Positions 1 to 40,000 of a stretch of 40,000 bases of DNA are shown one piece after another. Both the position numbers and the translations under genes were made by a program. Source of the DNA: Noviherbaspirillum sp. ST 5-3 (lineage in GTDB: Bacteria > Pseudomonadota > Gammaproteobacteria > Burkholderiales > Burkholderiaceae_D). A model generated the notes under the pieces. The model ran no database searches and was not told the DNA's origin. It worked only from the letters and a program-made list of their open reading frames with translations. The stretch covers positions 8,698 to 48,697 of the forward strand of contig NZ_CP176528.1 in assembly GCF_046267815.1 (NCBI RefSeq). Direction: 5' to 3'. The number at the start of each line of letters is the position of its first letter. Within the stretch, counting starts at the first letter, position 1.

Positions 1-20
1 GCGACCTGGGCAACATCGGG

Positions 21-1256
21 TTGGCGATGGAGGTAGTGCGCGAAGGCGCAAGCGGGGAGAAGACAAAGAGCGCCATCGCCGCCGCGCCGCGCGATATCGC
101 CGACGATGAGATGCTGCTGTTGACCGTTCAGCAGGTACGCGATGGCGACAAGGTGTTCTATGAATATTTGCTTCATTCGGAAAAATTAGGCCTGGTCGTC
201 AATCGTTTGCGGTCGAATCCGCTGCTTGATCGAGGTGGTGGATTGGCTGCCACCGAATTGGCGTTCGTCGGTCGTATTTATGACATCGTGACGAGGGATC
301 TACCCAGCACTGGGGCGCCACTGCGGGAAGCGCTCGGCGAACTGCAGCGAGAAGTCAGGGCGCTCGGCGCCAGCTTGTGCCGGGAATTGTTCGAACCGGA
401 TGTCGCCAAGGTGTTGTGGCGCCTCCGTAAACGCATCACGCTCATTCAAGTTGTGTCGTGGGAGCCCTATATTCCCTGGGAGCTGGTGCGGCTGCGCGAT
501 CCCGAATCGGATGAAATCGATGATTGCTTCTTGTGCGAGTACGGGCTGGTGCGCACGTTCGCCGGCGAAGCGCCGCCGAGGGCGCTGTCGATGGAACGCT
601 GGTCTTATCTCGGATCGATTTTTCCTACTGGATTATTGAGGAACGTGGGATCGGAACTGGCCTATTTCACCGAGATGTCGCCGGAATCCTTGCGCGGCCA
701 TGGCATTACCCCGCGCGCCATTCCGGCAACGCGCGACGGATTTTATGACGCACTGGCCGAAGGCGATTTCGATGTCCTGCATATCTCATGTCATGCCGTA
801 TCGCCGCATGAATCGATCGAGCGATCGTGTCTGATCATCGGCGAAGAACAGCTGCCTGGCGAGACCAAAGCTCGTTTGATCGATATCGATACGATGACGG
901 TGGAAACCGAGGCGCGACTCAAGAAACGCCGCCCGCTGGTGTTTTTGAATGCTTGCGAAACGGGGCACATTGGTGCGGTGCTCACGGCCTGGGGCGGCTG
1001 GCCGAATGTATTTTTGCGCAAGGGCGCGGGGGCGTTCGTCGGTTCATCCTGGGCCGTGCGCGACAAACCGGCGGCGGCATTCTCGACCGCTTTCTATAAC
1101 GCGCTATTGGATGGAAAAACGCTTACCGAAGCGGCGAGCGCGGCGCGGGCGGCGGCAAAAAAATTCGGTGATGCTTCGTGGCTGGCCTTCAAGGTGTATG
1201 GGCATCCGCATGCATGCCGCGTACCGGTGCCCGCACGGCGTGATGCGGGAGGATGA
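21..1256 (+). CDS. CHAT-domain (caspase-like) protease family protein; true 5' end may lie upstream of the window
   Basis: The frame is open back to the window edge, with no stop upstream of 21. The C-terminal half has the CHAT His/Cys dyad contexts DVLHISCHA and LVFLNACETG. The stop overlaps the next start (ATGA at 1253-1256). Confidence 0.8.
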   Translation: MAMEVVREGASGEKTKSAIAAAPRDIADDEMLLLTVQQVRDGDKVFYEYLLHSEKLGLVVNRLRSNPLLDRGGGLAATELAFVGRIYDIVTRDLPSTGAPLREALGELQREVRALGASLCRELFEPDVAKVLWRLRKRITLIQVVSWEPYIPWELVRLRDPESDEIDDCFLCEYGLVRTFAGEAPPRALSMERWSYLGSIFPTGLLRNVGSELAYFTEMSPESLRGHGITPRAIPATRDGFYDALAEGDFDVLHISCHAVSPHESIERSCLIIGEEQLPGETKARLIDIDTMTVETEARLKKRRPLVFLNACETGHIGAVLTAWGGWPNVFLRKGAGAFVGSSWAVRDKPAAAFSTAFYNALLDGKTLTEAASAARAAAKKFGDASWLAFKVYGHPHACRVPVPARRDAGG

Positions 1257-2275
1257 CGATGATTCAGACAGGCGTCTACAATCGGATTTTCGACTATCCG
1301 CCGGAAAACGCGGCAAGCCTGGTTTTCGTCGATCCCGATCAAATCGAGCATGGCGCGAGGTCCAGCGAGGTCGCGGCTTGGGAACTATTGTTGGGCGCCA
1401 TGCAGCTGCGGCGCGTTGGCCAGCAGTCATCCGCTACCGATTGGTTGAATCATGCATCGCATCTGTCTATCGACAATGATGTGTTCAAAGCCGAACTGCT
1501 CGGCGAGGCTGGCCATGAGCTGTACACGAGCGACCGCCTGCAGGATGCTCTGAAAATTCTTAACAGTGCAGCCGCCATTTGGCGTGACGCTTGCGCCCAG
1601 GCGGCCGAGGCCTGCGCTGGCGGCAAGAAACAGGCAGCAGCCGAGTTCGCCTCGCATCTTCTGCCCTTATTTGCAGCGGCCAAGCTCGAACCGCCGGCGA
1701 GTGAAGCGGCGATTCGCAAGGGAGCGCAGGCGACGCCTGTAATTCGGCAGTGGCTTGTCGAACGCGCAGTAATCGGGCGAGCGCAAACCGCGAATGACAT
1801 GCTTTGTTTGCTGGCAAAGGCCGGCCGAATCGAGGATGCGCGCCGGATATTGCGTGAAGAAATGGACTGGATCGCACTTGATTTCACTTCGCCGCCGAAG
1901 ACTTCGGCGAAAGGCGGGTTGAACGAGCGGAACATGTCACCCGCGACGCGCAGAGCCTTGTATCTTCTGTTGCTGGCGCAGGGCGAAATAGAAATTGCGG
2001 CGGATGCCTTCCAAAAGTCGGCCGACAGTTTCGCGGAGGCCGCGGCGATCTATGAAAACAAGGTCGAAGACGATAGCGATATCGAAAGATTGTTACGTGC
2101 AAAGTTCAATCAGGCCAATTCGCTATTGCGCCTTAAACGGTATCAGGAAGCGCTCGACATCTATGCGCTGTGCGAACAGGGTTTCAACTCCATCGGCCGA
2201 GATGACGCGGCACAGCGCGTAAAGCACGCCAGGCTGTTCGTGCAAACGAAGGCGCTGGACGACGATGCGTCTTGA
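1253..2275 (+). CDS. Helical-repeat (TPR-like) protein of unknown function, middle gene of the CHAT operon
   Basis: 340-aa ORF with its start overlapping the upstream stop and its end overlapping the next start by 11 nt. Ala/Leu-rich composition with amphipathic helix-pair stretches (for example ...KRYQEALDIYALCEQ...). No catalytic motif recognised. Confidence 0.6.
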   Translation: MTMIQTGVYNRIFDYPPENAASLVFVDPDQIEHGARSSEVAAWELLLGAMQLRRVGQQSSATDWLNHASHLSIDNDVFKAELLGEAGHELYTSDRLQDALKILNSAAAIWRDACAQAAEACAGGKKQAAAEFASHLLPLFAAAKLEPPASEAAIRKGAQATPVIRQWLVERAVIGRAQTANDMLCLLAKAGRIEDARRILREEMDWIALDFTSPPKTSAKGGLNERNMSPATRRALYLLLLAQGEIEIAADAFQKSADSFAEAAAIYENKVEDDSDIERLLRAKFNQANSLLRLKRYQEALDIYALCEQGFNSIGRDDAAQRVKHARLFVQTKALDDDAS

Positions 2276-4181
2276 AGACGAGGTTCGGCAACTCGTGATC
2301 GATGGCGAGCGCGCTGCGCGTGAAGCGCGGAATCCGACATCGCAACGCGCCGCGCTGCAACCGCAATACGCGCTCTACCTCAAAGTCCTGGTTCATGGCA
2401 GCCAGCCGAAGTTGATGCGCGCCGAAAATTATCTGCGCGTCGTGGCCGCGATGCGGGATGACATTGTTTATGCCGACCTTGAGCTTTCCCCCGAGCTGGC
2501 GCATCCATCGTTCGAGCACATTGCTTCCAGTCCTTTGCGCGTGCTGGCCGCCTACCTGGAACGTGTTCCGGATACTGTCGTGCTCGTGATCGAACGCGGC
2601 GCCGGCGTCCTGACGATGTTCGCGCTTCGCGGCGGCTCCAAGCCGCTGGAAGAACGCATCGCGCTGGAGCGCGCGAGCAAGGACTGCGTCAATGCCATGA
2701 TCGCATTGATGCAACAGCAGAACGATGACATCAGGCGAATCGCAGCGCGCGAACCGGTGACGAATGCGTTCTTTGCCCCCATAGAAACGGCTGCCGCAGC
2801 TTTATGGAACACCTTTCCGGACACGATTCGTGCGGCCATCTGCAGCGCTCGTAGTCTGCTATATCTGCCGAGTGCGTTCGGCGATTTGAGCGCATTTCCG
2901 CTGGAGCTGTTGCGTGCGAACGATCGCTGGATCGCTACGACGCATTCCATTGCGAGATTGGGCTCGTTTCGCACCTTGTTTGAACTTTTGTCGCCGGGGC
3001 GCATGCCATCGCGCCTGGAGAGGCGCGCACTCGTCGTTCGTGCCCAGGACAGCAAGGATTTGCTCACGGCCGATGTCGAGGCGGATGACGTTTGCCGTCA
3101 ATTGTCGGAGTTAGGTCTCGATACGACGATCGATCGCGCGCCGCATGTCGATACGGTGCGCGCCGCGCTGGATCGAGGATTGCGAACCTTGCATTACTGC
3201 GGGCATGGTTTCGCCGGCCCTCTCGGCGAATTCTTGTTCCTGTCGGCGACCGATTTATTGCAACCATACGATTTTTCGCAACTTTCCGGGGCGGGCACGC
3301 CTTTTGTTTATCTCAGTACTTGCGAAGTCGGCCGCGCGCGCATGACGGCCGTCGGGAATGCGCAAGGCATCGCGAATCGATTGATCGAGAAGGGAGCACC
3401 GGCTGTCATCGGCTGTTTGCAGTCGGTGCCCGATCTTGTCGCTCGTACCATGGCTTCTTTTTTTTACGCGGCCGCTACAACCCTGCCGGTAGGGCATGCG
3501 TTAGCCGTCGCGCGTACGAATCTGCTGAAATTCCCGCCGGCGTGCTGGGGCGTATTCGCGCTTTTCGGCGATCCGAATCTGCTGCTATATGAGGGCGGTG
3601 AGCTTGCAAGCGAAACACGAAAGATGACCCTGCGCTGGGACTCACTGATCGGTCGCTATCTCGCGCTCCGCACACCTGAATCTCGGCAACGAGCGATCGC
3701 GGCAGTCGCGAACGACCGAAAGCTGCATGGCGATGGCATGTACGAGCAGATCGAGCGTTGGATCGAATCGAGCTTTGCCACGGAAGAACCGGCTATGATG
3801 GATGCACGACTGGCAGTTTGCCAGAATGTCGCCGAGCGTGATGCGGTCGCAGCTTGCGAGCTGCGTATGCTATTGGCCATGGAAGCGCTGAACGGTGGTT
3901 ACTATGGCGCGCGTCGCCCCGATCTCGTCGCTAATCCGGAAGAGCTCGCCATTGGCCTGTACTGCGCCAAGGCCGTGCATGACACGCTTGCCTGGGCATC
4001 ATTCGCAATCGAAAGCGCCCGAGGCAGCGGCGTGGCTTTCGCACCTGCGGACCAACTGCGGATGCTTGAGGAAGCGGAGGGAATACTCAACGGCTGGTGC
4101 TTGGAAGAAGCCGCTGCAACGGCTATGTTGCTCGAAGTTCGGAATCTGAAGAAACGGCTATTGGCAATGAAGCGACATTGA
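2265..4181 (+). CDS. CHAT-domain (caspase-like) protease family protein with a helical C-terminal extension
   Basis: 638-aa ORF with CHAT His/Cys contexts TLHYCGHG and FVYLSTCEVG. The region N-terminal to the dyad is typical for CHAT proteins. The C-terminal ~190 aa look helical. Confidence 0.8.
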   Translation: MRLEDEVRQLVIDGERAAREARNPTSQRAALQPQYALYLKVLVHGSQPKLMRAENYLRVVAAMRDDIVYADLELSPELAHPSFEHIASSPLRVLAAYLERVPDTVVLVIERGAGVLTMFALRGGSKPLEERIALERASKDCVNAMIALMQQQNDDIRRIAAREPVTNAFFAPIETAAAALWNTFPDTIRAAICSARSLLYLPSAFGDLSAFPLELLRANDRWIATTHSIARLGSFRTLFELLSPGRMPSRLERRALVVRAQDSKDLLTADVEADDVCRQLSELGLDTTIDRAPHVDTVRAALDRGLRTLHYCGHGFAGPLGEFLFLSATDLLQPYDFSQLSGAGTPFVYLSTCEVGRARMTAVGNAQGIANRLIEKGAPAVIGCLQSVPDLVARTMASFFYAAATTLPVGHALAVARTNLLKFPPACWGVFALFGDPNLLLYEGGELASETRKMTLRWDSLIGRYLALRTPESRQRAIAAVANDRKLHGDGMYEQIERWIESSFATEEPAMMDARLAVCQNVAERDAVAACELRMLLAMEALNGGYYGARRPDLVANPEELAIGLYCAKAVHDTLAWASFAIESARGSGVAFAPADQLRMLEEAEGILNGWCLEEAAATAMLLEVRNLKKRLLAMKRH

Positions 4182-4366
4182 TCCATGGCATGGTTGTGCG
4201 AAATGGCGCGCCATGCCGACATCGCATATTTCCGGCGCAGCAAACGCGGCCCGAAAAAGCCGCCGCCGACGAAGACCGACTTCAGCGAGCACACTCGCGT
4301 CACCAACAAGCGCGTGATCGATCAGGTTATGCGCTCGCCAATCAACGCACATAGACAGGACTGGTG

Positions 4367-4735
4367 TTATAGATCCCAATTCCGTGATAGTTGAGGGTTC
4401 CAGTAATTGACGTTTTCAATCGCCGCAAGCAACGATGTCGCTTTCCCCCAAACTTTTAGTCGCGACAAATCGTCGCCATCCGCCGCACGGATCGTGTCGA
4501 ACTCGTGCCAAACATGATCCATTTCTGAAGAAGGTCCGCATTCGCATTCCTGCCAGAGGCGTTCGTATAGTGTAGGAACGCTGATTTGTTCAGCAATGAA
4601 AAACTCTCCACTTTCAAGATGCATTCGGATGCGAGCAATTTCATCATCAGTTAAGGCACCTTCTAATAGCAATTCGCCGCCAGCCTTGAAATTCCCACCA
4701 TCGCGATAGAGATATTCAAAAACAGAATGTTTCAT
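4367..4735 (-). CDS. Hypothetical protein (122 aa), no family recognised
   Basis: Clean ORF in a visibly AT-richer stretch, co-directional with and 129 bp downstream of the HNH gene. Starts MKHSVFEYLYRDGGNFK. Confidence 0.5.
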   Translation of the reverse strand: MKHSVFEYLYRDGGNFKAGGELLLEGALTDDEIARIRMHLESGEFFIAEQISVPTLYERLWQECECGPSSEMDHVWHEFDTIRAADGDDLSRLKVWGKATSLLAAIENVNYWNPQLSRNWDL

Positions 4736-4864
4736 TGTTTGTTCTACAGGTTATTTACGAATTCTTTGTTAAGGTGGTGAGTGATACAGAAAATCACGAT
4801 GGAGTCGATGGCGCGGCCTCTTCAGGGTGTGGATTACTTCTGTTAGCAGCATCAATAGAGTTCA

Positions 4865-5689
4865 TCAATCTAAAAATACATGCCTCCTGTGCCAGTCGAT
4901 GAACTCTCTCAAGGGCTGAAATTTTTCTGGCAATTCGATTGGCCGACCTTCCAAACCAAGAAGCCAATCATCGGCAAAATGACTTCTCTCCAGTGCATTC
5001 AATTCATGAGAAGTTTTTATTTTAAAGTCGTCTGTTAGCGTAATCAGTCCTTGGTCGAATGCCTTATCGTGCAGTGCTGATAAGCACAATCCGTTACGCG
5101 GATTTAATCGATTATGATTATCTGCGCTCCAAGGAATTATGTGGCTTGCTACAAGCAATCGAGAATCGCTAAGGCCAGTAATGCAGCATCGTCCCTGATA
5201 AGCGCTCAATACGGATTGTCTAAAGAAGCTTTGACCAACACGAACTTGAACCAATGCCGATTTGTTTTCAGCGCTGTAGTTGATGGTGTCAGTCGTCTCT
5301 GGGCTGTATTCCGCCACTGACTGTTCGGCCGTCAATTGAGGCGTTCCAGTTAGGCCGTCAACGATCGCTTGGCTTTCTAGGGCGAAGCGTGCCCAGTCTT
5401 GTTGCATTTCGTCCCACATTGCTTTATCGGCTTTAGATGAGCCTGATAATCCGCTGCGGCCAGTCGAAGTAATTACGGGGTCAAGGCTTGCGATATTTGT
5501 CAGTTTCATCGCAAGTGCGGAGGGAGTTCGTCCTATCAATTCCGCAAAACGCATGATTTCCGGATTCCTTGCATGCAGCTTCCCAAAAGGCATGCGGCAA
5601 TATAAATTGAACGCGACGAGAAGCTGTTCACGAGACCAGTTATTAGATTTTTCGGCCATTTGGTGTCCAATAGAAAACTCGATGTTCAA
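4865..5689 (-). CDS. HNH endonuclease (HNH_2 / COG3440-type putative restriction endonuclease)
   Basis: The C-terminal motif block VRVGQSFFRQSVLSAYQGRCCITG...LLVASHIIPW...NRLNPRNGLCLSALHDKAFDQGLI is characteristic of this HNH family. An alternative start exists at Met11 (about 5659). Confidence 0.8.
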   Translation of the reverse strand: MNIEFSIGHQMAEKSNNWSREQLLVAFNLYCRMPFGKLHARNPEIMRFAELIGRTPSALAMKLTNIASLDPVITSTGRSGLSGSSKADKAMWDEMQQDWARFALESQAIVDGLTGTPQLTAEQSVAEYSPETTDTINYSAENKSALVQVRVGQSFFRQSVLSAYQGRCCITGLSDSRLLVASHIIPWSADNHNRLNPRNGLCLSALHDKAFDQGLITLTDDFKIKTSHELNALERSHFADDWLLGLEGRPIELPEKFQPLREFIDWHRRHVFLD

Positions 5690-5765
5690 GTATAAGCATA
5701 TCCATATCCATTCAGGGCCGACATTCTTGGTACAAATCTAAAGTCTTAATTTCCGATTCAATCAC

Positions 5766-6803
5766 ATGCACATCATCTACACCCCCGACCATCACCTGCA
5801 CCACGGCCAATTCGAGTTCTACCGCGGCGAACTCGTCCCCTGCTTTGAAAAGCCCGAACGGGCGGATTACGTCTTCAAAGCGGTTACCGAGCAAAACATC
5901 GGGCAGGTCTCCGCGCCCGACAGCTTTCCCCTCGCGCCCATCGAACGCGTGCACGCACCGCGTTACTTGCGCTTTCTCGAGCGTGCCTGGGATAGTTGGA
6001 CCGCACTCGGCAATACGCGCGATGCGATTCCCGCCGTGTGGCCGATTCGCGGCTTTCGGCATGATGTCGAGCCGGATAATTTCATCGCGCAACTGGGGCT
6101 GTATTCCTACGATAGCGGAACGCCGCTCACTGCCGGCACCTGGCGTGCGGCGCGTCTGGGGGCGGAGGTCGCGTTGACGGCACAGCGGCGCATTGCGCAA
6201 GGTGCGCGTTCTGCATTCGCCTTGTCGCGCCCGCCCGGTCATCATGCGGGTCCTGATTTCCTCGGCGGCTATTGCTTCATCAATAATGCGGCGGTGGCGG
6301 CGCAGGCGTTTCTCGATGGCGGCGCGGCGCGCGTGGTGATTCTGGATGTGGATTATCACCACGGCAATGGCACGCAGGCGATCTTCTACGATCGAGCCGA
6401 TGTGCTGTTCCAGTCGATTCACGGCGATCCGAAGACGGAGTATCCGTTTTACCTCGGTCATGCGGACGAGACGGGTGCGGGCGAGGGGCTTGGATTCAAT
6501 CGGAATTACCCGCTGGCGGCGGGCAGCAGTAATGAACAGTGGTTCGCGGCGCTCGATGCGGCTTGCAGGCGCATCCGCGATTACGTGCCGGATGCGCTGG
6601 TGATCTCATTGGGAGTCGATACCTTTGTTGGCGATCCGATTTCGAAATTCCGCCTCGATGCGCCGGAGTACCTGCGCCTGGGCGCGCAGCTTGCCCGCCT
6701 GGGGCTGCCGACGCTGTTCGTGATGGAGGGCGGCTATGCGGTGGAGGAGATCGGCTTGAACGTCGCGCATGTGTTGCGTGGGTTCCGCGATGTGGCGGGT
6801 TGA
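5766..6803 (+). CDS. Histone deacetylase-family amidohydrolase (acetylpolyamine/acetoin-utilisation type)
   Basis: Motifs RPPGHHAGPDFLGGYCFINN and DVDYHHGNGTQ, followed by EGGY near the C-terminus. Confidence 0.9.
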   Translation: MHIIYTPDHHLHHGQFEFYRGELVPCFEKPERADYVFKAVTEQNIGQVSAPDSFPLAPIERVHAPRYLRFLERAWDSWTALGNTRDAIPAVWPIRGFRHDVEPDNFIAQLGLYSYDSGTPLTAGTWRAARLGAEVALTAQRRIAQGARSAFALSRPPGHHAGPDFLGGYCFINNAAVAAQAFLDGGAARVVILDVDYHHGNGTQAIFYDRADVLFQSIHGDPKTEYPFYLGHADETGAGEGLGFNRNYPLAAGSSNEQWFAALDAACRRIRDYVPDALVISLGVDTFVGDPISKFRLDAPEYLRLGAQLARLGLPTLFVMEGGYAVEEIGLNVAHVLRGFRDVAG

Positions 6804-6878
6804 GGAGGTCCTGTTCTCCACGCTGCCACCAATGGCTGCATACTTCATATCAGTTCATCAACAGAAATCGGTTTTCCT

Positions 6879-7445
6879 ATGTCCACACGTCTTCCCGTCG
6901 AACTCCCCAAGGCCTATCGTTTGCTCAATCACGGACCTACCGTGCTGGTCAGCAGTGCGCACGGAAGTGCGCGCAACGTGATGGCGGCGGCATGGTCGAT
7001 GCCACTCGATTTTTCGCCGCCGAAGATTGCGGTAGTGATTGATCGCGCGACGCGCACGCGCGAGCTGGTCGATGCTTCCGGTGAGTTCGCGTTGAATATT
7101 CCATCGAAGGAGATGGTCGAGGCAACACTGGCTGTGGGGTCGGTGTCGGGGCGGGACGTCGACAAGTTTCAGTCGTACGGGCTGGCGACCTTTGCCGCGG
7201 AAAAGATCGCGGCGCCCTTGCTGGAGGGCTGTCTTGGCTGGCTGGAGTGCCGTGTGATTCCCGAGCCGCCCATTCAGCTTCGCCATGATCTGTTCCTTGC
7301 CGAGGTGGTGGCGGCGTGGGCCGATGCACGTGCATTCAGGGACGGGCATTGGTCCTTCGAGGACGGTTGTCCGCGCAGCATTCACTATATCGCTGGCGGC
7401 AATTTCTTTGAAACCGGCACGGCGTTTTCGGCCAAACCATCCTAG
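6879..7445 (+). CDS. Flavin reductase-like (FMN-binding split-barrel) protein
   Basis: The N-terminal region LLNHGPTVLVSS...NVMAAAWSMPLDFSPPKIAVVI is typical of the flavin reductase-like domain. Confidence 0.85.
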   Translation: MSTRLPVELPKAYRLLNHGPTVLVSSAHGSARNVMAAAWSMPLDFSPPKIAVVIDRATRTRELVDASGEFALNIPSKEMVEATLAVGSVSGRDVDKFQSYGLATFAAEKIAAPLLEGCLGWLECRVIPEPPIQLRHDLFLAEVVAAWADARAFRDGHWSFEDGCPRSIHYIAGGNFFETGTAFSAKPS

Positions 7446-8572
7446 ACTGTCATGAGCTTCCAATCCAGTGCGCGTTCCAGCAGCCACACCGTGCCGATCA
7501 CGGAGATTGCCACAGATCCGCCGGGTAGCAGCACGCGCCGGTAGAACAGGGTCGTTCTCAGAAGATGGGCGAGTGGCAGGAAAAGCAGGACGATGCCGAG
7601 CTGGCCGAGTTCGACGCCGACGTTGAAGGAAACCAATGCCAGCAGGAGCGATGATCGCGGCAAGCCGAGGTCCGTCAGCACGCTGGCAAACCCGAATCCG
7701 TGGACCAGGCCGAAAATCAGTGCGGCCAGCCAGCGGCGGCCACGGAACAAGGGAATCACGTTATTGACGGCGGCCAGCGCCACGGATGCAGCGATTGCTG
7801 ATTCGACCAGGCGCGATGGCAGGCTGACGATCTGCAGCGCGGCCAGTGTCAAGGTCATCGAATGGGCCACGGTGAATGCGGTGACGATTTTCAATACGTC
7901 GACGAGCGAAGACTTGAAGTCGGGAGAGGGTTGCCATTGCCTGTTCTGGCACAGCAGCACGGCGGGTAGCAGGAGCGATAGCAGGAAGAGAATGTGGTCG
8001 AAGCCGATCCAGATGTGCCATACGCCGTTCTTCGTGTAGTCCACAACGGTGTTCAAGCGGTTTCCCGCGTTCAGCGAAAAGGATTGCGATGGCCGCTCTG
8101 CGCTGAAGATGCCAGTCAGCAGCCGACCCGCATGGTCGATCTTCAGCAAGCCCTTGTGCTGCGGATCGATGTCAAACAGCAGCGTGTAACGGATGTCCAG
8201 CGTGTCGATTGCGCCGTCGCAGTTGCCGACAAAGCGCAATACCGCGTACGCGCCGTCGCTGTAATTGTCGGCCAGGAGCGTGGTCGGACCGAGCTGGCAA
8301 GTTGCGCCGCGCTGTGAGAGCACAAGTCGGGACAGCGCAGTGCGTTCGATGTCATTTTGTTTTGCCAGAACTTCGTTCCACGTGATGGCACTGTCGCCAT
8401 CCTGGTCGAGTCCGATTGCGAAGTCGAGATCGCGCAGCGCGATTGCCCATTGGCCTTCGACATGCCGATCCGCCACGTTCAGGGACAGGTAGCTGTCGCT
8501 CGGCTTGTGGGCATGGGAAAGCAAGGGCAGACAGGTCAATGCCGCGAGTAGAAGAATACGCCTGATGTTCAT
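7442..8572 (-). CDS. HupE/UreJ-family membrane protein with an N-terminal periplasmic domain
   Basis: Signal peptide MNIRRILLLAALTCLPLLSHA. The C-terminal multi-TM block WHIWIGFDHILFLLSLLLP...VHGFGFA is HupE/UreJ-like. The ATG at 8572 overlaps the upstream TGA (ATGA at 8569-8572). The track ORF extends to 8641, but that extension lacks support. Confidence 0.8.
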   Translation of the reverse strand: MNIRRILLLAALTCLPLLSHAHKPSDSYLSLNVADRHVEGQWAIALRDLDFAIGLDQDGDSAITWNEVLAKQNDIERTALSRLVLSQRGATCQLGPTTLLADNYSDGAYAVLRFVGNCDGAIDTLDIRYTLLFDIDPQHKGLLKIDHAGRLLTGIFSAERPSQSFSLNAGNRLNTVVDYTKNGVWHIWIGFDHILFLLSLLLPAVLLCQNRQWQPSPDFKSSLVDVLKIVTAFTVAHSMTLTLAALQIVSLPSRLVESAIAASVALAAVNNVIPLFRGRRWLAALIFGLVHGFGFASVLTDLGLPRSSLLLALVSFNVGVELGQLGIVLLFLPLAHLLRTTLFYRRVLLPGGSVAISVIGTVWLLERALDWKLMTV

Positions 8573-9777
8573 GGTTGAACTCCCGCCTGCTGCAACATCG
8601 ATGTCAATTTGCGGTCTTGCAAACCGGTCTTCGCGAGCCATGCGTGCGCCTCGTGCACGGTCTGGCGGTCGTGTGCGGCAATTGCCGCCGCGAGCAGGAT
8701 GCGCACATCGGCCGGCTCTTTCTGCGCCTCCCAGTTACGCCGCGCGGTGTGCAACGCGGACTTCGGATCATTCAGCAGATGCAGTTCGAAGCGGGCCTGC
8801 TCGCGTTGATGCACGGTGTCGCCGCGCAGTCTGGCGGCCTTAAAGCGTTCGCTCAGCAGCGCAATGTGTGCAGCAGCATCCGGCGAATCGATCTGCTTCA
8901 ATGCTTCGGCGTAGCGCAGAAGAAGCGCGTCGACGCGCAGATGATTTTTCAGTAATGGCAGAACTTCACGCGGGCGCTGCTGGTCGAGCAGGAAGTCGGC
9001 ATAGGCGCCAAGCAGGTAGGCATCGGCGTCGCCATTGCGGTTCATTTCGCGAAAGGCCTGCTCGGCTGCGGCGAGATTGCCGCGTCGTTCGGCGATTTCC
9101 GCGAGCAAGGTGCGTGCCCAGTTCCGGATGCTGGCGGCCGCGCCGGGATTGCGGTCCAGCGTGGATTGCAGCAGCGCGTATCCCTTGTCGGCTTGTCCAG
9201 TCAGGCTCGCAAGGTTGGCGATGCAGGTCACGGTAATCAGCTCCGGTGCCAGTGCATACAGCCTGGCGCAACTGGCCTTCGCCAAATCAAATTTCCCTTG
9301 CACCTGCAAGATCGTGGCCTGGGTCAGCCATGCCTGCGCGTTGCTGTGATCAGCCTGCAGTACTGCGTGCAAATCGACGAGCGCGGCGTCGAAGTGATGC
9401 GTGCTTTGCAGCAGCGTCGCGCGCAGCAATTGCACCTCGACAGGCGGCTGCGGCTGGTTCCACCAGGGCGTCAGCACGGCTTGCGCATAACCGAGATAAC
9501 GCGGGTCGCCTTCTTTGCGGCCTGCCTCGATATAACGGTGCGCGAGCTGCGCTGCGAGCGGCAGATTGCGGGGATCGGCGGCAACGGCCTTGCGCAAGGC
9601 GCGCAGTTCGCGTTGCAAGGGATCGTTCCGCTGCGGCAGGCGTTCCAGCACTTGATTACCGTCGCGAGGAATGAAAGGGGCGGCCTGCGCTGCTGCGGCG
9701 GCAATCAGGGTGAGAAGCAGGGTGAGAAGCAGGGCGCAAAACAGCAACCCTGACTGTCGGATGAAGTGGCAAACCAT
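8569..9777 (-). CDS. Secreted TPR-repeat protein
   Basis: Start chosen at MVCHFIRQSGLLFCALLLTLLLTLIAAAAAQA (signal-like). The rest is repeated helical TPR-like units. Confidence 0.75.
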   Translation of the reverse strand: MVCHFIRQSGLLFCALLLTLLLTLIAAAAAQAAPFIPRDGNQVLERLPQRNDPLQRELRALRKAVAADPRNLPLAAQLAHRYIEAGRKEGDPRYLGYAQAVLTPWWNQPQPPVEVQLLRATLLQSTHHFDAALVDLHAVLQADHSNAQAWLTQATILQVQGKFDLAKASCARLYALAPELITVTCIANLASLTGQADKGYALLQSTLDRNPGAAASIRNWARTLLAEIAERRGNLAAAEQAFREMNRNGDADAYLLGAYADFLLDQQRPREVLPLLKNHLRVDALLLRYAEALKQIDSPDAAAHIALLSERFKAARLRGDTVHQREQARFELHLLNDPKSALHTARRNWEAQKEPADVRILLAAAIAAHDRQTVHEAHAWLAKTGLQDRKLTSMLQQAGVQP

Positions 9778-9862
9778 GTGCGGCACCTGCAAACAAGGAT
9801 GGAAGAAATCGGCGGCGCATCTCCGACGCATGTGGTGCAAGAGATGCGCCGCGTTGCCGTTG

Positions 9863-10120
9863 TCAGCTCACCGGCGTCGGCTCGGTGTCTTCCGGCATGT
9901 CGGCCGAGGCGGTGTCAACTGCTTCCGGCTCGGCAGTGTCGCTGGAACTGCCCACGACGCTGGCTACATGGCTGGTGAAGTTGTCGGCTGCGGTCGCGCC
10001 AGCGGTTGCCGGCTCTGCCATTGCGCCAACATCGCTGGCGCTGCCACCGCCATCGGCGCTGCTGCCGCCGCATGCTGTCAACGCCGCGCAGGCGGCCAGC
10101 AGAATCGCGAGATTTTTCAT
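9863..10120 (-). CDS. Small lipoprotein
   Basis: MKNLAILLAACAALTAC|GG is a lipobox. AAGGAGA lies 7 nt upstream of this ATG. Gly/Ser/Ala/Asp-rich mature part. Confidence 0.65.
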   Translation of the reverse strand: MKNLAILLAACAALTACGGSSADGGGSASDVGAMAEPATAGATAADNFTSHVASVVGSSSDTAEPEAVDTASADMPEDTEPTPVS

Positions 10121-10148
10121 GATGCTCTCCTTGTTCAATGCCTTGCGC

Positions 10149-11642
10149 TTAGTGTGTCAGCGAGTTGGTCAACGGTGTCTTCAAGTAGGGGAAGCCCATG
10201 TCGAAATAGGTGCTGTCGAGATAGGCGCCATCGGTAAAGTCGATGTTGCCGGAAGGCGCATCGGACGGTTTGCAGCCGATATTCAATGTGCACAGGCGGC
10301 CCATCATGACGCGCAATGCGACATCAACGATGTCGTCGCCGGGACGCCGGCCATTCGGAAAGCCGGCTGCATCGCCAGCGATGACGCCAAGGCGGTTTTG
10401 GGTGCCGCTCACCGGTGTGCTGGTATTGAGCCGCAGCATTTCGGATGGCGTCACCTTCGCAGGCTTGTTCACGCCGTCGACACCCGTCAGGAAGGCAGTC
10501 ACCAGATCATTGCGCGGGAAGTTGGACGGCGCCTTCACGCCTGCACTGCCGAACAGCACCTCCACCAGCGCGGGCAGGGTCGGGTTGGTCACATAATCGA
10601 GAAATTGTGCGTCGTTCACCGGTTTGCTGCTGTTGAAGTGATCCTTGTCCTTCAGGCCGATCACCACCTCGTTGACCAGTGGATTGCCAAGGCGCGATAC
10701 CTGGGTCCATGCTCCGCCTTCTTTCGACGCGCCGCCGCTTCCCGGATTCGGGTTGATCAGGCGGCCCTGGCGCACGCTGGCGGTCGTCCAGGCGCCGATC
10801 ACCGGCTCGCTGCCGTTGGTCAGGCAACTGATCGGCACCTCCAGCTCGATCGCAGTGACGTTCTTGTTGGCCAGTACATCCTGCGCAGCCTTTTCCGCGT
10901 TCGGATCAAATGCAGTGGCCGGCGCCTTGATGTTGATGAGGTCGAAGATCTCGCCCAGATTCACCACAAACGGGTCTTTGCGCTGTCCGACAAACATGCG
11001 TCCGGGCGCGTTACAGCCGGGTATGTTGATGTTGTAGACATGCTTTGCGGCGTAGGCTGCATAGTCGGTAATCGATTTGTTGCCGATATTGTCGATCGGC
11101 TTTTCAAACGTCGCGCTGCCGCCGTCGGCATTGGCCACCGCCTGCCGGGTGCCGGTACGACGATCGCCGCGAACCAGCGAGACTGAATAGGTTTCGCGGC
11201 GGTTCAATGCGGACGAGCCGGGACTGTTGATATCGGTCGAGCCGTTGATGACGAGCGGAATGGAAACCTGCTTGCCAGCGATCGTCAGTTTGTTGTCGTT
11301 ATTGATGTCATTGAAGCGGAACTGGAAGGTGAGGTCTTCCTTTGCATCGCCGTTGTTGTCGATGTGGATCTCGTACAAGGCGTTCGGATCCATCGCGTAG
11401 TAGTGCGGAGCGGCGCCCTGTTCCTCCAATGGAATATAGTTGGCAATCAGCGTCACGTAATTGGATCGACCTGTCTCATAGCTGCGGAACATGTAAAAGT
11501 CCGTGCTGTCGACCGCCGGCATGCGGGTCAGGAATGGCGCTTCACGATGGCTGGAGGCGGAAGCGGGGGGCAGCGTGATGCCGGCAGCCGTTCCCAGCAT
11601 CAGGCTGATAGCGATCGAAATCTTTCTCTTGCAAGTGAACAT
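10149..11642 (-). CDS. DUF4331 domain-containing secreted protein
   Basis: A signal peptide is followed by the family-typical mature N-terminus SSHREAPF...D.TDFYMF. 497 aa. Confidence 0.85.
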   Translation of the reverse strand: MFTCKRKISIAISLMLGTAAGITLPPASASSHREAPFLTRMPAVDSTDFYMFRSYETGRSNYVTLIANYIPLEEQGAAPHYYAMDPNALYEIHIDNNGDAKEDLTFQFRFNDINNDNKLTIAGKQVSIPLVINGSTDINSPGSSALNRRETYSVSLVRGDRRTGTRQAVANADGGSATFEKPIDNIGNKSITDYAAYAAKHVYNINIPGCNAPGRMFVGQRKDPFVVNLGEIFDLINIKAPATAFDPNAEKAAQDVLANKNVTAIELEVPISCLTNGSEPVIGAWTTASVRQGRLINPNPGSGGASKEGGAWTQVSRLGNPLVNEVVIGLKDKDHFNSSKPVNDAQFLDYVTNPTLPALVEVLFGSAGVKAPSNFPRNDLVTAFLTGVDGVNKPAKVTPSEMLRLNTSTPVSGTQNRLGVIAGDAAGFPNGRRPGDDIVDVALRVMMGRLCTLNIGCKPSDAPSGNIDFTDGAYLDSTYFDMGFPYLKTPLTNSLTH

Positions 11643-11870
11643 GGCTCTCTCCTAAAAGGGTTGATCGAGGCGCGACGGCCTTCCTTGCTTGATACGCATC
11701 TGCCGAGCGAACGGATTCAAAAAATTTTTGATCGCCGCATAAATACCGAACAGCAAGCGAATCCATGTGCGGCCAGTCTTCGGTCAACTTTTCGGCTTGA
11801 GATTGCATCTATAATTTTCCGTAACGAGAAATGCCGGCCGCATGTGGCCGCCACACCGAGACTCCCGACC

Positions 11871-12455
11871 ATGCCGGCGACCGATCCCCAGCAACAACAA
11901 TTCAGAGAATGGCTTGCCGCCGTTGCGCGGCAGGATGCTGCCGCGTTTCGCGCGCTCTATGAAGCAACGTCGCCGAAACTGTTTGGCTTTGCCTTGCGTA
12001 TATTGATGAAGGGCGAGTGGGCAGAGGAGGTACTGCAGGAAAGTTTTGTCAGCATCTGGCACAACGCGGCGAACTATCAGCCGGCGCTGGCCGCGCCGAT
12101 GACGTGGATGACGACCATCGTGCGCAACAAGGCATTCGACGCGCTGCGCCGTGTCGATGACTGCGTCGAGATCGATGACGAGACCTTCAGTCAGGAAGTC
12201 GTGGATGCATTGGAAAGCCCGGCGCCGACGCCGCTGGCGGCATTGCAGCTGACGAGCGACGCCGCCGCGCTGGCGGAATGCATGAAGCGGCTGGAGGGCC
12301 TGCACCGTCAGGCAATCGCATTGGCGTTCTACCACGATCTGTCGCACAGCGAAGTGGCAGAGCAATTGAAGTTGCCGATCGGGACGATTAAAACATGGAT
12401 ACGCCGCGGCCTTGAACGTCTGCGGACCTGTCTGTCGAAATGGGAGAACGCATGA
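11871..12455 (+). CDS. ECF-type RNA polymerase sigma-70 factor
   Basis: Region 2 (LFGFALRILMKGEWAEEVLQESFVSIWHNA) and region 4 (LSHSEVAEQLKLPIGTIKTWIRRGL). Start set at MPATDPQ. The track ORF from 11364 is an unsupported N-terminal extension. Confidence 0.85.
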   Translation: MPATDPQQQQFREWLAAVARQDAAAFRALYEATSPKLFGFALRILMKGEWAEEVLQESFVSIWHNAANYQPALAAPMTWMTTIVRNKAFDALRRVDDCVEIDDETFSQEVVDALESPAPTPLAALQLTSDAAALAECMKRLEGLHRQAIALAFYHDLSHSEVAEQLKLPIGTIKTWIRRGLERLRTCLSKWENA

Positions 12456-13177
12456 ACCACCGGCACTTGCAACGCAATGAACGATTGCGGGAGCAATTGA
12501 CCTCCGAATACGTACTCGGCACGCTCAAGGGAGGCGCGCGCCGGCGTTTCGAGCAGTGGCTGGCGGTCGATGCGACGCTGCTGCACACGGTAAGGCAGTG
12601 GCAGAATCGCCTGAGTCCAATGGCGGAATTCGCGCCGAACGTACAGCCGCCGGCGCGGGTATGGCAATCGATCGAGCAGTCCTTGCGGCTGACGGCTGCA
12701 CCGGCGCGCGCGCGGCCGCCGTTCCGGCAGCGCGTCTTCAATGATCTCGCCTTCTGGCGCGGGCTCGGTATCGGCGCGACGGCATTGGCGACCTTGCTGA
12801 TTGCGGTCCTGATGCTGCGCCAGCCGGAGATTGCACCATCGCCCGTCTATCTCGCCATGCTGAGCGGCGACAGCGCGCAACCGGTGGTGGTCGTCACCGG
12901 CGACGCCAGGCAACGCACGCTGACCGTCCACGTGGTCGCGCAACAGAACGTGGCAGCGGACAAGAGCCTCGAACTGTGGGCCGTGCCATCCCAGGGCGCG
13001 CCGCGTTCGCTGGGTCTGGTGGCCGGCAGCGGCACGGTCATATTGCGGCTGCCGGAAAACATCACGCCGCAATCCGCACCGCTACTGGCAATCAGTCTCG
13101 AACCGAAAGGCGGCTCGCCCAACCCGAACGGGCCGAGCGGGCCGATCTTGTATAAAGGTGCATGGGTTCAGATTTAA
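12452..13177 (+). CDS. Anti-sigma factor (RskA/anti-sigma-K-like, single TM)
   Basis: The ATG overlaps the sigma gene stop (ATGA at 12452-12455). A central TM (LGIGATALATLLIAVLML) is followed by the C-terminal block LELWAVP...LAISLEPKGGSP typical of RskA-like domains. Confidence 0.8.
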   Translation: MNHRHLQRNERLREQLTSEYVLGTLKGGARRRFEQWLAVDATLLHTVRQWQNRLSPMAEFAPNVQPPARVWQSIEQSLRLTAAPARARPPFRQRVFNDLAFWRGLGIGATALATLLIAVLMLRQPEIAPSPVYLAMLSGDSAQPVVVVTGDARQRTLTVHVVAQQNVAADKSLELWAVPSQGAPRSLGLVAGSGTVILRLPENITPQSAPLLAISLEPKGGSPNPNGPSGPILYKGAWVQI

Positions 13178-13228
13178 TTCGCTTGTACGGATCGCACCCA
13201 TCGGCACTTCATCGCGCAACATAAAGAA

Positions 13229-13255
13229 CTCCCGCGACCGAGACGATCGCGGGAG
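13229..13255 (+). terminator. Hairpin downstream of the anti-sigma gene (possible terminator)
   Basis: CTCCCGCGA-N9-TCGCGGGAG, a 9-bp perfect stem about 50 nt after the stop. There is no clear U-tract. Confidence 0.3.
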
Positions 13256-13549
13256 AAGAACATCCTCTGGAGACATCGAGGCGGTAGTCGCGCACGACAT
13301 GGCGCAACTCCCTTGCTAGTGTCTCATTTCAATCCTTTCAATTGGCTGTCGATATGAGCGTCCATTGACGCGATATCGCTCTGTATCCAAACGACCACAA
13401 GCTTTCAATTCCCGAAAGCAAACTGACAGGTTCGCAAAGCTACTCTTGCCGCGTCATTCAATGACATTGCCGCGGCAGTGGGACGCTGTTCATGACGAAC
13501 AAGGCCGGGCGCCACCAAATATGCATATCCAAACAAAGGAGAGGAAACA

Positions 13550-14533
13550 ATGAAAAAATCACTGATAGCGCTGGCGATCCTGGGCGCATTGGCAGGCACG
13601 GCCGCAGCGCAAACGAATGTGGCGATCTATGGCGTGGTCGACGTCGGCATCAGCCGCACCGATGTCAGCAACGGCTCGGCGACCTGGGGCATGGACAGCG
13701 GCGTGCAGTCGGGCAGCCGGCTCGGCTTCAAGGGCACGGAGGATCTCGGTGGCGGCATGTCGGCCAGCTTCAATCTGGAAAACGGTTATGCCGTCGATAC
13801 CGGCGCGATGAGCGGCGGCCTGCTGTTCGGCCGGCAGGCGTGGGTCGCGTTGAATGGCGGCTACGGCACGGTGCGTCTCGGGCGCCAGTTCACGCCGATC
13901 TTCCAGGTGCTCGACGATATCGATCCCTTCGGCACCGGCCTTTCCGGCGCGATCAATAACGTGTTCAGCACCTATGGCGTGCGCATGAACAATACGGTGA
14001 AATACCTCACGCCGCAGCTGAACGGCTTCTCCGGGCAACTGGCCTATGGTTTCGGCGAAGTCGCGGGCAACACTTCCGCCAGTCGCCATCTCGGCGCATC
14101 GGTCGGTTACGCCAACGGACCGCTGAATGTGCAGTTCGCTTACCACGACGCCAACAATGCGACGGACACCGGCAGCACCAACACGGCGCTGCTGGCGGGC
14201 ATGTACGACTTCCGCGTGGTCAAGCTGCATGCGGCCTTCGCGACGAATGGCGACGATACCACCGGCGCCGCATCGAAAAGCCGCAGCCGCGATGTCATGC
14301 TGGGCGTGAGCGCGCCTGCGGGCAGCGTCGGCACCGTGCTCGCTTCCTGGATTCGTCATGATCAGCGCAGCGGCGCAGTCGGTGGCGTGGACCGCGATCA
14401 GTGGGCGATCGGTTATCTGCATTCGCTGTCCAAGCGTACCAATCTGTACACCTCGTATGGCCGCCTGAATCTGAAGCCTGCCGGTTCGGCAGATGTATCG
14501 ACCTTCTACGCGGGGATACGGCACAAGTTCTGA
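13550..14533 (+). CDS. Outer-membrane general porin (Gram-negative trimeric porin, Omp32/OmpC-like)
   Basis: Signal peptide MKKSLIALAILGALAGTAAA. N-terminus QTNVAIYGVVDVG. C-terminal ...YAGIRHKF ends in an aromatic residue. AAGGAGAGG RBS. Confidence 0.9.
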   Translation: MKKSLIALAILGALAGTAAAQTNVAIYGVVDVGISRTDVSNGSATWGMDSGVQSGSRLGFKGTEDLGGGMSASFNLENGYAVDTGAMSGGLLFGRQAWVALNGGYGTVRLGRQFTPIFQVLDDIDPFGTGLSGAINNVFSTYGVRMNNTVKYLTPQLNGFSGQLAYGFGEVAGNTSASRHLGASVGYANGPLNVQFAYHDANNATDTGSTNTALLAGMYDFRVVKLHAAFATNGDDTTGAASKSRSRDVMLGVSAPAGSVGTVLASWIRHDQRSGAVGGVDRDQWAIGYLHSLSKRTNLYTSYGRLNLKPAGSADVSTFYAGIRHKF

Positions 14534-14606
14534 CAGGCTGTTGAGAAGCAACTGCGCGGGCCGGTGTTTGCGCCTGCGCAGGCCATGCACGAATTTGCGA
14601 GACGCT

Positions 14607-15272
14607 ATGCGACTACTTCTGGCGGAAGACGAGCAGGAACTGGCGAACTGGCTGTGCCTCGCACTCCAGCAGAACGGCTATGTCGTCGACTGGGTGGATG
14701 ACGGCCGCCTGGTGGAGCATCGCATCCGGCAGGAGAAGTACGATGCACTGATCCTGGATCTCGGCTTGCCGGGCAGGGATGGGCATGCGGTGCTGTGCCG
14801 CCTGCGCGAGGCCGATGCGCGGATTCCGGTATTGATCCTGACGGCGCGCGATTCGCTGATGGAGCGTGTCAGCACCTTGCGTGAAGGCGCGGATGATTTT
14901 GTCGCCAAGCCTTTTTCCATCGATGAACTGGAAGCGCGGCTGATGGCGCTGATCCGGCGTTCGCGCGGCTCCGAACATCCGCGCATGGCGTGCGGTCCGC
15001 TGGTGTTCGATACGAAGACGCGGCAGTTCCTGTTGAGCGGCAATGTGCTGAGTCTCTCGAAGCGCGAATACACCTTGCTGCGCGCGCTCATCCAGAATCC
15101 CGGCGAGCCGCTGTCGAAACAGGAAATCCACGACCGCGTGTTCGCCGACGAGGTGGATGTGCTGCCGGAGGCAGTGGAGGTGCTGATTCATCGCGTACGC
15201 AAGCGGCTGATCGGCAGCAGCGTGCATGTGGTGACGCTGCGAGGCATCGGTTATCTGCTGGAGTTGAGATAG
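14607..15272 (+). CDS. tctD: OmpR-family response regulator, TctD-like by context
   Basis: MRLLLAEDE...ALILDLGLPGRDG receiver domain plus a winged-helix C-terminus (...VVTLRGIGYLL). It lies immediately upstream of tctCBA. The symbol is assigned by synteny only. Confidence 0.75.
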   Translation: MRLLLAEDEQELANWLCLALQQNGYVVDWVDDGRLVEHRIRQEKYDALILDLGLPGRDGHAVLCRLREADARIPVLILTARDSLMERVSTLREGADDFVAKPFSIDELEARLMALIRRSRGSEHPRMACGPLVFDTKTRQFLLSGNVLSLSKREYTLLRALIQNPGEPLSKQEIHDRVFADEVDVLPEAVEVLIHRVRKRLIGSSVHVVTLRGIGYLLELR

Positions 15273-15426
15273 GGTCTCGGCATATTCAGTGTCCCGGTTC
15301 TTGCATGTCCTGCAATTTGAAATAAATGCTTCTTTCTGACAGCCTGTTGACAGCTTCAGATTGCTAAAGTCCACATACACCCGGAGCGGTCTGCGTATCC
15401 GGGAAGATGACAAAGGAGAAGACAAA

Positions 15427-16401
15427 ATGAAAAAACTGTATTGCGCACTTGCGCTGAGCCTCTGCGTTGGAGCGGCCGTGGCCGGCCCGTTCGACAAGAC
15501 CGAATGCATCGCCGGCGCCAAACCCGGCGGCGGCTTCGACCTGACCTGCCGTCTCGCGCAGAGCGGCCTGTTCGACGCGCACCTGATCAAGGACCCGATG
15601 CGCATCACCTACATGCCGGGCGGCATCGGCGCCGTGGCCTACAACGCGATTGTCGGCCAGCGTTCGGCGGAGCCGAATACCATCGTGGCCTACTCCGGCG
15701 GTTCACTGCTCAATATCGCGCAGGGCAAGTTCGGCAAGTACACCGAGAACGACGTGCGCTGGCTGTCGATCGTCGGCGCCGATTACGGCGTGGTCGCGGT
15801 GCGCAAGGATTCGCCCTACAAGTCGCTGAAGGATCTGGCCGCGGCGCTCAAGGCCGACCCGAGCAAGATCGTGTTCGGCGCAGGCGGCACGGTGGGCAGC
15901 CAGGACTGGATGAAAGCCGCCCTGACGGCCAAGATCGCCGGCGTCAGCCACAAGACGATGCGCTTCGTTGCCTTTGAAGGCGGCGGCGAAGCGATGTCCG
16001 CACTGCAGGGCGGACATGTGCAGGTGTATTCCGGCGACGCGTCCGAACTTTCTTCGCAGATGAAGGCCGGCGCCAACGTGCGTTTGCTCGCGGTGTTCGC
16101 CGACAAGCGCCTGCCGGGCGAGCTGGCCGAGGTGCCGACCGCCAAGGAGCAGGGCTATGACGTGGAATGGCCGATCGTTCGCGGCTTCTACATGGGGCCG
16201 AAGGTCAGCGATGCGGATTTCAATGCATGGACCGAAGCTTTCAACAAGATGATGCGCACGCCGGAGTTCGCCAAGGTGCGTGAAGAACGCGGCATGTATC
16301 CGTTCTCGATGACCGGCCCTATGCTCGACACCTACATCAAGCGCTACGTGCAGCAATACCGCAAGCTGGCGGAAGAGTTCGGGCTGGTCGGAGCGAAATG
16401 A
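15427..16401 (+). CDS. tctC: Tripartite tricarboxylate transporter substrate-binding protein (Bug/TctC family)
   Basis: Signal peptide MKKLYCALALSLCVGAAVA. Bug-family length and sequence. Followed by tctB and tctA. Confidence 0.85.
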   Translation: MKKLYCALALSLCVGAAVAGPFDKTECIAGAKPGGGFDLTCRLAQSGLFDAHLIKDPMRITYMPGGIGAVAYNAIVGQRSAEPNTIVAYSGGSLLNIAQGKFGKYTENDVRWLSIVGADYGVVAVRKDSPYKSLKDLAAALKADPSKIVFGAGGTVGSQDWMKAALTAKIAGVSHKTMRFVAFEGGGEAMSALQGGHVQVYSGDASELSSQMKAGANVRLLAVFADKRLPGELAEVPTAKEQGYDVEWPIVRGFYMGPKVSDADFNAWTEAFNKMMRTPEFAKVREERGMYPFSMTGPMLDTYIKRYVQQYRKLAEEFGLVGAK

Positions 16402-16838
16402 TGAGCGACCGCATCCTCGGCTTGCTGGCCATCCTGGTGGCCGGCAGCATGGCGGTGGGCGCCTGGGGCTATGTCGCACCGGTGGAGTATGAACCGGTCG
16501 GCCCGCGCGCCTTTCCTCTGCTGCTTGCTTTCGCCATGGCCGTCTGCGGCGGCTGGCTCGCGCTACGACCGGGGCTGCCGGTCGACTGGCCGCGCGGCGC
16601 GCAATTGCTGCACATTGCGATCTGCGCCGGCGCCGTCCTCGCCTACGTCGCACTGTTCCAGACGCTGGGTTTCGTGATCGCGACCGCGCTGATGGCACTG
16701 CCGGTCGGACGCGTGTTCGGCGGCAGCTGGCGACAGTGCGCGCTGGGCGGCATCGGTCTGGGCATCCTGCTGTACGTGCTGTTCGATCGCTTGCTCGACG
16801 TCGTGCTGCCGCTGGGCATTCTTCACTGGATTGGTTGA
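16398..16838 (+). CDS. tctB: Tripartite tricarboxylate transporter small membrane subunit TctB
   Basis: 146-aa protein with four TM segments. The start overlaps the tctC stop (ATGA). Confidence 0.8.
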   Translation: MMSDRILGLLAILVAGSMAVGAWGYVAPVEYEPVGPRAFPLLLAFAMAVCGGWLALRPGLPVDWPRGAQLLHIAICAGAVLAYVALFQTLGFVIATALMALPVGRVFGGSWRQCALGGIGLGILLYVLFDRLLDVVLPLGILHWIG

Positions 16839-16845
16839 GGGGAAT

Positions 16846-18357
16846 ATGGAAACTTTGTCACACCTGGCCACCGGCTTCGGCGTCGCGATGCAGCCGATGA
16901 ACCTGCTGCTGGCGACCCTCGGCGCATTCCTGGGCACCGTGGTCGGCCTGCTGCCCGGCCTCGGGCCGATCAACGGCGTCGCCATCCTGATGCCGCTGGC
17001 CTTCGCGCTGAAGCTGCCGCCGGAAGCATCGCTGATCCTGCTTGCCGCCGTCTACATCGGCTGCGAATACGGCGGGCGCATCTCGTCCATCCTGATCAAC
17101 GTCCCCGGCGACGCCGGCGCGATCATGACCGCGCTCGACGGTTATCCGATGGCCAAGAAGGGATTGGGCGGCGTGGCGCTGTCGATCTCGGCCTGGAGCT
17201 CCTTCGTCGGCTCGATCGTGGCGACCATCGGCATTGCGATCGCGGCGCCGCTGCTGGCGCAGTGGGCACTGGCTTTCGGCCCGGCGGAATACTTCGGACT
17301 GATGATCTTCTCCTTTGCCTGCATCGCGGGACTGATCGCGGACCAGCCGGTGAAGGCCGTGCTGGCCACCATCATCGGCCTGTCGCTGTCGACCATCGGC
17401 GTGGATGCCAACTCGGGCGTGTATCGCTTCACCTTCGACTCGGTGCACCTGGGCGACGGCATCCAGTTCATCGTGGTGGTGATCGGCCTGTTCTCGGTCA
17501 GTGAAATCCTGCTGATGCTGGAGCACGCCTTCCACGGACCGGCCACCATCCCCGACACAGGGCGCAACATGTTCAACCTGCAGGAGATGGCCTACACTTG
17601 GTGGGGAACCCTGCGGTCCTCCGTAGTGGGCTTCGTGGTCGGCGTGCTGCCCGGCGCTGGCGCCACCGTGGCCAGCGCGATTACCTACTCGATGGAAAAG
17701 CGCCTGACCGACAAGGAAGGCACCTTCGGCACCGGCGACATCCGCGGTGTCGCGGCGCCCGAGGCGGCGAACAATTCGGCCGCCAACGGCTCCTTCGTAC
17801 CGATGCTCACGCTCGGCATTCCCGGTTCGGGCACGACCGCGGTGATGATGGGCGCGCTCACCCTGTACAACATTACGCCCGGCCCCGCGCTGTTCCAGCA
17901 GGAGCCGAAGCTGGTGTGGGGCCTGATCGCATCGATGTTCGTCGGGAACGTCATCTTGCTGATCATGAACATTCCGCTGGCGGGCATCTTCACGCGCATG
18001 CTGAAGGTGCCCAACTGGGCCCTGGTGCCGGGCATCATGGCGGTGAGCGCGGTCGGCGTGTACGGCGTGCACGCGACCACCTTCGACCTGGTGCTGATGG
18101 CGGCCTTCGGCATCCTCGGCTATCTGCTGCGCAAATGCCAGGTGCCGATGGCGCCGCTGATCCTCGGATTCGTGCTTGGCGACATCATGGAGCAGAACCT
18201 GCGCCGCGCGCTGTCCATCACGAATGGCGAGGTCTCGATCCTGTGGCAAAGCCCGATCTCGATCGGACTGTGGTTGTCGGCAGTGGCGATGGTGTTCGGG
18301 CCGCGCCTGTATCGCAAGCTCAGGCGGCAGCCGGCGGTGGTGGGGGCTGCGGCGTAA
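16846..18357 (+). CDS. tctA: Tripartite tricarboxylate transporter large permease TctA
   Basis: About 500-aa polytopic membrane protein with the TctA-typical N-terminus METLSHLATGF...LLATLGAFLGTVVGLLPGLGP. Confidence 0.9.
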   Translation: METLSHLATGFGVAMQPMNLLLATLGAFLGTVVGLLPGLGPINGVAILMPLAFALKLPPEASLILLAAVYIGCEYGGRISSILINVPGDAGAIMTALDGYPMAKKGLGGVALSISAWSSFVGSIVATIGIAIAAPLLAQWALAFGPAEYFGLMIFSFACIAGLIADQPVKAVLATIIGLSLSTIGVDANSGVYRFTFDSVHLGDGIQFIVVVIGLFSVSEILLMLEHAFHGPATIPDTGRNMFNLQEMAYTWWGTLRSSVVGFVVGVLPGAGATVASAITYSMEKRLTDKEGTFGTGDIRGVAAPEAANNSAANGSFVPMLTLGIPGSGTTAVMMGALTLYNITPGPALFQQEPKLVWGLIASMFVGNVILLIMNIPLAGIFTRMLKVPNWALVPGIMAVSAVGVYGVHATTFDLVLMAAFGILGYLLRKCQVPMAPLILGFVLGDIMEQNLRRALSITNGEVSILWQSPISIGLWLSAVAMVFGPRLYRKLRRQPAVVGAAA

Positions 18358-18414
18358 TCGCAGTCTAGGAGCGCCGCCGGTTTGCCAGGGTGATGGCGTG
18401 TAGTCACTACTCGA

Positions 18415-18469
18415 TCCATGAAAGACACGAAGAAATCTTGCTTTGCATTTTTTCGTGTTTTTCGTGGAC
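18415..18469. repeat. REP-like hairpin element, degenerate copy 1
   Basis: TCCATGAAAGACACGAAGAAA ... TTTTTCGTGTTTTTCGTGGA is an imperfect inverted repeat of the CACGGAAA-type unit. Confidence 0.6.
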
Positions 18470-18520
18470 GATAGTAGTTCATGCAGATGAATTTAAGCGG
18501 CGCGGCGGAACGCTATGGAT

Positions 18521-18579
18521 GTCCACGGAAAGCACGGAAGACACGGAAAGATGCAATACTTTTTGTGCCTTTTGTGGAC
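18521..18579. repeat. REP-like hairpin element, degenerate copy 2
   Basis: GTCCACGGAAAGCACGGAAGACACGGAAAG ... CTTTTTGTGCCTTTTGTGGAC. The left arm matches the 32303 copy. The right arm is decayed. Confidence 0.6.
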
Positions 18580-18889
18580 CGTCATGATTTCCCTTCCATA
18601 GAGCAGAAACTGCTTTTAACAAAAGCATGGAAGACACTCGGCGTGTCTCGCAAAATGCAGACAGTCCAAGGACGCATGTAACAGTCGCTTGTGGTCATCC
18701 AGTCCGGTTCTTCGTCTGCAGCCATTACAGTAACTTGTCATCAACGTCTCCGTCACTTTAAGCAAGTGCATCAAGCTGGGGACGGTCCGCTAAGGGGGCG
18801 AAGCCGGCTGTCACAAGAAAATAATGACGGACAGAAATCGGCCAGGAGCCGTCATACGAGGCATGGTGTTCTTGCTCCATAGCGGCCGT

Positions 18890-19890
18890 TCAGCACGAAC
18901 TTGGCAGATCGATGGGTGAGGAAACACCCCGGCCACCCTTGTTCAAAACATGCGCATACACGATGGTGGTCGACACATCCGCATGGCCAAGTAGCTCCTG
19001 AACTGTCCGGATGTCGTAGCCGGCCTCAATCAAATGAGTCGCAAAGCTATGCCGAAAGGTATGGCTGGATGCACGCTTGGTCAGCTTCGCCGCCAATACC
19101 GCACGTTTGACTGCCCGCTGGATGGTTTGCTCGTACAAATGGTGCCGACGAACGATACCGGTGCGGGGATCGGTCGATTCATGATCCGAAGGAAATGCCC
19201 AATACCAGCTCCATTGCGTGCCGGCAGACGGATATTTTCGCTCCAACGCATCCGGCAGCATGACACCGTTGCGGCGGTTCAGGCGATCCACCTCATACAG
19301 CGACTTTGCATATGCCAGCTGTTCCCGCAACGGCTGAACCAGGGACAACGGCAGCATGGTCAAGCGGTCCTTGCCGCCTTTGCCTCGCCGGATGGTGATC
19401 TCCCTTCGCTGGAAATCAATATCCTTGATCCGCAGCTGGGCACATTCCATCAATCGCATGCCGGTGCCGTACAGAAGTCTGGCAATCAACAGGTAAACAC
19501 CGTCCATCTGCGCAAAAATCCGATCGATCTCCTGGCGGGTCAGCACGGTGGGCTGGCGCGGCGGCTTCGACGGCTTGGGCAAGTCATCGATCCACGGCAA
19601 CTCCACTTTCAGCACGTGCTTGTAGAGGAACAGCAGGGCACACAGTGCCTGATGGTGAGTCGAGGTTGAGACGCTTCGTTCGTTGGACAAGTAGGACAGG
19701 AAGGCGTGGATTTCCGGTCCTCCCATATCGGCGGGATGGCGGAGCTGGTGAAAGCGGATTTACCATCTGGCCCAATACACGTAGACGCGTTCGGTCCGTA
19801 GGCTATAGTGCTTATCTCTAAGGCAACGTCGTAGCTGGTCGAGCAGTTTCGGTGGTTGCCCGACAGAAGCGGAATCAGGGGCGATTTTCA
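18890..19890 (-). pseudogene. intI: Integron integrase IntI with a single in-frame TAA (19759-19761)
   Basis: - Conceptual translation from GTG 19890: [74 protein letters not shown]...
- From memory, this is collinear with IntI1 along its whole length.
- It includes the IntI-specific insertion (ALERKYPSAGTQWSWYWAFPSDHESTDPRTGIVRRHH).
- It also has the catalytic R...K...HxxR...H...Y contexts (GTGMR, GKGGKDR, HTFRHSFATHL, LLGHADV, IVYAHV). Confidence 0.9.
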
Positions 19891-19899
19891 CGTTAATTA

Positions 19900-19919
19900 A
19901 CACTGTATGAAGATACAGT
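19900..19919. promoter_or_regulatory. LexA (SOS) box in front of intI
   Basis: CACTGTATGAAGATACAGTA matches CTGT-N8-ACAG exactly (core 19902-19917). It lies about 10 nt upstream of the intI GTG. That is the position where LexA boxes overlap PintI in described integrons. Confidence 0.7.
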
Positions 19920-20022
19920 ATTGTGCGGTATGCTAGAGGGCATGCGGCTTGCGAAGGATCAAGCGAAATGGTTTATCGGGCACTACCCTGTTTTATCAGT
20001 CAGACCAAGCCTTTGAAATCTA

Positions 20023-20029
20023 GTTATGC
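20023..20029 (+). other. attI recombination core (GTTATGC) at the attI/cassette-1 junction
   Basis: This is the first GTTRRRY-like core downstream of intI. The TTATGC that follows the G is the exact complement of the R'' box of cassette 1 (GCATAAC). The extent of the rest of attI (about 19920-20022) is not defined. Confidence 0.65.
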
Positions 20030-20032
20030 ATC

Positions 20033-20311
20033 ATGAATAAGCAGCTCTACAACGCACCGCCGTCACCTGGGAGCCGCAGGATTCTCGGTCAGGGGTGTTT
20101 TGTCTTTGGCCTTTCAATGATCGCTTTCGGGATCTACCTATTTGTCGACGGATTTAATTGGCCACTTGGCGGTAGAGAGCGAACGATCGACATAATACTC
20201 ATGATGATTTTCGGACCGCAGTATGCGTCGCTGGCCATGGTTTGGTTTTTCATTGGGCTGGGTATCGTTGTGGGGTACAAAGGGCTAAAAATGTGGTGCA
20301 AAGATGCATAA
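20033..20311 (+). CDS. Cassette 1: small membrane protein (92 aa, 2-3 TM), unknown function
   Basis: ORF filling cassette 20024-20356. Hydrophobic stretches CFVFGLSMIAFGIYLFV and ASLAMVWFFIGLGIVVG. The stop lies inside the R'' box. Confidence 0.6.
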   Translation: MNKQLYNAPPSPGSRRILGQGCFVFGLSMIAFGIYLFVDGFNWPLGGRERTIDIILMMIFGPQYASLAMVWFFIGLGIVVGYKGLKMWCKDA

Positions 20312-20362
20312 CGAGTTATTCAACGCTGACGCGCAAGCGCGCCGTTTAACAAGGCGTTAGCC
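20306..20362 (+). other. attC of cassette 1
   Basis: R'' GCATAAC ... imperfect palindrome (..CAACGCTGACGCGC AAGC GCGCGCCGTTTAAC..) ... R' GTTAGCC. Confidence 0.75.
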
Positions 20363-20402
20363 GCCAAAACTATTCGCTGCCTATTTTCAGATTGGAACAA
20401 GA

Positions 20403-21272
20403 ATGGGTACTTGGGGATCTGGAATCTACGATGACGACTTCGCCGCGGACCTTAGAAATTCTGTAGCCATCGTATGTAAGGTTCCTTCCGGCGGCGATCG
20501 CCTCACGGAAATACTGTTGCAACTGCACGGAATCACATCGGAAAGCGAGGACGAAACTACATTTTGGCTCGTGCTTGCCGATCAGTTTGAGCGCAGAGGG
20601 ATCGAATGCCCTGGCGTATTTACCACTGCACTATCCATCATCGAAAGTGGGGCGGACCTGAGTCGCTTGAAGGACCAAGATGCGGATGAGCGCTTTCTGA
20701 AAAAGCGCGCCGTCGTACTCGAAGCACTCGCCACCCGGCTCCGGGCTCCGCGCCCATTCCGCCCCAGATCTATGCCCCGAAAGCCGCCCGATCTTGTGCT
20801 AGAAGTTGGATCGGTTTTCGCCTTTCCAACCATGAATGGTTTTGCATGTAGTCCGTGGCGCCTTCCCCGCGACGGCCCCTTTGCGACGAACGGATGGGGA
20901 GCTTTTGTCGTCCTCGATTGCGGCCGTGCCTTTGATTGGCTTCCATGGTGCGCGCTGGCCTCGCTGACCGTTGAACCTTCCAGAAAGCCGACGATAGACG
21001 ATGCAATTCACGCGAATCTAATCTTTCACCTTCAAACCGACGGCGCGGCAAGATGTGTCCCAAAACGGTCCGACGCAAAGACGATGCAGTTGGAGCTAAT
21101 TGGCCGCATCGCCCTAGACCCGAATTGCGTCAAGCCACATCTCTCGAAGTGGAGTATTAACGATGCTATTGAATGCGGGTGGTCAATCGCAAATGCCGGC
21201 TACTCCACTTCAGTACAAGGCCTTCCACGTGGTCCTCAACTACTTTCCCTTATGGCACGAAATGTCGGCTAA
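20403..21272 (+). CDS. Cassette 2: hypothetical protein (289 aa); N-terminus resembles DUF4259 (from memory)
   Basis: The ORF fills cassette 20357-21356. It starts MGTWGSGIYDDDFAADL. The family assignment is tentative. Confidence 0.6.
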   Translation: MGTWGSGIYDDDFAADLRNSVAIVCKVPSGGDRLTEILLQLHGITSESEDETTFWLVLADQFERRGIECPGVFTTALSIIESGADLSRLKDQDADERFLKKRAVVLEALATRLRAPRPFRPRSMPRKPPDLVLEVGSVFAFPTMNGFACSPWRLPRDGPFATNGWGAFVVLDCGRAFDWLPWCALASLTVEPSRKPTIDDAIHANLIFHLQTDGAARCVPKRSDAKTMQLELIGRIALDPNCVKPHLSKWSINDAIECGWSIANAGYSTSVQGLPRGPQLLSLMARNVG

Positions 21273-21362
21273 CCGGTCGTTGCAGCCGACCGCCCAAAAG
21301 CTGCGCTTTTGGGTCCCCTCGTCGCTACGCTCCTCGGCGGCGGCTGAACTTGGACGTTAAAA
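21267..21362 (+). other. attC of cassette 2 (long type, 96 bp)
   Basis: R'' GGCTAAC, spacer CGGTC, L'' GTTGCAGCC ... CCCAAAAGC TGC GCTTTTGGG ... L' GGCTGAAC, spacer TTGGAC, R' GTTAAAA. The R'' box complements the cassette start TTAGCC. Confidence 0.8.
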
Positions 21363-21365
21363 ATC

Positions 21366-21665
21366 ATGGACGCTGGTTATGTACTTGTTGCGGGTCTAAT
21401 TGCCGGATTGGTCGGCATGAACATAGCCGCGACACTTAAGGTGCATGCCAGCAGCTTTTACGAGAAAAAGCAGAAGTCGATACAGTACATCCTGATTTGG
21501 CTGGTGCCGGTACTGGGCGCAATTCTCTGCTATGGATTGGCGCGACAGAATGATGGCCCGCACAGCGGAAAATATTCCGAAGATACGTCTTTATATGATG
21601 ATGGAAACGTCGGTGTCGAAAATGCGAACATCGACTACTTCGGTGGAGGGCATCACAGTGATTAA
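21366..21665 (+). CDS. Cassette 3: small membrane protein (99 aa, 2 TM), unknown function
   Basis: The ORF fills cassette 21357-21719. TM stretches GYVLVAGLIAGLVGMNIA and YILIWLVPVLGAILCYGL. Confidence 0.6.
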   Translation: MDAGYVLVAGLIAGLVGMNIAATLKVHASSFYEKKQKSIQYILIWLVPVLGAILCYGLARQNDGPHSGKYSEDTSLYDDGNVGVENANIDYFGGGHHSD

Positions 21666-21671
21666 CCAGAT

Positions 21672-21725
21672 TTTTAACACGTCGCTCGACACCCACGCAA
21701 TGCGTGGGTCAGCTCAGCGTTATGC
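21672..21725 (+). other. attC of cassette 3
   Basis: R'' TTTTAAC, ACGTC, L'' GCTCGAC, ACCCACGC AATGC GTGGGT, L' CAGC, TCAGC, R' GTTATGC. There is an extrahelical base in L''. The R'' box complements the cassette start TTAAAA. Confidence 0.85.
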
Positions 21726-22111
21726 AGCTAACTAAAGTCGATCCCATGGCACTGAGGCAAAGAGTCGAGGCAGAGTTTCACGGCTACGCGCAGTGCTATG
21801 AGGCGCCACCAACCAGCACAACGGTTGGCACGCCATGGACAAAAGAAAAAGTGAAGATTGAAGTGGATCGTATGGCAGCGCTGCTTGTTGATCCGTACCC
21901 CGTACACTATGAGTCCGGGGATGAAATGGTGCCTTCTGAGCAGCGCCTTGTCGGCCGGCGCTCTGCCTTTGTTGTGGCCGAGGACGATCCTTATGTGCTT
22001 CTTTTCGACCATGATGCGGAGGATTTCGTTTTGGCGTACAGAAGTGATGATGGTCAATTGAGCGCATGGGGTCTGCGTGGTGATGCAGCTAGCACCTTCC
22101 TTGCACGCTGA
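21722..22111 (+). CDS. Cassette 4: hypothetical protein (129 aa)
   Basis: ATG placed inside the R' core (GTTATGC) because the cassette starts at 21720. The track start at 21704 would lie in the previous attC. No family recognised. Confidence 0.55.
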   Translation: MQLTKVDPMALRQRVEAEFHGYAQCYEAPPTSTTVGTPWTKEKVKIEVDRMAALLVDPYPVHYESGDEMVPSEQRLVGRRSAFVVAEDDPYVLLFDHDAEDFVLAYRSDDGQLSAWGLRGDAASTFLAR

Positions 22112-22117
22112 GACGCT

Positions 22118-22174
22118 GCATAACATGACAATCGACACTGACCGCTTTGCGGCCGGTCATTTAACACGTTAAAA
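22118..22174 (+). other. attC of cassette 4
   Basis: R'' GCATAAC ... TGACCG CTTTGC GGCCGGTCA ... R' GTTAAAA. The R'' box complements the cassette start TTATGC. Confidence 0.8.
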
Positions 22175-22185
22175 GTACAAGACCA

Positions 22186-22428
22186 ATGAAGATATTTGGC
22201 TACGAAGCCGGAGGTGGAGATGGAGCTGAGATTCGACCAGCTGCACTGGATGAAATCACGCTTCAGGCAAGTCCGGCCGAACTTAGAAAAATTGCTGCCT
22301 TCTTGAATGCTTGTGCAGACGGAATAGAAACCCGAGGCAAGGATTGGGAGCACGAGCACCTATCAGACAGAGTAAAGGAGTTTGAAGGTTCGCCTCATTT
22401 TGTTGTCTTCAATCCGGAGGCGGTATGA
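22186..22428 (+). CDS. Cassette 5: hypothetical protein (80 aa)
   Basis: The ORF fills the cassette that starts at 22169. No family assigned with confidence. Confidence 0.55.
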   Translation: MKIFGYEAGGGDGAEIRPAALDEITLQASPAELRKIAAFLNACADGIETRGKDWEHEHLSDRVKEFEGSPHFVVFNPEAV

Positions 22429-22432
22429 AGAC

Positions 22433-22485
22433 TTTTAACACGTCGTTGCACACCCATGCCTCCGGCCTGGGTGAACTCAAGCGTT
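22433..22485 (+). other. attC of cassette 5, 5' part; the R' core is split by the IS and continues at 24227-24233
   Basis: R'' TTTTAAC, ACGTC, L'' GTTGCAC ... L' GTGAAC, TCAAGC, GTT | IS | GTTAGCC. The left half is near-identical to attC 3. Confidence 0.8.
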
Positions 22486-22584
22486 GAAGCTGTAGAAAAA
22501 CCCTTTTTCGAAAGGGCGAGGGCGCACGAAGCAGTATGCCAATTTGCGCTTCGAGCCGATTGAGTCAATTCGGGAAGTGAACGA

Positions 22585-22615
22585 GACAAAGGCAAGCCAT
22601 GCGCTTGCCTTTGTC
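22585..22615 (-). terminator. Perfect 13-bp hairpin immediately after the transposase stop
   Basis: GACAAAGGCAAGC CATGC GCTTGCCTTTGTC. It ends 1 nt from the stop codon (22617-22619) and lies inside the IS. Confidence 0.4.
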
Positions 22616-22616
22616 G

Positions 22617-24137
22617 TTACTGCGCATAACCGTGATGCGCGAGCTTCTCGATGTTATGCACCAGGCAGAACAGCTTCCACTGCACGTCAACTTTGATACG
22701 ACCGCGCAGCGTGAAGCGGTTGAGCTTCTTGTTGTGACGCAGGTTGCCGAACACCGGTTCCATGATCCCCAAGCGCCTGCCATACAAGGATCTGCCCTGT
22801 GGCGAATCGATACGCCGCTTCATCCGGTCGGTATGGCTTTCTGCGACGGCCTTGCCGAGGAAGATCGCTACCTGCCTTGTCTTGGTCTTGTCCGGCGTGC
22901 GCAGGCACTTGTCACGATGTGTGCAAGGCAAGCAGTCGCGCTGCGCTCCCTGGAATTTGATGGCCGCATAACCATTGATGCGGCAGTTGCTGCCGGTCCG
23001 GTACAGTTTCTTGCCCGCCGGGCAGATGCAGGTCTTGTGTTTTGGGTCGTAGCTGAAATGCCGCGCCTGGTACAGGCGCTTGCCATCGTCCGGTGCGCTC
23101 TTGTTGTAGAGAGGATCGGGTTGCTGTTTGTGCCTGTCCTGGGTGGCAAAGCGCTCGTCGCGTGAGCGCATGTTGTTGTCCGCAATGAGCGCATTCACTC
23201 CCATCGCATCGAGTGCCTTCAGGTTGGCTTCGCTGTGATAGCCGGCATCTGCCGTGAGGATCGAATCATCGGTGATCAGGCCATGGATCGCCTCGACCAT
23301 CGGCATCAACAGCTCCTGTTCGCTGCCGGTGCCGTGCGCTTGCGCTTCCACGATCACCTGATGCTTGCCGTCGACGGCGGCCACACCGGCATAGCCTTGA
23401 ATGACGCCTTTGGAGGTCGCCATCTTGGCGCTGTCGCCGTCGGTGCGATTACTCTTGCGTACACTGCCCTTGCTGCCGCGCCGCTCCTCTGGATGGGCAC
23501 TCAGCCATTGTCGGATTTGCGCAGCTTCGCGTTCGAGCGATGCTACGCGCTGCGCCGCCTTTGCTTCCAGGCCTGCTTCAATGGAAGACTTGTCGGCGTG
23601 TTGATGGCGTGCCAGCATGGCTTGCGCCGCGGCTTCCAACTTCTCGACCTGGCGCTCGAAGTCGGCGCGCGTACCGCTCTTGCTCTTGGAGGCATTGCTT
23701 GGCAGTTTCACGCCATCAATGGCGAACATCTCGCGCCCGATCAAGCCTTGGCGATCACAGATAAACAGCACCTGGCTGAAGATACGGCTGATGTCCTCGC
23801 CCAACGTACTGACAAAATCGGCGATGGTGGTGAAATGCGGTGCATGGTCGCCGCACAGGGCGATGAATGTCACTTGTTCCCGGCAGGCGCGCTCGATGGC
23901 GCGGCTGCTGACAATGCCCCGCGAATAACCGAACAGGATGACCTTGAGCAGCAGGGCAGGCGGATAAGCAGGAGCGCCGGTGTCGTCGTTGCGAAAGCGT
24001 GCATCCAGATTGGAAAGGTCCATCTCATGGTCGAGCAGATGGTTCAACGCATGTTCGAAGGTGCCCGGCAAAAGCTGCCGCGAGAGGTCAATCGGCAGAA
24101 AGCGCGGATTGGTATCAATGTGCTTGTAACGGGCCAT
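22617..24137 (-). CDS. DDE transposase (DUF772-type N-terminus, IS1182/IS5-superfamily)
   Basis: 506 aa. N-terminus ...GAPAYPPALLLKVILFGYSRGIVSSRAIERACREQVTFIALCG. A central coiled-coil insert, then DAGYHSEANL. C-terminus ...FCLVHNIEKLA. Confidence 0.85.
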   Translation of the reverse strand: MARYKHIDTNPRFLPIDLSRQLLPGTFEHALNHLLDHEMDLSNLDARFRNDDTGAPAYPPALLLKVILFGYSRGIVSSRAIERACREQVTFIALCGDHAPHFTTIADFVSTLGEDISRIFSQVLFICDRQGLIGREMFAIDGVKLPSNASKSKSGTRADFERQVEKLEAAAQAMLARHQHADKSSIEAGLEAKAAQRVASLEREAAQIRQWLSAHPEERRGSKGSVRKSNRTDGDSAKMATSKGVIQGYAGVAAVDGKHQVIVEAQAHGTGSEQELLMPMVEAIHGLITDDSILTADAGYHSEANLKALDAMGVNALIADNNMRSRDERFATQDRHKQQPDPLYNKSAPDDGKRLYQARHFSYDPKHKTCICPAGKKLYRTGSNCRINGYAAIKFQGAQRDCLPCTHRDKCLRTPDKTKTRQVAIFLGKAVAESHTDRMKRRIDSPQGRSLYGRRLGIMEPVFGNLRHNKKLNRFTLRGRIKVDVQWKLFCLVHNIEKLAHHGYAQ

Positions 24138-24239
24138 GGGAGAACCTCCTTGTTTCTCCCATAGACTGGTTATTGTGATAACAGTTCGAGCGTGGCAAGA
24201 TGCAGAGATACTTTTTATACAGCTTCGTTAGCCGTCTTG

Positions 24240-24929
24240 ATGCCCATGCGTTCGCAATTTCATCGTCAGACTGAAATAGCTCGTATACGTGCCGAGCTGG
24301 AGCTGAAAGGCTTACCTCGCCTCAAAATGCTGCTCATCATCACGCTTACTGGCGGTGCAGGTTTTCTTGCTTCGTTTTCGATGCTCCGCTGTTGCGTAAC
24401 GTCAATGGCCATTCGCTATCCTGTGTCCATTGCCATCGCCTATGTCGTATTCTTATTTTTTCTCTGGCTTTGGCTCAGAACGTCTGCCGAGGATTACACC
24501 GATTTCCCAGATCTTTCTGGCATTCCAACTTGCCGGAATGTTCCGACCGATTGCTCAGAGCTTCACTCGGTGGCGTCGGCCGATGGCGGATCAATATCCG
24601 ACACAATTGGTGCAGCCGCCAGCGCGGATGAAGTCGCAATTCCTCTTCTCGTTTTGTTAGTAGTCGGCGCATTGCTGCTCTCATCGCTTTGGATCGTTTA
24701 TACGGCGCCTACGCTATTCGCCGAATTGCTGGTTGACGGAGCCCTTTCCGCTAGCCTTTACCGAAGGCTTCGGGGCCTCGACACCCAGCATTGGTTGGCC
24801 ACTGCTATCAGCCGTACTATCTGGCCGTTCGTCATAACGGCGGTCATCGCCGGTTTCGGCGGTAAGGCTCTACAGTTTTGTGTTCCCACAGCCTACTCAC
24901 TTGGCGAGGTAATACACTGGCATGAGTGA
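24240..24929 (+). CDS. Cassette 6: polytopic membrane protein (229 aa), unknown function
   Basis: Start moved to the ATG at 24240 (MPMRSQF...) because the track start at 24192 lies inside the IS. Several TM stretches (LLIITLTGGAGFLASF, VSIAIAYVVFLFFLWLWL, IPLLVLLVVGALLLSSLWIV, IWPFVITAVIAGFGG). Confidence 0.6.
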   Translation: MPMRSQFHRQTEIARIRAELELKGLPRLKMLLIITLTGGAGFLASFSMLRCCVTSMAIRYPVSIAIAYVVFLFFLWLWLRTSAEDYTDFPDLSGIPTCRNVPTDCSELHSVASADGGSISDTIGAAASADEVAIPLLVLLVVGALLLSSLWIVYTAPTLFAELLVDGALSASLYRRLRGLDTQHWLATAISRTIWPFVITAVIAGFGGKALQFCVPTAYSLGEVIHWHE

Positions 24930-24935
24930 GCAGAC

Positions 24936-25000
24936 GGCTAACCTCTCGGTCAACCGGACCTCGCGCATAAAGCCGCGCGAGGTCAGTTACCTCAAACGTT
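24936..25000 (+). other. attC of cassette 6, 5' part; the R' core is split by the MITE and continues at 25109-25115
   Basis: R'' GGCTAAC, CTCTC, L'' GGTCAAC, CGGACCTCGCGC ATAAAGC CGCGCGAGGTC.., L' GTTACC, TCAAAC, GTT | MITE | GTTAGGC. The R'' box complements the cassette start TTAGCC. Confidence 0.85.
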
Positions 25001-25108
25001 GAAGCTGTAGAGAAAACCCAAAAATGCCATTCTTGCTAATTCTCAAGCCAAGGGAATCAATGACTTACGCCGCTAAAAAAACCGCAAAACGACTTTTCCT
25101 ACAGTCTC
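25001..25108. mobile_element. 108-bp MITE sharing its termini with the IS at 22486-24226
   Basis: The left end GAAGCTGTAGAGAAAACCC matches the IS end GAAGCTGTAGAAAAACCC. The right end, reverse-complemented, is GAGACTGTAGGAAAAGT against the IS end GAAGCTGTATAAAAAGT. There is no ORF. It is flanked by GTT/GTT and has the same orientation as the IS. Confidence 0.75.
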
Positions 25109-25120
25109 GTTAGGCAGAAC

Positions 25121-25573
25121 ATGTCACGCGAAGGCGATCTCATCAGACGCGAGTTGAAGAAGCATGTGATTCCTCGGTTGGAGGAACTTGGCTTTTCAGG
25201 AAAAGGGCTGTACTTTCAACGAAAACGTGAGGTCTTAGATCTTTTGGATTTCCAGTATTGGAAGTACGGGGGAGAGTTCTTGCTTGAATTCGCGTCGTGT
25301 GAGCTAGGCGATCTTAAGACGTCTTGGGGCGAGATTGTGCCTGAGAATAAAATCACCGTGGCGCATATTTCCCCATTGAAGAGGGCGCGCCTACAGCAGC
25401 AGGGGCCAACACGGGGAAAGAATTTCGGGGGATTTGCATTCGAAGGCTTCGCGGATGACCAAGAACGATACGAGTCACTGGCGCGACAAGTAGCAATGCT
25501 CCTGCCTCAAGTCGATCTTTGGCTTCGTATTAGGGAGGTCGGTTCACATGTGCACGTACTTGGAGCTGCCTAA
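25121..25573 (+). CDS. Cassette 7: hypothetical protein (150 aa); resembles DUF4304 (from memory)
   Basis: The ORF fills the cassette starting at 25110. The N-terminus ...HVIPRLEELGFSGKGLYFQRKRE is of DUF4304 style. The stop lies inside the R'' box. Confidence 0.6.
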   Translation: MSREGDLIRRELKKHVIPRLEELGFSGKGLYFQRKREVLDLLDFQYWKYGGEFLLEFASCELGDLKTSWGEIVPENKITVAHISPLKRARLQQQGPTRGKNFGGFAFEGFADDQERYESLARQVAMLLPQVDLWLRIREVGSHVHVLGAA

Positions 25574-25619
25574 CATTTTGATCAACGCCGACGGCTGCGT
25601 CGCCGGTTATCGCGAACGT
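25568..25619 (+). other. attC of cassette 7 (terminal), 5' part; the R' core is split by the group II intron and continues at 27455-27459
   Basis: R'' GCCTAAC, ATTTT, L'' GATCAAC, GCCGACGG CTGC GTCGCCG, L' GTTATC, GCGAAC, GT | intron | TGACC. The architecture is the same as attC 6. The R'' box complements the cassette start TTAGGC. Confidence 0.8.
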
Positions 25620-27454
25620 GTGTGCCGGGCATGGCACGTAACTATGCAGGTGCAAGTCCTGCAGCCAGGTTTTCGTAGAGCCGAAGGCTAGGAGAACGGC
25701 AAGGGCGTCGCCGCGAGGCGGGGTCTGAAGGAAGCCGAATCCAAAACTGCGGGGCGACGAACAGAAACCGGATATGAGGCGTGATGCATTCGGGGCGAGC
25801 GGGCACGTGACTGCGAAGCCCTCCATCTACGATTGGGATGCATTTTGTAAATCCGGCGCTCGCGCAGTGAAAGTGACGTGTCTTACCCCGGGAGGCCTGT
25901 CCGGTGCCACAGGAGTGGCTGGGAACTGAGAGATTGGTTTTGACCGCCGGGCAGGAGTCAGCAGAAGGCATAGTAGGTGCAAGGCCCTGCACCGAAGGCC
26001 GGAACAATAAATGATGCCAAACCTTGTAATGAGAAACGGGACTGCCCCTGATCGACAGCTAACGCTGCCGCTGGCCGAAAGGCCAGAGGGTGAACTCGTG
26101 GCTGGAGAGCAAGGGCTTCGTGCATCAACGGAAGACCTTACCCTGATGGCGCAGATACTCGCACGCGAGAATCTGAAACGCGCCTTGAAGCAGGTTCGTC
26201 AGAATCAGGGCGCACCGGGCATCGACGGCATGACGGTCGATGAACTTCCGGCGTACCTGAAACAGCATTGGCCGGAAATACGCGCCCAACTGGAGGCGGG
26301 ACAATACCACCCGCAAGCGGTCAAGCGCGTGGAAATTCCCAAGCCCGACGGCAAGAAACGGCCATTGGGCATTCCGACCGTGTTGGACCGCTTCATTCAG
26401 CAAGCCATTGCGCAAGTAATACAAGCGCAATGGGAACCGGCATTCCACGCCGACAGTTACGGCTTTCGACCCAACCGGAATGCACATCTGGCTATCTGGC
26501 AGGCGCAACGCACTATCCGTGAAGGCCATGGCTGGGTGGTGGATATCGACCTTGAAGCGTTCTTCGACCGCGTCAATCATGACCGGCTGATGCAGCGGCT
26601 CAAGCAGCATGTTCCCGACCGGCAGGTACTGCGGCTCATCAACCGCTATCTGAAGGCGGGGGTGCGGATTGGCAGCCAAACACAGGCAACGACAGCAGGC
26701 GTGCCGCAAGGCGGCCCACTGTCTCCGGTGGTAGCCAATGTCGTGCTGGATGAACTGGACTGGGAACTGGACAAGCGCGGCCATCGCTTTGCCCGCTATG
26801 CGGATGATTGCAACATCTTCGTGCGCAGTCAGCGTGCCGGCGAAAGGGTGATGGCAAGCATAGAGCGTTTCGTGCGTGACCGGCTGAAGCTCACAGTCAA
26901 TTCACGCAAGAGCGCAGTCGACCGACCATGGAATCGAAAATTCCTGGGCTTTACCATCAGCGCCAAGACCAAAGTGAAAGTGGCCGAACAGGCCATCTTC
27001 AAGCTCAAGGCGAAGGTAAAGGAGTTGACCCGTCGTACCAGAGGCCACCGTTTGAGCGATATCATCGTGGAGCTGAGAGAAACCCTGCTTGGTTGGAAAG
27101 CGTATTTCGGCATTGCCGAGGTACTGAGCCCTCTGCGGGATATAGACAAATGGATACGACGGCGGTTACGCTGCTATCAATGGAAACAATGGGGGCGAGC
27201 GGGATACCGTGAGCTGAGAAAGCGCGGTGTGACTGTGCGAGAAGCATGGAACTGCAGCAAATCGGCGCATGGACCTTGGCGCATCAGTATGGCTCCAGCC
27301 TTGCTGCTTGCGATGCCGAACCGATTGTTTCGCCAAATGGGGCTGCCTTCACTGGCAGCATGAGATCAACCGTATTTATTGAACCGCCGTGTACGTGACC
27401 CGTATGCACGGTGGTGTGGGAGGGAGGGGCTGCGAGGCTTCTTCCTATCCCGAT
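25620..27454 (+). mobile_element. Group II intron (bacterial, En-less, class C-like), 1835 bp
   Basis: - 5' end GTGTGCC (GUGYG).
- Intron-encoded RT/maturase ORF in the position of domain IV.
- Domain V-like hairpin at 27383-27415 (ACCGCCGTGTACG TGACC CGTATGC[AC]GGTGGT) with a 2-nt bulge on the 3' strand.
- Domain VI-like stem with a bulged A (..CCTATCCC) ending ..CGAT at 27454. Confidence 0.85.
26011..27363 (+). CDS. Group II intron reverse transcriptase/maturase (no endonuclease domain)
   Basis: RT blocks ...GAPGIDGMTV..., RPLGIPTVLDRFIQQA, GVPQGGPLSPVVANVVL and FARYADDCNIFV (YADD), followed by the maturase X region. It ends without a D/En domain. Confidence 0.9.
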   Translation: MMPNLVMRNGTAPDRQLTLPLAERPEGELVAGEQGLRASTEDLTLMAQILARENLKRALKQVRQNQGAPGIDGMTVDELPAYLKQHWPEIRAQLEAGQYHPQAVKRVEIPKPDGKKRPLGIPTVLDRFIQQAIAQVIQAQWEPAFHADSYGFRPNRNAHLAIWQAQRTIREGHGWVVDIDLEAFFDRVNHDRLMQRLKQHVPDRQVLRLINRYLKAGVRIGSQTQATTAGVPQGGPLSPVVANVVLDELDWELDKRGHRFARYADDCNIFVRSQRAGERVMASIERFVRDRLKLTVNSRKSAVDRPWNRKFLGFTISAKTKVKVAEQAIFKLKAKVKELTRRTRGHRLSDIIVELRETLLGWKAYFGIAEVLSPLRDIDKWIRRRLRCYQWKQWGRAGYRELRKRGVTVREAWNCSKSAHGPWRISMAPALLLAMPNRLFRQMGLPSLAA

Positions 27455-27720
27455 TGACCGGCCGCTTTCCCGTATTTAGCCGACGGTGGCGAAGACCACC
27501 GGACTGAATGCATACTTCGCCGATCACGCTGAAAACGAACATCGGAGCATGCAAAGGACTTATTCCGTGCCTTCCATGTATTCCGCGGACATCCATCACG
27601 TCCTCGATTTCCCCTGATGTCAGACCGCCGCCGACGCGGTGAACAGCCCTCTCGAACCGGCTGGATAAAGCCTGTCGCATGGGCTAAGCTGACAGGATTT
27701 CCAACCCTGATCTGAACGCG

Positions 27721-28743
27721 ATGACCAAGAAGACAATCCCCGCTACCCTTATTCCCGGCGATGGCATCGGCCCCGAAGTCACCGCGGCCACCGTCAAGGC
27801 GCTGGAGGCGCTCGGCAGCCCCTTTGCGTGGGAGACGCAGTACGCCGGCATGGCCGGTGTCGAGCGCTGCGGCGATCCGCTGCCGCAGGAGACGCTGGAC
27901 AGCATCCGCCGCAATGGGCTGGCCTTGAAAGGTCCGCTGACCACGCCGGTCGGCGCGGGGTTCCGTTCGGCCAACGTGCGCATGCGCGAGGCCTTCAAGC
28001 TGTTCGCCAATGTGCGTCCGGTGCGCACCATCATTCCCGGCCGCTACGAAGACATCGACATCGTGCTGATCCGCGAGAACATCGAAGGCTTGTACGTCGC
28101 GCATGAACACTTCATCCCGGTCGGCGACGACCCGCAGGCGGTGGCGGTTTCCACCGGCGTGAATACGCGCGAAGGCGCGCGCCGCATCGCGCGCTATGCC
28201 TTCGAGTACGCGGTCAAGCATGGGCGCAAGAAGATCACCATCGTGCACAAGGCCAACGTGCTGAAAGCCTTGACCGGCATCTTCCTGGAAGCCGGGCGCG
28301 AGGTGGCCAAGGAATACGAAGGCCGGGTTGCGGTCGATGACCGCATCGTCGATGCCTGCGCGATGCAGCTGGTGCTCAATCCCTGGCAGTTCGACATGCT
28401 GCTGTGCACCAACCTGTTCGGCGACATTTTGTCAGATGAGCTGGCCGGACTGGTCGGCGGATTGGGGCTGGCGCCCGGCGCCAACATCGGCAAGGACGCG
28501 GCGATCTTCGAGGCGGTGCATGGCTCCGCGCCGGACATCGCAGGCAAGGGCCTGGCCAATCCGATATCGCTGTTGCTGGCCGCCGGCCTGATGCTGGATC
28601 ACGTCGGGCAGAGCGATCTGGCGACACGCCTGCGCAACGGCATCCAGCAAACCCTGATGGAAGACCAGGTCCGCACCCGCGATCTCGGCGGCAGCGCCTC
28701 GACCGACGAATTCACCGCGGCCCTGGTCAAGCGCCTCGCCTGA
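27721..28743 (+). CDS. Isocitrate/isopropylmalate dehydrogenase-family NAD(P)-dependent dehydrogenase
   Basis: IPGDGIGPEV N-terminus, IRENIEGLY and NLFGDILSDELAGLVGGLGLAPGAN motifs. 340 aa. Confidence 0.85.
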   Translation: MTKKTIPATLIPGDGIGPEVTAATVKALEALGSPFAWETQYAGMAGVERCGDPLPQETLDSIRRNGLALKGPLTTPVGAGFRSANVRMREAFKLFANVRPVRTIIPGRYEDIDIVLIRENIEGLYVAHEHFIPVGDDPQAVAVSTGVNTREGARRIARYAFEYAVKHGRKKITIVHKANVLKALTGIFLEAGREVAKEYEGRVAVDDRIVDACAMQLVLNPWQFDMLLCTNLFGDILSDELAGLVGGLGLAPGANIGKDAAIFEAVHGSAPDIAGKGLANPISLLLAAGLMLDHVGQSDLATRLRNGIQQTLMEDQVRTRDLGGSASTDEFTAALVKRLA

Positions 28744-28860
28744 AGCGCCCTGCGGGCGCGCTCAGGAAAACAAATCTTTCCGATGCTACACTGGACGCAG
28801 CTTCGCGCTGCGTCGGTGGCATCCTGAATCCGGCCGGCGCGTTTCACTCTCAGGGAAAAC

Positions 28861-29841
28861 GTGAAAGACGCTGCGACACCATCCGGGATAGAAACCGAGC
28901 TCGAAAAATATCGTCGCCTGTTCCGCTCGATGCCGGACTATGCGACCTTCTCCATTCTGAAGACGGGCGAGTTCATCGACGTCAATCCCGGCTTCGAACG
29001 GCTGACCGGCTATCGGCGTGACGAAGTCATCGGCCGGACCTCGGCCAGCATCGATCTCTGGGTGCATCCCGAACATCGCGCGGCAATTGTCCAGCGCTTG
29101 CAGACGACGGAGACGACCTCCATCGAGACCCAGTTCCGCGACCGCTCCGGCAACATCTACGACGTGGATGCCTCCATGGCCATCTTCAACGTCAATGGCG
29201 AGGCATTGCTGGTGGCGACGGCGCGCGACGTGACCGCGCGCAAGCGCCAGGAGCAGGAGCTGGAGCAGTACCGCACGACGCTCGAAAAGCTGGTGGAACA
29301 GCGCACCATGGAGCTGGAATCGGCGATGCAAAAGCTCAAGGACCTGGCGGCGCATGATGAGCTGACGGGCGTCGGCAACCGGCGCGACCTCAACACCCAT
29401 CTTGAGCAGGAATGCGCGACATTCAAGCGGCTGGCCGTGCCGTCGAGCGTCGCAGTGTTCGACCTCGACAACTTCAAGATGGTCAACGACCGTTACGGCC
29501 ACGCGGCCGGCGACGAAGTGATCAAGGCATTTGCGCAGATCATCCGGCGCGAAATGCGGGTCGTCGATTATGTCGCGCGTTACGGCGGCGACGAGTTCGT
29601 GCTGCTGCTGAAAGGAATCACGGCGGAGGCGGCGCTGGTTCCGCTGGGCCGCATCCGCGAGGCGGTGCTGGCACATCCGTGGTCAGCGCTGATTCCGGAT
29701 GTCGCGCTGACGACCTCGATCGGCGTGGCCTCCTTCCATCCGTCCGAATCGGCGGACGACACCTTCCGCCGCGCCGACAAGGCCTTGTATCAGGCCAAGC
29801 TGGAGGGACGCAACCGGGTTGTCATCGCAGCGGCCCCATAG
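28861..29841 (+). CDS. PAS-domain diguanylate cyclase (GGDEF)
   Basis: N-terminal PAS region (..GFERLTGYRRDEVIGRT..), a coiled linker, then the GGDEF domain (HDELTGVGNRR ... RYGGDEFVLLL). GTG start; a slightly later start is possible. Confidence 0.8.
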   Translation: MKDAATPSGIETELEKYRRLFRSMPDYATFSILKTGEFIDVNPGFERLTGYRRDEVIGRTSASIDLWVHPEHRAAIVQRLQTTETTSIETQFRDRSGNIYDVDASMAIFNVNGEALLVATARDVTARKRQEQELEQYRTTLEKLVEQRTMELESAMQKLKDLAAHDELTGVGNRRDLNTHLEQECATFKRLAVPSSVAVFDLDNFKMVNDRYGHAAGDEVIKAFAQIIRREMRVVDYVARYGGDEFVLLLKGITAEAALVPLGRIREAVLAHPWSALIPDVALTTSIGVASFHPSESADDTFRRADKALYQAKLEGRNRVVIAAAP

Positions 29842-29994
29842 AGCGCCTATCAAAATGCTACTGCGCAGCCCGATCCTGAACCTGCGATGCTCACCGTACA
29901 TCACGTACGGCTGCGCTTCTCGATTCAGGCTAGGGCTGCTCGCTACGCATTTTGAAAGGCACTCTTGGCAAGCGCGGCGAGTGCTCATTCGCAC

Positions 29995-30177
29995 TTAGCT
30001 GCGCTCGACGGATTTCCTGTCCGATGCAGACGGCTGCGGGCGCAGCGCAGCCATCACCACCAGGCGTATGAGTTCCCTGTTCGTCTCCGCGTCCTCCCGG
30101 CGGGGATGACGCGGCAGCAGGCCTGCCTCGATCGCTTTCTTGATGGCCGCCTGCAGCATTTCATCAGTGAGGTTCAT
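29995..30177 (-). CDS. Small hypothetical protein (60 aa), third gene of the leader-peptide operon
   Basis: MNLTDEMLQAAIKKAIEAGLLPRHP..., with GAGG 6 nt upstream of the ATG. It starts 31 nt after the stop of the upstream peptide gene. No TM segment and no family recognised. Confidence 0.4.
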   Translation of the reverse strand: MNLTDEMLQAAIKKAIEAGLLPRHPRREDAETNRELIRLVVMAALRPQPSASDRKSVERS

Positions 30178-30208
30178 GGCGTACCTCGTCCTGGAACGGT
30201 TGCTATGC

Positions 30209-30472
30209 TCAGAAGCTCGCGTTGGCGTTCGCAAACTGCGTCGGGCTGACATCGAGCTTGAGCGGGCCGAAGCCGGCACCGATCACGCCAACGTTGTTCA
30301 GCGCGTTGACGTTGATGTTCTGCAGCTGGACGATGTTCTGGTTCACGCCGACGTTGACGTTGGCTACCGGGCCGAGCCCGGCGAGCCAGGAATTGCCGCC
30401 GCGTACGGATGACATGCTCTTGCGGTCGAGTTCCCTGGTCTGGTCGAGGTCGTGAATCGTGATGTGCGACAT
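30209..30472 (-). CDS. Double-glycine-leader peptide B (87 aa; 26-aa leader + 61-aa Asn/Val/Gln-rich core)
   Basis: MSHITIHDLDQTRELDRKSMSSVRGG | NSWLAGLGPVANVNVGVNQNIVQLQNINVNALNNVGVIGAGFGPLKLDVSPTQFANANASF. AAGGAGA RBS upstream of this ATG. Confidence 0.7.
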   Translation of the reverse strand: MSHITIHDLDQTRELDRKSMSSVRGGNSWLAGLGPVANVNVGVNQNIVQLQNINVNALNNVGVIGAGFGPLKLDVSPTQFANANASF

Positions 30473-30535
30473 GCTGTTCTCCTTGAATGCGTTGCGAACG
30501 GGCGGAGGCATTCGGCGCCTCCGCCGCAAATTGGA

Positions 30536-30838
30536 TTAGTGGCCGAAGTTGATGGTGTTGGTGCCGGTCTGGTGCGGGTTCACGTTGGCCGTGATGTTGT
30601 CCGCGAAGGCGACGTTGTTGCCGTTGTTGACGAGCGTGTTCTGGCTCTGGCCCAGCGCTTGCGTGGCGCTGAAGTTGAAGTCGCTCTTCGAGATGTCGGT
30701 CATCGGGCCGAAGAAGGACGGCATGTAAGGCGATGCGCCGGAATATTTGCTCATGCCCGTGCCGCCATGCACGCTGGCCATGGCTTTGCGGTCGAGTTCT
30801 TCGTTGCGGACGAGGTCTTTGATGATCAAGGTTTTCAT
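30536..30838 (-). CDS. Double-glycine-leader peptide A (100 aa; 26-aa leader + 74-aa core)
   Basis: MKTLIIKDLVRNEELDRKAMASVHGG | TGMSKYSGASPYMPSFFGPMTDISKSDFNFSATQALGQSQNTLVNNGNNVAFADNITANVNPHQTGTNTINFGH. AGGAGA RBS. The leader is paralogous to that of peptide B. Confidence 0.7.
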   Translation of the reverse strand: MKTLIIKDLVRNEELDRKAMASVHGGTGMSKYSGASPYMPSFFGPMTDISKSDFNFSATQALGQSQNTLVNNGNNVAFADNITANVNPHQTGTNTINFGH

Positions 30839-30910
30839 TGCGTTTCTCCTGAAAGGAATTAAAGGATTCGGGGTTGGTGTAGCGCGTTTCCTTGCGCTTG
30901 AAGGACATAC

Positions 30911-30926
30911 AGCAGGGAGCGTGCCA
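30911..30926 (-). promoter_or_regulatory. Candidate sigma54 (-24/-12) promoter for the peptide operon
   Basis: The minus strand reads cTGGCACGctccCTGCTg. TGGCAC-N5-CTGC has the correct GG-N10-GC spacing, with one mismatch to TTGC. It lies about 70 nt upstream of the peptide A ATG. Confidence 0.45.
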
Positions 30927-31009
30927 GTTGCTGCGAGCGCACCGCGAAGCGCGCGCAAGCGCTTGAAAATAAAGGAGAAATTCGGATCAGGCCGGCACGG
31001 AAGCGGCGC

Positions 31010-31034
31010 GATGCTTGACATGCGGACAAGCATC
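31010..31034. promoter_or_regulatory. Perfect 8-bp inverted repeat, candidate activator (UAS) site
   Basis: GATGCTTG-N9-CAAGCATC, located about 85-110 bp upstream of the -24 element on the minus strand. Confidence 0.3.
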
Positions 31035-31204
31035 GCTGATGGGGCGGGGCCAACACATTGGGACGCACTGTTCGTTTTGGTGCAACAGCTGGTGACGCGT
31101 GGGATGGCACGAGGGGGTGGGCGAGCGGAAGCGGGTGGCTAGCACCCGCTACGGCCTTGTCCGTTTGATCATGACGACGCGATGCGCCGCCTGCGTGTGT
31201 GGCC

Positions 31205-32194
31205 TCAGGCTTTCGCGGCCCCGCATTCCGGATTCAGCAGATTGGCCGGGTGGCCGCCGGTGAGCGCGGCAATCAGATTGTTCGCCGCAGTGTTCGCCAT
31301 CGCGCGCCGCGTCGGTTCGGATGCGCTGGCGATGTGCGGCGTCAGCACCACGTTCGACAGGCCGAGGAAATCCGGATTGAGTTTCGGTTCGTTTTCGAAC
31401 ACGTCCAGGCCCGCCGCCGCGATCTTTCCCGATCGCAGCGCCGCGATCAATGCCACATCGTCAACAATGCCGCCGCGCGCAATGTTCACCAGCGTGGCGG
31501 TCGGTTTCATCAGCGCCAGCTCGGCGGCGGCGATCGTGTGATGCGAGGCCGCGGAGTAGGGCAGGACCAGAATCACGTGATCGGCATTGCGCAGCAGATC
31601 TTCCTTGCCGACATAGCGCGCATGGTTGGCGGCGCGTTCCAGGTCTTCGCTCAGGCGCGAACGGTTGTGATAGATCACCTGCATGCCGAAGCCGGTCGAG
31701 CGGCGTGCAATCGCCTGCCCGATGCGGCCCATGCCGATGATGCCGAGCGTGGCGCCATGCACATCCGCGCCGAGGAAGGCGTCGTAACGCCATTTCTCCC
31801 ATTTCCCCGCGCGCAGCCAGTGCTCCGACTCGGTGATGCGGCGCGCGGTTGCCATCAGCAGCGCCCAGCCGAAATCGGCGGTAGTTTCATTGAGCACGTC
31901 GGGCGTGTTGGTCACCATGATGCCGGCCTTCGTCGCCGCATCGAGATCGATGTTGTTGTAGCCGACCGCCATGTTGCAGATCGCCTTGAGCTTCGGGCAG
32001 GCTGCGATGGTTTGCGCCGAGACGCGCTCGCTCGGCGTGGTGTAGACGCCGTCCTTGTCGCGCATTTTCTGCGCCAGCTCCTGCTCGGAAAAGATGCGGT
32101 CTTCCTGATTCGATTCGATGTCGAAATAGTGCGACAGGCGCTCCAGTACGTCGGGAAAGACGGCGCGGGTGACGAGGATGCTGGGTTTGGTCAT
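31205..32194 (-). CDS. D-isomer-specific 2-hydroxyacid dehydrogenase (glyoxylate/hydroxypyruvate reductase-like)
   Basis: Start at MTKPSILVTRAV. NAD motif GIIGMGRIGQAIARR, then NIARGGIVDD and LTPHIASAS. The track ORF start at 32326 is an unsupported extension. Confidence 0.85.
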   Translation of the reverse strand: MTKPSILVTRAVFPDVLERLSHYFDIESNQEDRIFSEQELAQKMRDKDGVYTTPSERVSAQTIAACPKLKAICNMAVGYNNIDLDAATKAGIMVTNTPDVLNETTADFGWALLMATARRITESEHWLRAGKWEKWRYDAFLGADVHGATLGIIGMGRIGQAIARRSTGFGMQVIYHNRSRLSEDLERAANHARYVGKEDLLRNADHVILVLPYSAASHHTIAAAELALMKPTATLVNIARGGIVDDVALIAALRSGKIAAAGLDVFENEPKLNPDFLGLSNVVLTPHIASASEPTRRAMANTAANNLIAALTGGHPANLLNPECGAAKA

Positions 32195-32302
32195 GGCTAT
32201 AGGCGAACGCTGGCTGGGGTGCTGAAATACTAACAGAGCAGCGCCGCGCGCGTTTGCCCGTTCAGGTCGTCGTGCAGGACGCTTGCATGAACTCACTGCT
32301 CT

Positions 32303-32376
32303 GTCCACGGAATACACGGAAATCACGGAAAGAACCGGTGTTGCTTTTTTCCGTGATTTCCGTGTATTCCGTGGAC
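32303..32376. repeat. REP-like hairpin element, intact copy (about 29-bp perfect stem)
   Basis: GTCCACGGAATACACGGAAATCACGGAAAG - loop AACCGGTGTTGC - TTTTTTCCGTGATTTCCGTGTATTCCGTGGAC. It lies between the MCP stop (32420) and the dehydrogenase start (32194). Confidence 0.85.
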
Positions 32377-32419
32377 GCTCTGCTGTTTGCCTCCACGGCG
32401 CCGGCCTTCATGCAATCGC

Positions 32420-40000: not shown

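Follow-up and report, generated by a model that had tools for sequence, protein, structure and literature searches.

A seven-cassette chromosomal integron of Noviherbaspirillum sp. ST 5-3 with three attC sites interrupted by different mobile elements

Judged on sequence, three consecutive attC sites in an integron of Noviherbaspirillum sp. ST 5-3 are each struck at the same three bases, each by a different mobile element. The integron lies in a 40,000-nt stretch of DNA (the window) that was analyzed at full length. Taken as a whole, positions 18838-27460 are almost certainly best explained as a chromosomal integron of an IntI lineage known from Oxalobacteraceae, Noviherbaspirillum among them. 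It comes from a soil betaproteobacterium, has seven cassettes, and is a typical example of a familiar class. An earlier note on this DNA had described an integron with seven cassettes, and an independent covariance model and the circular-cassette rule both agree. Seven plus-strand ORFs follow intI at higher coordinates, and the array is AT-richer than its flanks, as had been noted (GC 0.53-0.54 versus 0.60-0.65). A simple, consensus-level scan found one promoter-like match within the array, and shuffled sequences give as many; at the level of such a scan, the description of the cassette ORFs as lacking their own promoters holds. Features are listed in Table 1.

Table 1. Features of the ST 5-3 integron and its flanks, with bit scores from attC covariance model R1 and first-six-bases/R'' pairs for each cassette
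Feature	Position	Strand	Basis or remarks
Left flank, tctC, tctB, tctA	15361-18357, flank to 18838	+	Pfam TctC, TctB, TctA
REP-like hairpins, left	18411-18470, 18521-18580		Repeat search
Terminator-like hairpin after intI	18839..18851	-	Sequence scan
intI, integron integrase pseudogene	18890..19891	-	333 codons, GTG start at 19891; one internal stop
Premature stop TAA, codon 44	19760..19762	-	Single TAT>TAA change
LexA-box-like palindrome CTGT-N8-ACAG	19903..19918		12 nt upstream of intI start
attI core GTTATGC	20023..20029	+	Crossover between G20023 and T20024
Cassette 1	20024..20356	+	ORF 20033-20311 (92 aa, no family); attC1 20306-20362 (31.8 bits, E 2.6e-5); TTATGC/GCATAAC
Cassette 2	20357..21356	+	ORF 20403-21272 (289 aa, no family); attC2 21267-21362, 96 nt (31.7 bits); TTAGCC/GGCTAAC
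Cassette 3	21357..21719	+	ORF 21366-21665 (99 aa); attC3 21672-21725 (37.5 bits); TTAAAA/TTTTAAC
Cassette 4	21720..22168	+	ORF ending 22111, start uncertain; attC4 22118-22174 (47.4 bits, E 5e-9); TTATGC/GCATAAC
Cassette 5	22169..22485	+	ORF 22186-22428 (80 aa); attC5 22433-22485, R' completed by 24230-24233 (31 bits); TTAAAA/TTTTAAC
IS1182-family IS, 1741 bp	22486..24226	-	Transposase 24137..22617, 506 aa, intact
Cassette 6	24228..25000	+	ORF 24240-24929 (229 aa, no family); attC6 24936-25000, R' completed by 25112-25115 (35.8 bits); TTAGCC/GGCTAAC, across IS
MITE-like non-autonomous derivative of IS group, 108 bp	25001..25108		GTT 24998-25000, 25109-25111
Cassette 7	25110..25619	+	ORF 25121-25573 (150 aa, weak DUF4304); TTAGGC/GCCTAAC, across MITE
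attC7	25568-25619 plus 27455-27459	+	R' = GT|TGACC (33.7 bits)
Group II intron (GTGTG...CCCGAT)	25620..27454	+	Between GT and T of attC7 R', sense
Reverse transcriptase/maturase ORF	26011-27363	+	TIGR04416, 413 bits; intact
Right flank with Iso_dh-family gene	27461..28743; gene 27721-28743	+	Pfam Iso_dh
REP-like hairpin, right	27563-27601

The first of the three elements is an IS1182-family IS (transposase NF033551, 294 bits versus a cut-off of 270) with 15-nt terminal inverted repeats, GAAGCTGTA[G/T]AAAAA (repeat I23). It sits in the R' box of attC5 with GTT on either side (22483-22485 and 24227-24229). Its transposase is 100% identical to the one recorded for Herbaspirillum sp. ST 5-3, and a 99.98% match to a draft contig likewise points to this strain as the most likely host. 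The MITE-like derivative lies between GTT repeats in the R' box of attC6, and its left end has 2 mismatches in 18 to the IS end (repeat D4). In the metagenome scan, inverted matches that occur in pairs with a spacing of about 158 bp (L102 and L104) may be similar short elements. On sequence, the GTT around the IS and the MITE could be either a genuine target duplication of 3 bp or bases that belong to the IS end. Both insertion points had been placed correctly to the base, in agreement with other loci: six other IS copies are flanked as ...YTAAC|IS|AACG.... In a metagenome scan, 79 of 86 ends were flanked by GTT or AAC, and an attC match abutted 25 of 44 GTT ends compared to 0 of 31 AAC ends. 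The evidence points to targeting of attC R' boxes by this IS1182 clade, which is the most novel side result here. The searchable literature yielded no report of IS1182-family elements that target attC.

The third element, the group II intron, matches Rfam models RF02001 (134.6 bits), RF01998, and RF00029 and is apparently of class C. A Pfam search of its protein found no endonuclease domain. Exon/intron junctions in the plasmid class 1 integrons pR148 and pPp47 are identical (GT|GTGTG...CCCGAT|T), and the insertion point given earlier is right to the nucleotide. The plasmid introns follow aadA1 and aacA4 attC sites and are the nearest plasmid relatives, with 63-64% protein identity. By these junctions, the intron lineage is already at the same position in clinical class 1 integrons.

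Covariance model R1 was trained on 14 attC sites, all from other genomes, in which the L-box pairs covary (92.9% paired, six pairs changed on both sides). Across the 40 kb of the window it produced exactly seven matches, which share one strand and have E values from 5e-9 to 4e-5; the next match down has E 0.5. Four coincide with attC1 to attC4 (20306-20362, 21267-21362, 21672-21725, and 22118-22174) and three fall at 22433-22489, 24936-25004, and 25568-25625. The model thus recovered an attC site after every ORF at the position claimed and nothing more in the 40 kb, and all seven score as full-length matches. The layout nnnTAAC-5 nt-L''...L'-5 or 6 nt-GTT is shared by all seven, with TAAC and GTT as the invariant parts. 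The canonical arrangement proposed before therefore stands, but strict RYYYAAC does not, as it fits one of the four R'' types. An unpaired base in the L'' arm, previously seen in several sites, is present in all seven (read on the bottom strand, five sites have G and two have C). The sites are 54-96 nt long with a mean pairwise identity of 58%, and attC4 is 88% identical to one attC of related integron L013.

In seven of seven cases a cassette opens with six bases that are the reverse complement of its own R'' box, versus none of seven for the R' at the cassette's own 3' end, and only 8 of 5040 cassette orderings satisfy the circular rule. Both the rule and the G|TT crossover logic, which sets every cassette boundary, are upheld. 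The earlier presentation of the rule as an internal proof is not, since the circular-cassette principle is how textbooks define a cassette boundary and adds no new test. The cassette 5 ORF belongs to the Imm32 immunity-protein family (PF15566, E 7e-9), and an in-frame ATG of cassette 4 (21722) falls within the R' box GTTATGC. For five of the seven cassette ORFs no family matched, and they are taken as coding by their length and position.

The minus-strand recombinase was correctly recognized as IntI-type. Frame 19891..18890 scores 446 bits against TIGR02249 (integron integrase, cut-off 265), contains the Pfam domains Phage_int_SAM_4 and Phage_integrase, and shows the catalytic motifs GMR, HxxR, and the IVY tyrosine in translation; XerC and XerD models give 125-128 bits against cut-offs of about 330. 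The 278-aa ORF previously taken as the whole gene is its C-terminal part only, with an in-frame TAA upstream, and the longest intact ORF is 18890..19726. Codon 44 encodes Tyr in L009 (TAT), L011, L012, and L091, Phe in L013, and Ser in L010. IntI is most likely inactive and intI a pseudogene by this stop, which could also be a sequencing error. The stop is the sole lesion in intI, which shares 97% identity with an undamaged 343-aa gene of L009, and the inactivation would therefore be recent. The LexA-box-like palindrome is conserved in L009-L013 and overlaps a plus-strand promoter-like site from the promoter scan (19897-19924); it presumably acts as an operator, given the known SOS control of integrases. 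Homology with the L009 integron stops at 18838. At the other end, homology with all five related integrons (L009-L013) ends exactly at the attI G|TT, with a different cassette following in each, and this comparison confirmed the predicted attI crossover to the nucleotide.

On this evidence, a platform of intI, LexA-box-like operator, and attI captured seven promoterless cassettes by IntI recombination at the G|TT of attI and attC. With capture between G and TT, every cassette starts with the hexamer that restores its own R' box. Later the IS entered attC5, a 108-bp derivative of its group attC6, and the intron attC7, each at the R' GTT. The TAT>TAA change would have truncated IntI, and cassette movement has then probably ceased, barring an integrase supplied in trans. 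Beyond the IS, expression of the cassettes from the upstream promoter is probably poor. The sites attC5 and attC6, which keep GTT beside the hairpin, may still be recombinogenic, and attC7 probably is not, with GTG where GTT stood. A harsher reading is a decaying relic without remaining function, with a dead integrase, destroyed distal attC sites, and drifting cassettes. The nonsense codon, the interruption of three of seven attC sites, and the five ORFs without family matches are consistent with it, but intI has a single lesion, the attC matches are still full-length, all seven cassette ORFs are open, and the IS transposase and intron protein are both intact. We regard a relic as possible but doubtful.

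Pfam and repeat searches agree with the earlier placement of the integron between tctA with its REP elements and an IDH-family gene, and with no transposition module alongside, it is not transposon-borne, as claimed. In a rival reading, the platform (intI-attI, with or without cassettes) was recently acquired or relocated, moving into the tctA/Iso_dh gap by horizontal transfer or rearrangement. The intI-attI module (18838-20026, 1189 bp) is 97% identical to L009 and 92% to L010, which have no flank and no cassette in common with the ST 5-3 integron but are metagenome bins of uncertain placement. Each relative departs from the ST 5-3 sequence no farther than about 60 bp from the intI stop, the Noviherbaspirillum massiliense integron is elsewhere with a cho-like gene, not tctA, beside intI, and two intI copies (L011 and L012) are present in a single Herbaspirillum genome. 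Heterogeneous attC sites and the lower GC of the array also favor a move, as do inverted REP-like copies (I1) on both sides of the element, although a REP-like element is also present at 32302-32376 and the right copy lies within a flank conserved in L089. That flank is 94.6% identical to L089 starting at 27461, and in L089 a similarly oriented attC-like site directly precedes it, which argues against relocation. So do the platform boundaries, where no transposase, tni, resolvase, or terminal repeats were found, and the close IntI homologs, which all come from one bacterial family as lineage-specific chromosomal integrons predict (identity of 69-81% to named Noviherbaspirillum proteins and 94-97% to metagenomic ones). 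We consider a recent relocation unlikely. The locus comparison proposed in the earlier note bore out the right-hand junction in one close relative but not the positions in other relatives. The term sedentary thus has partial support only: the flanks do not imply it, and the short array, the diverse attC sites, and the module's occurrence in another context do not fit it.

A non-integron origin, with an Xer-like or phage-type tyrosine recombinase beside genes separated by REP-type palindromes or terminators, is wholly improbable: the sites, folded one at a time, have ordinary energies (z -0.7 to -3.8), a loose R''/R' motif arises by chance (57 to 81 matches per strand), and REP-like hairpins lie nearby, but the reading is refuted by the integrase profile scores, by an attC model specific to the seven sites, and by a seven-to-none complementarity explained by G|TT cassette exchange alone, and the REP-like family differs in sequence from attC.

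The chromosomal integron of ST 5-3 resembles those of Betaproteobacteria and Xanthomonadales (complete integrons in IntegronFinder) in having intI divergent from attI, same-strand promoterless attC cassettes, and a LexA-box-like site at the intI promoter. Its nearest relatives are annotated integron integrases of Noviherbaspirillum species. Inactivated intI is common in Xanthomonas integrons too. The ST 5-3 integron differs from this group in having only seven cassettes with heterogeneous attC sites, and from the relatives examined in its genomic position. Like the Vibrio superintegron type, it is chromosomal, without a transposon backbone, and carries cassettes mostly of unknown function, but it lacks the large array and homogeneous attC repeats. 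The intron resembles other group II introns known from attC sites, both group IIC-attC introns (for example S.ma.I2) and the sense-oriented intron reported in Enterobacter cloacae, in its position directly after the attC hairpin at the GT/T step, its small ribozyme, and its reverse transcriptase-plus-maturase protein; the published insertion consensus is TTGT/T (PMC7923331). Classical IIC-attC introns run antisense to the cassettes, at R'' of the bottom strand (PMC3001079, PMC7923331), whereas the ST 5-3 intron and its plasmid relatives are in the top strand at R', in sense orientation. The IS is site-specific in attC, with relatives recurring in many arrays, as in the IS1111-attC group (ISPa21 and ISPst6, among others). 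The IS1111 transposase is a seekRNA-guided DEDD enzyme (PMC11187229), whereas that of the ST 5-3 IS is an unrelated DDE enzyme of the IS1182 family, and the element differs further in its terminal inverted repeats, the GTT on either side, and its MITE derivatives.

The integron interpretation of this region is right. The integrase profile, attC model, boundary rule, and attI comparison agree on an integron with seven cassettes, as the earlier note had proposed. The minus-strand intI gene aligns with 313 of the 315 positions of the NCBIfam 'integron integrase' profile (cut-off 265 bits) and belongs to the IntI subfamily, including the additional domain specific to IntI. Its scores against XerC/XerD and other recombinase models are far under their cut-offs, and Pfam identified an N-terminal SAM-like domain and a catalytic domain. 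Window positions 18838-20026 are 97% identical to L009, the locus with the closest intI-attI module; identity is 92% for L010, 76% for L011, and 75% for L012, all integron loci with a related intI. For each of L009-L013, identity stops at ...AATCTAG/TTA (a G|TT step) and is followed by a different cassette in each genome. This places attI next to intI, with insertion at G|TT. At the other end, homology with L089, a Noviherbaspirillum metagenome-bin contig, starts at 27461, six bases past the GT|T step. DNA identity in this flank is 94.6%, and the L089 Iso_dh protein is 99% identical to that of the window. Features of the region are listed in the table.

Features of the integron, its interruptions, and its surroundings (window positions)
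Feature	Position	Strand	Evidence or remark
Low-GC islet and the gene beside it	2265-6461		49% GC at 4-6 kb
CHAT-domain protease gene	2265-4181		beside the islet
ORF with HNH-endonuclease domain	4865-5689	minus	within the islet
Response regulator, tctC, tctB, tctA			left of integron; Pfam
REP-like hairpins	18411-18580, 27563-27601, 32302-32376		repeated CACGGAA motifs
intI	19891..18890	minus	333-codon tyrosine recombinase with one stop; TIGR02249, 446 bits
Longest intI ORF	18890..19726		278 aa
intI codon 44	19762-19760	minus	TAA, in frame
Promoter-like hexamers	19782-19809, 19897-19924	plus	facing the cassettes
Palindrome CTGT-N8-ACAG	19903-19918		12 nt 5' of intI start
R' box opening cassette 4	21719-21725		GTTATGC
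attC4	22117-22175
IS in attC5	22486-24226		...AAGC GTT/IS/GTT AGCC
IS transposase	22617..24137	minus	506 aa; NF033551, 294 bits (cut-off 270)
MITE in attC6	25001-25108		...AAAC GTT/MITE/GTT AGGC
Group II intron in attC7	25620-27454	plus	...GAAC GT/intron/T GACC; three Rfam pieces between 25707 and 27454
Iso_dh-family gene, PAS-GGDEF gene			right of integron; Pfam

All seven attC sites share a layout of nnnTAAC, a 5-nt spacer, an L'' box with an unpaired base, a variable stem, L', a second spacer, and GTT. The spacer between L' and GTT is 5 nt in attC1 and attC3 and 6 nt in the other five. When the bottom strand of each site was folded on its own under DNA parameters, z values ranged from -0.7 to -3.8, barely beyond shuffles and not discriminating. 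A hand-written motif (AAC-5-L''...L'-5/6-GTT, with 3-bp L pairing) found all seven sites but produced 57–81 matches per strand. Because the folding energies and the loose motif were unconvincing, an independent covariance test was built. The training set consisted of 14 attC sites from L009-L013 and L091, loci identified by an IntI search of species-representative genomes, and excluded the window's own sites. The resulting model (R1) was constructed from an alignment of bottom strands in which 92.9% of the cells in R-box and L-box pairs are paired (26–42% in slid controls of the same alignment) and six pairs have changed on both sides.

With filters off, R1 matched exactly seven places in the 40-kb window, and these are the seven claimed sites (31–47 bits, E 5e-9 to 4e-5). 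All are on the minus strand, the recombinogenic bottom strand, and the next match (E 0.5) is the palindromic opposite strand of attC1. Each of the seven alignments is full length and keeps the unpaired L'' base in position, giving an array of one orientation in which each site closes a cassette. The palindromes previously described as attC-like are attC sites, recovered seven of seven and with no others by a model made from other genomes' sites. Rejection of most of them by an attC covariance model, which the earlier note had named as the outcome that would count against its reading, did not occur with R1 as the model. Rfam holds no attC family, and its gathering search of the window returned intron domains only. 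Separately, attC4 is 88% identical to the first-cassette attC of L013 (9487-9545), a Noviherbaspirillum metagenome-bin locus, and the adjoining ORFs are unrelated.

GC content dips to 53–54% from ~20 to 26 kb, across the array, and is otherwise about 60–65% in the window. Seven plus-strand ORFs coding for 80–289 aa come after intI. Family matches in NCBIfam and Pfam were limited to two, Imm32 (ORF5) and a weak DUF4304 (ORF7), and a defence-system search of the cassette proteins with PADLOC, NCBIfam, and Pfam yielded no defence matches. Upstream of attI, where a promoter (Pc) driving the cassettes would lie, there are two plus-strand promoter-like sites, but across the whole region such sites are no more numerous than in shuffles. 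This consensus-level scan, which carries no statistical weight, placed only one promoter-like site inside the array.

Crossover between G and TT makes the 5' hexamer of a cassette match its own R''. In all seven cassettes, the hexamer next to the G of the core site ahead of the cassette is the reverse complement of the cassette's own R'' box, compared with none of seven when the R' physically attached to each attC is used. Four R'' types are present, and 8 of 5,040 orderings satisfy the rule. The earlier note regarded this agreement as internal proof of the cassette boundaries. The rule was rightly applied, but it is a standard consequence of the G/TT crossover and adds no new proof. It does fix the position of all three interruptions (IS, MITE, and intron), and these placements were borne out where they could be compared with independent loci: the intron at its junctions in plasmids pR148 and pPp47, and the IS in the flanks of its other copies. 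The R' box that opens cassette 4 holds an ATG in frame with ORF4, and the start codon of this ORF may have been created at the cassette junction.

The integrase gene is broken and, as predicted from its reading frame, a pseudogene. It had been taken for an ordinary gene, with the stop at codon 44 overlooked; six relatives have a sense codon at this position (TAT in L009; Tyr, Phe, or Ser in the others). The intact integrase gene of a complete integron is therefore missing here, and the longest intI ORF is short because one stop codon interrupts the frame. An exact-product look-up of this ORF matched no record. Apart from the stop, a single TAT>TAA change, intI is intact, and its identity to the open gene of L009, an uninterrupted ORF of 343 aa, is 97%. 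The change could be a sequencing error; a recent nonsense mutation is the simplest reading. With a nonsense mutation, an IntI re-initiated at Met57 would be without the start of the SAM-like domain. The palindrome upstream of intI is kept in L009-L013 and is overlapped by a plus-strand promoter-like site. It looks like a LexA operator and is a candidate site, presumably equivalent to the LexA operator known for integron integrases.

Two of the interruptions are an IS and its 108-bp derivative (the MITE), each inside an attC R' box between GTT repeats. The transposase match is full length (10-487 of 488 profile positions; domains DUF772, DDE_Tnp_1, and DDE_Tnp_1_6), and the element has 15-nt terminal inverted repeats that are 93% complementary, which together assign it to the IS1182 family. 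Other copies, at 73% protein identity, are every one flanked as ...YTAAC/IS/AACG.... JGI metagenome contigs were scanned for the IS end GARGCTGTAGAAAAACCC, yielding at least 86 ends on at least 80 contigs. Among the 86 ends listed, the preceding bases are GTT in 48 (46 CGTT), AAC in 31 (29 TAAC), and something else in seven, so that 79 have a GTT or AAC flank. This is the pattern expected for elements in CGTT/A with GTT on both sides. Among the matches listed, an R1 attC ends exactly at the element for 25 of the 44 GTT ends whose flank is 60 nt or longer, and none of the 31 AAC ends abuts an R1 attC match. Half of the contigs listed have attC matches, with up to eight per contig.

Our tentative reading, to which we give slightly less than an even chance, is that the IS and MITE represent an undescribed IS1182-family (DDE) clade that is specific for CGTT/A in the attC R' box and leaves GTT on both sides, making it a third attC-specialist lineage. 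A search for attC targeting by IS1182-family elements in the searchable literature found no description, only incidental co-mentions. Three kinds of insertion meet at one trinucleotide, the GTT of R', in three consecutive sites of the window; if the clade reading is true, the R' core would be a hotspot common to unrelated mobile elements.

One related IS copy (L005/L006, about 3990-5670) lies in GCTAAC/GGC inside a group II intron reverse-transcriptase gene and outside any attC. From this copy, the primary sequence (CGTTAG) rather than the hairpin may suffice as a target. The idea that the IS group always faces attC in one orientation was considered and rejected: in close relatives of the window element, it is consistently the transposase-distal end that adjoins the hairpin, but in more distant ones the orientation is reversed and the proximal end adjoins it. 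Among PLSDB plasmids, there was no IS relative above 45% identity. At L003 (3920-9103), two related IS copies are inverted with identical outer flanks, and two attC matches lie just upstream; the pair represents a large inverted duplication or, alternatively, an artefact of assembly.

The reverse transcriptase/maturase encoded by the group II intron is intact (TIGR04416, 413 bits), and its closest relatives on plasmids (63–64% identity) occur in class 1 integrons, those of pR148 and pPp47. The exon junction reads ...GCGAACGT/TGACC in the window, ...TCAAGCGT/TAGAT in pR148, and ...TCAAACGT/TAGAT in pPp47. In full, the plasmid relatives read ...TCAAGCGT/GTGTGTCGGGCATG...CCTATCCCGAT/TAGATGC, which indicates that the intron interrupts GTTAGAT, the well-known R' box of the aadA1 and aacA4 attC sites, leaving GT on one side and TAGAT on the other. 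Intron termini in the two plasmids (L092 about 2975-4815; L093 about 3075-4915) are near-identical to those in the window, and the plasmid junctions fix the window intron at 25620-27454, with the R' box of attC7 being GT+TGACC. As with IIC-attC introns, the target consists of an attC hairpin and, after it, a ...GT/T step. Classical IIC-attC introns enter the R'' box on the bottom strand and run antisense to the cassettes (PMC3001079, PMC7923331), whereas the window intron and its pR148 and pPp47 relatives are in the top strand, at R', and in sense, the opposite of the published rule. A classical IIC-attC intron is ruled out by strand, box, and orientation. The sense-oriented R' intron is already a known kind because of the two plasmid relatives and a sense-oriented attC intron in Enterobacter cloacae, a case cited in PMC7923331.

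Pfam and repeat searches confirmed the neighbourhood that had been described, with tctA, REP elements, and an IDH-family gene flanking the integron. No transposon or plasmid backbone was identified, and there are no transposition genes at the boundaries. The chromosomal location is supported by the flanking genes and by the IS transposase, which is 100% identical to a Herbaspirillum sp. ST 5-3 protein on a 5.79-Mb contig; an exact-product look-up of TctA matched no record. The array is neither large nor homogeneous: it has seven cassettes and attC sites of 54–96 nt, with a mean pairwise identity of 58% and a maximum of 75%. The closest intI-attI modules (97% and 92%) have no flank and no cassette in common with the window. 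Directly beyond a terminator-like hairpin, no more than about 60 bp from the intI stop, the sequence diverges from that of relatives, and the intI-side flank is not shared by L009-L014 or L091. With tctA, Iso_dh, and the full set of cassette proteins as queries, tblastn and blastn against L009-L017 recovered intI only. All close IntI homologues come from Noviherbaspirillum or Oxalobacteraceae, and N. massiliense (IntI 81%) has at least 15 cassettes beside a cho-like gene. The label 'sedentary' used in the earlier note is, on sequence comparison, only partly supported. The integron is chromosomal and without a flanking transposition module, but its array is short and heterogeneous, and the nearest intI-attI modules are found in other contexts.

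An attC-like site oriented like those of the window lies in L089 immediately ahead of the shared right flank. It is the sole match there and a weak one (16 bits with R1; 21 bits and E 0.013 with R2, a second attC covariance model), and by eye the putative cassette breaks the circular rule. The N. massiliense array is undoubted, yet most of its attC sites escape both R1 and R2, so the absence of further attC in L089 is uninformative. Cassette turnover at the tctA/Iso_dh locus is unproven.

Several other observations were made in and around the region. Herbaspirillum sp. CPCC 101687 has two intI genes on different contigs (L011 and L012), each with its own cassettes; the genes have 88% DNA identity to each other and are 86% identical to the window's protein. 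The REP-like family consists of tandem CACGGAA[AG] motifs, with left copies at 18411-18470 and 18521-18580, and inverted copies bracket the integron. In the hairpin at 18521-18580, a G in one arm is opposite a T of the other, with G-T pairing on one strand only, which hints at a strand-specific structure in RNA or single-stranded DNA. A draft contig of GCA_004804275.1 that begins inside the array matches positions 24585-38743 at 99.98% identity (3 of 14,159 bases differ). Contigs of this draft end at the IS and MITE, and two residues of its intron-encoded protein differ from the window, perhaps because intron copies were collapsed in the draft. The low-GC islet also contains two ORFs without a family and may be a separate acquired island.

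After entry of the IS and MITE, the R' boxes of attC5 and attC6 read GTTGAAG, and GTT still adjoins the hairpins. Both sites might keep recombining, with the IS or MITE then travelling as the head of the next cassette. At attC7, the intron disrupts the GTT at the DNA level, and the sense intron could be spliced out of the cassette transcript. Read-through into cassettes 6 and 7 is probably lowered by the transposase gene, which runs antisense, and by its hairpins.

The integron is of a known kind, one more chromosomal integron in a family with integron integrases already annotated, and by itself changes little. It provides a worked example in which attI, seven cassettes, two transposons, and one intron are fixed to the base and cross-checked at independent loci. 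More weight falls on a by-product, the IS1182-family clade that apparently homes to the attC R' box (at least 86 ends on at least 80 metagenome contigs), and this apparent attC specificity is the lead most worth following. If true, it bears on the immobilising, silencing, and fusing of cassette arrays and on how integron software handles split attC sites. The proposed clade would be mechanistically independent of both IS1111-attC elements and attC-targeting group II introns, and attC would be targeted by three unrelated chemistries, namely DDE, guide-RNA-directed DEDD, and retrohoming.

Follow-up and report, generated by a model that had tools for sequence, protein, structure and literature searches.

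The window analyzed here, a 40,000-nucleotide stretch of the Noviherbaspirillum sp. ST 5-3 genome, contains an integron cassette array in which two elements with similar termini, an IS1182-family insertion sequence (IS) and a short MITE, lie within successive attC sites. The features of the region, with coordinates counted from the first base of the window, are the following:

18890 to 19858, minus strand: intI, an integron integrase pseudogene with an in-frame stop, marking the left end of the cassette array
22433 to 22485, plus strand: attC5 through the R′-core GTT, with R″ box CTTTTAAC; matched by covariance model R1
22483 to 22485, plus strand: left GTT, the GTT of the attC5 R′ core and one copy of a putative 3-bp target-site duplication
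22486 to 24226, minus strand: IS1182-family insertion sequence of 1,741 bp, with its transposase gene antisense to the cassettes; recognized from its inverted repeats (IRs), an HMM and related loci
22486 to 22500, plus strand: terminal IR on the attC side (downstream of the transposase gene), GAAGCTGTAGAAAAA, then CCC
22500 to 22517, minus strand (that of the transposase gene): terminator-like hairpin and T-run overlapping the IR, from a consensus scan; putative function
22617 to 24137, minus strand: intact transposase gene, 506 aa, with Pfam and NCBIfam domains and a conserved triad
24212 to 24226, minus strand: terminal IR on the cassette side (upstream of the transposase gene), GAAGCTGTATAAAAA, read inward
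24227 to 24229, plus strand: right GTT, the second copy of the putative duplication, continuing into AGCCGTC, the start of cassette 6
24240 to 24929, plus strand: cassette 6 ORF, 229 aa, bracketed by the IS and the MITE; no family match
24936 to 25000, plus strand: attC6 through the R′-core GTT, with R″ box GGCTAAC; matched by R1
25001 to 25108, plus strand: ORF-less MITE of 108 bp, with termini GAAGCTGTAGAGAAAACCC and GAGACTGTAGGAAAAGT (the latter inward from the other end)
25109 to 25111, plus strand: GTT after the MITE, continuing into AGGCAG, the start of cassette 7
25568 to 25619, plus strand: attC7, the last of the array, with its R′ core broken after GT; matched by R1
25620 to 27454, plus strand: group II intron interrupting the attC7 R′ core, in sense orientation relative to the cassettes, with an RT/maturase ORF at 26011-27363

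The intI translation contains the Pfam domains Phage_integrase and Phage_int_SAM_4 and the IntI-type segment ...ALERKYPSAGTQWSWYWAFPS...RRHH, and it is interrupted by a stop in ...YWARW*IRFHQLRHP. Features of the attC sites are R″ and R′ boxes (RYYYAAC ... GTTRRRY), a variable loop and paired L″/L′ arms with one base left unpaired. In each cassette, the R″ box repeats the opening 8-10 bases as their reverse complement: the attC5 box is complementary to the cassette 5 start, GTTAAAAG; for attC6, the box ACGGCTAAC (24934-24942) and the GTTAGCCGT behind the IS are exact reverse complements; and likewise GTTAGGCAG at the cassette 7 start and the attC7 R″ box, CTGCCTAAC, are reverse complements of each other. 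The covariance model R1, built solely from 16 reconstituted attC flanks of other genomes, gave six matches in the 40 kb, all on the plus strand between 21267 and 25625, which are exactly attC2 to attC7; no match was found elsewhere, and none inside the IS or the MITE. The best match in the window was attC6 (24936-25004, 53.3 bits, E 7e-10 to 3.5e-09); attC5 (22433-22489) scored 29.1 bits, with E 7e-05 to 3.5e-04, and attC7 (25568-25625) 22.2 bits. The matches of attC5 and attC6 each extend exactly 4 nt into the inserted element.

Both the IS and the MITE split the R′ core of an attC and have GTT on both sides. The left IS junction reads ...CAAGC GTT (22483-22485) followed by GAAGCTGTAGAAAAACCC, with 22486 as the first IS base, and the right junction reads TTTTTATACAGCTTC followed by GTT (24227-24229) and AGCCGTC, with 24226 as the last. 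The MITE is preceded by ...TCAAAC GTT (24998-25000), begins with GAAGCTGTAGAGAAAACCC, ends with GACTTTTCCTACAGTCTC and is followed by GTT (25109-25111) and AGGC. The original prediction had given the coordinates and sequences of both elements as found here, and it had placed them at the same position and in the same polarity; the junctions and the attC model confirm that the IS lies in the GTT of the attC5 R′ core, that the second GTT continues into the cassette start expected from the R″ box of cassette 6, and that the MITE is co-oriented with the IS relative to the cassettes. The uninterrupted attC2-4 of the window have a single GTT each and lack the terminal sequence GAAGCTGTAG, which therefore is no extension of an intact attC, the case that had been named beforehand as a refutation. 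A search for empty-site alleles of attC5 and attC6 found none; therefore, we infer a 3-bp duplication at GTT from the architecture of the attC sites, and the data would equally fit an element that brings one GTT of its own and adds no duplication on insertion.

The intron in attC7 matches Rfam families RF02001, RF01998 and RF00029 and the Pfam domains RVT_1 and GIIM. Its junctions, GAACGT/GTGTGCC and CCCGAT/TGACCGG, place the insertion point at GT/T of the 3′ R′ core. Introns of the group IIC-attC type lie antisense to the cassettes, in the bottom strand of attC (PMC3001079); the intron of the window departs from them in orientation, with its RNA domains and RT ORF on the plus strand, which is that of the cassette ORFs. 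Three successive attC sites of the window are each occupied by a different mobile element; the intron is context and not a component of the IS/MITE system.

Based on the curated NCBIfam equivalog model NF033551 (294.2 bits against a cut-off of 270, E 1.9e-87), the IS is a member of the IS1182 family, as predicted; the IS5 and ISNCY models of NCBIfam scored well below their cut-offs. The transposase contains the Pfam domains DUF772, DDE_Tnp_1 and DDE_Tnp_1_6, and an alignment of nine family members spanning 25-73% identity showed that D141 (AIDG), D297 (ADxGY) and E460 (VEPVFG) are invariant; from their positions, these residues would form the catalytic DDE triad. The protein is 100% identical to the database entry "IS1182 family transposase [Herbaspirillum sp. 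ST 5-3]", and its database matches are named only "IS1182 family transposase" or "transposase". The layout also fits the family (about 1.3-2 kb), with one 506-aa ORF between IRs that are identical at 14 of 15 positions. With up to three mismatches, the terminal motif occurs three times in the 40 kb, against 0.03 expected from shuffles, namely at the left and right ends of the IS and at the left end of the MITE; the right end of the MITE is a fourth, more diverged copy.

Each end of the IS holds 90-180 bp of non-coding DNA. Such a length could accommodate a non-coding RNA that pairs with the attC core, as in the bridge RNA or seekRNA systems of IS110/IS1111, and the sole other attC-targeting IS group does use seekRNA (PMC11187229). 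Nevertheless, we consider RNA-guided target choice extremely improbable here: the transposase is of the DDE and not the DEDD type, an Rfam search of the IS gave zero family matches, no guide-like GTTAGGC or GCCTAAC motif was seen in the non-coding regions, and these regions are accounted for by the IRs, the terminator-like hairpin and a 13-bp palindrome located after the transposase stop codon. The AGGGGTTTTT motif that matches the hairpin is kept in relatives.

No ORF of at least 50 aa was found inside the 108-bp MITE. Its similarity to the resident IS is confined to the 16-21-nt termini, and several positions of these differ from the resident IS termini; they agree with the IS family consensus. 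Three metagenomic MITEs (in L147, L130 and L135) are 79%, 78% and 77% identical to it over the full 108 bp and have the same orientation relative to attC, which upheld the description of the element as a MITE with IS-type termini. The MITE and the IS belong to one lineage, of which the MITE is a non-autonomous member, and MITEs of this kind are presumably mobilized in trans by a transposase of this lineage.

The IntI crossover point lies within the GTT of the R′ core. Insertion of both elements by IntI as pseudo-cassettes, with recombination at G/TT, would likewise leave GTT on both sides; the insertion point is the crossover trinucleotide, both junctions read G/TT, and such elements occur in arrays adjoining intI. 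This origin is nevertheless very unlikely, given the classic terminal IRs and the intact DDE transposase, the pseudogene state of intI in the window, and insertions of related elements outside integrons (such as L213). Additionally, the 3′ ends of the IS and the MITE have neither an R″ ...AAC box nor L″/L′ arms, and no attC model match; the elements were rejected as integron gene cassettes on the same grounds, as they have no attC of their own at the end and their ends are transposon IRs.

Relatives of the IS were selected by protein alone, which gave 536 confirmed cases among species-representative genomes; the sequence was read at 79 loci. About 60 relatives with readable ends have transposases 66-87% identical in amino acids to that of the window and measure 1,654-1,909 bp. 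The 79 loci share the termini GA[ACG]G[CT]TGTAGAAAAA, and the end ...AGGGGTTTTTCTACAGCNTC is kept across them. A GTT is found immediately before the element in 60 of 61 related copies and immediately after it in 59 of 60, position -4 is C in 56 of 61, and the downstream consensus is GTTAGGC. All copies have identical polarity, with the transposase gene antisense to the cassettes; at eight other loci, an intI homologue lies within 3 kb and is co-oriented with the transposase gene. Most related copies sit in canonical attC sites, with an R″ box at 57-130 nt on the upstream side and complementary L″/L′ arms; of the 56 IS sites whose upstream sequence was long enough, 32 were significant (p<=0.05 against shuffles). 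When 16 attC sites were reconstituted, the L″/L′ helix was 95% paired, with compensatory changes in 6 of 8 pairs; their alignment (A1) has invariant AAC/GTT pairs and one unpaired column, and the covariation score of 0.423, compared with 0.123 in shuffles, was equalled by 0 of 500 shuffles.

A metagenome scan with a pattern that says nothing about the flanks yielded 64 family-type MITEs of 95-123 bp, representing 61 unique insertions. GTT is present on both sides of 59 of the 64, and C at position -4 in 48 of 55. As an internal control, 17 pattern matches without GA..TC ends mostly lacked GTT flanks. The attC model matched exactly to 4 nt inside the MITE in 19 of 64 cases, 33 more attC matches lie on the same contigs, and arm complementarity was significant at 31 of 50 MITE sites. 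The attC tests are only moderately sensitive, both for the arms (32/56 IS and 31/50 MITE sites) and for the model (19/64 MITEs). The flanks of other copies had been set beforehand as the test that could refute targeted attC recognition, and this census came out for targeting; altogether, the spot occupied by the elements of the window is shared by about 130 more copies, found in other bacteria and in metagenomes.

Untargeted insertion, with arrays as tolerant safe havens and the GTT flanks as a weak preference, would agree with the dispensable nature of arrays, which gather mobile elements, and with the occupation of three successive attC sites in the window. We give this explanation a practically negligible probability: survival bias cannot yield single-nucleotide precision in about 120 independent insertions, nor the polarity of the MITEs, which are ORF-less elements of about 100 bp and of which 156 related pairs are co-oriented and none opposite. 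Moreover, no insertions were seen in cassette ORFs or in other parts of attC.

A more serious alternative, although one we hold to be rather unlikely, is that the elements read only a short double-stranded sequence (about CGTTAGGC) and that their attC specificity is apparent, the motif being the conserved R′ core. The sequence logo indeed peaks at C-GTT-AGGC, and a minority of insertions lie at CGTT/AGSC without a recognizable attC (L014, L033, L045, L057 and L213); therefore, sequence alone would sometimes be sufficient. Similarly, tandem insertions (L074, L086, L119 and L154) have one GTT in common, and one side of their target was an IS end and not an attC arm. From base composition, however, a 5-Mb genome is estimated to contain some hundreds of copies of this 8-mer, for the most part off-array, whereas the majority of the IS and MITE sites are canonical attC. 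The CGTTAGSC census of the window points the same way, as its lone off-array copy (3499) is empty and two of the three copies in attC sites are occupied. Strict polarity, for its part, is compatible with both the short-motif and the attC-recognition models.

The trait extends beyond the closest relatives. A marine gammaproteobacterial clade, 44% identical to the window transposase, occupies the same CGTT/GTTA position at six complete sites and one partial site, with the transposase gene in the opposite polarity to that of the window clade, i.e., sense to the cassettes; this reversal speaks against polarity being set by any simple rule linked to the transposase gene. A segment of about 22 aa is common to the transposases of both attC-targeting clades and missing from other IS1182 elements. 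The latter (ISPmo1-like, ISMno15-like and Pseudomonas plasmid copies) have the same Pfam/NCBIfam domains and the candidate DDE triad in common with the window clade but are only 25-31% identical to it, with unrelated IRs and flanks that are neither GTT nor attC; among distant members at 27-31% identity, IRs and flanks were unrelated and no targeting of the GTT site was found. On these comparisons, attC specificity is a trait of a clade and not of the entire IS1182 family.

Among the attC-targeting elements named in the literature that could be searched, only IS1111-attC ISs, which are DEDD elements, and group IIC-attC introns were found, in agreement with the original prediction for the ISs. 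The IS1111-attC elements (ISPa21, ISPst6 and relatives, of the IS110 family) are monophyletic, attC-specialized and inserted in a single orientation in many arrays (PMC3001079, PMC11616780). They lie antisense to the cassettes, with their insertion point close to the 5′ end of attC (PMC3001079), and elements of the IS1111/IS110 type have a DEDD transposase and seekRNA-guided target choice (PMC11187229). The window lineage resembles them as an attC-specialized IS with one orientation in many arrays, but it has a DDE IS1182 transposase, inserts at the GTT of the 3′ R′ core, has a 3-bp flanking repeat and abundant MITE derivatives, and comprises one sense and one antisense subclade. Identity of the window IS with IS1111-attC was accordingly rejected, on its insertion point and on its domains, which are only those of DDE IS1182 and do not include the DEDD domains PF01548/PF02371. 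Group IIC-attC introns, e.g., S.ma.I2, are also monophyletic and attC-specialized, and cassettes downstream of them can be cut off from expression by Pc (PMC3001079). As retroelements, they home into the bottom strand by RNA and reverse transcriptase, unlike the window lineage, which consists of DNA transposons with IRs.

Elements of the IS5 family have short targets, YTAR with a 4-bp duplication for IS5 and TNA with 3 bp for the IS1031 group. Their DDE transposases are related to those of the window lineage, both groups have a sequence-defined target of 3-4 bp that is duplicated, and the GTTAG target of the window lineage contains a YTAR-like TTAG. IS5 targets, however, are short, frequent and symmetric, giving scattered and non-polar insertions, whereas the window lineage is strictly polar and, within a structured recombination site, uses what amounts to a single position. 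Integron-associated MITEs, such as integron mobilization units and the Acinetobacter MITE pairs, are likewise miniature inverted-repeat elements that occur with integrons; they bracket whole integrons and are not known to be attC-specific, whereas the MITEs of the window lineage sit inside individual attC R′ cores.

Taken as a whole, our analysis makes it very probable that the window IS belongs to a large IS1182-family clade, that the MITE is of the same clade, and that both select the attC R′ core. Across the copies compared, insertion is shown to be at the GTT of ...C-GTT-AGGC, with the element ending between two GTTs, and the orientation relative to attC is shown to be always one within the betaproteobacterial clade. 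There, the end downstream of the transposase gene points toward the attC body, and the gene runs in the direction of intI and against that of the cassettes; MITEs of the clade retain only the termini of about 16-21 nt. The transposase would cut with a 3-bp stagger around GTT, as is usual for DDE enzymes, and thereby generate the 3-bp target duplication. Recognition would be by protein and may involve the R′ box CGTTAGGC together with an attC-specific context, which would be the L′ arm sequence or else attC in its folded or cruciform state; on its own, the 8-mer could not suffice because it is expected to be far commoner outside arrays. The G-AGGC of the IS terminus copies the AGGC half of the R′ box; therefore, the attC-side junction reads GTTGAGGC, an R′-like core that may be the basis of target capture and may allow continued use of the upstream attC.

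Within the window, where intI is a pseudogene, the elements likely part cassettes 5/6 and 6/7, and cassette excision could not purge them. The lineage is widespread and apparently undescribed. We see an even chance that it constitutes the first recognized lineage of DDE transposons specialized on attC, an IS1182-attC group with at least two subclades and many MITE families that arose as an independent invention. The subclades would be a betaproteobacterial/soil one, with the transposase gene antisense, and a marine gammaproteobacterial one, with the gene sense to the cassettes; the invention would be independent of both the RNA-guided DEDD IS1111-attC elements and the group IIC-attC introns. 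If so, such elements would combine single-nucleotide precision with strict polarity at the IntI crossover trinucleotide. As a corollary of the co-orientation of all copies in an array, two elements around a cassette would form a composite transposon; the candidate in the window comprises cassette 6 with the IS (from 22486) and the MITE (to 25108) on its two sides, and such a composite could carry a cassette and its attC between attC sites without the integrase.

The integron of the window lies at about 18.9-27.5 kb, with seven cassettes on the + strand beyond the integrase gene intI.

Features of the integron region (window coordinates, strand, description)
18890-19858, - strand, intI (Pfam Phage_integrase and SAM-like N-terminal domain; IntI-specific segment in the translation)
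21267-21362, + strand, attC2 (R1 match)
21672-21725, + strand, attC3 (R1 match)
22118-22174, + strand, attC4 (R1 match)
22433-22489, + strand, attC5 (R1 match, running exactly 4 nt into the IS)
22486-24226, transposase gene (tnp) on the - strand, IS (1,741 bp; inverted repeats matching at 14/15)
22617-24137, - strand, transposase ORF (506 aa)
24936-25004, + strand, attC6 (R1 match, running exactly 4 nt into the MITE)
25001-25108, orientation as the IS, MITE (position in attC6 the same as that of the IS in attC5)
25568-25625, + strand, attC7 (R1 match)
25620-27454, + strand (that of the cassette ORFs), group II intron in the attC7 R' core (Rfam D1-D4 and D5/6 matches)
26011-27363, + strand, RT/maturase ORF within this intron

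Based on R1, an attC covariance model run with filters off, six matches were obtained in the 40-kb window, all on the + strand and corresponding to attC2-attC7, with no others. On inspection by eye, every cassette starts with 8-10 bases whose reverse complement is its own R'' box, as produced by IntI recombination at G/TT. The first cassette boundary (20307-20365, GCATAAC...GTTAGCC) is attC-like by eye, with CGTTAGCC as an unoccupied R' box, and gave no R1 match even at E<=10. The intI translation contains an in-frame stop codon (...YVYWARW*IRFHQLRHP...); the gene is probably a pseudogene, in which case cassette excision could no longer purge inserted elements. Cassette 5 (22186-22428) encodes an Imm32-family immunity protein, while the product of cassette 7 (25121-25573) has a weak DUF4304 match, under the Pfam cut-off.

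The IS interrupts attC5 as ...CAAGC-GTT / GAAGCTGTAGAAAAACCC ... CTTTTTATACAGCTTC / GTT-AGCCGTC, and the MITE interrupts attC6 as ...CTCAAAC-GTT / GAAGCTGTAGAGAAAACCC ... GACTTTTCCTACAGTCTC / GTT-AGGCAG; the coordinates, junctions and termini that the original prediction had given for both elements are correct to the base. It had also derived the GTT 3' of the IS from the R'' box of cassette 6, and the complementarity between GTTAGCCGT, at that junction, and ACGGCTAAC, in R'', is exact, so that the right GTT is a true cassette boundary and attC5 is split inside its R' core. The junction sequences agree as well with its placing of the MITE, which shares attC position and orientation with the IS. 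The terminal motif, at up to 3 mismatches, occurs three times in the 40 kb, against 0.03 expected. A motif match at 4753 was set aside as a chance match, and the reading of GAAGCTGTAG as a normal attC extension was rejected.

The assignment of the transposase to the DDE enzymes of the IS1182 type holds: its score against the NCBIfam model for the IS1182 equivalog is 294 bits (cut-off 270), and it carries the Pfam domains DUF772, DDE_Tnp_1 and DDE_Tnp_1_6, and has residues D141, D297 and E460 invariant in the alignment with relatives down to 25% identity, which fits a candidate DDE triad. The protein is 100% identical to one recorded under Herbaspirillum sp. ST 5-3. A draft assembly of that strain (GCA_004804275.1, contigs 31, 19 and 18) is interrupted at the IS: a contig of 1,666 bp holds the IS by itself, and the contigs on either side terminate or begin within the IS or close to it; these breaks suggest that the ST 5-3 genome has more than one IS copy. 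A terminator-like hairpin with a T-run (22500-22517, - strand) extends into the inverted repeat that lies downstream of tnp; the AGGGGTTTTTCTACAG motif matching the hairpin is conserved among relatives. A perfect 13-bp palindrome is located right after the tnp stop codon (22585-22615). Promoter prediction gave no convincing outward promoter by which either element would read into the cassette downstream of it. The two elements are co-oriented and flank cassette 6 (ORF 24240-24929 plus attC6), their outer ends forming an inverted-repeat pair; the segment 22486-25108 is thus a composite-transposon-like unit of 2,623 bp that could, in principle, move the cassette without the integrase.

Using a transposase-protein scan with one genome per species, we confirmed 536 relatives. 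This selection, which is blind to flanks, returned 79 loci at 66-87% identity, mostly from betaproteobacterial MAGs, with some from Gemmatimonadota and others. The termini are GA[ACG]G[CT]TGTAGAAAAA in all loci.

Bases flanking the related IS copies (cassette orientation)
Triplet immediately preceding the element: GTT, 60/61
Triplet immediately following the element: GTT, 59/60
Position -4: C, 56/61
Position +4: A, 53/60
Position +5: G, 49/60
Position +6: G, 32/60
Position +7: C, 37/60

Downstream of the element, the consensus is thus GTTAGGC. Polarity is uniform in every related copy, with the tnp-downstream end toward the attC body and tnp consequently antisense to the cassettes; eight loci with sufficiently long flanks carry an intI homologue at a distance of up to 3 kb, in the orientation of tnp, and the window shows the same co-orientation.

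A strict attC pattern, requiring R'' and the adjacent R' to be reverse complements, gave no true attC because R' in an array is completed by the next cassette, and it was replaced by reading by eye and then by R1. Minimum-free-energy folding of the flanks, unconstrained or constrained, was insensitive and returned over-long segments; an arm score and R1 took its place. At 56 related IS sites with at least 150 nt upstream, an anchored complementarity score was compared with that of shuffled sequences, and in 32 of them the arm adjoining GTT was complementary (p<=0.05) to a segment starting at AAC 40-146 nt upstream, usually preceded by GCCC, GCCT or GTCT. Most of the remaining sites also read by eye as canonical attC. 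Sixteen sites were reconstituted by taking one GTT out of each, and they served both for the covariation alignment and for R1. All of them share AAC and GTT, and their L''/L' helix, with one unpaired column, is 95% paired and has compensatory changes in 6 of 8 pairs; the covariation score of 0.423, against 0.123 in shuffles, was reached by 0/500 shuffles. Since R1, built from these flanks, finds attC2-attC7 of the window, the sequences flanking the IS in unrelated genomes are, on this comparison, the same kind of site as the window's cassette boundaries. The targeted attC recognition proposed in the original prediction is thus supported by the GTT flanks, the uniform polarity and the covarying attC arms, and the loci selected by protein are not a set of copies lying mostly outside attC with unrelated flanks.

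We also scanned metagenome contigs for MITEs with the pattern CTGTAGRRAAA-N{63,93}-TTTYYCTACAG (lengths about 93-123 bp), which leaves both the flanks and the outer 4 bases of each inverted repeat unspecified, and obtained at least 80 loci. Among the matches listed, 64 of 82 have the GA...TC ends of the family, and 59 of these 64 have GTT on both sides. In four of the five exceptions among these listed matches, GTT is present on one side and the other side reads GCT, GAC or GGT (one-base variants) or AAA; in the fifth, the contig end is reached. Position -4 is C in 48/55 of the listed matches, and the downstream consensus is again GTTAGGC. The 17 listed matches without family ends act as an internal control, most of them having unrelated flanks. 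With the internal sequences of related pairs oriented by their flanks, polarity agrees in 156 comparisons and disagrees in 0 among the matches listed. The R1 match ends exactly 4 nt inside the MITE in 19/64, arm complementarity is significant at 31/50 MITE sites, and R1 finds 33 further attC sites on the MITE contigs, on the same strand wherever comparable, all among the matches listed. These matches comprise several MITE families of 96-120 bp; three soil-metagenome copies of 108 bp align with the full length of the window MITE at 79%, 78% and 77% identity. MITEs and full-length IS have only 16-21 nt per end in common, and the MITEs therefore establish that termini of about 20 nt are sufficient in cis.

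The elements insert at a single position, with GTT on both sides and strict polarity. The uninterrupted attC sites of the window carry a single GTT, and taking out one GTT restores canonical R' cores; we infer that the elements transpose by the DDE mechanism, with cuts around GTT offset by 3 bp. Insertion by IntI, whose crossover trinucleotide is this same GTT, fits less well and was rejected, as was retention bias. Reconstituted junctions compared by BLAST with all fetched loci gave only tandem-element artefacts as empty sites, and an exact-protein look-up of cassettes 5, 6 and 7 for empty alleles turned up nothing beyond the ST 5-3 draft assembly.

As to what the transposase recognizes, it probably reads C-GTT-AGGC together with its attC context. 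Recognition of the short sequence alone, without attC structure, would account for the insertions with a CGTT/GTTAGSC junction but no recognizable attC upstream (loci L014, L033, L036, L045, L057 and L213, the last adjoining a pseudouridine synthase gene), which suggest that the core sequence can on occasion serve as a target by itself and mean that structure cannot be an absolute requirement. Nevertheless, that explanation fits less well, since the 8-mer should, on a base-composition estimate, be far commoner outside arrays, and its only non-array copy in the window (3499) is unoccupied. The attC may be recognized as a folded or cruciform structure. The G-AGGC of the IS terminus contains the same AGGC as one half of the R' box, and the attC-side junction GTTGAGGC is an R'-like core; it is a matter of speculation that the inverted-repeat-binding domain might also read the target half-site. 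Tandem elements with one common GTT occur as MITE-GTT-element in L086 (about 967-1090) and L154 (about 2862-2990), as IS end-GTT-MITE in L119 (1-130) and as IS-AAC-IS in L074 (1790-1800), so an existing junction (C-GTT-AGGC or C-GTT-GAGGC) remains a target.

The nearest plasmid or chromid relatives of the window transposase are from Pseudoalteromonas (44% identity) and, with relatives in Psychromonas ingrahamii 37, Shewanella goraebulensis and marine MAGs, form a second clade, a marine gammaproteobacterial sister group (L081/L083 from Pseudoalteromonas piscicida; L082; L207 from P. ingrahamii 37, CP000510 at about 1.713 Mb; L209 from S. goraebulensis; L212-L214). Its six complete and one partial sites read ...CGTT / GAGGCTGTAGAATT ... 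ATTCTACAGNCTC / GTTAnnn, with typical attC sequence upstream and, in two cases, an integrase one cassette away. The target is identical to that of the betaproteobacterial clade, whereas tnp is sense to the cassettes; in the sequences compared, polarity is fixed within each clade and opposite between the two. Terminal repeats and flanks are both unrelated in IS1182-family members at 27-31% identity, among them an ISPmo1-like element and copies from a Pseudomonas plasmid and from Burkholderia plantarii. A segment of about 22 aa, RDERFATQDRHKQQPDPLYNKS (residues about 333-355; columns about 340-362 of the transposase alignment A3), occurs in both attC-targeting clades and in none of three distant transposases of the IS1182 family, and is no more than a candidate for the specificity determinant. 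IS110-family genes (DEDD_Tnp_IS110, Transposase_20) are found in L212 (3703-4530), L213 (252-1292) and L214 (3631-4530), on the strand opposite to the IS1182-type genes; L212 and L214 look like cassette arrays, and both kinds of attC-associated IS may co-occur in marine loci.

The IS1111-attC group (ISPa21, ISPst6 and relatives) and the group IIC-attC introns are located near the attC 5' end, on the bottom strand and antisense to the cassettes (PMC3001079). The window IS belongs to the IS1182 family and not to the IS1111-attC group, though the two are alike in outcome. In contrast to both known systems, the elements described here lie at the crossover trinucleotide within the 3' R' core, with a flanking 3-bp repeat and MITE derivatives, and they use a DDE enzyme, that of the IS1111-attC group being DEDD. 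RNA-guided target choice, as made by the seekRNA of IS1111 and IS110 types (PMC11187229), fits them less well. Recent integron papers (2024-2025) still name the IS1111 group alone for attC targeting, and our search of full-text papers found no report linking IS1182 to attC; an earlier mention is possible. In attC5, attC6 and attC7 of the window (22483-27455), the DDE IS, the MITE and the group II intron each lie within 1 nt of the same R' GTT. The intron junctions, GAACGT/intron/TGACCGG, fall between GT and T (attC7 remainder 25568-25619). Unlike group IIC-attC introns, this intron is on the cassette strand and in the 3' R' core; it looks like their mirror image, using the top-strand hairpin.

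A DDE lineage that inserts at the crossover GTT constitutes a third, mechanistically different integron parasite, and a widespread one, with 536 relatives. The attC sites are the currency of cassette exchange, and these elements part the attC body from the next cassette start, so cassettes are fused or immobilized. Annotation based on genes misses the MITEs of about 100 bp, which will mislead callers of attC sites and cassettes; additionally, some "cassette-encoded transposases" of amplicon surveys are probably elements of this lineage. With a DDE enzyme, near-identical inverted repeats and one position and orientation, the system is a tractable model of polar target capture, and its compact, protein-only insertion at a defined 8-10-bp or structured site could serve as a tool.

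Follow-up and report, generated by a model that had tools for sequence, protein, structure and literature searches.

Group IIC introns of the IIC-attC type lie on the bottom strand of integron attC sites, antisense, at the TTGT/T junction of the R'' core (PMC3001079, PMC7923331), and the antisense, bottom-strand insertion that the initial annotation of the locus described here attributes to them agrees with these sources. That annotation overstated the novelty of the sense orientation, as there are prior cases: a top-strand, sense IIC intron in Enterobacter cloacae (J Bacteriol 2012;194:150, known to us as cited in PMC7923331) and the intron of Shewanella algae KC-Na-R1, whose sense orientation was remarked on in 2022 (PMC9229058). 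In the literature we found, the sense orientation is treated as a rare oddity, and no description of a top-strand clade, of its size or of an EBS1 rule was found there. Here we analysed an intron in an integron on a 40,000-nt stretch of DNA, referred to as a whole as the window. We consider it very likely that this is an intact IIC intron from a lineage whose homing target is the top (cassette-sense) strand of attC sites in integrons, invaded through the mechanism proposed below.

An intact class C intron in the R' core of an attC

The features of the integron and of the intron are collected in Table 1. The + strand carries all seven cassette ORFs with their R''..R' pairs, and the orientation of the array is fixed because intI lies upstream on the - strand; intI contains one in-frame TAA at 19759-19761 (translation YWARW*IRFH) and is a pseudogene. 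The cassette ORF at 25121-25573 has its stop TAA within R'' of attC 7, whose parts are R'' (GCCTAAC, 25568-25574), L'' (GATCAAC), L' (GTTATC) and IBS1 (ACGT, 25616-25619). It is the R' core of this last attC that is split, on the top strand, into ..GAACGT/intron/TGACC. Insertion at GT/T of R' on the cassette-sense strand, as initially annotated, is therefore upheld by the + strand position of both intron and cassette ORFs and by the divergent intI. Rejoining the flanks without the intron (GCCTAACATTTTGATCAACGCCGACGGCTGCGTCGCCGGTTATCGCGAACGT plus TGACC) gives the 57-nt attC that had been claimed, and an uninterrupted attC of the same type (..GATCAACGCCGACGGCTGAGCCGCCGGTTATCGTGGACGTTAGAT) is present in a genome of the same genus (G002, locus L094). 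The length implied for attC 6 needs correction, as this site, counted from R'' GGCTAAC, spans 69 nt and not 57. An intron-less allele of the exact cassette was not found in 60 relatives, which yielded only the 3' flank (in G024, shared from 27461, GCCGCTTTCCCG) and the intact sister attC in G002.

Table 1. Positions of integron and intron features in the window, with the evidence for each
Feature	Position	Strand	Evidence
intI, upstream of array	18890..19890	-	Pfam Phage_integrase and SAM_4
Seven cassettes	20033..25573	+	Sequence, ORF list
5' exon: attC of cassette 7 as far as GT of R'	25568..25619	+	Sequence, fold of rejoined site, intact homologous attC in G002
Group IIC intron, 1,835 bp, GTGTGCC to CTATCCCGAT	25620..27454	+	Rfam, near-identical second copy, homologous ends in about 50 relatives
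Domain I hairpin with EBS1	25797..25818	+	Stem covariation, near-invariant loop in lineage
IEP, 450 aa, RT (YADD) and maturase X, without endonuclease domain	26011..27363	+	Pfam
Domains V and VI	27382..27454	+	RF00029, 41.3 bits, model positions 1-77
3' exon: T 27455 (IBS3) and remaining R' (TGACC), end of cassette array	27455..27459	+	Sequence

The Rfam covariance models confirm the intron. RF02001 (25707-25882, + strand, 134.6 bits, E 8e-28) and RF01998 (25917-26000, + strand) match on the D1-D4 side and RF00029 matches DV/DVI, all three at gathering level and across the full model length. RF00029 ends precisely at 27454, the 3' boundary annotated initially, and GTGTGCC begins at 25620, so that both boundaries and the approximate length of 1.8 kb hold, as do the domain V hairpin and the domain VI hairpin with its bulged A, the branch point, which is 27447 and lies 7 nt ahead of the 3' splice site. 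An identical set of three models is matched with similar scores by terminator-type IIC introns (L005, L007) and by a canonical IIC-attC intron (L125), which together with the missing En domain corroborates the assignment to class C. In the intron-encoded protein (IEP) the only Pfam domains are RVT_1 (6e-41) and GIIM (7e-17), HNH/En being absent; with the YADD motif present, this is the RT/maturase without endonuclease that had been described. The element is complete and intact as a bacterial group II intron of class C, is probably still mobile and presumably splices itself.

A second, near-identical copy (3,296 versus 3,310 bits over 1,835 nt) occupies the first attC of another integron in the host genome, and the IEP reading frame is open in both copies. 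Both sit at ..GAACGT/T, sense to the cassettes, in unrelated attCs of two different integrons. The window intron does close its array, as the initial annotation had it, but this position is an accident of the window copy and no property of the element, because copy 2 lies in the first cassette of the other integron. Transcription of the window copy from Pc is doubtful, given the pseudogene state of intI and the IS that lies on the way from Pc to the intron.

Target recognition and the top-strand lineage

In the domain I hairpin, 25799-25802 pairs with 25811-25814 to close the loop GCACGTGA, in which EBS1 (ACGU, 25805-25808) is complementary to IBS1, the exon pairing to which the annotation had pointed. 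This loop is the same in nearly all copies of the lineage, whilst the stem covaries (GCGG/CCGC, GUGG/CCAC, GGGG/CCUC). The loop reads GC-ACGU-GA in the window intron whereas it reads GC-ACAA-GA in the canonical bottom-strand L125, fitting ACGT and TTGT, respectively, and at the equivalent position AUG is found in L007 (exon ..CAT) and UAC in L005 (exon ..GTA); the EBS1 loop thus covaries with the last three to four exon bases across four lineages. The first base of the 3' exon is T nearly everywhere across the copies, and EBS3 is therefore unmappable by covariation. Another candidate for EBS1, GTGACGTGTC at 25873-25882, was rejected because relatives that all keep ACGT as IBS1 differ freely there. 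The proposal that the intron uses the pseudo-symmetric equivalent of the canonical site is sustained by the two junctions, ..CAGCGATTTGT/intron/TAACC on the bottom strand for L125 and ..GCGAACGT/intron/TGACC on the top strand in the window.

About 50 relatives from environmental Proteobacteria have a common (A/G)CGT/T top-strand target, and among the GTDB species representatives the relatives number 571 in total. Boundaries were mapped for 46 full-length copies, including the window copy, copy 2 and two plasmid relatives, and their IEPs are 55-83% identical to that of the window intron. Of the 5' exons read in about 60 copies, about 48 end in ACGT and 8 in GCGT, followed by T. Three observations place the insertions on the top strand. 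At most loci the insertion point is preceded, at a distance of 50-100 nt, by the end of an ORF in the same orientation, and intI, located by tblastn, is upstream and divergent in 7/7 integrons that have it within reach (window, L127, L003, L004, L036, L049 and L061). When folded, the rejoined target sites show bulged single bases, C and A, that nearly always lie on the 5' arm, as they do in the top strand of aadA1; they complement the G and T that are extrahelical on the bottom strand. For both copies of the host genome, and for most of the 46 whose boundaries were mapped, the site is attC-like, having R''/R' cores and these top-strand bulges. Six relatives (L016, L024, L035, L063, L067 and L070) are located after hairpins that are not obviously attC, so the lineage prefers a hairpin plus NCGT/T without strictly requiring an attC. 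At one further locus (L123) the longest ORF is a cassette gene for a PIN-domain protein and does not encode an IEP.

In a tree of IIC-type IEPs with an outgroup of 37% identity, the window IEP groups with the IIC-type IEPs sampled, the NCGT/T clade has support of 97/93 and its core subclade 100/99. The clade joining the top-strand lineage with terminator-type IIC introns (87/80) excludes the canonical L125 and L126, the canonical side of the tree consisting of these two near-identical IEPs on a long branch. By this tree, the top-strand clade is separate from the canonical IIC-attC lineage. L125 and L126 were reached via domain I of fragments from a scan of 400 genomes with the pattern TTGT+GTGYG; the plasmid matches H23, H45, H52, H63, H66, H69, H77, H83, H102 and H115, KX711880 and the E. 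coli genomes gave no canonical IIC-attC copy.

A proposed mechanism, alternatives and wider meaning

The attC bottom strands of chromosomal integrons are mostly on the leading-strand template (PMC8946536), and introns without an endonuclease are primed from the replication fork (PMC4424553). With the origin at the contig start, as judged from GC skew and dnaA, the intron is on the lagging-strand template, where 4/4 copies in complete chromosomes, from only three genomes, are found. We propose that the top strand of the attC, here the lagging-strand template, would fold into a hairpin when single-stranded, and that the intron RNP would read this hairpin together with the four bases (A/G)CGT directly 3' of it. 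These bases would pair with EBS1 (ACGU) and the next T with EBS3, reverse splicing would occur between GT and T of R', and the En-less RT would copy the intron, presumably primed from the nascent Okazaki fragment. The sense intron would be transcribed with the cassettes from the integron promoter and could splice out of the transcript; at the DNA level, the split attC would leave the cassette no longer excisable by IntI.

Could this be an ordinary S.ma.I2-like IIC-attC intron that landed in the opposite orientation by chance? The attC, the GT/T junction, the ribozyme class and the Rfam models shared with L125 would all fit, but EBS1 is ACGU and not ACAA, the canonical IEPs fall outside the clade uniting the top-strand lineage with terminator-type introns, and the sense top-strand arrangement is common to about 50 relatives. 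This explanation is already contradicted and we regard it as extremely improbable. An intron of the generic terminator-homing kind, for which an attC hairpin happened to serve as a terminator look-alike, is very improbable. Insertion behind a hairpin is indeed typical of IIC introns as a class (PMC4424553), non-attC hairpins precede a few relatives, and the sense insertion behind a gene is as in terminator-homing introns. However, attC-like sites hold both host-genome copies and most of the mapped relatives, EBS1 fits the conserved (A/G)CGT ahead of the GTT-RRRY of attCs instead of a T-run, and the clade stands apart from the sampled terminator-type introns.

The broken intI and the IS that parts the intron from Pc might also point to a dead relic, brought in within a cassette moved by IntI and not by retrohoming in place. 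Yet an attC interrupted by 1.8 kb cannot be a substrate for IntI, near-identical copies are present in unrelated attCs, and neither the ribozyme motifs nor the frame of 450 aa is damaged, making a relic very improbable. Retrohoming to the top strand of the attC is thus the reading we prefer.

A wider reading, which we regard as possible though slightly on the doubtful side, is that two separately evolved attC-homing IIC lineages share out the attC palindrome, the S.ma.I2 lineage (ACAA) taking the bottom strand and R'' and a much larger, mostly environmental lineage (ACGU) taking the top strand and R', the latter adapted to sedentary chromosomal integrons. If true, such integrons would give the top-strand lineage a lagging-strand template and, via sense insertion, transcription from Pc. 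An intron in R' would freeze the cassette by splitting its attC, and every attC of the window array ends in (A/G)CGT/T and thus offers a target. Two altered bases in the EBS1 loop appear to redirect invasion to the other strand of the same site, which could serve the retargeting of IIC introns. For annotation, the antisense orientation of integron introns is not to be assumed. The lineage has also reached resistance plasmids, where it is already found in class 1 integrons (blaIMP-4 and blaOXA-10/aadA1 arrays), and its plasmid-borne members plausibly have their reservoir in the chromosomal integrons of environmental bacteria.

Comparison with known systems

With the IIC-attC introns (S.ma.I2, E.c.I7 and Kl.pn.I1; Quiroga, Centron, Leon and Roy) the window intron shares a class C ribozyme and an En-less IEP. 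Both home to attC hairpins at a GT/T junction of the core site, and their EBS1 hairpins are alike except for two loop bases. They differ in that canonical members are on the bottom strand, antisense, in R'' and with IBS1 TTGT, as seen in L125, whereas the window intron is on the top strand, sense, in R' and with IBS1 ACGT; the two lineages are not sisters in the IEP tree. Canonical IIC-attC introns block transcripts from Pc and supply an outward promoter of their own, whereas a sense intron would be co-transcribed with the cassettes and could splice from their transcript.

Terminator-homing IIC introns (for example, the copies beside traA on IncC plasmids, L005; L006/L007) resemble the window intron in ribozyme models, IEP architecture, insertion a few bases 3' of a hairpin in sense to the upstream gene, and IBS1-EBS1 pairing of 3-4 nt. 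However, they target a GC hairpin with a T-run behind it, have other EBS1 loops and form separate clades.

The closest match is the intron type in the class 1 integrons of pR148 and pPp47, which has the same placement as the window intron, matches it at 67% of nucleotides along the full length and at 63-65% in the IEP, and has an identical EBS1 loop and a common clade with it (97/93). The joined flanks of the pR148 intron match more than 1,300 plasmids at at least 99%, the best matches listed being 100% over all 300 nt, and the homologous GT/T boundaries are proven because these joined flanks occur intact in plasmids. The E. cloacae intron of 2012 (Rodriguez-Martinez, Nordmann and Poirel) is, we assume, of this pR148 type. 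Unlike the plasmid copies, the window intron is chromosomal, in an environmental, betaproteobacterium-like genome and among cassettes of unknown function, and it belongs to the core subclade, apart from them. The window intron is thus not new in kind, but a member of a large, little-described lineage first noticed in 2012; what is new here is the second copy, the lineage of about 50 relatives, the EBS1 contrast, the separate clade and the position on the lagging-strand template.

Intron boundaries and host integron

The intron begins with GTGTGCC at 25620 and ends with CTATCCCGAT at 27454, followed by TGACC, and rejoining its flanks gives a 57-nt attC with the R' core GTTGACC. The Rfam and Pfam matches (table) and this rejoined site show that the initial annotation placed and described the intron correctly. 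The boundaries are further supported by the end of the DV/DVI model, which coincides with 27454, and by the closest plasmid relatives, the introns of pR148 and pPp47, which have homologous ends and are 67% identical to the window intron in nucleotide sequence along their whole length. These plasmid introns split aadA1 and aacA4 attCs (..CAAGCGT/..CAAACGT before the intron, TAGATGC after it). For the joined flanks of pR148, over 1,300 plasmids give matches of at least 99%, the best matches listed being 100% over all 300 nt; the sequence is the ordinary aadA1-qacEdelta1 junction, i.e. the empty site of this homologue. In addition, a genome of the same genus (G002) has an uninterrupted attC of the attC7 type, ..GATCAACGCCGACGGCTGAGCCGCCGGTTATCGTGGACGTTAGAT.

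Features of the intron and of the two integrons (window positions unless stated)
Feature	Position	Strand	Description
intI	18890 to ~19890	-	Phage_integrase and SAM_4 domains
Cassette 7 ORF	25121-25573	+	stop codon inside R'' GCCTAAC
RF02001 match	25707-25882	+	Rfam gathering-level, 134.6 bits
RF01998 match	25917-26000	+	Rfam gathering-level
IEP (intron-encoded protein) ORF	26011-27363	+	450 aa; RVT_1 and GIIM domains only
RF00029 (DV/DVI) match	27382-27454	+	Rfam gathering-level
Second integron	G000 (source genome):C1:124300-129700 (locus L127 1370-6650), outside the window		intI, rhodanese cassette with copy 2, folD-paralogue cassette, DUF6817 cassette

The window intI carries a single in-frame TAA at 19759-19761 (YWARW*IRFH). 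Downstream of it lie seven cassettes on the + strand, with an IS1182-like element between cassettes 5 and 6, and each is closed by an attC that reads R'' (RYYYAAC) to R' (GTTRRRY) on this strand. All seven attCs end in (A/G)CGT/T; only the last holds the intron, attC7 running to ..GGTTATCGCGAACGT at 25619 before the interruption. The 3' flank is conserved in another genome of the genus (G024), with 93% identity beginning six bases beyond the junction; upstream of this match G024 carries a different array end, and attC7 is thus the end of the window array.

All seven window attCs (20309-25619) are formal targets of the intron's EBS1 (exon-binding site 1), and at two of the seven the GTT targeted by the intron is the position of an IS or a MITE. 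The window MITE lies at 25005-25111. At L127, a copy of this MITE, about 108 bp long (CTGTAGAAAAAG..CTACAGTCTCGTTAGAC, 5990-6100), starts directly at the GTT of the folD-cassette attC R', the same position as the window MITE, and another copy of the IS1182-like element is found at 15916-17436.

Strand of insertion and target recognition

The exon consensus alone cannot assign the strand, because R'' and R' are inverted repeats. We therefore rely on three other features. The intI gene is upstream of and divergent from the intron in all seven integrons with intI within reach (window, L127, L003, L004, L036, L049 and L061), and in most of 46 loci the insertion point follows, at a distance of 50-100 nt, the end of an ORF of the same orientation. 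When folded as ssDNA, the rejoined sites show single-base bulges, typically C and A, nearly all on the 5' arm; the top strand of the aadA1 attC folds with the same pattern. On the recombinogenic bottom strand, the 3' arm is marked by extrahelical G and T, to which these C and A bulges are complementary. The intI position, upstream ORFs and extrahelical bases all bear out the top-strand, cassette-sense orientation initially proposed.

A first candidate for EBS1 was ruled out. EBS1 was located in a hairpin of domain I (25797-25818). Almost all copies of the lineage share the same loop sequence (GCACGUGA), and the stem covaries (GCGG/CCGC, GUGG/CCAC, GUGG/CCAU, GGGG/CCUC). ACGU at loop positions 3-6 is complementary to the matching exon bases, IBS1 ACGU, and with GCGU a G-U wobble pair is formed. 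At this homologous position, the window lineage combines loop ACGU with 5' exon ends ..ACGT (or ..GCGT), the canonical bottom-strand copies L125/L126 combine ACAA with ..TTGT, and the terminator-type introns L007 and L005 combine AUG with ..CAT and UAC with ..GTA, respectively. This loop/exon covariation in four lineages confirms the assigned EBS1 as well as the 5' splice sites, and shows that only two loop bases separate the two attC-homing lineages. EBS3 was not mappable by covariation across lineages, as the first 3' exon base is almost always T.

A second copy and the replication strand

The source genome, a single contig of 5.79 Mb, holds a near-identical copy 2 at C1:126156-127990. Its site (..GGCCTAAC..CATGTCGAACGT, then the intron, then TAAATGC) belongs to a second integron and is the attC of that integron's rhodanese gene, the first cassette; the intI there, open and intact-looking, lies upstream on the opposite strand. 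Both copies are cassette-sense, sit at GAACGT/T and have an open IEP frame. As copy 2 occupies a first cassette, the array-end location noted initially does not characterise the element itself. The presence of near-identical copies in two unrelated attCs speaks for retromobility within this genome.

Cumulative GC skew has its minimum at the contig start, where dnaA lies (bases 388-867), and its maximum at 2.92 Mb; the window copy (34 kb) and copy 2 (126 kb), both on the + strand, therefore belong to the lagging-strand template. Two further complete chromosomes show this arrangement, G064 (dnaA at 391, + strand intron at 42 kb) and G063 (dnaA at 246 kb, + strand intron at 605 kb), i.e. four of four copies in three genomes. 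The pattern agrees with two established points: En-less introns take their primers from the replication fork (PMC4424553), and chromosomal integrons mostly have their attC bottom strands on the leading-strand template (PMC8946536). With that, it is on the lagging side that the top strands are single-stranded. We infer that fork priming of En-less introns is linked to these lagging-side single-stranded top strands.

Lineage and relation to known attC introns

Scanning a single genome for each prokaryote species identified 571 stretches encoding relatives, the best 79 loci having 55-83% IEP identity. Both ends were mapped in 46 copies, including the window copy, copy 2 and two plasmid relatives, and nearly all have a 5' exon ending in (A/G)CGT and a 3' exon starting with T. 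Of the roughly 60 copies whose 5' exon could be read, about 48 have ACGT, 8 have GCGT and a few have others; the 5' exons look attC-like. One locus (L055, Candidatus Ideonella esbjergensis MAG) carries a related intron twice, 4.5 kb apart (at 2575 and 7113) in near-identical attCs of a single array. Six clade members (L016, L024, L035, L063, L067, L070) sit at NCGT/T after hairpins lacking a recognisable attC R'' core, and may represent ectopic retrotransposition events.

In an IQ-TREE phylogeny of 73 IEPs with a distant outgroup, the NCGT/T introns form one clade (support 97/93; core 100/99), with a Paucimonas MAG sequence (L008) nearest to the window IEP. The sampled terminator-type introns fall outside this clade, and two canonical TTGT-type IEPs, a 99% identical pair on a long branch, fall outside both groups. 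The same three Rfam models match all four intron kinds compared, with similar scores; they are one ribozyme class.

Canonical IIC-attC introns have the consensus TTGT/T in R'' (PMC7923331). L125, on an E. cloacae plasmid (OW968333.1; qnrVC4-aac(6')-Ib-cmlA5-dfrA14-[intron]-attC-qacEdelta1), is antisense, the mirror image of the window intron: the bottom strand supplies its 5' exon (..TGCATCTAACGCCTGAGC..CAGCGATTTGT), and directly after its 3' exon, TAACC, comes the dfrA14 end, encoded on the opposite strand. Fragments of such introns occur in two gammaproteobacterial genomes, G380 (L120, L123, L124) and G339 (L121); other DNA splits L120 and L124, L121 runs off the end of its contig, and the 5' part of the intron in L123 is followed by a vapC-like PIN gene. 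Three of four defining features of the canonical lineage tested are absent from the window intron, which is not a member of it.

The literature searched yielded no description of the clade's size or of the EBS1 rule. The observation of a sense-strand group IIC intron in an attC is confirmed, and the sequence comparisons support the interpretation first put on it. Top-strand sense introns are a known kind, little studied and treated as an exception: one was noted in S. algae KC-Na-R1 (PMC9229058), and one S. algae plasmid is among the pR148-type matches. The window element, with putative splicing and mobility, is a further member of this kind.

Follow-up and report, generated by a model that had tools for sequence, protein, structure and literature searches.

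The minus-strand interval 29,995-30,838 of the window (the whole stretch of DNA that was analysed, 40,000 nucleotides of Noviherbaspirillum sp. ST 5-3) is best explained as a three-gene satellite operon, pepA-pepB-orf3, within a dispersed sigma-54 regulon of double-glycine-leader peptides, and we put the probability of this explanation as a whole at roughly 0.7. A first-pass annotation made from the letters alone had described two adjacent minus-strand genes with ribosome-binding sites (RBSs) and 26-aa leaders ending in GG, and its coordinates and sequences are borne out. The genes, and a hairpin that separates the first two, are the following:

30536..30838, minus strand: pepA, 100-aa precursor, RBS AGGAGA; leader at residues 1-26 (30761-30838), ending in GG
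30501..30525, minus strand: intercistronic GC-rich hairpin just 3' of the pepA stop; 10-bp stem, centroid -20.5 kcal/mol, without a U tract
30209..30472, minus strand: pepB, 87-aa precursor, RBS AAGGAGA; leader at residues 1-26 (30395-30472), ending in GG
29995..30177, minus strand: ORF3, 60-aa basic soluble protein, pI 9.7, 31 nt 3' of pepB

Downstream of its leader, the pepA product carries a variable Y/P/S/G-rich linker and then a conserved C-terminal domain (consensus DFxFxASQxLGQSQNTLVNNGNNVAFxxxITANVNPxQTGxNTINFG), and the pepB core is very strongly conserved (consensus NSWLxGLGPVANVNVGVNQNIxQLQNIxVNALNNVGVIGAGFGPLKLDVSPxQ). The cores, which would begin TGMSK (A) and NSWLAG (B), measure 74 aa (A) and 61 aa (B), with computed average masses, unmodified, of 7847.4 Da and 6231.9 Da. 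Both are rich in N, Q, V and G (N+Q amount to 20% in A and 26% in B) and almost uncharged; neither contains Cys or Arg, the two Lys of A and the single Lys of B are as first counted, and core A holds two His in addition. The idea of a paralogous double-glycine pair with cores unlike those of typical class II bacteriocins is supported. The proposed swapping of modules between the cores is not, because they align collinearly: hhalign pairs A and B over 77 columns (probability 98.9%, E 3e-17), the top two matches remain collinear once the leaders are removed (A27-50 with B12-35, E 1e-3; A60-64 with B49-53), and the FGP...TQ match is not recovered by hhalign.

The conservation of pepA and pepB is, judging by the alignments, far beyond chance, and this comparative evidence shows both to be conserved coding genes. 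The annotation had made its reading depend on the GG junction and on coding conservation in homologues, and both hold. Indeed, GG at residues 25-26 is invariant among the 25 A-type and 32 B-type sequences aligned, and dN/dS against paralogues and orthologues lies at 0.34-0.62 for A and at 0.15-0.33 for B. In the B family the majority residue has a frequency of 0.89 across the core versus 0.71 across the leader, and invariant Pro residues are found in both cores. Homologues form 61 (A) and 373 (B) clusters at 90% identity, none of which bears a name other than 'hypothetical protein'. When the B profile was run against 1.84 billion representative proteins, it returned 84 matches, nearly all of 55-120 aa, and the core was never a domain of a large protein.

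Known families give little purchase on these peptides. Pfam and NCBIfam returned no hit for pepA, and for both peptides NCBIfam at E<=10 gave only one chance match, with the NHLP/Nif11 leader models unmatched. The pepB product reaches 15.3 bits against PF10439 Bacteriocin_IIc through its leader only, below the gathering threshold of 27.1; such sub-threshold leader matches recur in 23/32 B-type members for Bacteriocin_IIc (lowest E-value in the 32, 0.0036) and in 11/32 for ComC. PDB profile searches with families A and B found nothing at E<=10, and Rfam had no matches in window positions 29500-31400. The first-pass annotation had suggested that the cores may resemble beta-solenoid or functional-amyloid subunits; AF2 monomer models built with the family alignments (pLDDT 49.8 for A and 43.6 for B) contain no fold, and the sole helix modelled lies in the leader, at residues 13-24, with low confidence. 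The leader positions -4 (V/I), -7 (M/L) and -12 (L) show little or no variation in the A and B alignments, and they match the docking residues of PCAT1, in which the leader docks on the C39 domain via a short helix with hydrophobic residues at -4, -7 and -12 (PMC6959990).

Searches of the genome for further precursors and for an exporter, as had been suggested, were productive on both counts and found about 15 precursors sharing the leader and a single PCAT (C39-peptidase ABC transporter). The precursors fall into five core types (A-E), with cores of 40-74 aa, at five loci. Types A and B are both multi-copy, A being present in eight copies, and C-type leaders end in GG or GA. Satellite operons hold A+B only, or A+A+A, and the type order A-B-(D)-A-B-C repeats in several genera. 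As to the exporter, the genome has four C39 matches, none of them inside the window, in agreement with the earlier remark that no C39 exporter, immunity gene or modification enzyme is present there. Three are stand-alone proteins of 264-341 aa and were discarded as exporters. The PCAT joins two N-terminal cNMP-binding domains to C39 and ABC domains and retains the catalytic Cys (MDCGAACL, QAEEMDCGAACL). Its gene lies 35 kb from a core cluster of secretion and regulatory genes, with the window 2.29 Mb away.

The linkage of peptides and exporter becomes apparent in relatives. In other genera its genes stand together in a single cluster: the whole system is linked in six other genomes or contigs (L029, G048, G119, G144, G100, G110), in two of which the linked cluster is compact, at about 21 kb, and the PCAT-peptide distance is 5-30 kb in at least eight genomes. 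Among 151 genomes sampled from the same family, peptide B occurs in 15 of the 25 with the PCAT versus 0 of the 126 without it; all 15 peptide-carrying genomes have an orthologous PCAT, and where the PCAT occurs without B, the leader is found on different cores encoded next to the transporter. The peptides thus combine the marks of a GG-leader substrate, namely the GG leader and a cognate PCAT with its catalytic Cys, genetically linked in relatives. For the export route and processing protease, which the first-pass annotation had left open, there are now predicted components: the PCAT, an MFP and an OEP, which are found elsewhere in the genome and are linked to the peptides in relatives.

The core cluster consists of about 12 machinery genes and 5-9 peptide genes. 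It encodes an HlyD-type MFP, a TolC-type OEP and further precursors, together with two Ser/Thr (Hanks) kinases, a PP2C, FHA-domain proteins, an HD-GYP domain and a conserved secreted Peptidase_C14 + FGE-sulfatase protein; an FHA-FHA membrane protein is encoded between the OEP and MFP genes. The PCAT gene has a PpiC-like gene on one side and, on the other, a gene at genome positions 2330696-2331982 for a sigma-54 activator (enhancer-binding protein) without a receiver domain. Of the bacteriocin exporter models, TIGR03796 is closest to the PCAT (576 bits, under the cut-off of 853), and the PpiC-like protein scores 96 bits against TIGR04500, 'putative peptide maturation system protein' (cut-off 180). 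The relation to TIGR04500, the keeping of the Peptidase_C14 + FGE-sulfatase protein in the cluster and the invariant Pro of the cores would fit RiPP precursors, with the PpiC-like protein or the caspase/FGE-sulfatase protein modifying the cores either ahead of export or afterwards. This is highly improbable, however, as the TIGR04500 score stays under its cut-off, a prolyl isomerase alters conformation and not mass, the cores are without Cys, and recognised RiPP enzymes (radical-SAM, YcaO, lanthipeptide, cyclase or others) are absent from the cluster.

One of the kinases is a membrane Ser/Thr kinase with a periplasmic DUF4384 domain, and its gene is always divergent from a peptide operon, which a PP2C gene closes. 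This arrangement, along with an activator that has no receiver domain, could speak for extracellular signals (autoinducers) that are sensed by the DUF4384 kinase and feed back on the sigma-54 activator in a quorum-like circuit. In Gram-positive bacteria, GG peptides serve as pheromones (PMC7595303), and some of the leaders weakly match ComC. Such a circuit is nevertheless improbable: cores of 40-74 aa in five types and up to eight copies are far above what a signal needs, and the high gene dosage and strong RBSs suggest a bulk product.

The assignment of the window operon to a regulon rests on the shared leader and on these elements upstream of pepA:

30872..30900, minus strand: conserved 5' untranslated leader block (..GCAA..AAACGC(T)CACCAACC), aligned in 6/6 promoters of the genome
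30911..30927, minus strand: sigma-54 promoter CTGGCACGCTCCCTGCT, with -24 GG and -12 GC
30956..30968, minus strand: IHF-like site TTTCAAGCGCTTG, between activator site and promoter
31050..31074, minus strand: candidate upstream activator site, a CGAACAG-N11-GTGTTGG imperfect inverted repeat, about 125-160 nt upstream of -24

The TGGCAC-N5-CTGC core of the promoter is present with exact spacing. The motif CTGGCAY-N2-TCCCTGC occurs exactly six times in the 5.79 Mb genome, and in each case a GG-peptide operon follows, its first gene 83-91 nt downstream. No peptide operon of the genome lacks this promoter, the IHF-like site or the inverted repeat, and the promoter is kept before orthologues in eleven other genomes or contigs (L030, L032, L029, L021, G048, G119, G144, G100, G076, G134, G037). 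The 5' leader block can also be aligned in L029 and L021. The inverted repeat, in the form (C)GAACAG/CCAACAG-N11-13-(C/G)TGTTGG, is aligned in 6/6 promoters of the genome and in L029, L030 and L021, and the activator probably binds at 31050-31074. Paralogous and orthologous promoters share the IHF-like site in the form TTTCAATGACTTR or AATCAATGACTTA, some 45-55 nt upstream of -24, and the site fits the IHF consensus, WATCAANNNNTTR. All in all, the components of a sigma-54 operon can be read from the sequence: -24/-12 elements, an upstream site, an activator and rpoN, which was found in the genome. A palindrome at 31010-31034 had also been considered as the activator site and was rejected as window-specific; the five paralogous promoters share the 31050-31074 repeat and not the palindrome.

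Some observations sit less easily with the regulon model. The PCAT is far from the window; the peptide-type promoter was not found before the machinery genes, with the exception of a weaker TGGCAC-N5-CTGC in front of the gene for the MORN kinase; and the inverted repeat is degenerate in some genera, with only the TGTTGG half-site retained in G048, G119, G100, G110 and G144.

With these components, a course of events can be proposed. The activator encoded beside the PCAT would bind the inverted repeat and turn on all peptide operons together; the PCAT would dock the leader helix by its hydrophobic residues at -4, -7 and -12 and cut after GG; and the MFP/OEP channel would let the 7.85-kDa A core and 6.23-kDa B core out of the cell. 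Gating of transcription, export or both may fall to the kinases, PP2C, FHA proteins and cyclic nucleotides.

As for the mature peptides, they are most likely, though we hold this tentatively, extracellular self-assembling matrix or fibre subunits rather than toxins, A being the major component and B, C and D minor ones. This structural reading is drawn because no immunity gene was found and because of the composition of the cores, which are N/Q/V/G-rich, near-uncharged and unfolded as AF2 monomers. In its favour are also a B core that is more conserved than its leader, with low dN/dS, and a fixed set and order of types across genera in which A and B are multi-copy. In addition, every A|B junction, and no A|A junction, has a stem of 9-11 bp (-20 to -28 kcal/mol) 3' of A, its sequence differing between junctions; the hairpin may set the A:B transcript ratio or affect mRNA stability. 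Amyloid matrix made of GG-leader peptides has precedents in the literature (PMC9981879, PMC13188072). Type D, strongly cationic with a pI of 12, resembles many antimicrobial peptides and runs against a structural role.

The same peptides could instead be class II microcin-like bacteriocins, exported by PCAT, MFP and OEP to kill competitors, with immunity conferred otherwise than by a small membrane protein encoded next to them. Class II microcins, such as MccV, MccL and MccN with their CvaAB/TolC-type secretion (PMC12219008, PMC10233263), are likewise small, Cys-poor GG-leader peptides of Gram-negative bacteria, cleaved by a C39-peptidase ABC transporter and carried out of the cell with the help of an MFP and a TolC-like protein, steps that here are predicted from the genes. 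They are reported as widespread and sequence-diverse in Gram-negatives (PMC12219008). The precursors analysed here have a GG leader, a mature mass of 6-8 kDa (<10 kDa) without Cys, a dedicated PCAT, MFP and OEP, and many paralogues with differing cores; their leaders weakly match Bacteriocin_IIc and ComC, and type D is cationic. Verified microcin immunity genes, however, are immediately adjacent and encode TM helices (PMC12219008), whereas no conserved small TM ORF stands beside any operon of this genome or of five relatives. Moreover, satellites hold only A+B or A+A+A, the cores are conserved across genera instead of diversifying (B majority frequency 0.89), a fixed multi-type set and order recurs, and the leader has 26 aa versus 15 aa in A. 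baumannii microcin signals (PMC13188072). Transcription by sigma-54 from dispersed satellite operons, the Ser/Thr kinases, PP2C and FHA proteins of the cluster and the two N-terminal cNMP-binding domains of the PCAT are further differences. Bacteriocins of this kind are thus unlikely here, although toxin and amyloid readings do not exclude each other, because MccAB1 shows that one microcin can be both. Indeed, MccAB1 of Acinetobacter baumannii (PMC13188072) and MccE492 offer the precedent of a PCAT-exported GG-leader peptide that self-assembles into amyloid fibres and promotes biofilm; MccAB1 is toxic, with an immunity protein and GAV motifs, while the present cores are Asn/Gln/Val-rich and their operons are without an immunity candidate.

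A precedent for the structural role is EbfG1-4/PteB of Synechococcus elongatus PCC 7942, where a PCAT secretes several small GG-motif proteins encoded in one operon, the products are biofilm matrix components, three of the four form amyloid and the paralogues differ in role (PMC4997328, PMC9981879). The likeness is drawn from the descriptions of the two systems; phylum and regulation differ, and the matrix role is inferred in our case.

The subunits of curli (CsgA/CsgB) and Fap (FapC/FapB) are also Asn/Gln/Gly-rich and beta-stranded, with major and minor paralogues co-encoded and unfolded until export. Curli and Fap subunits carry Sec signal peptides and use dedicated outer-membrane channels, whereas a one-step PCAT-type T1SS is predicted here; the N-terminus is a GG leader and not a Sec signal, and Pfam gave no match to the Curlin repeat (PF07012) at E<=10. 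Leader systems of the NHLP/Nif11 type, reportedly described by Haft in 2010, are served by cNMP-domain PCATs (TIGR03796/TIGR03797). Our PCAT is nearest TIGR03796, but at a sub-cut-off score, with no NHLP/Nif11 leader on its predicted substrates and no nitrile-hydratase-like domain. Control by Thr phosphorylation is familiar from type VI secretion (PpkA/PppA/Fha1). There too the genes of a secretion machine are accompanied by those for a Hanks kinase that has a periplasmic domain, for a PP2C and for FHA proteins; the differences are a type I/PCAT exporter and an FHA-FHA membrane protein encoded between the OEP and MFP genes.

The conserved cluster is, by the absence of any Pfam or NCBIfam model for its peptide families, new. 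No paper was found in the literature that describes the peptides or the cluster, or that joins a PCAT type I exporter with sigma-54, Hanks kinases, PP2C, FHA, HD-GYP and cNMP-binding domains. A bolder and doubtful version would see an unrecognised Gram-negative route to extracellular functional fibres, with A as major and B, C and D as minor or nucleating subunits, made from scattered sigma-54 operons, kept export-competent by the PpiC-like protein, exported by a cyclic-nucleotide-gated PCAT/MFP/OEP and switched by Thr phosphorylation. If true, curli and Fap would be joined by a third amyloid/fibre pathway, and FHA/kinase control would be seen for the first time in a type I secretion system. 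With fibre or matrix as the cargo, what was recently found for EbfG and MccAB1 would reach a dedicated system without toxicity, and there would be a simple way to secrete self-assembling peptides; toxins would represent a microcin family without canonical immunity. A shared promoter and leader allow orphan GG-peptide genes to be matched to an exporter encoded far away, an approach useful for annotating the many unlinked GG peptides of Gram-negative genomes.

Two further reading frames of the locus were considered as immunity genes and rejected. The one hydrophobic ORF that came up beside the operons, antisense in pepA (30549-30728, plus strand), is a shadow frame: it shares its third codon positions with pepA, which accounts for its GC3 of 0.98, and it is Leu-rich because pepA is Asn-rich. 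ORF3, soluble and basic with no hydrophobic stretch and no Pfam or NCBIfam match, is missing from every other peptide operon, including the satellites L030 and L032. It had been called the only linked gene, which is correct within the window and misleading beyond it, ORF3 being specific to one locus. It occupies the same position in the syntenic congeners G552 (86% identity) and G541 (71%) and has one unlinked paralogue at genome positions 5612191-5612331, and by this distribution it is a real conserved gene of that locus.

The minus strand of the window carries three tightly spaced small genes:

30536-30838, minus strand: pepA, 100 aa, RBS AGGAGA
30209-30472, minus strand: pepB, 87 aa, RBS AAGGAGA
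29995-30177, minus strand: ORF3, 60 aa

The leaders of pepA and pepB comprise 26 aa each and end in GG (MKTLIIKDLVRNEELDRKAMASVHGG and MSHITIHDLDQTRELDRKSMSSVRGG), while the cores of 74 aa (A) and 61 aa (B) are free of Cys and Arg and contain 20% and 26% N+Q, respectively, with a pI of ~5.9. Homologue clusters number 61 for A and 373 for B, all unnamed or labelled 'hypothetical protein', and those named by organism belong mostly to Noviherbaspirillum and other Burkholderiales. Judged by these clusters, by a GG that is invariant across both family alignments and by dN/dS ratios of 0.34-0.62 (A) and 0.15-0.33 (B), pepA and pepB are real genes. Thus, the pair of small genes with GG-ending leaders described by the first-pass annotation stands, as to its coordinates, leaders and cores, its conservation as coding sequence and its GG junction, whereas the interpretation held only in part. 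In Pfam and NCBIfam, neither pepA nor pepB was assigned to a family, although the leaders of B members weakly match Bacteriocin_IIc (23/32) and ComC (11/32); a B profile matched only 84 of 1.84 billion representative proteins, nearly all of 55-120 aa. As no relative in the PDB and no paper describing the family were found either, the peptide family is uncharacterised.

One part that did not hold is the proposed module swap between the cores. Indeed, profile-profile comparison aligned the A and B families collinearly over 77 columns (probability 98.9%, E 3e-17). When the leaders were cut off, the top match remained collinear, pairing DFNFSATQALGQSQNTLVNNGNNV of A with NVNVGVNQNIVQLQNINVNALNNV of B (E 1e-3), the second paired VNPHQ with VSPTQ, and the swapped FGP...TQ match was not recovered. 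The A and B cores are therefore diverged collinear homologues.

The search for further precursors that the first-pass annotation had proposed returned ~15 with the same leader in the 5.79-Mb single-contig genome, typed A-E by core and spread over five loci:

38.9-39.5 kb (within the window, G000:C1:8698-48697): A, B
1944.5-1945.5 kb: A, A, B
2369.4-2372.6 kb: A, B, C; D; A, B
2816.1-2817.1 kb: A, A, A
5588.4 kb: E

A predicted sigma-54 promoter precedes the first gene of each peptide operon. In particular, the genome contains exactly six copies of CTGGCAY-N2-TCCCTGC, each of which lies 83-91 nt upstream of a first precursor gene. In the window, the promoter region comprises:

30911-30927: predicted sigma-54 promoter
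30956-30968: IHF-like site TTTCAAnnnnTTG, conserved near the promoter
31050-31074: imperfect inverted repeat CGAACAG-N11-GTGTTGG, conserved near the promoter
5'-UTR block, also conserved near the promoter

In other species and genera, too, the peptide orthologues have this promoter and its flanking elements upstream, and rpoN is found in this genome. A palindrome at 31010-31034 was also considered as a conserved upstream element and discarded as window-specific, the conserved element being the repeat at 31050-31074.

Four C39 hits were found in the genome, only one of which is a C39-peptidase ABC transporter (PCAT):

Genome 2327586-2330699: PCAT, 1037 aa, two cNMP-binding domains, C39 and ABC exporter

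Its C39 domain keeps the catalytic Cys (QAEEMDCGAACL), and its scores against TIGR01846, TIGR03796 and TIGR01193 lie under all cut-offs. It is preceded by a PpiC-like gene, whose product is related to TIGR04500 with a score below cut-off, and its 3' end is overlapped by the gene for a sigma-54 enhancer-binding protein of 428 aa that lacks a receiver domain. A core cluster that embeds the largest peptide locus lies 35 kb beyond, at 2365.3-2385.5 kb, in this order:

Start: Pkinase-MORN kinase; PP2C; pepC, pepB, pepA; SodC; pepD; pepB, pepA
Next: divergent Pkinase-TM-DUF4384 kinase; secreted Peptidase_C14 and FGE-sulfatase protein; two DUF4399 proteins
End: FHA-GAF-HD(GYP) protein; TolC-family outer-membrane export partner (OEP); FHA-FHA-TM protein; HlyD-type export partner (MFP)

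Directly 3' of the activator gene, a stretch of low GC content carrying small, foreign-looking ORFs (2331983-2334265) probably belongs to an insertion by which the trio of PpiC-like, PCAT and activator genes was split from the core cluster; in two relatives (G100 and G110), trio and cluster are contiguous. A second, weaker sigma-54-like promoter, TGGCACTAAAGCTGC, lies at about 2368200 upstream of the Pkinase-MORN gene, with CTGGCATCGAAGATGC at this position in the clusters of G048 and G119, and this kinase may also be sigma-54-dependent. Unrelated genes linked to metals occur inside peptide arrays, namely one for a periplasmic Cu/Zn superoxide dismutase here (2370875-2371417) and, in G110, one for a cation-diffusion-facilitator transporter; the core cluster also encodes GHHH-motif DUF4399 proteins and an FGE-type domain. 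A further cluster at 4483326-4489407, with a stand-alone C39-like periplasmic protein, two outer-membrane proteins, a MalT/LuxR-type regulator and a 165-aa secreted protein, is separate and unrelated to the peptides.

A metagenome contig (L025/L029) has the complete system in a stretch of ~15 kb, in the order PpiC-like, PCAT, activator, Ank protein, an unknown gene, Pkinase-MORN, PP2C, five peptides and divergent Pkinase-DUF4384. By tblastn with the proteins of this genome, the same cluster was found in G048, G119, G144, G100 and G110 with peptide order preserved, compact (~21 kb) in the last two. The B profile, run against 151 genomes from the same GTDB family, hit 15, which belong to 9 of the 64 genera; an orthologous PCAT (E<1e-160) was present in 25, including all 15 with peptide B, and peptide B occurred in none of the 126 PCAT-negative genomes. 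In all five PCAT-positive, B-less genomes checked, there are ORFs in which the same leader precedes a different core (types C, D and E, and a new SNYNVHNVNY type); most of these ORFs adjoin the PCAT and follow TGGCAC-N5-ATGC. What varies is therefore the core, whereas leader, promoter and this PCAT orthogroup stay associated. Among 401 genomes of the order, B was found beyond the family in only four, from two other families.

In the proposed mechanism, the activator would bind the inverted repeat and, with bending by IHF, activate sigma-54 at each of the six operons. The PCAT would recognise the leader helix, whose residues -4 V, -7 M and -12 L, conserved in the A and B alignments, correspond to docking residues in a PCAT1-substrate structure (PMC6959990), then cut after GG and export the cores via MFP and OEP. 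A hairpin after pepA, found at every A|B junction and no A|A junction, probably raises the A:B ratio. Post-translational and second-messenger control is suggested by the kinases, PP2C, FHA proteins, HD-GYP and cNMP domains. PCAT-exported GG-leader peptides are an already known kind; unlike in known systems, dispersed satellite operons are here under predicted sigma-54 control, the system is putatively coupled to Hanks kinases, PP2C and FHA proteins, the PCAT bears cNMP domains, and the predicted cargo is conserved, multi-type and without immunity genes.

As to the role of the mature peptides, we tentatively favour secreted, self-assembling matrix or fibre subunits (probability roughly 40%). 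Microcin-like toxins are an unlikely reading since the verified immunity genes of microcins lie directly alongside and encode TM helices (PMC12219008), whereas no membrane immunity ORF was found adjoining any peptide operon; on the other side, the amyloid fibres of microcin MccAB1, which build Acinetobacter biofilm (PMC13188072), indicate that a peptide can serve as toxin and fibre alike. A 59-aa hydrophobic ORF antisense inside pepA (30549-30728, plus strand; GC3 0.98, maximum 19-residue Kyte-Doolittle hydropathy 2.0), present in all A paralogues, was considered as an immunity gene and read instead as a shadow frame of the Asn-rich pepA. Besides the missing immunity ORF, matrix or fibre subunits are favoured because conservation in B is stronger in the core than in the leader (majority-residue frequency 0.89 vs 0.71), peptide types recur as a fixed set and order across genera, A and B gene dosage is high, the cores are rich in N, Q, V and G, carry almost no charge and alternate polar with aliphatic runs, and AF2 monomer models of A and B gave no fold. 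On these grounds signals appear a doubtful role and RiPPs an improbable one. Precedents for the favoured matrix or fibre role are MccAB1 and EbfG1-3, which are exported by the PCAT PteB and form an amyloid matrix in Synechococcus (PMC4997328, PMC9981879). In its support, a metagenome protein (P0198) carries a B-type core (..GGPLANVNVGVSQNIEQFQKVDVNTLNNVGSIGPGFGPL..) behind a lipoprotein-type signal peptide (LAAVGTGC) without a GG leader, which suggests that this core acts outside the cytoplasm regardless of route.

Of 20 congeners, two (G541 and G552) have pepA-pepB-orf3 at the position that it occupies in the window, flanked by the same PAS-GGDEF and 2-hydroxyacid dehydrogenase genes, with ORF3 identities of 71% and 86%, respectively. 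In Noviherbaspirillum sp. UKPF54 and N. autotrophicum, the closest A homologue sits beside a B gene at a different place, with the same promoter and without ORF3, which has one unlinked paralogue in the genome. Conserved at this locus and absent from the other peptide operons, ORF3 is therefore a real gene, accessory to the window locus only. Between the GGDEF and ORF3 stops, a repeat of ~115-125 nt (29840-29966) has no Rfam match, adjoins no other peptide operon and has six further genome copies at 71-94% identity (e.g. 448312-448425 at 92% and 5472565-5472690 at 89%), as well as copies in congeners. A REP-like hairpin region at 32274-32378 matches genome 4688940-4689012 and 2342398-2342501 at 78-87% identity and is thus a repeat-family member.
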